DNA from: Pseudomonadota bacterium
GTDB taxonomy: Bacteria; Myxococcota_A; UBA796; UBA2385
Reading direction: 5' to 3'
DNA: 33,129 nucleotides
Assembly (NCBI GenBank): GCA_046051725.1
Contig: JBJONS010000031.1
Coordinates: forward strand, 1-33,129
Within the stretch, counting starts at the first letter, position 1. Each line of letters begins with the position of its first letter. This document shows, piece after piece, positions 1 to 33,129 of this stretch. Position numbers and translations under genes: made by a program. The notes below the pieces were generated by a model, which saw only the letters and a program-made list of their open reading frames with translations, had not been told where the DNA came from and made no database searches.

Positions 1-21
1 CAGCACGAGCTGGGGGGACAT
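1..21 (-). CDS. 5' end of a divergent gene running off the left edge (MSPQLVL...)
   Basis: The minus strand reads AGGAG-ctcc-ATG TCC CCC CAG CTC GTG CTG, with ATG at 21-19. Only 7 codons are visible. Confidence 0.5.
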
Positions 22-309
22 GGAGCTCCTGAGCGGGCGGGGGGCGCGCGCTGGGTGTGTCTCGGGGGCCCGGGGCAGGATCTGGGCCGCGTGCACGGGG
101 TCTGCGTCGGGTGTCGGTGGACCAGCGGGCCGGCGGGCTCACCCGCTTGCTCGACCCGACCCTTTGCGAAACACGCCTTGCTTGACGTCATTATCGGAGA
201 GGACCGAGGCCGAGGAGGGCCGCCGCTGGGGCCGGACAGCCGCCGGAGCGGCGGGCCGGGCGGGCGGGCGGCGCCGCTCCAACCACCTGCAAACCTTATA
301 CGGCCAGGC

Positions 310-339
310 TGGACGACATGCAAACAGTTTGGATAGACT
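310..339 (+). promoter_or_regulatory. Putative sigma70-type promoter of the carotenoid operon with a palindrome in the spacer
   Basis: TGGACG (310-315), 18 nt spacer, TAGACT (334-339), in an AT-richer patch. A perfect inverted repeat CAAAC-A-GTTTG lies at 321-331. Confidence 0.4.
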
Positions 340-373
340 TTCGCAGCGGGGCCGGCGCCCTGCCGGAGGCCCC

Positions 374-1522
374 CTGATCGCGCTCTGCCCGGCCGACCTG
401 CCGCCCAGCCCCGCGCCCCTGCGCGCGCCCGGCGGCTTCACGTGGTTCTACGTCGACCTGGTCGACGATCAGGGGCAGGCCGCGACGCTGATCTGGTCTT
501 GGGGCCTGCCCTTCTTGCCGGGCTACGCCAGCGCCGCCCGCGCCGGGCGGGCCCAGCTCCCGCTCGACCGGCCGAGCGTCAACCTTGTGCTCTACAGCAA
601 CGGCCAGGAGCGCTTTTACCTCCTGTCCGAGCTGCCGGCCGAGGCCGCGACCTGGGGTGCCGACGGCCGAAGCTGGCAGCTCGGCGGCTGCCGCTTCACG
701 TGGGTGGACGAAGCCGCTGCAGACGGCGGCGCGCCCACCCGCGCGCTCGAGGCCACGCTCGACCTGCCCCTGCCCACCGGGGGCCGCGCCCAAGGCCGGC
801 TCTGGCTGCGGGGCCCCCTGCGCCGCGATCCGGCGCAGGCGACCGGCGCCACGACCGCCGCCGAGGACCCCGGCTGCACCCACAAGTGGACGCCGATGGT
901 CGCGGCCGGCGCGGGCGGGCTCGACCTGCGCTGGCCCGGCGGCGAGGCGACCCTGCGCGGCCGGGCCTACCACGACCGCAACAGCGCCGAGCAGCCCCTT
1001 CACGCGCTGGGCATCCAGAGCTGGTGGTGGGGCCGCCTCGCGCTGCCCGGCCGCGAGCTCATTTTCTACCAGCTGCTGCCGGCGGCGCCGGGCGCCCGCC
1101 CCCGCGATCTGGTCGTCGAGATCACCGACCAGGGCGCCACCCGCGTGCAAGAGGACGCCGGGCTGCAGGTGCAGCAGCTCCAGCGCAGCCTCTGGGGGCT
1201 GTCGTGGCCGCGGGCGGCCCACTTCCCCGACCCCGACGGGGCCCGGGTCGAGGTCCGGGTCGAGGCGGTGCTCGACGACGGCCCGTTCTACCAGCGCTAC
1301 TTGCTCCACGGCCGCTGCGGCGACCAGACCGGGCGGGGCATCGGCGAGAACGTCGTCCCTGACCGGGTCGACACCGATCTCTTGCGCCCGCTGGTCTCGA
1401 TGCGGGTCCACCGCAGCGCCGGCCCGAACTCGATGTGGCTGCCGCTGTTCTCGGGGGATCGGCGGGGGCGCTGGCCCCGGCTGCTCGGCCTGCGGGCCGA
1501 CCCGAGCGGGGCAGCGGGTTGA
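374..1522 (+). CDS. crtC: Carotenoid 1,2-hydratase (CrtC-like, lipocalin-like fold)
   Basis: Motifs PGGFTWFYVDLVDD, LIWSWGLPF, GRAYHDRN, WWWGR and DDGPFYQRY are typical of the CrtC/hydroxyneurosporene synthase family, and the gene context is carotenoid. The start is inferred at CTG 374 after GGAGG; the ORF-track start at 20 is not plausible. Confidence 0.75.
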   Translation: MIALCPADLPPSPAPLRAPGGFTWFYVDLVDDQGQAATLIWSWGLPFLPGYASAARAGRAQLPLDRPSVNLVLYSNGQERFYLLSELPAEAATWGADGRSWQLGGCRFTWVDEAAADGGAPTRALEATLDLPLPTGGRAQGRLWLRGPLRRDPAQATGATTAAEDPGCTHKWTPMVAAGAGGLDLRWPGGEATLRGRAYHDRNSAEQPLHALGIQSWWWGRLALPGRELIFYQLLPAAPGARPRDLVVEITDQGATRVQEDAGLQVQQLQRSLWGLSWPRAAHFPDPDGARVEVRVEAVLDDGPFYQRYLLHGRCGDQTGRGIGENVVPDRVDTDLLRPLVSMRVHRSAGPNSMWLPLFSGDRRGRWPRLLGLRADPSGAAG

Positions 1523-1583
1523 GCCCGCGACCGGCCCGCCCGGCCCCGCCGGCCCCTCCCTCCTCACCGACCGCGGAGGCCCC

Positions 1584-2801
1584 GTGCTGCCTGCCCTGAC
1601 CGCGCTCCTCGCCCCGCTCTGGGACGACCCGGCGCGCTTCTCCTTGGCGGCCATCCTGGCGATCCCTCCGCTTGGGCCGCTGCTCTTCGTGCTCATCAAC
1701 GCGCTCAGCTGGACCCGCGGCCGCCCGCTGCCCGCCCCCGCCGGCCTCGGCCCGGTCAGCGTGCTCATCCCGGCCCGCGACGAGGTCGCCAACATCGAGC
1801 GCTGCGTGCGGGCGGTCGACGCGGCCGAGGGCCCGATCGCCGAGATCATCGTCTACGACGATGGATCCACCGATGGCACCTCAGAGGTGCTCGCGCGGCT
1901 GCAGGCCGAGCTGCCCCGCCTGCGGGTGCTGCGCGGCGCCGGCCTGCCTCCCGGCTGGGTCGGCAAGGTCCACGCCTGCCACCAGCTCACCGCCCACGCC
2001 ACCGCGCCGCTGCTGCTGCACCTCGACGCCGACGTCAGCCTCGCGCCCGACGGCCTGCTGCGGATGCTCTCGCTGCTGGCCACCCCGGCCCAGGGCCCCG
2101 CCGGGCTCAGCGCGGCGCTGGTCACCGCCGTGCCCCGGCAGCGCACCGGCAGCCTCGCCGAGCGCCTGATGATGCCGCTGCTGCACCTGTCCTACGCCGC
2201 TTGGCTGCCGCTGCAGCTCATCCACCTCGTGTCCGACCCGCGGGTGCTCGCCGCCAACGGCCAGCTCTTGCTCGTGCGGCGCGGGGCCCTCGACGCGGTG
2301 GGGGGCTGGGCCCGGGTCCGCGCGGCGGTGGTCGACGACATGGCCCTGTGCCGTGCCGTCAAAGAGAGCGGCCAGCGCGTTGTCTTCGCCGATGGCGACC
2401 AGATGGCGACCTGCCGCATGTACGAGGACGCCGGGGCCCTCTGGCGCGGCTTCTCCAAGAACTTCTACGAGGGCATCGGCGGGCGTCCCTTCGCGCTCAT
2501 CCTTGTGATCGCCCTCCATATCGGTCTGTTCGTCCTCCCCTACGGCGGTCTCGCCGTCGCGTGGGCGGGCGGGGCCCCCGATCTGGCCCTCGCCGCCGGG
2601 GTGGGCGTCGCTGCGAACGTCCTTCTGCGCGCTGTTCTCGCGCTGCGCCACCACCACGGGCCGCTGAGCGTGGCCCTGCACCCCATCGCGGTGCTCGGCA
2701 TGATGGCCGTGCTGCTCAACAGCGCCTGGTGGAGCCGCAAGGGCGCGATCCAGTGGAGGGGGCGCAGCTACGCCGCCCGCGCCGCCCGGGAGGCCGCGTG
2801 A
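1584..2801 (+). CDS. GT2 family glycosyltransferase, carotenoid glucosyltransferase-like (CruC/CrtQ-like)
   Basis: VSVLIPARDE, YDDGSTDGT, GWVGKVHAC, LDADV (DxD), ANGQ, VDDM, CRMY and WRGFSKN motifs, C-terminal TM helices and WRGR. GTG start after GGAGG. Confidence 0.9.
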   Translation: MLPALTALLAPLWDDPARFSLAAILAIPPLGPLLFVLINALSWTRGRPLPAPAGLGPVSVLIPARDEVANIERCVRAVDAAEGPIAEIIVYDDGSTDGTSEVLARLQAELPRLRVLRGAGLPPGWVGKVHACHQLTAHATAPLLLHLDADVSLAPDGLLRMLSLLATPAQGPAGLSAALVTAVPRQRTGSLAERLMMPLLHLSYAAWLPLQLIHLVSDPRVLAANGQLLLVRRGALDAVGGWARVRAAVVDDMALCRAVKESGQRVVFADGDQMATCRMYEDAGALWRGFSKNFYEGIGGRPFALILVIALHIGLFVLPYGGLAVAWAGGAPDLALAAGVGVAANVLLRAVLALRHHHGPLSVALHPIAVLGMMAVLLNSAWWSRKGAIQWRGRSYAARAAREAA

Positions 2802-3625
2802 ACCCCCGCGATCCGGCCGCCGACGCCGCCGCGCTGGCCAAGGCCGGCGACAGCCGCCGGCCCTGGTTCGCCCGCCTCGCCCGCGGCTATGTGCGCCGAA
2901 AAGTGGCCGCCGAGCTCGATGGTCTGTGGGTGCGCGGCCTCGACGAGGCCCGCGCCGCCCTGCGAGACCGCCCCCTGCTGCTCGCCGCCAACCACGTCGC
3001 CTGGTGGGATCCCTTGCTGGTGCTGCTGCTCGACGAGGCGCTCGGCGGGCTCGGCTGGGCGGTGATGGACGCCGAGAACCTGCGCAAGCTGCCCTTCCTC
3101 GGCTGGGTGGGGGCGCTGCCCCTCGACCGCAGCAGCCCGACCCGCAGCCGGGCGGGCCTCGAGGCCTCGGCCGCCTTGCTCGACCGGCCGGGGCGCGCGG
3201 TCTGGGTCTTCCCCCAGGGGCGGCAGCGGCCGGCGCACCTGCGCCCGCTCGACCTGCGGCCCGGCCTGCGCCTGATGCACGCCCACGCCCCGGTCGACCT
3301 CATCGCGGTCAGCCTCTCCTACGTCTTTTTGGAGCAGAGCCGGCCCGCCGCGGTGGTGCGCTTCTCCGCCCCCCTGTCGGGCGCGGCGGTCGGCGGCCGG
3401 GCCTTGCTGCCGGCGGTCGAGGGGGCCCTGCTCGCGGGCCTCGACGAGATTGACGCCGCAGCGGTCATCGCGACCGACGGCGGCCGGGCGCGCAGCCACC
3501 CGGCCGACCCCCTGCCCGGTTTTGCGGCCCTGGTGCCCCCGCGCGGCGCGGCGGCCCAGGACGGCGCCGGCGGCCAGCTGCTGCGGCGCCTCGGCGGCGG
3601 AGGTGCCCGTGTCCACAGCGCCTGA
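2798..3625 (+). CDS. Lysophospholipid-acyltransferase-family protein, probable carotenoid glycoside acyltransferase (CruD-like)
   Basis: ANHVAWWD (HX4D) and VFPQG motifs. The GTG start overlaps the GT2 stop (GTGA). Confidence 0.85.
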   Translation: MNPRDPAADAAALAKAGDSRRPWFARLARGYVRRKVAAELDGLWVRGLDEARAALRDRPLLLAANHVAWWDPLLVLLLDEALGGLGWAVMDAENLRKLPFLGWVGALPLDRSSPTRSRAGLEASAALLDRPGRAVWVFPQGRQRPAHLRPLDLRPGLRLMHAHAPVDLIAVSLSYVFLEQSRPAAVVRFSAPLSGAAVGGRALLPAVEGALLAGLDEIDAAAVIATDGGRARSHPADPLPGFAALVPPRGAAAQDGAGGQLLRRLGGGGARVHSA

Positions 3626-5114
3626 AGCCCTCGTGATCGGCGCCGGGGTCGGCGGTCTCGCCGCGGCCCTGGCCTTGGCTGGCCGCGGCCTGCGCGTGCG
3701 GGTGCTCGAGGCCGGCGACCGGCCCGGCGGCAAGGCCGGCGTGGTCGTGCTCGACGGCGTCGAGGTCGACACCGGCCCGAGCGTGCTGACCCTGCCCGAG
3801 GTCTTCGGGCGGCTCTTCGCCCGGGTCGGGCGCCCGCTCGACGCGGCGGTGCGGCTGCGCCCGCTCGACCCCGGCTTTCGCTACCGCTGGCCCGACGGCG
3901 CCCAGCTCGACGTGGCCCACCACCCCGAGCAGACCCTCGCCGCGGTGCGGGCGGCCTTCGGCGGGCAGGCGGAGGCCGAGCTGGCCGCGTTCTTGGCCTA
4001 CAGCGCGTCGATCTGGGACGCCGCGGCCCCGCACTTCGTCTACGGCCCGGCCCCGACCTGGGCGGCGATGGCCGGCCTCGCGCTGCGCCACACCGGCGCC
4101 CTGCTCGCGGTCGACCCGCTGCGCAGCATGGGCGGCGGCATCGACCGCTGGGTGCGCGAGCCCCACCTGCGCCTGCTGCTGCGCCGCTACGCGACCTACA
4201 ACGGCAGCGACCCGCGCCAAGCGCCGGCCACGCTCAACTGCATCGCCCACGTCGAGCTGGCGCTCGGCGGCTTTGGCGTCGAGGGCGGCATCTTCGCCTT
4301 GGTCCGGGCGATGGTCGAGGCCATCGAGGCGGCCGGCGGCGCGGTCGAGACCGGGGCGCGGGTCGAGCGCCTGCTGGTCGAGGGCGGGCGGGTGGTCGGC
4401 GCCCGCTGCGCCGACGGCGCGGTGCACCGGGCGGCGGTGGTCGTCGTGAACGCCGACGTGGGCGCGTTTTCGGGCGGGCTGCTGCCCGAGGCTGCGCCCC
4501 ACCTGCCGACCGCGGCCGCGCCGTCGATGTCGGGCTGGACTGGCGTGCTGTCTGCGGCATTGGGCCCCGCGCGGCTGCCCCACGAGGTGCTGTTCCCGGT
4601 CGACTACACCGAAGAGTTCGCCGACATCTTCGACCGCGACCGCCCGCCCCAAGACCCGACCGTCTACCTCTGCGCGCAGGCCCGCTGCCACGGGCGGGCC
4701 GGCTGGCCGGGCGCAGAGCCGGTCTTCCTCATGGCCAACGCACCGGCCGAGCCGGCGGCCGGACCGCGTGACCCGGCGGTCTGGGCGGCGCTCGAGGCGC
4801 GGGTCGAGGAGCGGCTGCGCGCCGCGGGCCTCTGGGGCGCCGACGACCGGCTGCTGTGGCGGCGGGACCCCGGCCAGCTCGCCGCCCAGCTGCCCGGCAG
4901 CCGCGGGGCGATCTACGGCGCGGCCAGCAATGATCGCTTCGCCGCCTTCAAGCGCCCGCCCAACCGGGTCGGCGGCCTCGGCGGCCTCTACCTCGCCTCG
5001 GGCAGCGCCCACCCCGGCGGCGGGCTGCCGATGGTGGCGCTCTCGGGCCTCGCTGCGGCAGACTGCGCCGCGGCCGACCTCGGCCTCCCCCCTCTGGCCC
5101 CCGCGGCGAGGTGA
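3609..5114 (+). CDS. crtD: Phytoene-desaturase-family FAD oxidoreductase, probably 1-hydroxycarotenoid 3,4-desaturase
   Basis: GAGVGG Rossmann motif, GGKAG, DTGPSVLTLP, RYATYNGSDP and GSAHPGGGLPMVALSG. GGAGGT RBS before GTG 3609. The family is secure; CrtD specificity is inferred from the adjacent crtC. Confidence 0.7.
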   Translation: MSTAPEALVIGAGVGGLAAALALAGRGLRVRVLEAGDRPGGKAGVVVLDGVEVDTGPSVLTLPEVFGRLFARVGRPLDAAVRLRPLDPGFRYRWPDGAQLDVAHHPEQTLAAVRAAFGGQAEAELAAFLAYSASIWDAAAPHFVYGPAPTWAAMAGLALRHTGALLAVDPLRSMGGGIDRWVREPHLRLLLRRYATYNGSDPRQAPATLNCIAHVELALGGFGVEGGIFALVRAMVEAIEAAGGAVETGARVERLLVEGGRVVGARCADGAVHRAAVVVVNADVGAFSGGLLPEAAPHLPTAAAPSMSGWTGVLSAALGPARLPHEVLFPVDYTEEFADIFDRDRPPQDPTVYLCAQARCHGRAGWPGAEPVFLMANAPAEPAAGPRDPAVWAALEARVEERLRAAGLWGADDRLLWRRDPGQLAAQLPGSRGAIYGAASNDRFAAFKRPPNRVGGLGGLYLASGSAHPGGGLPMVALSGLAAADCAAADLGLPPLAPAAR

Positions 5115-5884
5115 CTGTGACGCGGCTCTCCACCCTGGCCCTGGCCCTGGCGGCCGCCTGCGCGCTGCTCTGGGCCGGCCCGGCCTCCGCCTCCACCGAG
5201 CTGGCCCCCGGCCGCTACGGGATGGAGCTGGTGGTGGCCACCTTCGCCCGGGTGCCGGTGCTCGGCGAGAGCCGCGGCAGCAGCGTGAGCCTGCTGCTCG
5301 TCGATCTCGCAGAGGGGCCCGATGGCCAGCTGCGCGCCACCCAGCAGGTCTGCACCGTCGAGATGCGCGGGGCCGGAGAGCGCGCCCAGATGCGCCTCAG
5401 CGACGGTTTTTTGCGCGCGCAGGGCAAAAAGAGCTGGACGGTGCGCCTCGCCGAAGACGGCGCGATGGTCGCTGATCTCGGCGTGGACCACGTCGGCTTC
5501 GCGCCCAGCGGCCGCGACAGCCCGGTGCCCAAGCGGGCCACCGACCCGGGCGTGATCGACTGGGACAAGGACGGCCGCCCCGGCGCCACGATCCTGCTGC
5601 GGGCCCCGGTCCTGGGCGATGTCGAGCTCTACGTCGCCCAGCGCGCCCATGTGCGCCTGCGGGGCCGCGCGCTGCCCGAGGGCGGGGCCGAGGGCGCGGT
5701 CGAGGTGCTGCGCTTTGAGCAGCACACCATCGGCAGCAGCCACCGCCTCTTCGACACCTCTCCCGAGATGTGGCCCGACCCGGGCGCGAGCGGCTTCGCG
5801 CTCTGGCCGGCGCCGCCGGGCACAGGGTGCGGAGGGCTTCGGGCGGCCCGCTGCGGCGGCGACACCGGGAGCTGCAGCCGCTGA
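5111..5884 (+). CDS. Secreted hypothetical protein, beta-rich, with a DWDKDGRPG motif
   Basis: Signal peptide (RLSTLALALAAACALLWAGPASA). GTGA overlap with the crtD stop. GC3-biased codons. Cys-containing C-terminus. Confidence 0.75.
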   Translation: MTVTRLSTLALALAAACALLWAGPASASTELAPGRYGMELVVATFARVPVLGESRGSSVSLLLVDLAEGPDGQLRATQQVCTVEMRGAGERAQMRLSDGFLRAQGKKSWTVRLAEDGAMVADLGVDHVGFAPSGRDSPVPKRATDPGVIDWDKDGRPGATILLRAPVLGDVELYVAQRAHVRLRGRALPEGGAEGAVEVLRFEQHTIGSSHRLFDTSPEMWPDPGASGFALWPAPPGTGCGGLRAARCGGDTGSCSR

Positions 5885-5914
5885 CCACGCCGATGACCAC
5901 GCTGAAGACCACGC
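5883..5914 (+). repeat. Three copies of GACCACGC with a 12-bp period
   Basis: Copies start at 5883, 5895 and 5907. Confidence 0.8.
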
Positions 5915-5957
5915 AGACCCGGGTGCGAGGCGCTGCGATGGACCCCACGTCTCGGCT

Positions 5958-5966
5958 TGCTATGCT
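5958..5966 (+). promoter_or_regulatory. Putative extended -10 promoter of the kinase gene
   Basis: TG-C-TATGCT about 25 nt upstream of ATG 5991. A possible -35 (TGGACC) lies at 5939-5944. Confidence 0.45.
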
Positions 5967-5990
5967 GGGCGCCCACCTTGGAGCTCGCCC

Positions 5991-8606
5991 ATGACCGCGC
6001 CGGAGCACGACAGCCTGTCGAGCACGGGCGGCGGTCCCACCGCGACGGTCGAGCTCGACACCGGCGGTGTCCAGCAGGTCGAGCCCAGCGCCGCCCCGCC
6101 CTCGGGCGCCCCGGTCGGGCTGCCCGCCCGGTACACGGTGCACGACCGCATCGGCGAGGGCGGCACCTGCGAGGTCTTCCTCGCCGAGGACCGCGAGCTC
6201 GACCGCGTGGTCGCCATCAAGGTGCTGCGGGTCGGCCGGGCGGCGCAGGCCGAGGCGGTCCGCATGCGCTTCTTGGCCGAGGCCCAGGTGACGGCGCGGC
6301 TGCCCCACCCGGGGGTCATCCCGGTCTATGGGCGGGGCGAGCTGCACGACGGCCGGCCGTGGTTCGCGATGAAGTTCGTGCGCGGGCCCACCTTCGGCGA
6401 CGTGATCCGCGAGCTGCACGCCCGCTCGCGCCCGGCGGAGTGGTCCCCGACCTCGACCGGCTGGACGTTTTGGCGCCTCGTCGACGCGCTCGCCCGCTGC
6501 TGCGAGACCATCGCCTACGCCCACAGCGTCAGCGTGATGCACCGCGACCTCAAGCCCAGCAACATCATGCTCGGGCAGTTCGGCGAGGCGCTGGTGATGG
6601 ACTGGGGCCTCGCCAAGCTCGTCGAGGCCGAGGGCCTGCCCACCGCACGGGGGGCGCGGGCGGCCGAGGGCGCGACCCAAGACCTGCTGCTGCAGGCGCT
6701 GCCCCCGCGCCGGGGCGCAGAGGCGGGCAGCCTCAGCCCGCAGACCCACGAGGCCGACAGCCGCCGCACCCACTTCGGCGCTGTGGTGGGCACCCCGCAG
6801 TACATGGCCCCCGAGGTCGCCGCGGGCGGGAGCGCCAACTGCAGCGCCAGGGTCGACATCTACGGGCTCGGCACCCTGCTCTACGAGCTGCTCAGCGGCC
6901 ACGCGCCTTTTCCCACCGACGGGGCGACGGCGGTGGTCCACCTGCGGACCGGCGCCGCGCCCGCGCCGGTCCGGGCCCTGCTCCAGACCCACCCGCGCGT
7001 CCCTGAGGCGCTGGTCGAGGTCTGCGAGCGGGCGATGCACCGCGACCCCTGCGCCCGCTACGAGGACGCCGCCGCGCTCGGCGCCGCGATCCGCGCGTGG
7101 CTCGACGGCTCGGTGCGCCTGCGCCAAGCCCTCGCCATGGTGGATGAGGCCCGCTCCCGCGGGGACCGCGCCGCCGCCGTCGCCGTCCGCGCCGAGGGGC
7201 TGCGCCAAGCGGCGCGCCGCATGCTCGAGGGCGTGCGCGACTTTGACCCGGTCGAGCGCAAGGTCGAGGCCTGGGCGGCTGAGGATGAGGCCCTGGTCCT
7301 CGACTTGGAGGCGGCCGAGCTGCGGGCCGCGATGCTCGAGCGGGCCCGCTCTGCGCTGTCCTTGGTGCCCGAGCTGCGCGAGGCCCACGACCTGCTCGCC
7401 GCGCACCACGCCGAGCAGCTGCTGGCCGCCGAGGCCCAGGGCGACGGCGGCGCCGCGATCCTCCACGAGCAGGCGCTGCGGCAGCATGATCGCGGCCCCT
7501 ACGCCCGCCTGCTCGCCGGCGAGGCCGAGCTCACCCTGCGGACCGACCCGCCCGGCGCACGGGTCGAGGCCGCCCGGCTGGTGCGCAGCCTGCGCCGCAT
7601 CGTCGAGGAGCCGGTCGGCCCCATCGGGCGCGCCGACGATGGCCCGCTGCGGCTGCACCGGGGCACCTTCCTCTTGAGCGTCCGCGCGCCGGGCTGCGCG
7701 CCGGTCCAGCTCCACGTGCGGCTGCAGCGCTCCGAGCGCTGGGCGCTGCGGCCGCCCGGCGCCGACACAGACCAGATCCTCCGCCTGCCCCGGGCCGATG
7801 AGCTGGGCCCCGACGAGGTCTGGATCCCCCCGGGCTGGTTTGACGCCGGCGGAGACCCCCAAGCGGTCGACAGCCTGCCCGCCGCCCGGGTCTGGGTCGA
7901 CGGCTTCGTCATCGAGCGCGACGCGGTCACCAACGCCCGCTGGCTCGCCTATGTCAACGCGCTGGTCGATGAAGGCGCCTTCGAGCAGGCGCGGGCCGCG
8001 GTCCCCCGGCGCCCCACCGGCGAGGGCGGCGGCCCGGCCTGGCCGCAGGGCCCCGACGGCCACTACAGCCTCCCCGACAGCGGCGCGGGCGCCGACATCG
8101 GGTGGCGCCTCCAGGCGCCGGTGGTGCGGATCTCCTTCGAGGTCGCCCAAGCCTGGTGCCGCTGGACCTCCGTCCGCGAGGGGCTGCCCTGGCGCTTGCC
8201 CCACGAGCTCGAGTGGGAGAAGGCGGCGCGCGGGGTCGACGGGCGCACCTTCCCCTGGGGTGACCACGTCGACGGCACCTGGGCCTGCACCGCCAGCGCC
8301 CACGCCGACGCCAGCGCCATCGCCGAGGTGGGCGCCTACCCCGCCGACCGCAGCCCCTGGGGCCTGCGGGACATGGGCGGCAACGCCCAGTGCTGGTGCG
8401 ACACGCCCTGGTCCTTCGAGGGGCACGGGATCGGCGCGGACGGTCGCCTGCGGCTCGGCGCCGAGGCCGACGGCGACCCCCGCCGCATCATCCGCGGCGG
8501 GGCCTGGAACCAGTCGGCCCAGACCGGCCGCTGCGCCGCCCGCCTCGTGAGCCCCCCCGACCAGTGGTGGAGCGCCGTGGGCGTGCGGCGGGTCCGCAGC
8601 CTCTGA
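5991..8606 (+). CDS. Hanks-type Ser/Thr protein kinase fused to a helical region, a PEGA-like domain and a C-terminal FGE-sulfatase (SUMF1) domain
   Basis: Kinase motifs GEGGTCEV, VAIK, HRDLKPSN, DWG and GTPQYMAPE. PEGA-like LTLRTDPPGARV. FGE motifs RLPHELEWEKAARG, FPWG, SPWGLRDMGGN and RGGAW. GGAG RBS before ATG 5991. Confidence 0.92.
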   Translation: MTAPEHDSLSSTGGGPTATVELDTGGVQQVEPSAAPPSGAPVGLPARYTVHDRIGEGGTCEVFLAEDRELDRVVAIKVLRVGRAAQAEAVRMRFLAEAQVTARLPHPGVIPVYGRGELHDGRPWFAMKFVRGPTFGDVIRELHARSRPAEWSPTSTGWTFWRLVDALARCCETIAYAHSVSVMHRDLKPSNIMLGQFGEALVMDWGLAKLVEAEGLPTARGARAAEGATQDLLLQALPPRRGAEAGSLSPQTHEADSRRTHFGAVVGTPQYMAPEVAAGGSANCSARVDIYGLGTLLYELLSGHAPFPTDGATAVVHLRTGAAPAPVRALLQTHPRVPEALVEVCERAMHRDPCARYEDAAALGAAIRAWLDGSVRLRQALAMVDEARSRGDRAAAVAVRAEGLRQAARRMLEGVRDFDPVERKVEAWAAEDEALVLDLEAAELRAAMLERARSALSLVPELREAHDLLAAHHAEQLLAAEAQGDGGAAILHEQALRQHDRGPYARLLAGEAELTLRTDPPGARVEAARLVRSLRRIVEEPVGPIGRADDGPLRLHRGTFLLSVRAPGCAPVQLHVRLQRSERWALRPPGADTDQILRLPRADELGPDEVWIPPGWFDAGGDPQAVDSLPAARVWVDGFVIERDAVTNARWLAYVNALVDEGAFEQARAAVPRRPTGEGGGPAWPQGPDGHYSLPDSGAGADIGWRLQAPVVRISFEVAQAWCRWTSVREGLPWRLPHELEWEKAARGVDGRTFPWGDHVDGTWACTASAHADASAIAEVGAYPADRSPWGLRDMGGNAQCWCDTPWSFEGHGIGADGRLRLGAEADGDPRRIIRGGAWNQSAQTGRCAARLVSPPDQWWSAVGVRRVRSL

Positions 8607-8619
8607 GGCCGTGTCCGGC

Positions 8620-10441
8620 TCAGCTCGGGCTGGACACGTGGGTGTACCAGCGCTGGGGCAGCTGGGCGGACACGAAGCTGGTGAGCTTGGTGAGCACGAG
8701 CTCGCCGGCGGCGACCGTGGCCGGACCGGTGAAGTAGCCGCTGTTGCTCGGATCGGCGGGGTTGGGCGCCGAGGGCGCGCGCCAGAACCAGCCCTGCGAG
8801 GCCATGGTGCTCGCGGTGTTGCCGGTGCCGAACACGATCTGCAGCCCGCGGTTGATCAGCCCGCCGCCCACGTTGGTGCCGCACAGCATCGAGAAGCCGG
8901 TGCCGACGACCTGGGGCTGCGCGGCGCCGGCGCCGTAGCTGGTCGCGACCGGGGTCGTGAATTTGAGGCCGTAGGGCTGGAAGGTGTTCTGGAGCCAATT
9001 GGCGAGCGCGACGCTGTTCTCGTCAAGGCTGCCCATCAACCGCATACGCAGCCGCTGGTTGTACCGGGACTGGTCATTCCAGACGGTCTGCGCGGCGGCC
9101 CAGGCGACGGGGTCGGTGCGCCAGTGCTCGGTGCCCGCCTTGTACAGCACCCCATTGGCGAGAACATCGACCTCGGGGTTGAAGAGGTAGCCGACCTTCG
9201 ACCAGGTGATCGCGCCGCCCGAGCTGGCGGCGCTGCCGATCTCGATCTCCCACCGGGGGTACTTGGGGATCGGCAGCTGCTGGTTCGCCTTCGCCTGCAC
9301 GTCGGGCGCCAGGGCGGCCAGGGCCGAGGTGCGCAGCCCCTCATCGGCGATCGGCCCGAGCAGGCAGCTCTGGTCCACCTCGCGCGGGCCGGCGACCAGC
9401 GGCCGCTGATCGAGGCCGAGCGCGTCGAGCAGGGCGCGGGCCCGCAGGTGCAGCTCGTCGTGGGTGATCGTGGCGAAGACCTGCCCGAGGCCGGTGTCTT
9501 GGGTCTGCCAGCGGGACAGCACCGTCTGCAGGGCCCAGCTCCACGCGCCCTGGGGGCGGCCGTTGAGGTCGGCGGTGTAGCAGGTGTGGTTGACATCGCA
9601 GGAGAGCAGGCCCCGGCCGGCCGCCCCGATGGCCTTGGCCAGGGCGCCGTCGACCCGGTCGGCGATGGTCGCGTCGGCGGCGACCGGGGTGGCGAAGCAC
9701 GCGTCGATGACCACCGTGAGGTCATCGACCCAGAGGGCGTCCCCGCGCAGCTCGGGATCGATGGTCGGGGCGGGCGCGCCCGGGATGCCCGCGGCGAGGC
9801 CCCCGAGGCGCTCGCCGATCTCGGCGCGCAGCTCGCCGGCCCAGCGCGGCAGGGCCCGGCTGATCACCGGGGCGCCTGCCTCGTCGAAGCGCCCGCCCTG
9901 GGCCGGGGTGTCACCCGTCGGGGGCGGCGCTTGCTCGGGGCCGTCGCCCGCCGCGCCCGGCTTGGACGTGCCCGGGGCGAGCCGGTGCAGGGGGGTGGCG
10001 CCGACCAGCTCGATCAGGCCGTCGCCCGAGAAGTAGGAGGCGTACTCTTTCGGGGTCGCCCGCACGTGGTCGGCGCCGGCGAACAGGAACTGGGAGAGGT
10101 CGGCCTGGGCGGCGTTGGCGCCCGAGAGCAGCGCCTCGGCGGCGACGCCGTGGCCGGAGAAGGTCAGCAGCTTCTGGCCGCGCCACGCCATCAGCCAGTC
10201 GACGCTGGCGCTGATGTTGGCGCCCGTCGCCTGCGCCCGCGGGGTGGCGCGGGCGAGCGCGAGGAGGTCGTCGCGCAGCGCGTCGTCGGGCCGGGCCACC
10301 GCCTCGACCAGATCGAGGGCCCCGAGCCGGGGGCTGGTCAGCAGGCGGATGTTCTGCGGGTGCACGCCGAGCCGCCCCACCGCGTAGTGCCACCAGGCGA
10401 TCGCGTCGTGAAGAAGAGAGGGCAGCGACGCTCTGGCTCAA
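8620..10441 (-). pseudogene. Caspase-family (clan CD, C14-like) protein with an unknown C-terminal domain; 5' end apparently frameshifted or deleted
   Basis: HDAIAWW...PQNIRLLTS, ATGANI, LLTFSGHG (His), VVIDAC (Cys), LLSCD and GAWSWAL motifs. The likely start (AGGAG + TTG at 10441, MSQSVAAL) is out of frame with the body, and the body frame has a TGA at 10440-10438. It could still be expressed from GTG 10380. Confidence 0.7.
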
Positions 10442-10587
10442 GGGGGCTCCTGCTCGGCTTGGCGCCACGGGGGCGCCCGCTCCCTGGGGGGAGCGCGGGG
10501 CTGCGGGGCGCGACCACGCGCCTCGCACGCCGCTTTAGCCGGTCGCTTCCGCGGCCGCAGGCGACTGCACCCCCCTGGGGAGCGCGC

Positions 10588-13191
10588 TCAGCCGCCGCAG
10601 CGCTGGCCGAGCAGGCGCAGGCGGGTGTTCACGTCCCGCAGCAGCTCGGGGCGCTTGCCGCCCAGCTCGCGGGCCTTGCAGTAGGACTGCAGCGCCAGCT
10701 CTTTGTTGTCGCTGAGCTCTGCGACAAAACCCACCCCGTACCAGGCGTCGGGGTTGGCCGGCCGCTCGCGCACCGCCGCGTCGAAGGCCTCGCGGGCGCC
10801 CCGCAGGTCGTGGGCCTCGATGTCGGCCCAGCCCTGGCGGAGCAGATCCCCGACGGTGCGCTTGCCGCCCGGCGGCGGCGCGGGGATGGGCGCCGGCGCC
10901 GGAGGCGGCGCGGCCACGGCCAGCACAGGCACAGGCATAGGATCAGCGGCAGCGACGGCGTCTTCGCCGACCGGACCGCCGAGGGGCTCAGCCGCGGGCC
11001 GCGCGGCTGCCGGGGCGGGCGCCGCCGGTGCGGCCGCCGCGGCGCCCAGCTCGACGGGGGCGGTCGCGGCCGGCGCATCGACCGCAGGGGGAGCCATCGG
11101 GGTGGCGGGCGGCGGGGCGGCGGCCGCAGCGGGGGAGGCCTGCAGGGCCTCGAGCTCGAGCTCGGGCGCGCCCTCGATCGCCGCGGGGCCGCGGCCGGGG
11201 GCGGGCACGCCGAGCAGCCAGGCCAGGGCGCAGGCGGCGGCCAGGGCGAGGCTGCTCGCGAACAGCGCCGGGGAGACCTTTCCGCCGCGGGCCTCGGCGG
11301 GGTCATGCCCGGTGACGCTGAGGTGCAGGTAGCGGGTCACCTCGCGAAAGCCGGGGTTGACGCTGACCACGTAGGCGAAGCGCTCGCGGGCCCGCTCACG
11401 CTCACCGCGGTGCAGGGCCGCCACGCCCTCTTCGTAGGCGTTGGCCAGCCGCGCGGTGTGCTCGAGGCGCTCGATGTCGGCGCTCCACACGCTGTGGCGG
11501 CGGGCGATGTGCAGGGCGCCGGCGTAGTCCGAGCGGGCCTCGTGGGCGGCCTGCTCGCGCCGCTCGTCTTCGAGGTGCCGGGCCCGCAGCGCCTGCTTCA
11601 CCGGCGAGGTCTCGGTCGGCTGGTCGCTGGCGGTGGCGGCCTCGTGCGCGGCGGCGAGGTCGCCCGCGGCGAGCGCCGCTGCGCCCCGATCCTCGAGCAG
11701 GCGGTTGCGCAGGCGCTTGGCCTCGGACTGCTCGGGAGCGACCTCGAGCACGCGGTTGTAGAGCTGCAGCCGCCGCTCGGCGTCGGGGGCCTCGGCGGCC
11801 AGATCGAGCAGCGCGCGGGTGAGGTAGGGGCCCGCCCGCCCCGGGCGCAGCGGGTGGAGCCGCTCGAGGAAGGGCACCGCCGCCGCGAGCTCGCCGTCGC
11901 GCAGGTGGATGGCCGCGAGCATCTCGAGCGCGCCGGTGTGGTCGGGGTGCACCGCCAGCACCGCCCGCACCGCGTCGGCGGCCTCACGGCGCACGCCGGG
12001 GCCCCGGGCGGCCTGCCAGCGCATGGCCGCGGCCCGGTAGCGCTCGTCGGCCTGGGGCAGCAGACCGTCCAGCTCGCCGAAGATGTCGTCGAGCGGCAGG
12101 CCGGCCCGCACCCAGGTCCGCAGCAGGGGCACGGTCGGGCGCAGCACCGCGGGATCGGCGTCCAGCACGTCTTGCCGGCGCAGCTCGCGCGGACCATCCT
12201 CGAGCAGCTCGCGCCCCACGCCGCGCAAGCCGCGGGCCCGCAGCAGATCGCCGAGCTCGGCCGCCCCGCAGGCCCCGCGGTCGCTCCAGGCGAGCACGCC
12301 GAGCACGAGGCGGGCCGCCGGGGGCAGCCCCGACCAGACCGCCAAAAAGTGCCCCGACAGGGCGTCGAGCGCAGGCGCGACCGCCGCGTGCACCATCGCG
12401 GCGGTGGCGGTGGGGGCCACCCGGCCCGGGGCGCTGCAGGCCTTGTCCCAGATGACCTCGCAGAGGGCCTGGGTGACCGCGGGGTGGCAGCCGCTGCGCT
12501 CGAGCAGGGCGTCGACCGCCTCGTTGGTCCACATCAGGCTGCGGTCGACCTGGGAGAGGCGCACCAGCGACCAGGCCTGGGCCAGCTCGAGCGGGCCGAC
12601 CGCGCGGCGCAGGGGGCTCGGCAGGTGCTTGCGCAGCGCGGCCTCGGCGCCGGCGCTGCGCAGATCGTAGGCCACGACCACCGCGAGGCGGGCGGCGTGG
12701 CGCTCGAGCAGGCCGCCGACCAGCGGGAGGAGGGCGCCCGCCGTGGTGCGGCTGCGCGCGTCGTCGACCACCGGGAAGGCGTCGATGAGCAGCACGAGGC
12801 GCTCGCCCTCGCCGAGCCGGGCCAGCGCGGCGGGCAGCCACTGGCCGCACAGCTGATCTTCGGGCCAGGCGCCGCGCGCGGGGGCGTCCACCCCCAAGGC
12901 GCCCGCGATCTGCCCGGCCAGGGCCACCAGGGCGTCGTCGACCGCCGCGCCCGCAAAGGGCGCGGGATCGAAGCGGGCGGCGCGCAGGCCGCCGCTCTCG
13001 CTGAGCTGCACGCGCAGCTCGTCGAGCAGCGAGGTCTTGCCGCTGCCCGGCCCGCCGCCGACGATCACCGCCGCGCGCTCGGGACGCCGCAGGGCGAGGC
13101 TCAGCTCGCCGAGGAGCTCGGCCCGGCCGACGAAGGCGGCGGAGTCTCCGACGCTGCCGCTGGAGCGGTAGGGGTTCTGCGGCGACGGCAT
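10588..13191 (-). CDS. STAND-like P-loop ATPase with winged helix, TPR repeats, one TM helix, a Pro/Ala linker and a C-terminal TPR domain
   Basis: N-terminal NPY..G.V....FVGR motif, Walker A GGPGSGKTS, Walker B LVLLIDAF, SGCHP (GxP motif) and VPLLRTWV. TPR-like helices follow, then TM segment ALFASSLALAAACALAWLLGV and the C-terminal TPR AREAFDAAVRERPANPDAWYGVG. Confidence 0.85.
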   Translation of the reverse strand: MPSPQNPYRSSGSVGDSAAFVGRAELLGELSLALRRPERAAVIVGGGPGSGKTSLLDELRVQLSESGGLRAARFDPAPFAGAAVDDALVALAGQIAGALGVDAPARGAWPEDQLCGQWLPAALARLGEGERLVLLIDAFPVVDDARSRTTAGALLPLVGGLLERHAARLAVVVAYDLRSAGAEAALRKHLPSPLRRAVGPLELAQAWSLVRLSQVDRSLMWTNEAVDALLERSGCHPAVTQALCEVIWDKACSAPGRVAPTATAAMVHAAVAPALDALSGHFLAVWSGLPPAARLVLGVLAWSDRGACGAAELGDLLRARGLRGVGRELLEDGPRELRRQDVLDADPAVLRPTVPLLRTWVRAGLPLDDIFGELDGLLPQADERYRAAAMRWQAARGPGVRREAADAVRAVLAVHPDHTGALEMLAAIHLRDGELAAAVPFLERLHPLRPGRAGPYLTRALLDLAAEAPDAERRLQLYNRVLEVAPEQSEAKRLRNRLLEDRGAAALAAGDLAAAHEAATASDQPTETSPVKQALRARHLEDERREQAAHEARSDYAGALHIARRHSVWSADIERLEHTARLANAYEEGVAALHRGERERARERFAYVVSVNPGFREVTRYLHLSVTGHDPAEARGGKVSPALFASSLALAAACALAWLLGVPAPGRGPAAIEGAPELELEALQASPAAAAAPPPATPMAPPAVDAPAATAPVELGAAAAAPAAPAPAAARPAAEPLGGPVGEDAVAAADPMPVPVLAVAAPPPAPAPIPAPPPGGKRTVGDLLRQGWADIEAHDLRGAREAFDAAVRERPANPDAWYGVGFVAELSDNKELALQSYCKARELGGKRPELLRDVNTRLRLLGQRCGG

Positions 13192-13351
13192 GGCGGGCCT
13201 GGGGCGGGGAGCCGGAGGAGGGCCGGCCGAGGCCGGCGGGGTCTTCGGCGCGTCCTGGCCGCGGATCGGCGGTCTCGGCGCGACGGTGCCCCGATACCAC
13301 GGACCGGCGCCGCCGTGCCCCCCCCCGGACATTCCCGGATGCGCTGGGCGA

Positions 13352-14470
13352 TCAGGCGGGCTTGCGTGCGCGCTTCTCCATCCGCTTGCGCAGCTTGTCC
13401 ATGGTCTTGCCGAGGCCCAGCGCCTTGCGCACCTCGCGCATGGTCTGGGTGGCGAGCCGCTGCATGGCCAAGGTGCCCTCCCACAGCACGTCGTCGAGCA
13501 GATCGGGCTGCGTCGCGTAGTGGGCCCGCCGCTCCCACAGGGGCTCCATGAAGGTGACCATGGCGGTCAGCAGGCGATCCTTGACCTCGCCATCCCCGAC
13601 CGTGCCCGCCGCGTAGCGGGCGGCCAGCTCGTCGACCTCGGCCTGATCGGGGTTGAAGATCCGGTGGTACTCAAAAACCGGGTTGCCCTCGACCGTGCCG
13701 GGCACGTCGGCGTGCACCCGGTTGGGGTCGGTGTACATCTTGCGGATCTTCTTCTCGAGCGCCTTGCGGTCATCGCTGAGCAGGATGCTGTTGCCCGCCG
13801 ACTTGCTCATCTTGCCCTTGCCGTCGGTGCCCACCAGCGCCCGCTCGACGCCGAGCAGCGGCGCGGGCTCGACGAAGACCTCGCCATAGGTCTGGTTGAA
13901 GCGGCGGGCGATCTCGCGGGTGATCTCGACCTGGGCGAGGTTGTCGGGCCCGACCGGCACGATGTGGGCCTTGGGCAGCAGGATGTCGGCCGCCTGCAGC
14001 ACCGGGTAGCCCAACAGGCCGTAGGGGATGCTCTCTTCGTCGAGGTTGGCGTTCTTGGCCATCTCTTTGAGGGCCGGCAGCCGCGACAGCCGGTTGACCG
14101 TCACGAAGTTCTGCAGCAGCGTGTTGAGCTCGTAGACCTCGGGGATGGCCGACTGCAGGTAGATCTTGGCGTGGTTCGGGTCCATGCCGGCGGCCAAGTA
14201 GTCGAGCAAGATCGAGCGCACGTTGTCGCCGATCTCTTGGATGTCGGCCGGGCTGCGCTTGGTCGTCAACATGTGCAGGTCGGCGATCAAGATGTAGGTG
14301 TCGTACTCGGTCTGCAGCTTGACCCGGTTCTGGATGCTGCCGACGAGGTGCCCGAGGTGGAGCTGGCCGGTCGGCCGGTCGCCGGTCAGCAGGCGCTTGA
14401 CCCCTCCGGCTGCGCCCGCCGCCTTGACCTCACCCTGCTGCACGCCCTCTTGCTCCGTCTGGCCGCTCAT
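13352..14470 (-). CDS. trpS: Tryptophan--tRNA ligase
   Basis: TGDRPTGQLHLGH (HIGH), GYPVLQAADIL, VPVGPDN and KMSKS. GGAGG RBS before ATG 14470. Confidence 0.97.
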   Translation of the reverse strand: MSGQTEQEGVQQGEVKAAGAAGGVKRLLTGDRPTGQLHLGHLVGSIQNRVKLQTEYDTYILIADLHMLTTKRSPADIQEIGDNVRSILLDYLAAGMDPNHAKIYLQSAIPEVYELNTLLQNFVTVNRLSRLPALKEMAKNANLDEESIPYGLLGYPVLQAADILLPKAHIVPVGPDNLAQVEITREIARRFNQTYGEVFVEPAPLLGVERALVGTDGKGKMSKSAGNSILLSDDRKALEKKIRKMYTDPNRVHADVPGTVEGNPVFEYHRIFNPDQAEVDELAARYAAGTVGDGEVKDRLLTAMVTFMEPLWERRAHYATQPDLLDDVLWEGTLAMQRLATQTMREVRKALGLGKTMDKLRKRMEKRARKPA

Positions 14471-14610
14471 CTCGCCTCCCCTGTGGACCCGCGCCGGGGC
14501 CCCGCACCGGCGACCGTTAGCACAGGCCCGGCGGGGCCGCCCGGCGGAGGGCTGGGGTAGGCTCCGACCGGCGCCGGGGAGAAGGGACCACCCGGGCGCA
14601 CGGGGCGCCG

Positions 14611-15555
14611 ATGACCGACAGCTCACCGGGGACGTTTCGCGAAGACATCGACGCGATGCTGATCTTCCACGAGATCGTGCTGCAGGGCAGCTACTCTGCC
14701 GCCGCGGCGCGCTTCGGCCTCACCCGCAGCGCGGTCAGCAAGCGGGTCTCGCGCCTCGAAGAGCGCCTCGGCCTGCGCCTGCTGCACCGCACCACCCGCC
14801 AGGTGGCGGCGACCGAGGCCGGGCTGCGCTTCCACGCCCACTGCGCCCGCCTGCTCGCCATCCTCGACGAGGCCGAGGCCGACATGGGCAGCCTCGCCCA
14901 AGAGCCGGTCGGCACCGTCCGCATCAACGCGCCCGTGGTCTTCGGCGAGTACTACCTCGCCGAGCCCTTGGCCGAGTTTCAGGGCCGCCACCCCCGGGTG
15001 CGGGTCCAGCTCACGCTCAGCGACCACCGCTCGGACCCCGTCGCGCTGGGCCTCGACCTCGTGGTGCGGGTCGGGCCGGTCTTCGACGACTCGCTGGTCG
15101 CCCGGCAGCTGCTGCGGGCCCGGGTCGTGACCTGCGCGAGCCCCGGCTACCTCGCCAAGGCCGGCACGCCGGCCCACCCCGCCGAGCTCGTGCGGCACCG
15201 CTGCCTGCGCTACCTCAACCTGCCCGAAGAGCGCGAGTGGTCCTATGTGGTCGACGGTGAGATCCAGGCCCCGGTCGGCAGCTGCCCGCTCGAGACCGAC
15301 TCGGGCCTCGCCCTGCGCGGCGCCGCCCTCGCCGGCATGGGCCTCGCCCACCTGCCGAGCTTCTACGTCGAGCACGACCTGCGGCACGGCACCTTGGTGC
15401 AGGTGCTCGGCGAGTTCGAGCTGCCCGACATCTCGGCCTACCTCGTCTACGTCAGCCGCAAGCACCAGCCCGCCGCGGTCCGGGCGCTGATGCAGTTCTT
15501 GCTCGACTGGTTCGCCGCCCACCCGCTGGCGCCGGTGCAGGGCTGCGCGGGCTGA
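14611..15555 (+). CDS. LysR-family transcriptional regulator (CrgA-like substrate-binding domain)
   Basis: GSYSAAAARFGLTRSAVSKRVSRLEERLGLRLLHRTTR HTH, ASPGYL..GTP.HP.EL..H.CL and GMGLAHLPSF. Confidence 0.95.
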   Translation: MTDSSPGTFREDIDAMLIFHEIVLQGSYSAAAARFGLTRSAVSKRVSRLEERLGLRLLHRTTRQVAATEAGLRFHAHCARLLAILDEAEADMGSLAQEPVGTVRINAPVVFGEYYLAEPLAEFQGRHPRVRVQLTLSDHRSDPVALGLDLVVRVGPVFDDSLVARQLLRARVVTCASPGYLAKAGTPAHPAELVRHRCLRYLNLPEEREWSYVVDGEIQAPVGSCPLETDSGLALRGAALAGMGLAHLPSFYVEHDLRHGTLVQVLGEFELPDISAYLVYVSRKHQPAAVRALMQFLLDWFAAHPLAPVQGCAG

Positions 15556-15994
15556 GCCACGGCGGGAGGCACCAGCGCCCCGCTCCACCACCCCAAGGGC
15601 GTGACCTGGGGAGGGGAGCGGGGCAGCAGGCGGAGGGAAAGGGGCCAGGACGTCCAGCAGGCCCGAATTCGGTCGACCGCGCCCCCCGGCGGAGGTTGAC
15701 CCGGCCCGACTGGCGTCCAGACGCTGACATTCTAAGACATATGCAAGGCGCTCCTGACAAGCCCCGGCACAATCGAGCCCCGGTTCTGTGCGTACGGATT
15801 TCCATCTCCATCATCTTGCTCAGAAAAAAGATTGTCGAAGATGATGATCCACTTCTCGCCCGAGGCCCCGCGGTTGCGCGCCCCCGCCGCGGCGCGGTGA
15901 CAGCCGGTGACAGGATCACCGCCCCGGCGCCCCGCGCGCCCCCTCCCGAGCCCACCCGCGCGGCGGCATAGACGGGGCCGCCGCCGAGGACCCG

Positions 15995-17089
15995 ATGCCG
16001 CACCGCGCCCACCCCGCCCAGCACCGCCCGCCGCGCCCGACCCTGCACCAGCCGCCGGGCACGCCGATCTACACGGGCCCGACGCGGGACCACGAGGTGA
16101 GCCTGCACCTCGTCACCTACAACGAGTCGGTGGCCGAGGAGCACGCTGCCCAGGGCGGCGCCGAGGTGCTCCGCCGCGCGGCCGCCTGGCGGCGCCCGGA
16201 CCGCATCACCTGGGTGCACGTCGATGGCGTACACGACGTCGATGTCGTCGGCCTGCTCGGCGATGTCTTCGAGCTGCACGGCCTCGCGGTCGAGGACATC
16301 GTGACCCTCGAGACCCGGGCCAAGGCCGAAGACTACGGGCTCTCGGTGGTGGTGAACCTCAAGCACCTGCGGCTGACCGAGGGCGCCGAGGCCGCGCTCA
16401 GCGAAGAGCACGTCAGCCTCGTGCTCGGCGAGGGCTGGGTGCTGAGTTTTCAAGAGCTGCCCGCGCCGCTGTTCGCCGCGGTCCGCACCCGGGTGATGCA
16501 GGCCCGCGGGCGGATCCGCCAACGGGCGGCCGACTACCTGCTCCACGCCCTGCTCGACGCCATCATCGACGACTACCGCGCCATCGCCGACCGGTTCTCG
16601 GACGCCGTCGACGCGCTCGAGGAGCGCCCCACCGACCGCTTCGACGAGGCCCTGCCCGGCGACGTGCACCGCCTCAAGGCCCAGCTGCAGGCCTTCCGTC
16701 GGGCGGCCAAGCCGGTGCGCGAGGCTTTGGCCATCCTCGAGCACGCACGCCCCGAGCTGGTCCACAAGGCCACGCTGCCCTTCTTCCGCGACCTGCTGGC
16801 CCACCTCAACGAGGTCGTCGAGCTGTCCGAGAGCCTGCGCGAGCGCCTCGACAACACGCTCGAGCTGCACCTCGCGCTGGCCAGCCACCGCATGAACGAG
16901 ACGATGCGCGTGCTCACCGTGGTGACCGCCATTTTCATCCCGTTGAGCTTCATCGCCGGCGTCTATGGCATGAACTTCGACCAGATGCCCGAGCTGCACA
17001 GCGCCTGGGGCTACCCCGCCGTGCTCGGCCTGATGGCGATGTTGGCCATCGGGCTGCTCTGGCGCTTCCGCCGCCGCGGGTGGATCTAA
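15995..17089 (+). CDS. corA: Magnesium/cobalt transporter CorA
   Basis: N-terminal PPGTPIYTG, ADYLLHALLDAIIDDY, MNETMRVLT, and the YGMNF..MPEL signature with two C-terminal TM helices. Confidence 0.96.
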   Translation: MPHRAHPAQHRPPRPTLHQPPGTPIYTGPTRDHEVSLHLVTYNESVAEEHAAQGGAEVLRRAAAWRRPDRITWVHVDGVHDVDVVGLLGDVFELHGLAVEDIVTLETRAKAEDYGLSVVVNLKHLRLTEGAEAALSEEHVSLVLGEGWVLSFQELPAPLFAAVRTRVMQARGRIRQRAADYLLHALLDAIIDDYRAIADRFSDAVDALEERPTDRFDEALPGDVHRLKAQLQAFRRAAKPVREALAILEHARPELVHKATLPFFRDLLAHLNEVVELSESLRERLDNTLELHLALASHRMNETMRVLTVVTAIFIPLSFIAGVYGMNFDQMPELHSAWGYPAVLGLMAMLAIGLLWRFRRRGWI

Positions 17090-17150
17090 GCGCGCCGCGG
17101 GGGGACGCCGCCCGCCGGCGGGGGATAGGCGCTTCGCCCGGAGGCCCCCC

Positions 17151-17765
17151 GTGTCCGCTGCTCCCCCCGCTCTTCCCGCCCCTTTCGTCGTGATCCTCGC
17201 GGGCGGCACCGCCAGCGGCAAGACCACCGTGGCGGCCCGGGCCGCCGCCCAGCTCGGCGCGCTGCTGCTGCACCACGACCGCTACTACCGCGACGTCGAG
17301 CAGCCCCGCGGCCACAACTACGACCACCCCGACGCGCTGGACACCGCGCGCCTCGTCGCCGACCTCGACGCGCTGCGGGCCGGCCGCCCGGCCGCGCTGC
17401 CGGTCTACGACTTCCGCACCCACCGCCGGCAGCCCGAGAGCGAGCACGTCGAGCCCACCCCAGTGATCCTGGTCGAGGGCATCCTCACGCTCGCCGACGC
17501 CGCGCTGGCCCGCCGCGCCGACCTGCGGGTCTTTGTCGACGCCCCGGCCGACGTGCGCCTCGCCCGGCGGGTGCGCCGCGACGTGGCCGAGCGCGGCCGC
17601 GAGGTGGGCGGCGTGCTCGACCAGTACCTCGACACGGTGCGGCCGATGCACGAGGCCTTCGTCGAGCCGACCAAGGCCAGCGCCGACCTCGTGATCAACG
17701 GCACCGCGCCGATCCCCGCGCTGGTCGACAGCCTCGTGGCGGCGATCGCCGAGCGGCGCCGCTAG
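17151..17765 (+). CDS. udk: Uridine kinase
   Basis: GGTASGKTT, NYDHPDALD, PVYDF, VEGIL, RRVRRDV.ERGR and VRPMHEAFVEPTK. GTG start after GGAGG. Confidence 0.93.
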   Translation: MSAAPPALPAPFVVILAGGTASGKTTVAARAAAQLGALLLHHDRYYRDVEQPRGHNYDHPDALDTARLVADLDALRAGRPAALPVYDFRTHRRQPESEHVEPTPVILVEGILTLADAALARRADLRVFVDAPADVRLARRVRRDVAERGREVGGVLDQYLDTVRPMHEAFVEPTKASADLVINGTAPIPALVDSLVAAIAERRR

Positions 17766-19543
17766 CCGCCGGCCAGGGTCAGGTTCTGGCGGCAGCTCGC
17801 CGCCTCGTCACCCTGCAGCGCCGGGCAGGTCGCCTGCAGCAGGCGCCGGGCCTCGTCGGCCCGTCCGGCCTTGAGCAGGCGGGCCCCGACCAGCGCCCGG
17901 GCCGCCGGCGGCGCGGTGGGGGCCGCGGCGAGCCGGCGGGCGTCATCGAGGGCGCCCGCGTCGAGCGCCAGCGTGACCGCCAGCGTGTGCAGCGGCCCGA
18001 CGGCCTCGGGCGGCGGCGCGGCGGCCCCGGGCGCGCCGGGCAGGGCGGGGGCGAGCACGGTCCAGGCCCGGGCCCCCTCGCCGGCGGCGCGCAGCAGCAG
18101 GGCGTGGTTGTAGGCGGTGACCGGCTGGGCGGCGCTGAGCGCGGCCCCGCCCTCGTCCCACCACGCGTCGGCCAGCGGGGCGGCGCCCTGGCGCACCGCG
18201 CAGCCCCAGCCGAGGCGCAGCAGGGCCGGGTGCACGGCGGCGGGCGGGCCGAGGGCGGCGCTGCAGCCCGCCGGATCGCCCGCGGTGTCGCGCGCGGCGG
18301 CCCAGCGCAGCAGGCCGGGTCCAGCGCTCTCGCGCAGCCCCGAGATCACGCTGTCGGGCAGCCCGCCCAGCGCGATGCCCACGTCGACGATGACGCCCTG
18401 CACGTCATAGTCGGTGGATGTGCTCAGGCGCTCGACCAGGGCCAGGGCCTCGGCCCGCTGGCCCAGCGCGGCGAGGCGGCGGGCGCGGGCGGCGTTGAGC
18501 AGCTCGACCTCGGGGTGGCGGGGCAGGGCCTTGGCCTCGACCACGCTGGCCTTGTCGAGCTCGCCCCGCTGCACGTGCAGCAGCACGAGGTGGGCCGAGG
18601 CGATGCCGCGCAGCTCTTCGGCCTTGGCCGCGTCGGACGCCCGCACCACGCCCGAGATCGCCCCGCTGCGGTGCACCACCAGCCAGTCTTCGGCCTCGAT
18701 CGCCGCGCGCAGGTCGTCGATCGCCCCGCTCGTGTTGCCCACCCGGGCCCGGGCGATGCCCCGCAGGGCCCGGGCGTCGCCGCGGGTCGGCCGGGCCGCG
18801 ACCACCGGGTCGAGCAGCAGCAGGGCGCCCGCCGGGTCGCCGGCGTTGACGCGGGCGAGGGCCTCTTGGACCTGCTTGAGCTCGGCCTCGGCGCTCTGGT
18901 CGGCGTTGAGCGGCATCCAGCCGATGAGCTCGGGGCCGGCGGCGGCGCAGCGGTCGGCCAGGGCCGGATCGACCCGGGCCCGCAGCTCTTGGAGCACCGC
19001 GACCTCCATGCAGGCGCCGACGGGGGCAGGCAGCCGCTCGACCGCCTGGGCGGCGAGGCGCTGGGCGGCATCGCCCTCGCCCAAGCGCAGCAAGGCCTGC
19101 AAAAGAGCGGCGTGCGCGGCGATGTCGTCGGGGGCCAGCTTGAGCGCCTCTTCGGCGGCGACCCGGGCCCCCGCCGCGTTCTGGCGCACGAAGCGGGCGC
19201 TGCTGAGCAAGGTGTGGGCCTCGGCCTTCTTGGGCCAGGCCGCGGTGAGGCCGCGGGCCAGGGCCTCGGCCTCGGCGAGGCGCCCGAGCCGCAGCAGCAC
19301 CATGCCCTTGCCGTGCAGCGCGCTGCCGCAGGTGGGGTCTTGGGCGAGCACCTCGTCGTAGGCGGTGAGCGCCAGCTCGAGCTGGCCGCGGGCCTGGGCG
19401 ACCACCGCCTCGCTGTAGCGGGCCGCGCCGCGCTCGCTGACCGCCCAGCCGGCCCAGGCGGCGCCGGGGGCCCAGAGCGCGCCGATCAGCGCGAGGAGGA
19501 GAGCGGGGGCGCGGCGGCCGCGCGGCGCGGGGGGGCGGTGCAT
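17762..19543 (-). CDS. Secreted tetratricopeptide-repeat protein
   Basis: GGAGG RBS and ATG 19543. Signal peptide (ALLLALIGALWAPGAAWA). Multiple TPR-like units (ALTAYDEVLAQDP..ALHGKGMVLLRLGR; ARALRGIARARVGN..GAIDDLRAAI). Confidence 0.85.
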   Translation of the reverse strand: MHRPPAPRGRRAPALLLALIGALWAPGAAWAGWAVSERGAARYSEAVVAQARGQLELALTAYDEVLAQDPTCGSALHGKGMVLLRLGRLAEAEALARGLTAAWPKKAEAHTLLSSARFVRQNAAGARVAAEEALKLAPDDIAAHAALLQALLRLGEGDAAQRLAAQAVERLPAPVGACMEVAVLQELRARVDPALADRCAAAGPELIGWMPLNADQSAEAELKQVQEALARVNAGDPAGALLLLDPVVAARPTRGDARALRGIARARVGNTSGAIDDLRAAIEAEDWLVVHRSGAISGVVRASDAAKAEELRGIASAHLVLLHVQRGELDKASVVEAKALPRHPEVELLNAARARRLAALGQRAEALALVERLSTSTDYDVQGVIVDVGIALGGLPDSVISGLRESAGPGLLRWAAARDTAGDPAGCSAALGPPAAVHPALLRLGWGCAVRQGAAPLADAWWDEGGAALSAAQPVTAYNHALLLRAAGEGARAWTVLAPALPGAPGAAAPPPEAVGPLHTLAVTLALDAGALDDARRLAAAPTAPPAARALVGARLLKAGRADEARRLLQATCPALQGDEAASCRQNLTLAGG

Positions 19544-19685
19544 GGGGTCCTCCGGAGGCGGGCGCTGGACCGTGGCGCAGGGGGCGCGGTTCCCGCGTCG
19601 GTTATCCTCCGCCGGGCCGGCGCCCGGCCGACGCCCCGGCCCTGCCCGCGCCCCGCCCAGCCCGCCCGCGCGCCGAGGCCCGACC

Positions 19686-21779
19686 ATGCCCGAGGGCCGC
19701 CGCACCCGCCCGAGCACCCTGCTGCAGCGCCTGCTCCGCGCGGCGCTGGTCCAGGGCCGCGGCGAGGCCCGCGCGATGGAAGAGGCGATCCACCTCGCCA
19801 GCGTGCTGCGCCTGATCGGCCTCTTCGTGGTCAGCATCGCCCTGCCCGCCACGCTGCTGTCGTACTTCGCCGTGCGGGCCGCCCGCGTCGAAGAGGCGCT
19901 GGTGGTCAATGATCTGCGCCGAGAGGGCGCGGTGGCCGCCGACACCTTCTGGGCCGGGCTCGACCGCGACTTCACCGGCTTTGAGCAGCGGGTGGTCGAC
20001 CGCCTGCGCTCGGGCCGCAGCCCGCTCGACGCGGCCGGCGAGCTGCACCCACAGCTGCGGGTGGCCCTGCGCTTTGACCAAGAGGGCAACCTGCGGGCGC
20101 CCTTTGTGGTGAACGACGCCGAGCAGCCCCTGCCCGAAGAGGACCTCTTCCACCCCGCCTGGCGGGCGGCCGAGCGCGCCGCGGCCGACGGGGCGCCGAC
20201 CGAGGTGCAGATCGCCCTGCTGCGCGCTGTCTTCGCCGAGCACAGCAGCCCGGTCGTGCGGGCCCGGGCCCAGCTCGACGAGGCCCGCCTGCGCCTCAAG
20301 CAGGGCCAGACCCGCGAGGCGATGGCCCTGCTCGACGCCGTGATCAGCCGCGGCGAGCCGGCCCGCGACCCCTACGGCCTGCGCCTCGCCGATCAGGCCC
20401 GCCTGATGCGCGCCGACGCCCTGCTGCAGCGGGACCCCGAGGCGGGGTCGCGGGCCCTGCGCACCCTGGTCGAAGAGCTGCTGTCCGAGAGCTGGACCGT
20501 GGGCCAGGGCGGCGAGGCCGCGCTGGCCGCCCGCGCGCTGAGCCTCGTGCCGCCCGGGGCGGCGGGCGACTGGGCGCCGGTCGCCCGCGGGCGCTTGGCC
20601 GAGCGCAGCTCGATGCTCTACTGGGCCGCCGCCCTGCTGCCCGAGCTCGACCCGGTCTTCGGCGCCACGCCTGGCCGGCTGCCCGACGGCGTGGTGCGGT
20701 GGGAGCTGAGCGACCGGGCGCTCTGGGCGACCACCTGGTGGGGCGACGACTACTACGCCTTCGGTCTCGACCTCGAGAACGTCCTCAGCGAGCTGCAAGC
20801 CGACGCGCGGGCTGCGGTGGTCGCCGACAGCGACGTGAGCGCCTACCTGCTGAGCCCCAACGAGAAGCCGCCCCAGGACGCGCTGACCAGCAAGAGCTTG
20901 GGCCCCTGGCTCGGCGGCTGGACGCTGGTGGTCGCCCTGCGCGACGCCGAGCGCCTCGAGGCCGAGCGGGCCGACCGCCGCGACCTGCGCGCGCTGATCG
21001 TCGGCTCGGCCCTCTTTGTGCTGCTGGCCGGCAGCTTTACGACCCTGGCCATGCTGCGCCGCGAGCTGCAGGTGGCCCGCCAGCAGACCGACTTCGCCGC
21101 CAGCGTGAGCCACGAGCTGCGCTCGCCGATCACGCACATCCGCAGCCAGGGCGAGGCCCTGCTCTACGGCCTCAAAGAGACCGACGAAGAGAAAGAAGAG
21201 GCCTTCCTCAGCATCGTGCGCGAGAGCGAGCGCCTGTCGCGCCTCGTCGACAACGTGCTCGACTTCGCGGCGATCGAGCGCGGGGCCAAGCGCTACGCCC
21301 TGCGCCCCGGCGACATCGCCGAGACGGTGATGAACGCCATCGACAGCATCAGCTCGGCCCAAGAGGTCCAAGACAAAGAGCTGGACGTCGATCTGCCCGC
21401 CGACCTGCCGCCGGTCGCCCACGACGCCGACGCGATCGCCCAGTGCGTCATCAACCTCGTGAGCAACGCCGCCAAGTACTCGCCGGCCGGCGGCTGGATC
21501 GGCGTGCGCGGCCGTGTCGTCGAAGGTGGCGTGCAGATCACCATCTCAGACAAGGGCATCGGGATCGCCGCCCACGACATGCAGCAGATCTTCGAGCCCT
21601 TCTTTCGCAGCCGCGACGCGATGGCCCGCAAGCGCAAGGGCACCGGCATCGGCCTGACCATCACCCGCTACATCATGAACGCCCACGGGGGCGAGGTGAC
21701 GGTGGCCTCGCGGCCGGGCCAGGGCAGCACCTTCACCCTGCGCTTCCCGAGCGAGGCCCCGCAGGCCCCGCGCCGCTGA
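19686..21779 (+). CDS. Membrane sensor histidine kinase (HisKA + HATPase_c) with a large extracytoplasmic domain
   Basis: Two TM segments, H-box SVSHELRSP, N-box NLVSNAAKYS, DKGIGI, IFEPFFR and GTGIGL. The start is uncertain (ATG 19686 or 19776). Confidence 0.93.
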   Translation: MPEGRRTRPSTLLQRLLRAALVQGRGEARAMEEAIHLASVLRLIGLFVVSIALPATLLSYFAVRAARVEEALVVNDLRREGAVAADTFWAGLDRDFTGFEQRVVDRLRSGRSPLDAAGELHPQLRVALRFDQEGNLRAPFVVNDAEQPLPEEDLFHPAWRAAERAAADGAPTEVQIALLRAVFAEHSSPVVRARAQLDEARLRLKQGQTREAMALLDAVISRGEPARDPYGLRLADQARLMRADALLQRDPEAGSRALRTLVEELLSESWTVGQGGEAALAARALSLVPPGAAGDWAPVARGRLAERSSMLYWAAALLPELDPVFGATPGRLPDGVVRWELSDRALWATTWWGDDYYAFGLDLENVLSELQADARAAVVADSDVSAYLLSPNEKPPQDALTSKSLGPWLGGWTLVVALRDAERLEAERADRRDLRALIVGSALFVLLAGSFTTLAMLRRELQVARQQTDFAASVSHELRSPITHIRSQGEALLYGLKETDEEKEEAFLSIVRESERLSRLVDNVLDFAAIERGAKRYALRPGDIAETVMNAIDSISSAQEVQDKELDVDLPADLPPVAHDADAIAQCVINLVSNAAKYSPAGGWIGVRGRVVEGGVQITISDKGIGIAAHDMQQIFEPFFRSRDAMARKRKGTGIGLTITRYIMNAHGGEVTVASRPGQGSTFTLRFPSEAPQAPRR

Positions 21780-21947
21780 CGCGCCCGCCCGACCGGAGCC
21801 CGCCGCGCAGCGGCGGTCGGCGCAGCCGACCGAGCCGGGCGGACGCCGATCCCGCCGCGAGGCGGAGCGGCGGCCGGGGCCCCGGCGACGGGCGGAGGGG
21901 GGGCCAGGGCGCCCAAAACCCCACGCCGCCGCCGGGAGGCCGCCCGA

Positions 21948-23846
21948 TCAGGCCGGGCTGCCGTCGGCGTTGAGCACCTCGGTCGGGGTCACCGGGGCAG
22001 CGCCGGCGGCGAGGCCGCGCGCGGCGGTCTCCATCAGGGCCTGCAGGCGGCCGGCGAAGCCCTCGGGGTCGTCGAGGCGGCCCTCAGCGATCGCGGCGTG
22101 GTCGAGCAGCAGGCGCGCGAAGGGCTCGAGCCCGGTCTGGCCGTCGGCGTTGAGGCGGGCCAGGGTCTTGACCATCGGGTGCTCGGGGTTGACCTCGAGC
22201 ACGCGCTTGGTGGCGCTGACCTGCTGGTTCGCCGCGCGCAGGATGCGCTCCATGTTCGCGCCCATGCCGCCCTCGCGGTCGACCAGCACCGAGGGCGAGT
22301 CGGTCAGGCGCGAGCTGAGGCGGACCTCGGCCACGTCCTTGCTGAGCAGGCCGCCCATCCAGCTCACGAGCGGGGTCGCCTGCTCTTTGGCGGCCTTGGC
22401 GATCGGGTCCTCGTCCTCGTCGGGCAGGGGCGGCAGCTCGCCGGTCGCGGCGTTCTTGAGCGCGGTGCCCTCGACGTCGCGCAGGCTCATCACGACCCAC
22501 TCGTCGACCGGGTCGGACATGAGGATGACCTCCCAGCCGCGCTTCTTGAAGCCCTCGAGGGCCGCGGCCTTGCCGATGCGCTCTTTGTCGACCGAGGTGA
22601 AGTACCAGAGGTGCTCTTGGCCGTCTTTGAGGTCTTTCTTGACGTCGGAGAGGCTGCGCAGCCCGCCGTCGCTGGTGGTGGTGGGGTAGCGCAGCAGCTC
22701 GGTGAGCTGGTCTTTGGCGCCCTCACCATCCTCGTGCACGCCCTCTTTGATGATGTGGCCGTACTCTTCCCAGAAGGTGGAGTAGGCGTCGGCGTCGGTG
22801 CGGCTGAGCTCGACGAGCTTGCGCAGCACGCGCTTGGTGAGCTGCTTGCGGATGCTGCGGACCACCGGGGTCTGCTGCAAGATCTCGCGGCTCATGTTGA
22901 GATCGATCTCGGCGCTGTCGACCACGCCGGTGACGAAGCGCAGGTAGCGGGGCACCAGATCGCCGGCGTTCTCAAGCACCTTGATGCGCTTCTGGAACAG
23001 CTTGAGGCCGACCTTGTAGTCGAGGCGGTCGAGCTCCCACGGGCGCTTCTTGGGGATGAAGATGATCGCGCTGTACTCGACGCCGCCCTCGGCCCGCACG
23101 TGGACCCAGGTGAGCGGGTCTTGCCAGTCGCCCGAGATGTGCTTGTAGAGGGCGATGTACTCGTTGTCTTCGACCTCAGACGGGCTGCGGGTCCACAGGG
23201 CGGCGTCTTGGTTGGCCCGCTCGTCGCCGACGATGACCGGCCACTGCACGTAGTCGCTGTGCTTGGCGACGATCTCGCGCAGACGGTCGGTGTCGCAGAA
23301 CTCAATCGCCTCGTCGCGCAGGTGCAGGATGACGTCGGTGCCGCGATCGGCGCGGTCGCCCGTGGTGAGGTCGTAGGCCTCGCCGCCGTCGCTGACCCAG
23401 TGGATCGGGGCGGCGTCGGGCAGGGCCGAGAGGCTGCGGACCTCGACCTTCTCGGCGACCATGAACGCCGAGTAGAAGCCGACGCCGAACTGGCCGATCA
23501 GGCCCTCGGCGTTCTCGCCGCGCTCTTTGAGCATGTTCGCGAAGGCCTTGGTGCCCGAGCGCGCGATGGTGCCGAGGTGCTCGACCGCCTGATCGTGGGT
23601 CAGGCCGACGCCGTCGTCGCTGATCGTGATGGTCTTCTGGTCCTTGTCGACGGTGACCTTGACGCCCGGCTCGCCGGCGGCGGGCCGCAGGTCGGCGCGG
23701 GACAGGCCCTCGAACCGGGCCCGGTCGAGCGCGTCGCTCGCGTTGCTGATCAGCTCGCGGAGGAAGATCTCGCGGTCGGAGTAGAGGCTGTGGGTGACCA
23801 GGTGCAAGATCTGGCGGACGTCCGCCTCGAAGCGATGGCTCTCCAT
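21948..23846 (-). CDS. htpG: Molecular chaperone HtpG (Hsp90)
   Basis: HSLYSDREIFLRELISNASDA, LGTIARSGT, IGQFGVGFYSAF, LNMSREILQ and LEVNPEHP. Confidence 0.98.
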   Translation of the reverse strand: MESHRFEADVRQILHLVTHSLYSDREIFLRELISNASDALDRARFEGLSRADLRPAAGEPGVKVTVDKDQKTITISDDGVGLTHDQAVEHLGTIARSGTKAFANMLKERGENAEGLIGQFGVGFYSAFMVAEKVEVRSLSALPDAAPIHWVSDGGEAYDLTTGDRADRGTDVILHLRDEAIEFCDTDRLREIVAKHSDYVQWPVIVGDERANQDAALWTRSPSEVEDNEYIALYKHISGDWQDPLTWVHVRAEGGVEYSAIIFIPKKRPWELDRLDYKVGLKLFQKRIKVLENAGDLVPRYLRFVTGVVDSAEIDLNMSREILQQTPVVRSIRKQLTKRVLRKLVELSRTDADAYSTFWEEYGHIIKEGVHEDGEGAKDQLTELLRYPTTTSDGGLRSLSDVKKDLKDGQEHLWYFTSVDKERIGKAAALEGFKKRGWEVILMSDPVDEWVVMSLRDVEGTALKNAATGELPPLPDEDEDPIAKAAKEQATPLVSWMGGLLSKDVAEVRLSSRLTDSPSVLVDREGGMGANMERILRAANQQVSATKRVLEVNPEHPMVKTLARLNADGQTGLEPFARLLLDHAAIAEGRLDDPEGFAGRLQALMETAARGLAAGAAPVTPTEVLNADGSPA

Positions 23847-24012
23847 GGGGGCTCCAGCGGCCACAGCGGGCCACACGACAGGTTGTGCGAAAAAGGGGCG
23901 CGCGCGCGGCGCCACCGGCGGTGGCTGCCCTAGGGACGGCCCCCCCCTCCGTCAAGGGCAGGGCCAAAGGCGGCCGGCAGGCCCCGGTCGGGGCGGCCCG
24001 CCCGAGCGCCCG

Positions 24013-24021
24013 TGCCATACT
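24013..24021 (+). promoter_or_regulatory. Putative extended -10 promoter of the S8 gene
   Basis: TG-C-CATACT about 33 nt upstream of ATG 24055. Confidence 0.35.
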
Positions 24022-24054
24022 GCGCGCGCCGATCCCCCCGACCCGAGACCTCCC

Positions 24055-27000
24055 ATGCGCGCCGCCGCCCTCCTCTTGCTCGGCCTGCTGCCCTCTGCCG
24101 CCGCGTCGCCCCTCTCCCCCTTCCCGGGCTGCGGTGAGCCTGGCCGGCCCGACCTCTGCCCCAACGACCTGGGCTCCACGTGGAACCTGCTGTCGTGGTT
24201 CCCGGCCGAGTGGGCCAGCGTGCGGGCCGAAGAGGTCGCGCTGGGACCCGGCTTGTGGGCCGACCGGGCCTGGGCGCTCAGCGTCGGCCTGCCCAGCGTG
24301 ACCATCGCGGTGCTGGACAGCGGCATCGAGTGGGACGCCGAAGACCTGCTGTCCAAGCACTACTTGCACGCGGCCGAGCTGCCCCTGCCCCAGCGGGCCG
24401 ACGGCAGCCCGGCCGACAGCCCCGACCTCAACGGCGACGGCGTCTTCGACATCGACGACTGGGCCGAAGACCCCCGGCTCGACCCCGCCGCGGGCCAAGA
24501 CCGGGCCGACGGCGTGCTGGACCCCAGCGACCTGATCGCCACCTTCTCAGACGGCGTGGATGACGACGGCAACGGCTTTGTCGACGACATCTCGGGCTGG
24601 GACTTCTTCTGGAATGACAACGACCCCTATGACGACACCCGCTACGGCCACGGCACGGGTGAGGCCAAAGACAGCGCGGCCGAGGGCAATGACGGCCGGG
24701 GCGACATCGGGGTCTGCCCCAACTGCCGGGTGATGAGCCTGCGGGTCGGCGACTCGTTCGTGGCCGACATCCAGAGCTTCACCGGGGCGGTGCGCTACGC
24801 CGTGAGCATGGACGCCAAGGTCATTCAAGAGGCCCTGGGCACGCTCAACCACAGCGCCGACGCCCAAGACGCCATCGACCATGCCTGGGACAATGGCGTG
24901 CTGGTCGTCGCTTCGGCGGCCGACGAGACGAGCTACCACCCCAACCAGCCCGGCGCGAACCCGCACACGCTGTACGTGCACGCGGTGCGCCACGACGCCG
25001 ACGCCCGCGAAGACAGCGAGACCTTCCTCGCCTACAGCAATTGCACCAACCACGGGGTGCGGCTCGACCTGTCGGCCCCCTCGACCAGCTGCTCGTCGGG
25101 GGCGGTCGGCGTCACCAGCGGGGTGGCCGGCCTGGTCTACAGCGCGGCCCAAGAGGCGGGCATCAAGCTCAGCGCCGCCGAGGCCTGGGCGCTGATCGCG
25201 CTGACCGCCGACGACATCGACCAATCCTGGGCCACCGACATCTTCTCGGCGGCCGAGCCGCGGTGGTACCCGACCAAGGCCGGCTGGGACCGCTACTCGG
25301 GCTACGGGCGCATCAACGCCGCGCGCGCGGTCGAGGCGGCGCTCTCGGGCCAGATCCCGCCCGAGGCCGACCTGCGCGCGCCCGGCTTCTTCCGCGTGAT
25401 CGACCCGACCCGCACGCCGACGCTGCGGGTCGAGGGCCGGGCCGCCGCGCCCCGCAGCAGCGTCGCCCGGTGGAGCCTGGAGGCCGCCCCCAAAGAAGAG
25501 CCCGACGCCGCCGACTGGGTCGAGGTCGCCAGCGGGAGCGGCGCGGTGGACGGTCTCGTCGCCGAGGTGGAGCTGGCGCCCTTCGCCGCGATGGCCAGCG
25601 CGGCCTACCGCACCTACACGCTGGCCGACGAGCAGGTGGCCCGCGAGACCGAGGTCCACAAGAAGATCCTGAGCCTGCGCCTGCAGGTCACCGACGCCGA
25701 CGGCCGCCGCAGCGAGGCGCGCAACGCGGTCTTCTTGCACGCCGACCCCGACCGCACCGCCGGCTTCGGCGGGCTGCTCGACGGCGCCTCGCTCGAGCCC
25801 TCGCCCCTGCTGGTCGATCTGGACAGAGACGGCGTTCTAGACGTGGTGCAGGCCACCGCCAGCGGCAACATCTTCGCGCTGCGCGGGGATGGCAGCCCCG
25901 TCCCCGGTTGGCCGGTGCAGACCGAGCTGCTCGAGGAGTTCGACCCGGCCCAGCCCGGCAACCACCTCGCCAACCCGAGCTTCGCCGCGGCCCGGCCGGC
26001 CCGGGCCAGCGTGCTCGGCAGCCCGGCGGCCGGCGACATCGACGGCGACGGGGCGCCCGAGGTCATCGTCGGCAGCCTGCGCGGGCAGCTCTGGGCCTTT
26101 CACGGCGACGGCAGCGTGTTGGACGGCTTCCCCGTCGCCCAAGACCCAGTCGACCGCGCCGGCCTGGGCGAGCAGCTGCGCCTCGACGAGGGCTTCTTCT
26201 CGTCGCCGGCCTTGGGCGATCTCGACCAAGACGGCGCGCTGGACATCGTGATCGGCGGCATGGACGGCCAGGTCTACGCCTGGCGGGGCGACGGCAGCCG
26301 GATCGAGGGCTTCCCCGTGCTGCTGCAGCACCCCGACTCTGCGGCCGACGGGGTCCGCCAGCGCACCGTGTCGAGCCCGGCGATCGGCGATCTCTCCGGC
26401 GACGGCGTGCCCGACATCGTGATCGGCAGCAACGAGCCGGTGCGGGGCACCTACGCGCCGCTGTGGGCCATCTCGGGCAGGGGCAACGACGACCCGGGCG
26501 GGGCCGTGCTGCCCGGCTGGCCGGTGCTGCTGTTCGGCAGCGGGGCCGACGTGCTGCCGATGGTCGGCGAGGGCACCCCCCAGAGCCCGCTGCTGGCCGA
26601 CATCGACGGCGACGGCGCGCTCGAGGTGGCCTGCCACGGCACCGCGGGCCCGCTGGTGGTGCTGCGGGCCGACGGCAGCCAAGTCTATCAGGCGATCAAC
26701 ACCTTGGACGGCTACGGCCCGGGCAGCAACGTCTATGACTCGGCGTCCTTCCCCTTCATCAACAGCCCGAGCGCCGGCGACCTGAACGGCGACGGGCAGA
26801 TCGATCTGGTGACCGGGGCCATCGGCAGCGGCTACCTCGTGAACGCGCTCAATGACGGCCAGCGCACCCGCTTCGACTTCCCGATCATCGCCTGGGACGG
26901 CGCGACGGGCCGGCCCCTGCCCGCCTGGCCCCGCCAGCTCGAAGACATGCAGTTCTTCATGAACCCGGCGATCGCCGACGTCGACGGCGACGGGCAGGTC

Positions 27001-27450
27001 GAGATCATCCACGGCTCGGGCGGCTTCTTGCTCCACGCGCTCTCGGCCGACGGCACCGAGCCGGCGGGCTGGCCCAAGCTCACCGGCCAGTGGATCTTGG
27101 GCAGCCCCACCGTGGGCGACATCGACGGAGATGACCTGCTCGAGGTCGTCGTCGGCACGCGCCAGGGCGAGCTCTTCGCCTGGGACACGCCCGCCCCGAC
27201 CTGGGCCCGGGTCGACTGGGCCGGTTTTGGCCACGACCCAGCCCACACCCTCAACGCCGAGACCGCGCTGGTCGGCTGGAACGCCGAGCCGCCGGTGAGC
27301 GACACCGCCGACTCGGGCGGGGCGCCGTTCGACAGCAAGACCCAGCCCGGCGGCTGCGGCTGCGCCGGGGCCCCGCGGGGCGCGGGCGGAGGAGCCGGCC
27401 TGCTCGCGCTCGGCCTGGGCGCCCTGCTGCTGCGGCGGCGGAGGGCCTGA
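24055..27450 (+). CDS. Secreted S8 (subtilisin-family) serine peptidase with FG-GAP/VCBS repeats and a MYXO-CTERM-like anchor
   Basis: Signal peptide, AVLDSG (Asp), DDDGNGFVDDISGWDF, YGHGT (His), STSCSSG (Ser region) and GYGRINA. About eight SPA.GD.DGDG..E/D repeats. C-terminal GGCGCA...hydrophobic...RRRR. Confidence 0.9.
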   Translation: MRAAALLLLGLLPSAAASPLSPFPGCGEPGRPDLCPNDLGSTWNLLSWFPAEWASVRAEEVALGPGLWADRAWALSVGLPSVTIAVLDSGIEWDAEDLLSKHYLHAAELPLPQRADGSPADSPDLNGDGVFDIDDWAEDPRLDPAAGQDRADGVLDPSDLIATFSDGVDDDGNGFVDDISGWDFFWNDNDPYDDTRYGHGTGEAKDSAAEGNDGRGDIGVCPNCRVMSLRVGDSFVADIQSFTGAVRYAVSMDAKVIQEALGTLNHSADAQDAIDHAWDNGVLVVASAADETSYHPNQPGANPHTLYVHAVRHDADAREDSETFLAYSNCTNHGVRLDLSAPSTSCSSGAVGVTSGVAGLVYSAAQEAGIKLSAAEAWALIALTADDIDQSWATDIFSAAEPRWYPTKAGWDRYSGYGRINAARAVEAALSGQIPPEADLRAPGFFRVIDPTRTPTLRVEGRAAAPRSSVARWSLEAAPKEEPDAADWVEVASGSGAVDGLVAEVELAPFAAMASAAYRTYTLADEQVARETEVHKKILSLRLQVTDADGRRSEARNAVFLHADPDRTAGFGGLLDGASLEPSPLLVDLDRDGVLDVVQATASGNIFALRGDGSPVPGWPVQTELLEEFDPAQPGNHLANPSFAAARPARASVLGSPAAGDIDGDGAPEVIVGSLRGQLWAFHGDGSVLDGFPVAQDPVDRAGLGEQLRLDEGFFSSPALGDLDQDGALDIVIGGMDGQVYAWRGDGSRIEGFPVLLQHPDSAADGVRQRTVSSPAIGDLSGDGVPDIVIGSNEPVRGTYAPLWAISGRGNDDPGGAVLPGWPVLLFGSGADVLPMVGEGTPQSPLLADIDGDGALEVACHGTAGPLVVLRADGSQVYQAINTLDGYGPGSNVYDSASFPFINSPSAGDLNGDGQIDLVTGAIGSGYLVNALNDGQRTRFDFPIIAWDGATGRPLPAWPRQLEDMQFFMNPAIADVDGDGQVEIIHGSGGFLLHALSADGTEPAGWPKLTGQWILGSPTVGDIDGDDLLEVVVGTRQGELFAWDTPAPTWARVDWAGFGHDPAHTLNAETALVGWNAEPPVSDTADSGGAPFDSKTQPGGCGCAGAPRGAGGGAGLLALGLGALLLRRRRA

Positions 27451-27485
27451 GCGGCGGAGGGCCTGAGCGGCGGCGGAGGAGCTGA
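27435..27485 (+). repeat. 16-bp tandem repeat duplicating the S8 stop-codon region
   Basis: GCGGCGGAGGGCCTGA at 27435 and 27451, with a variant GCGGCGGAGGAGCTGA at 27470. Confidence 0.85.
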
Positions 27486-27497
27486 GCGGCCGCGCCC

Positions 27498-29477
27498 TCA
27501 GGCCGTCGTCGGCGGGGCCCCCGGCTCGGGGTCGTGGACGAAAAGCACGCTGCAGCGAAGCTCATCGCAGACCGGGCTGTGCCGCAGCTCAAAGCCGGCG
27601 ATGGCCGGCGTCCACGCCCCGCCCACGCCGATGATGAGCAGCGCGCTGTTGTGGGCCTTGGCGGCGAGCTCGTCGAAGGTGGCGGTGGCCGGCAGCTCTT
27701 CGACCGCGAGGCCCGCGGCCCGCAGGCAGGCGCCCACGCGGGCGGCCGCGGCCCCATGCGGCCCCTCGGTCACCAAAATGGCCTTGTCGAAGCTGTCGCG
27801 GGGCATGAGCATGCAGAGGTCGGCGTCGAGCTCGTTGGCCAAAGTCTTGATCGGGCCGCCGAAGACCGCCTGCCCGAGCAGCGGCTGGTGCACGCCGACC
27901 AGCACGACGGTCGACCGCTGGGTGCGGGCGATGAGCGCGATGTCGCGGCCGGGCTCGTCGCTCGAGAAGCTCATCGAGCGGGCGGCCACGCCCTCGACCG
28001 CCAGCGCGTCGGCCAGCTTGCCGCTCAGCGCGCGCACGGCGAGCTCTTCTTCGGCGGGCGGCACCATCTGGCCCTGCTCACGCACCGCGGTGAGGCTGAG
28101 CGCGAGCGCCTCGCCGTCTTTGGCGAGCAGGGCGCCCACCTGAGCGAGCCGGGGGAGGTTCTGGGGCCGGGCGACGCTGACCAGCAGGCGCACCTCGCCC
28201 GGGCCGGCGGCGGACGGCGGAGGCGCGGGCACGGGAGGGGGCTCAGCGGCCCCCGGCCGCAGCAGGCTGAGCAGCGGGCTCGTCATGAAGGTGGTGGCCA
28301 GGGCCATGATGACCATCGAGCCATAGAGGCGCTCGCCCAGCACGCCCATGTCGCGGCCGATGTTGAGGATCACCAGCTCCATCAGGCCGCGGGTGTTCAT
28401 CAGCACGGCGAGGGTGGCCGCGTCGCGCCAGCCGAGGCCGCCGCGGGCCGCCGGCAGCAGCGTGCCGATGAGCTTGCCGCCGCTGGCGATGAGGACCACG
28501 GTCAGCGTCACGCCGATCATGCGGCCGTCGAGCGCCTGCATGAGATCGGTCTTGAGCCCGGTGACCGCAAAAAACACCGGCAGGAACAGCACCACCACCA
28601 GCTCTTCGATCCGGGCGGTCAGCACGGGGACGATCGCCCCCTCGCGGGGCATGATCGACCCGAGCAAAAAGGCCGCCAGCAGGGCGTGGACGCCGAGCTG
28701 CTCGGCCACGACCGCGGTGCCGAGCAGCAGCAAGATCACCGCCGCAAAACCGCCCGAGGTGATGCGCTCGGCGCGCAGGAAGCGGCGGGCCACCCGCGCC
28801 AAAAAGGGGCGGACCACGAACACCATGACCGCCAAGAACACCGCCGAGGTGAACGTTTTGACGCCCGCCTCGGCCATGCCGCCGCTGCCCGCGACCCCGA
28901 TGGCGGCGGCCACGAGGCTCCAGGCGGCCACGTCGGCGAAGGCCGCGCAGGCCATCGTCACGCCGCCCAGCGGGGTGCGCAGCAGGCCGCGCTCGCCGGC
29001 GATGCGGGCGAGCACGGGGAAGGCCGTGACGCTCATCGCGGCGCCGATGAACAGCGCGAAGGGCCCGACGGCCACGCCATCGGGCGCGTGCTCGGGCCAG
29101 ATCACGAAGCCCAAGCCGGCGCCCAGCAGCAGGGGAAGGCCGATGCCGCCGAGGCTGGCCCGCACCGCGAGGCCGCCCCGGCCGCGCAGCAGGGCCGGGT
29201 CGAGCTCGAGCCCGACGACGAACATGAAGAGCACGAGGCCGATCTGGCTGATGGCCTCGAGCGCGACCACGCTCTCGCGGGGGAAGAGCGCGCCCGCCGC
29301 CTCGGGCCAGACCCGGCCGAGCAGGGTGGGGCCGAGCGCGATGCCCGCGGCGATCTCGGCGACGACCAGCGGCTGGCGCAGCCCGCGGGCGACGAGGCCG
29401 AAGACGCGGCAGGTGCCGATGATGACGAGCATCTGGCCGAGCAGCAGGCCCAGATCGACGCCGGCGCTGGCTCCCAT
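27498..29477 (-). CDS. Cation:proton antiporter (CPA2, Kef/CHX-like) with a C-terminal USP-like region
   Basis: QPLVVAEIAAGIALGPTLLG, LFMFVVGLE, SVTAFPVLARI, FLPVFFAVTGLKTD and LMNTRGLMELVILNIG, with many TM helices. GGAG RBS before ATG 29477. Confidence 0.93.
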   Translation of the reverse strand: MGASAGVDLGLLLGQMLVIIGTCRVFGLVARGLRQPLVVAEIAAGIALGPTLLGRVWPEAAGALFPRESVVALEAISQIGLVLFMFVVGLELDPALLRGRGGLAVRASLGGIGLPLLLGAGLGFVIWPEHAPDGVAVGPFALFIGAAMSVTAFPVLARIAGERGLLRTPLGGVTMACAAFADVAAWSLVAAAIGVAGSGGMAEAGVKTFTSAVFLAVMVFVVRPFLARVARRFLRAERITSGGFAAVILLLLGTAVVAEQLGVHALLAAFLLGSIMPREGAIVPVLTARIEELVVVLFLPVFFAVTGLKTDLMQALDGRMIGVTLTVVLIASGGKLIGTLLPAARGGLGWRDAATLAVLMNTRGLMELVILNIGRDMGVLGERLYGSMVIMALATTFMTSPLLSLLRPGAAEPPPVPAPPPSAAGPGEVRLLVSVARPQNLPRLAQVGALLAKDGEALALSLTAVREQGQMVPPAEEELAVRALSGKLADALAVEGVAARSMSFSSDEPGRDIALIARTQRSTVVLVGVHQPLLGQAVFGGPIKTLANELDADLCMLMPRDSFDKAILVTEGPHGAAAARVGACLRAAGLAVEELPATATFDELAAKAHNSALLIIGVGGAWTPAIAGFELRHSPVCDELRCSVLFVHDPEPGAPPTTA

Positions 29478-29597
29478 CGGCACTCCGGGCGGGAGCCCTG
29501 CTCCGCGAGGCGCCGCGCGGCACGCGCGACCCCGCCCGAGGCTGGCGCGCCGCGGGCCCGCCGCGCAAGGCCCAGGCCCAGGCCAGCCCCCTAAGCG

Positions 29598-29618
29598 GTT
29601 GATCTGCGTTGACTCAAT
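29598..29618. promoter_or_regulatory. HAIR-like inverted repeat in a divergent intergenic region
   Basis: GTTGATC-N7-ACTCAAT versus the HspR HAIR consensus CTTGAGT-N7-ACTCAAG (10/14 match, correct spacing). Confidence 0.3.
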
Positions 29619-29724
29619 TGCGTCTGATCGGGGCTCTGGGGGCCTGTCCCGAGGGCGACCCGTTGCGCGACCGCCGCCGGCCGCCGCGCAGAGGCGTTAG
29701 CGGGGCGTGGCTGGAGGCCCTCCG

Positions 29725-30714
29725 ATGACCCACGACCCGTCCGCTCCGCGCCCGACCCTCTCCCCGAGCGCGTCGGCGCCGGCCCACGCCGCGATCGACG
29801 CCGCTCCGAGCAACGGGCTGGCGCAGGGCGCAGGCGGCGGCTGGGTGATCGGGCCCGACCCCCACGCCCAGCTCGAGCACCTGCTCGGCCTGCCCGCCGG
29901 CCGCCGCATCGAGGCCCTGGTCCAGTTCGCCGACGGGGCCGCCGCGATCGGCGACGCCGCGCTCAAGGCCAAGGTCGCGACCGCCGTGCTCGAGCTCATC
30001 GAGGGCTGGGCCGGCAACCCCAAGCAGCGGCTGCAGCTCGGCGTCGCGCTGAGCCGGGTCGGCGACCCCCGCCTGCGCCTGCCGACCGAGGCCGAGTACT
30101 GGGCCACGGTGACCACCGACGAGGGCGCCGTGCTGCAGGTCGGCCGCTTCTTGGTCACCAACGCCGAGCTACGCGCCTGGTTTGACGCCGGCGGCGACAA
30201 GAACGACGCCTGCTGGTCTGAAGAGGGCCTCGCCTGGCGCGACAGCGGGCCGCCGAGCTGGGCCGCGCTGGCCGCCGACCCGGCGGTGCGCCACCTCGTC
30301 GAAGACAACCAGCCCGCCGCCGGCCCCACCTGGTGGGAGGCCGAGGCCTACGCCAAGGCCCACAACGCCCGCCTGCTGTCGGTCGACGAGTACCGCGCCG
30401 TGGTGCGCGGCCTCGAGAAGCGCCCCTACCCCTGGGGCTCGCCCTTCGGCGACGGCAACGCCAACACCCGCGAAGAGGCGCTCGGCCAGCCCTGCGCCGT
30501 CGGCATCTACCTGGCCGACCGCACGCCCGAGGGCGTGTGCGACCTGGCGGGCAACATGGGCCACTGGCTCGCCGATGACAGCGGCGACCGCAAGATGCTG
30601 CACCCGGGCTCGTGGGCCCGGCCGAGCATGGCCGCCTGGGCCAAGGCCGTCGACATGGCCGACCCCGACACCCGCTCGGCCGACATGAGCTTCCGGCTGG
30701 TGCGCGGCGGATGA
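29725..30714 (+). CDS. FGE-sulfatase/SUMF1-domain protein with an N-terminal HEAT-like 'GDPR' segment
   Basis: RLQLGVALSRVGDPRL, GRFLVTNAE, NQPAAGPTWWEAEAYA, KRPYPWG, TPEGVCDLAGN and SFRLVR. GGAGG RBS before ATG 29725. Confidence 0.88.
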   Translation: MTHDPSAPRPTLSPSASAPAHAAIDAAPSNGLAQGAGGGWVIGPDPHAQLEHLLGLPAGRRIEALVQFADGAAAIGDAALKAKVATAVLELIEGWAGNPKQRLQLGVALSRVGDPRLRLPTEAEYWATVTTDEGAVLQVGRFLVTNAELRAWFDAGGDKNDACWSEEGLAWRDSGPPSWAALAADPAVRHLVEDNQPAAGPTWWEAEAYAKAHNARLLSVDEYRAVVRGLEKRPYPWGSPFGDGNANTREEALGQPCAVGIYLADRTPEGVCDLAGNMGHWLADDSGDRKMLHPGSWARPSMAAWAKAVDMADPDTRSADMSFRLVRGG

Positions 30715-31403
30715 GCCTGGCCCGGACCTACACGGCCAAAGAGCTGCTGATGGTCTCGGACCCGGCTTGGCCCGAGCTGCACGGCCGCATCCGCGGCGGG
30801 CGCAATGGGGTCGAGCTGCTGGTCGCTGATCCCGAGCAGGGCAAGCGCTGCCTCGAGGGCATCCAGGCGCCGGTCAGCACCGTGCTCGGCGCGATGAGCC
30901 ACCACGTCGGCGGCCTGCTCATCGACAGCGGCTGGCTGCGGGTTTTGGGCTGCGGCCACCCGCGCATGCGGGGCAGCCTGCTGTCGTGGAACGGCCGGGG
31001 CGGCCCGACCGGCTTCCCGGGCATCGCCGGCGCGGTCATCGTCGCCCACGACGTGCTGGGCGGTGTCTTCGCGGTCAACGGCGGCGGCCTCTTCGGCCAG
31101 CCCGGCGAGCTCAACTACTACGACCCCGCCGAGGGCCGCTGGGCGCCGCTCGAGGTCCGCTACCCCGGCTTCATCGTCTGGGCGCTCGACGGCGACCTGT
31201 CCCAGCTCTACGCCCACAGCCGGTGGGAGGACTGGGACCGCGACGTCAGCGCGCTGACCGGCGATCAGGTCATCATCCGCACCCCGCCGCCCTGGCAGGA
31301 CCCCGCGCCCGAGGCCGTGCAGGCCGAGGTCCGCCCGGCGATGGAGCTGGTCTCTGGCCGCTGGCGCCCGGCGGCGGTCGAGCCCGGCGGGGCTGAGGCC
31401 TGA
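30711..31403 (+). CDS. DUF2625-family protein
   Basis: DPAWP, GGLLIDSGWLRVLGCGHPR, VAHDVLGGVFAVNGG and WALDGDLSQLY..RW.DW..DV motifs match DUF2625 as I recall it. ATGA overlap with the upstream stop. Confidence 0.8.
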   Translation: MSLARTYTAKELLMVSDPAWPELHGRIRGGRNGVELLVADPEQGKRCLEGIQAPVSTVLGAMSHHVGGLLIDSGWLRVLGCGHPRMRGSLLSWNGRGGPTGFPGIAGAVIVAHDVLGGVFAVNGGGLFGQPGELNYYDPAEGRWAPLEVRYPGFIVWALDGDLSQLYAHSRWEDWDRDVSALTGDQVIIRTPPPWQDPAPEAVQAEVRPAMELVSGRWRPAAVEPGGAEA

Positions 31404-31700
31404 GCGGTCTGCCGCGGGGCGCCAGCGCGCCCCCGCCTGGCGTCGCCGGGGCCCCGGGCGCCGCTCCGCCTCGCGGCGGGATCGGCGCCCGCCCGGCTCG
31501 GTCACCCGGCGGGGCCGGGTGACGGCTGCGCCCCGGCGGTCGCGCGGGCGCGGTCGGGCGTGGTCGCATGCCGTGCCCACCGTCACCCATCGGGTGCGGA
31601 CCCATCGGCACGACCGCTTCCCTCAGGGAAAGCCCCAAAAAAAAATAGGAGAATCACGCGATCCTGTGCCAAGCTCTCGGCGCACCCGCCGGAGCGCTCC

Positions 31701-32342
31701 ATGCCCGTCCTGCCCCTCTTCGTTCCCTTCGCGCTGCTCACCGTGGCGGGGGCCGCCGAGCCTGCGGCCGAAGCCCCCGCGCTCCGGCTCAAGTACAACC
31801 CTGAGCTCATCTCCCACGCGTCGTTCAGCGACCGGCGTGACGGGGGGCCTGCGGCCGGGGCGGCCACGAGCCAGGTCACGGCGGTGGCGCTGCCCGCGGG
31901 CAGCAACCGGGTCGAGCTCACCCACCGGCTGGGTGAGCGGGCCGAGCTCGGGGGCCTCTTCGACATCGCCTTCGACCGCGTCTCCTCTGACGGCGGGGCG
32001 CCCCGCAGCTCGATCGGCGGCGGGGTCGGGCTCACCGGCGCCTACACCCTGCCCTTGCGCGGCGACATCGGCGCCTTCGCCCAAGGCGTGGCGCTGTACA
32101 CGCGGTCCTGGGGCACGTTCAACCCCGCGGCCACCCGCGGCGGCGACCACGGCCTGCGGCTGAGCGCCGCGCTCGGCCTGCGCTTCCCGCTGGCCGGGCA
32201 CATCAGCCTCGACCCGGCCCTTGAGCTCAGCCGCGGGGCGCAGCAGGCCTGGGCGGTGCCCGCCGAGGTCGAGCCCGACCCCAAGGTGCGCCAGGTCGAG
32301 CTCCGGGCGAGCGCGCGGCTCGGCCTGAGCGTGCGCTTCTAA
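31701..32342 (+). CDS. Small outer-membrane beta-barrel protein (paralogue 1)
   Basis: Signal peptide, alternating amphipathic beta-strands and C-terminal RLGLSVRF (terminal Phe, BAM signal). GGAG RBS. Confidence 0.8.
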   Translation: MPVLPLFVPFALLTVAGAAEPAAEAPALRLKYNPELISHASFSDRRDGGPAAGAATSQVTAVALPAGSNRVELTHRLGERAELGGLFDIAFDRVSSDGGAPRSSIGGGVGLTGAYTLPLRGDIGAFAQGVALYTRSWGTFNPAATRGGDHGLRLSAALGLRFPLAGHISLDPALELSRGAQQAWAVPAEVEPDPKVRQVELRASARLGLSVRF

Positions 32343-32399
32343 GCGCGCAGAACAACGACCAGCGCAGCGCTCTGGGCCAACCGCCCGCCGGAGAACCCC

Positions 32400-33044
32400 A
32401 TGCCCACCCTGCTCCTTTTGTTGGCCCTGCTCGGCGCAGCGCAGGCCGAAGACCAGTCCCCCGACGCGCCGAAGCTCCGCCTGAAGGTGGCGCAGAGCCT
32501 GGTCTCCACCGGCCTGAGCACCTCCGACAGGTCCGGCGGCCCCTTCCCCGCGAGCAGCTCCACCTTCCAGTACACCTCGGCGCAGCTGAGCAGCGGCCCG
32601 ACCCGGGCCGAGCTGACCTACCGCATGCGGCCGCGCTTCGAGCTGGGCGGCTCGGCCACCGTCGCCCTCCGACGGGCGACGATCGGCGGCACAGAAGGGG
32701 GCTCGTACACCGGAGGCGGCGCCGGCCTGGGCCTGACCGCGATCCACAACACGCCACTGCGGCCGGGGGCGGTGCTTTTTGCGCAGGTGGGGGCCGGGTA
32801 CAGCTGGAGCAGCTACCCCAGCAACATGCCCAACGCCGGCACGCGCACCCATGGGCTCGGCGGGCGGGCGGCGGTCGGCCTGCGCCTCAAGCTCGCCGAG
32901 CAGGTCAACCTCGAGCCCGCGCTCACCGGCGCGGCGGGCGGGTCGTGGACCACCGAGGACGCGGCGGCCGACCCCGACTTTCAGGACCACCAGTCGACGT
33001 GGCTGGGCGGCGGCGCCGAGCTCGGCCTCAGCTTCCGGTTCTGA
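32400..33044 (+). CDS. Small outer-membrane beta-barrel protein (paralogue 2)
   Basis: Signal peptide (MPTLLLLLALLGAAQA), amphipathic strands and C-terminal ELGLSFRF. Colinear similarity to 31701-32342. Confidence 0.82.
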   Translation: MPTLLLLLALLGAAQAEDQSPDAPKLRLKVAQSLVSTGLSTSDRSGGPFPASSSTFQYTSAQLSSGPTRAELTYRMRPRFELGGSATVALRRATIGGTEGGSYTGGGAGLGLTAIHNTPLRPGAVLFAQVGAGYSWSSYPSNMPNAGTRTHGLGGRAAVGLRLKLAEQVNLEPALTGAAGGSWTTEDAAADPDFQDHQSTWLGGGAELGLSFRF

Positions 33045-33129
33045 GCGGCCCGCCATCCTGCCGCGCCGTGTCGATCCGCTCGATCGCCGCCCGCATCGAG
33101 GGGAAGCGGTCGAGCAGGTAGTGGAAGCT
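33028..33129 (-). CDS. 3' end of a convergent gene entering from the right edge (...SFHYLLDRFPSMRAAIERIDTARQDGGPLRTGS*)
   Basis: An open minus-strand frame with GC3-biased codons ending in TGA at 33030-33028. It overlaps the barrel gene by 17 nt. Confidence 0.5.
   Translation of the reverse strand, partial: SFHYLLDRFPSMRAAIERIDTARQDGGPLRTGS

Follow-up and report, generated by a model that had tools for sequence, protein, structure and literature searches.

A membrane-anchored STAND-type NTPase gene beside a disrupted caspase-like protease gene: a candidate two-gene signalling module in a Myxococcota-type bacterium

A few related soil-type bacteria carry a rare gene for a membrane-spanning STAND ATPase next to one for a caspase-like protease. 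This arrangement hints at a pair acting in signalling or cell death, and raises the question of whether the two products work together or are encoded side by side by inheritance only. Here, we analysed such a locus in a stretch of 33,129 nt (the window; 75% GC), for which an earlier note had proposed a membrane-anchored STAND-TPR receptor that activates a neighbouring caspase. By GC3 frame analysis, the region 8620-13191 holds exactly two real minus-strand genes in a common frame, here called A and B (Table 1), which agrees with the claim of two co-oriented genes about 150 bp apart. An AGGAG box located 5 nt ahead of TTG 10441 provides gene B with a ribosome binding site. The hairpins of the spacer between the genes are GC-rich and lack a T-run, nothing that resembles a terminator or promoter was found in its 146 nt, and its fold is no better than that of shuffled sequences (z -1.08), while blocks of it are conserved in the alignment to a syntenic locus, L001. 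Upstream of gene A, about 130 of the 160 nt that separate it from trpS are about 95% identical to L001; no sigma-70 consensus was found there, and gene A presumably has a promoter or leader of its own in this region. Neither region had a match in Rfam. The stable GC hairpins of the spacer were counted against coupling of the two genes.

Table 1. Coordinates of the features discussed, in positions of the window
Feature	Position	Strand	Description and basis
Kinase-FGS gene, convergent neighbour	5619-8606	+	cytoplasmic Ser/Thr kinase fused to an FGE-sulfatase (FGS, lectin-fold) domain
Gene B	8620-10441	-	caspase-like (orthocaspase/metacaspase-fold) gene, disrupted by a 71-nt frameshifting deletion
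Gene B, C-terminal beta-rich domain	8623-9270	-	residues 415-630 of P0001; AF2 strands, pLDDT 72-93
A-B spacer	10442-10587	-	146 nt
Gene A	10588-13191	-	867-aa effector-less STAND-type (AAA_16) NTPase-TPR-TM-linker-TPR; stop 10588-10590 included; GC3 frame, Pfam
Gene A, C-terminal small TPR	10591-10854	-	aa 780-867; presumed periplasmic; Pfam TPR_16 2.7e-8
Gene A, Pro/Ala-rich low-complexity linker	10855-11202	-	aa 664-779, ~115 aa; presumed periplasmic
Gene A, single TM helix	11203-11274	-	aa 640-663; predicted N-in; hydropathy, charge flanks
Gene A, cytoplasmic TPR-like helical array	11311-12057	-	aa 379-627, ~250 aa; AF2 helix pairs, pLDDT ~86-93
Gene A, nucleotide-binding domain	12592-13134	-	aa 20-200; pLDDT 74-91
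trpS stop to gene A start	13192-13351	-	160 nt; alignment to L001

The start of gene A at ATG 13191 is conserved in L001 and agrees with the predicted start of all six homologues. An upstream ATG at 13332 was considered and rejected; L001 has no counterpart of it, and a 1-nt indel comes after it. Pfam assigns AAA_16 (score 34.6 bits, cut-off 32.6) and TPR_16 to the product, which bears a Walker A motif (GGPGSGKT, aa 46-53) and a Walker B motif (RLVLLID). In the alignment of six homologues N6-P7-Y8, FVGR, the P-loop glycines and G234/H236/P237 are invariant. Only 19 residues precede FVGR, so that the protein is a STAND without an N-terminal effector, starting at NPY...FVGR as had been proposed. 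The Walker A lysine is replaced by arginine in four of the six STAND clusters, thus robust ATPase activity is not constant across the family. Of the suggested ATPase-WH-TPR-TM-TPR architecture, the ATPase, both TPR regions and the TM helix were recovered, while the winged helix was only partly confirmed, falling in a segment of low AF2 confidence (aa 279-374). The cytoplasmic array gives weak Pfam matches (TPR_19, TPR_CcmH), and its PDB profile matches are the TPRs of OGT. The TM helix, kept in all six homologues, has a Kyte-Doolittle 19-residue maximum of 2.11, with no other segment reaching 1.6, and is flanked by R/K/H on its N-terminal side and by acidic residues on its C-terminal side. It is followed by a linker of variable length between homologues (Ala or Pro at 58 of 90 residues sampled, pLDDT ~30), which accounts for the GC3 wobble at 10801-11100, and by the small C-terminal TPR (pLDDT 87-95), which has many PDB TPR matches and invariant Cys838 and Cys865. 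Compared with PDB structures, the AF2 model matches the STAND-TPR protein 6mfv best; ORC/Cdc6, RFC, Avs3 and a plant resistosome rank below it. Together, these results support a STAND-like protein that has no effector, crosses the membrane once with its N-terminus inside and places one TPR on the extracytoplasmic side.

The motifs of a His-Cys dyad are present in gene B: SGHG (His codon 10150-10152) and DACF (Cys codon 9697-9699). Its relatives P0001-P0005 and that of L001 are 578-630 aa long and begin with MSQSVAALSSSARVVI(I/V)GVRDY..., and in the family alignment of 64 sequences G120-H121-G122, D270 and C272 are invariant. Since PF00656 gave no direct match to gene B even at E=10, its Peptidase_C14 membership is transitive only: a family profile built from six clade members reached 252 relatives at E<=1e-3, and Peptidase_C14 scored above cut-off in 23 of the 31 relatives scanned; the protein atlas likewise lists Peptidase_C14 clusters for the family. 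Foldseek searches (PDB, BFVD) with the AF2 model of the intact relative P0001 (pLDDT 80.2, caspase strand beta1 beginning at residue 13) returned metacaspases 9 and 4, MALT1, Yca1 and caspases with probability 1.00, and this, with the invariant dyad, bears out the caspase fold claimed for the protein. The intact relatives have the His121/Cys272 dyad, a clade-specific insertion of ~100 aa between the His and Cys strands, and neither signal peptide nor TM segment. They are probably cytoplasmic orthocaspase-like cysteine proteases. For their C-terminal domain, no confident structural match and no atlas match were obtained.

In the window, gene B is broken, as an aside about a "repaired caspase" in the earlier note had implied. 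DNA alignment to L001 shows that 71 nt are missing at the junction 10411|10410, as they also are in comparison to the 99%-identical P0001, leaving 1822 nt instead of 1893. The deletion removes the central strand beta1 (ARVVIIGVRDY...) and shifts the frame: read from TTG 10441, the product is correct for 11 residues and out of frame for the next 165, and the open remainder runs from GTG 10380 to 8620 (586 aa). With the protease gene broken and the STAND gene intact, the module is defective in this copy, and apoptosome-like activation cannot operate in the window as written. The gap might instead have arisen in assembly or consensus calling, or belong to a minority variant, the organism's protease gene being actually intact, which we consider unlikely but deserving of attention. 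The 586 codons left open past the junction, with a GC3 of 0.96, the 99% identity to the intact P0001, and the probable presence on the contig of P0001 of a STAND gene 99.8-100% identical to that of the window all point in this direction; however, assembler errors are not typically clean 71-nt losses within unique coding sequence, and several residues differ between P0001 and the window copy (about two in the STAND), which indicates a distinct strain.

Both families are tiny, with six clusters each among 5.8 billion proteins, and a recurrence of the ATPase-caspase pair, which the earlier note proposed to look for, is confirmed in part. The two genes lie side by side in both the window and L001. 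Going by equal contig sizes, P0001 and P0007 (16963 nt) probably share a contig, as do P0005 and P0010 (11343 nt; 54% and 52% identical to the window pair), the latter implying a probable co-location at about 52-54% identity. Because synteny with L001 extends beyond 20 kb, with 84-98% identity throughout a block of 22 kb, this locus is not independent evidence for pairing. On the negative side, L002, whose STAND homologue is 35% identical, shows a convergent MscS gene downstream of it and lacks any caspase-like gene out to 10 kb. Another three STAND clusters come from contigs of 11.7-15.3 kb, and the search returned no caspase cluster from a contig of any of these sizes. Among the best 150 of the 252 gene B relatives (206-794 aa), none is long enough for a STAND-caspase fusion.

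We tentatively propose, as a reading not far from evenly balanced, that A and B form a two-gene signalling module, inherited vertically and restricted to a high-GC lineage of Deltaproteobacteria/Myxococcota type. It is favoured because of the common strand, the 146-nt gap, the ribosome binding site of gene B, the rarity of both families, their probable co-location on two further contigs and the strong divergence of the C-terminal domain of gene B, and disfavoured because of the missing PADLOC match, the housekeeping flanks, the lack of an adaptor and the L002 locus devoid of a caspase. The product of gene A would be an inner-membrane-anchored STAND-type nucleotide switch whose NTPase and helical domain are cytoplasmic; a signal reaching its periplasm-spanning arm or its cytoplasmic TPR array would lead to nucleotide-dependent oligomerisation of the membrane-tethered protein. 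The oligomer may then concentrate the separately encoded protease and activate it by induced proximity at the inner membrane, with the variable C-terminal domain of the protease picking the substrate or ligand, and the outcome would be signalling by proteolysis or suicide of the cell. Gene A's product may sense outside-in across the membrane.

It is also possible, if less probable, that the genes are neighbours by inherited synteny only, A being a membrane-tethered STAND/TPR scaffold or switch for an envelope process and B an independent orthocaspase that this strain could afford to lose. The whole block is syntenic with L001, the protease gene is missing at L002 and broken in the window where A is intact, gene A has its own conserved 5' region, and there is neither an adaptor domain nor a fused form among the relatives listed. 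The rates are strongly unequal as well: in comparison to L001 the STAND domains are 90-96% identical and gene B only 47-88%. No gene of the block evolves nearly as fast as gene B, whose C-terminal domain shows 47.4-47.9% identity and a dN/dS of 0.88, while the neighbour genes show 84-98% and 0.05-0.36. Such divergence of the C-terminal domain is typical of conflict or recognition components and counts for the module. Since the rates of A and B differ and A is near-identical where B is broken, the STAND may work without the protease. Against synteny alone, these very rare families co-occur in every lineage that could be assessed for both, the most distant excepted, and the co-location of P0005 and P0010, as judged from contig sizes, is kept at ~52-54% identity, where synteny without selection usually decays. 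Moreover, STAND and caspase are a recurrent functional pairing in the accessible text of the literature (PMC8195603, PMC7159879, PMC13581612).

The suggestion of a defence module was not supported. PADLOC matched neither A, B nor their intact relatives to any known system, the flanking genes are housekeeping or ordinary regulatory ones (trpS, LysR, CorA, uridine kinase, HtpG, histidine kinase) and not a defence island, A and B contain no adaptor or effector-associated domain, and no gasdermin is present at the locus. Of the neighbours, the kinase-FGS gene (Pkinase 2.3e-34, FGE-sulfatase 8.2e-33) encodes a protein with no TM segment (maximum hydropathy 0.93), and we regard it as quite improbable that it belongs to a three-gene system as a ligand-binding sensor or co-effector. 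Its stop lies 13 nt from that of gene B, it adjoins the pair in the same place in L001, and only gene B diverges more within the block (84% identity and dN/dS 0.36 for kinase-FGS). The arrangement fits the neighbourhoods of lectin-fold kinases, AP-ATPase-TPR proteins and caspases predicted by Kaur et al. 2021 (PMC8195603), in whose accessible text NPCBM-kinase fusions neighbour AP-ATPase-TPR and caspase genes and FGS is called functionally comparable; FGE-sulfatase-like domains also appear among STAND sensors in the available part of PMC13581612. However, its convergent orientation precludes co-transcription with A and B, and chance adjacency is plausible because genomes of this type seem to contain kinase-FGE fusions commonly, the window having a second FGE-sulfatase gene at 29701-30714. 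The arrangement is confirmed by the syntenic L001 only, L002 has no kinase-FGS gene, and the PADLOC matches of kinase-FGS (PD-T4-6, mad6) cover the generic kinase domain only.

For the preferred two-gene module, the closest parallels are separately encoded caspases linked in silico to STAND/AP-ATPase-TPR genes, some with lectin-fold-kinase genes (PMC8195603). As described in the accessible text of PMC8195603 (Kaur, Iyer, Burroughs, Aravind 2021) and PMC7159879 (Kaur et al. 2020), these computationally predicted systems resemble ours in the neighbouring STAND-TPR and caspase-superfamily genes, the "multicellular" bacterial lineage, the Ser/Thr kinase fused to FGS next door and one rapidly diversifying component. 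In contrast to them, neither A nor B has a Death-like or EAD adaptor, gene A matches AAA_16 and weakly nSTAND1/3/6 (no NB-ARC/AP-ATPase model being among the best 25 of 27 matching families), its product is membrane-anchored with an extracytoplasmic TPR, and the locus lies in a housekeeping context, apparently vertically inherited and not mobile. A membrane-anchored STAND with an extracytoplasmic TPR was not found in the accessible text of the literature searched. Avs and other antiviral STAND proteins, and Apaf-1-like proteins of bacteria that have a caspase-like protease fused at the N-terminus, share the NTPase, the TPR-like sensor and caspase-like proteolysis as a possible output (PMC13581612, in its available part); Avs proteins, however, are soluble single polypeptides that include the effector, whereas in our pair nothing occupies the effector position and the protease has its own gene. 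PADLOC gave no Avs or NACHT match for the pair, and Avs3 ranks 45 among the structural matches of the gene A model.

In the Apaf-1/caspase-9 apoptosome, the ligand causes a STAND protein to oligomerise, and the oligomer acts in trans on a caspase-fold protease to activate it; by analogy the same logic may apply to A and B. Unlike the apoptosome, the pair has no CARD-CARD adaptor, and its STAND protein has TPR instead of WD40 repeats and is membrane-anchored. The PH0952-type archaeal protein (6mfv) shares NTPase and TPR with gene A (E 3.1e-6, probability 1.00), with low TM-scores (0.19, 0.24) and 14% identity, and its matched chain differs in having no TM segment and no extracytoplasmic domain; we know of no caspase partner of it. 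Gene B resembles orthocaspases and metacaspases (Peptidase C14; Arabidopsis MC9 and MC4, yeast Yca1) in fold, SGHG, D-x-C and the His-Cys dyad, the acidic D-A-C context being typical of Arg/Lys-specific members, and differs from them in an extra 215-aa C-terminal domain with no confident structural match. Type II metacaspases have a long linker after the Cys, whereas the ~100-aa insertion of the gene B family lies between the His and Cys strands.

In a window of ~75% GC, which for that reason carries long spurious ORFs in every frame, third-position GC from ~8700 to 13200 agrees with one frame of the minus strand, where two genes lie. Gene A encodes a STAND-type NTPase with TPR repeats, and gene B, which follows it, a caspase-like protease. 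The spacer between them measures 146 nt, confirming the observation in the earlier note of two co-oriented genes about 150 bp apart. By Pfam, the outer flanks encode LysR, CorA, uridine kinase, a TPR protein, a histidine kinase, HtpG, a subtilase-FG-GAP protein and a Na/H exchanger. As these ORFs are of housekeeping or regulatory types, a defence-island context was rejected: the neighbourhood is chromosomal and housekeeping.

Features of the STAND-protease locus and its surroundings (window coordinates unless another locus is named)
Feature	Position	Strand	Remark
Gene A (STAND-type NTPase)	13191 to 10588	-	867 aa, start ATG
Walker A of gene A	~13033-13056	-	GGPGSGKT, aa 46-53
Gene B (caspase-like protease)	TTG 10441 to stop 8620	-	AGGAG box 5 nt before TTG
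Deletion junction in gene B	between 10411 and 10410	-	
Remaining open frame of gene B	from GTG 10380	-	586 aa
Codon of H121, gene B	10150-10152	-	
Codon of C272, gene B	9697-9699	-	
C-terminal domain, gene B	8623-9270	-	in L001 ~14030-14675
Palindrome in the A-B spacer	10470-10500		GCGCTCCC...GGGAGCG; in L001 ~12730-12760
Region 5' of gene A	13192-13351		
trpS	13352-14626	-	flank
Ser/Thr kinase-FGE-sulfatase fusion (kinase-FGS)	5619-8606	+	convergent flank; Pfam
TPR protein	17762-20371	-	stop-to-stop frame
Histidine kinase	19419-21779	+	stop-to-stop frame
Subtilase (Peptidase_S8) with FG-GAP repeats	23785-27450	+	
Stand-alone FGE-sulfatase-domain gene	29701-30714	+	
Protein with HELGH motif, L002	6173-8395	+	740 aa

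The start codon of gene A is conserved in L001, a closely related syntenic locus, and all six homologues start with M-x4-N-P-Y. A 914-aa reading from ATG 13332 was rejected, since L001 does not share that ATG, behind which there is also a 1-nt indel. Only 19 residues precede the FVGR motif, so the N terminus is indeed effector-less, as had been proposed. The STAND definition of Leipe et al. from 2004 is said to comprise a P-loop core with Walker A GxxxxGK[ST] and Walker B hhhhD, a helical and a winged-helix domain behind the NTPase with a GxP-type motif, and C-terminal superstructure-forming repeats. The P-loop core is present in gene A, with its Walker A and a Walker B of RLVLLID. Behind the NTPase, G234, H236 and P237 (GGHP..TQ.LC) do not vary and the model contains helices at 203-253, and the C-terminal repeats are represented by a helical array and a TPR domain. 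In Pfam, the protein matches AAA_16 (34.6 bits, cut-off 32.6) and TPR_16. Across the six family members AAA_16 matches all, ATPase_2 and nSTAND6 three each, nSTAND1 (best 3.5e-7) and nSTAND3 two each, and NACHT two weakly; among STAND-type profiles, the window protein itself matches only NACHT, at an E value of 0.091.

The AF2 model of gene A (mean pLDDT 67.9, six-row alignment) contains a well-modelled alpha/beta NTPase (aa 24-200) with a helical domain, a presumed winged-helix region (aa 279-374), a confident helical-repeat TPR-like array (aa 379-627), a long single helix (aa 641-660), a disordered stretch (aa 661-779) and a confident five-helix TPR domain (aa 780-861). Thus, all parts of the ATPase-WH-TPR-TM-TPR architecture claimed before were recovered except for the winged helix, as aa 279-374 are modelled at pLDDT below 50. 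The best structural match in the PDB is the STAND-TPR protein 6mfv (E 3.1e-6); ORC/Cdc6 and RFC subunits score almost as well, and Avs3 and the wheat resistosome lower. A PDB profile search with the STAND family returned only TPR proteins and weak ClpB P-loop matches.

The sole hydrophobic segment of gene A (aa 640-663) is preceded by basic and followed by acidic residues. Since the ATPase is necessarily cytoplasmic, this charge pattern predicts an N-in topology, and both the terminal TPR and the Pro/Ala linker, where Ala and Pro account for 58 of 90 sampled residues, would therefore lie outside the cytoplasm. The invariant C838 and C865 of the terminal TPR would fit an oxidising compartment. 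For the protease, neither a signal peptide nor a TM segment was found, so that it shares the NTPase's side of the membrane.

Gene B has no direct family match in Pfam (E<=10), NCBIfam or PADLOC (E<=0.01), a PDB sequence search gave chance-level matches only, and a search of 5.8 billion clustered proteins yielded just six relatives. We carried out the fold and family work with P0001, a natural intact relative. A profile of the clade retrieved 252 proteins at E<=1e-3 and 97 at E<=1e-10 from 1.84 billion representatives. The gathering score of Peptidase_C14 (PF00656) was passed by 23 of the 31 relatives scanned; the eight failing include the four closest, P0015-P0018, which have no Pfam match. 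Gene B is thus, transitively, a homologue of bona fide Peptidase C14 members. G120-H121-G122, D270 and C272 are invariant in a 64-sequence alignment, and the putatively catalytic His-Cys dyad H121/C272 is present in the window. The AF2 model of P0001 (pLDDT 80.2, pTM 0.66) matched, at a Foldseek probability of 1.00, Arabidopsis metacaspases 9 and 4, MALT1, yeast Yca1, caspases 1, 3, 7, 8 and 9, and also giant-virus caspases; a language-model atlas agrees with a caspase-type fold. The caspase fold with His and Cys recognised earlier is thereby borne out, with the window copy lacking strand beta1. Specific to the clade are an insertion of ~100 partly disordered residues that separates the His strand from the Cys strand (the wider-family consensus has ~50 residues here) and a beta-rich C-terminal domain of ~215 aa. 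This domain has no confident Foldseek match and no usable atlas match, and LolA and reovirus sigma1 were rejected as its fold at probabilities of at most 0.33. In tblastn against PLSDB plasmids, P0001, P0018 and the STAND protein had no match; P0030, used as a further query, gave one partial match to a Pseudanabaena 'caspase family protein', which is too distant.

The protease gene is broken in the window. Full-length relatives have 578-630 aa and the N terminus MSQSVAALSSSARVVI(I/V)GVRDYDKPW...GALHDAIAWW, while in the window gene MSQSVAALSSS is followed directly, in another frame, by HDAIAWW. Relative to L001, and also to the 99%-identical P0001, the gap is exactly 71 nt, which leaves 1822 nt instead of the intact 1893. 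The deletion takes out beta1, and the first beta strand is central in the caspase sheet. Translation from the TTG yields 165 out-of-frame residues, and the frame is open only from the GTG (GC3 0.96, 99% identical to P0001). As the rest of the frame is otherwise intact, the lesion is either a recent one (a pseudogene) or an assembly or strain-variant artefact, and unless it is an artefact the module would be non-functional in this window.

Are the two genes coupled, or do they merely lie next to each other? The STAND family, with six clusters, is as rare as the protease family, and a repeat homologue search with its alignment found no new members. Searching genome contigs with the same alignment returned two loci. 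In L001, from a MAG labelled 'Deltaproteobacteria bacterium', a gene for a STAND protein with 91% identity is immediately followed by an intact protease gene; since synteny with the window extends over all 22 kb of this locus (84-98% protein identity), it is not independent evidence of pairing. In L002, whose STAND protein (P0012) is 35% identical, there is no caspase-like gene within 10 kb (tblastn; 11 ORFs scanned with Pfam). Here, the STAND gene has a convergent MscS gene and a two-component pair downstream, and a gene for an HExxH protein upstream. The 740-aa protein with the HELGH metalloprotease motif, encoded upstream of the STAND gene in L002, has a hydrophobic C-terminal tail and no Pfam match. 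A GC content of 62% and Chlamydia-PMP-type repeats cast doubt on the 'Enterobacterales' label of the L002 contig.

Equal contig sizes indirectly link further pairs: the protease P0001 and the STAND protein P0007 are each on a single contig of 16963 nt, and P0005 and P0010 each on one of 11343 nt. Identity to the window protein is 54% for P0005 (protease) and 52% for P0010 (STAND protein), so co-location, judged from these sizes, seems to hold across a large divergence that is much alike for both partners. For the STAND clusters P0008, P0009 and P0011 (contigs of 15265, 12313 and 11665 nt), no protease cluster on a contig of matching size was returned by a search that misses relatives at 40% identity, P0015 having surfaced only with the clade profile. 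Over seven STAND lineages, an adjacent caspase-like partner is shown in two (window and L001), a partner on the same contig is indicated in two (one being the window's own lineage), the partner is absent in one (L002), and three are unassigned. Neighbourhood conservation as a check on the pairing thus gave a divided answer, with adjacency in L001 and probable co-location for P0005/P0010, but absence at L002. The Walker A Lys is replaced by Arg in four of the six STAND clusters (P0008, P0009, P0011, P0012), and the lineages that keep the lysine are exactly those with a protease partner; given the sample size, this match is only a lead. On this record we tentatively favour a coupled STAND-protease module. 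That the genes are purely syntenic neighbours with no coupling, as the synteny around L001 and the missing partner at L002 would allow, strikes us as somewhat less likely, the P0005/P0010 pair pointing the other way.

Comparison of the window with L001 revealed that the two genes evolve differently. Neighbouring genes have 84-98% protein identity and a dN/dS of 0.05-0.36 (dS 0.14-0.28), and structured STAND domains 90-96% and 0.09-0.23 (dS 0.20-0.33). The protease is 64% identical overall: its caspase core reaches 79-88%, with a dN/dS of about 0.30 (dS 0.31-0.49), whereas its C-terminal domain falls to 47-48%, with a dN/dS of 0.88 (dN 0.48, dS 0.55). The same contrast is seen against P0003 and P0004, and more weakly against P0002. 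This divergence may reflect either diversifying selection, exchange of divergent alleles or relaxed constraint; simple decay is argued against, because the aromatic core motifs WFWRA and WYTH are invariant. It is the most unusual feature of the locus, is typical of recognition or conflict components and points to such a role for the domain.

In a coupled module, the membrane-tethered STAND protein would act as a nucleotide-dependent switch. Its oligomerisation might be triggered via the periplasm-spanning arm or the cytoplasmic TPR array, the oligomer would then concentrate and activate the separately encoded protease, and the variable C-terminal domain of the protease would pick the substrate or ligand. 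Modelling of STAND residues 1-612 with caspase-like residues 1-385 scored 0.00 and 0.01 (mark 0.32), which in a run without controls counts neither for nor against binding. A more elaborate form of the coupled module is a long shot: a trans-envelope 'membrane NLR' whose Pro/Ala arm and disulfide-stabilised TPR tip would reach across the periplasm and signal what happens at the envelope (phage attachment or entry, kin contact, outer-membrane damage). The STAND protein would then assemble at the membrane and activate an adaptor-less orthocaspase, whose specificity for a target or allotype would depend on the hypervariable C-terminal domain; such a system would in effect be an apoptosome monitoring the cell's exterior.

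The locus fits best as a variant of the predicted STAND + caspase kind, with the protease gene broken in this copy. In the accessible part of Kaur et al. 2021 (PMC8195603), STAND-caspase systems with EAD/Death-like adaptors carry a matching N-terminal adaptor on NTPase and effector. Neither protein here has one, as the short leader before FVGR and a caspase beta1 that starts from residue 13 leave no place for it, and no extra Pfam domains were found on either protein. The same part puts the FGS (FGE-sulfatase) domain functionally on a par with NPCBM, and the trio of STAND-TPR, caspase-like and Ser/Thr kinase-FGS genes resembles the two relevant arrangements described there. A three-gene version of the module including kinase-FGS, a cytoplasmic protein whose gene stops 13 nt from the stop of gene B, is nevertheless improbable. 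According to the available portion of a 2026 survey (PMC13581612), there are Apaf-1 orthologues in bacteria to whose N terminus a caspase-like protease is fused, and the sensors of STAND proteins include FGE-sulfatase-like domains. In contrast to the systems in these portions of both papers, the NTPase here is of AAA_16/nSTAND type and not a recognised AP-ATPase, the STAND protein is anchored in the membrane and has an extracytoplasmic TPR, and the genes lie on the chromosome among housekeeping ones. Full-text literature searches did not find a STAND protein with a TM segment and a periplasmic TPR, although one may already have been published.

A known defence system, as judged by PADLOC-DB 2.0 (Avs, bNACHT and others), was not recognised: window proteins had no match at E<=0.01, and relatives only short P-loop-local ones at E>=3.6e-4. 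PD-T4-6 matches of kinase-FGS were rejected as generic kinase-domain similarity. A gasdermin-type system was rejected, as Pfam scans of the flanking ORFs contained no gasdermin, and so was a TIR/CBASS-type system, as no TIR or cyclase domain was among the Pfam matches of the window ORFs scanned; caspase-like effectors activated by TIR/CBASS signals are reportedly the subject of Rousset et al. 2025. An antiphage or abortive-infection role is possible, and none of the tool results at this locus supports it. The interpretation of the earlier note, a receptor activating the neighbouring caspase in trans, is thus upheld in its domain anatomy, co-orientation and, by inference, recurrence, but finds neither a PADLOC match nor adaptors on its side.

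To our knowledge, characterised bacterial STAND/NLR-like receptors all sense cytosolic ligands and have the effector in the same chain. An inner-membrane STAND protein with an extracytoplasmic TPR and a separate, adaptor-less caspase partner would differ from them. Real coupling would bring the cell envelope within the range of NLR-type signalling and offer a compact two-gene test case of a caspase-fold protease recruited without Death-fold adaptors; otherwise, the locus would be two rare lineage-specific genes, one of them decaying. The locus is rare and lineage-restricted and is known here from sequence and models; the membrane-spanning STAND protein and the hypervariable protease domain are the parts of most interest.

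An Rfam scan of 8300-13700 gave no match. No promoter-like site was found at the locus, and three terminator-like sites all lie within gene A. The A-B spacer does not fold better than shuffled sequences; its GC-rich palindrome, common to both genomes and without a T-run, could be a terminator, attenuator or repeat element. Within the region 5' of gene A, ~130 nt are ~95% identical to L001, exceeding the conservation of nearby synonymous sites. Neither an Rfam family nor a sigma-70 consensus was found in this region, which may be a leader or a non-canonical promoter. The first ~124 residues of the kinase-FGS ORF are poorly conserved in L001, so the protein probably begins further downstream. 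At a distance of 20 kb there is a second gene with an FGE-sulfatase domain, this one stand-alone. The large subtilase of the outer flank is fused with FG-GAP repeats. The frames of the TPR protein and the histidine kinase share ~950 nt, and codon-position GC suggests that the TPR gene has its 5' end near 19500 and that the kinase starts near 19700.
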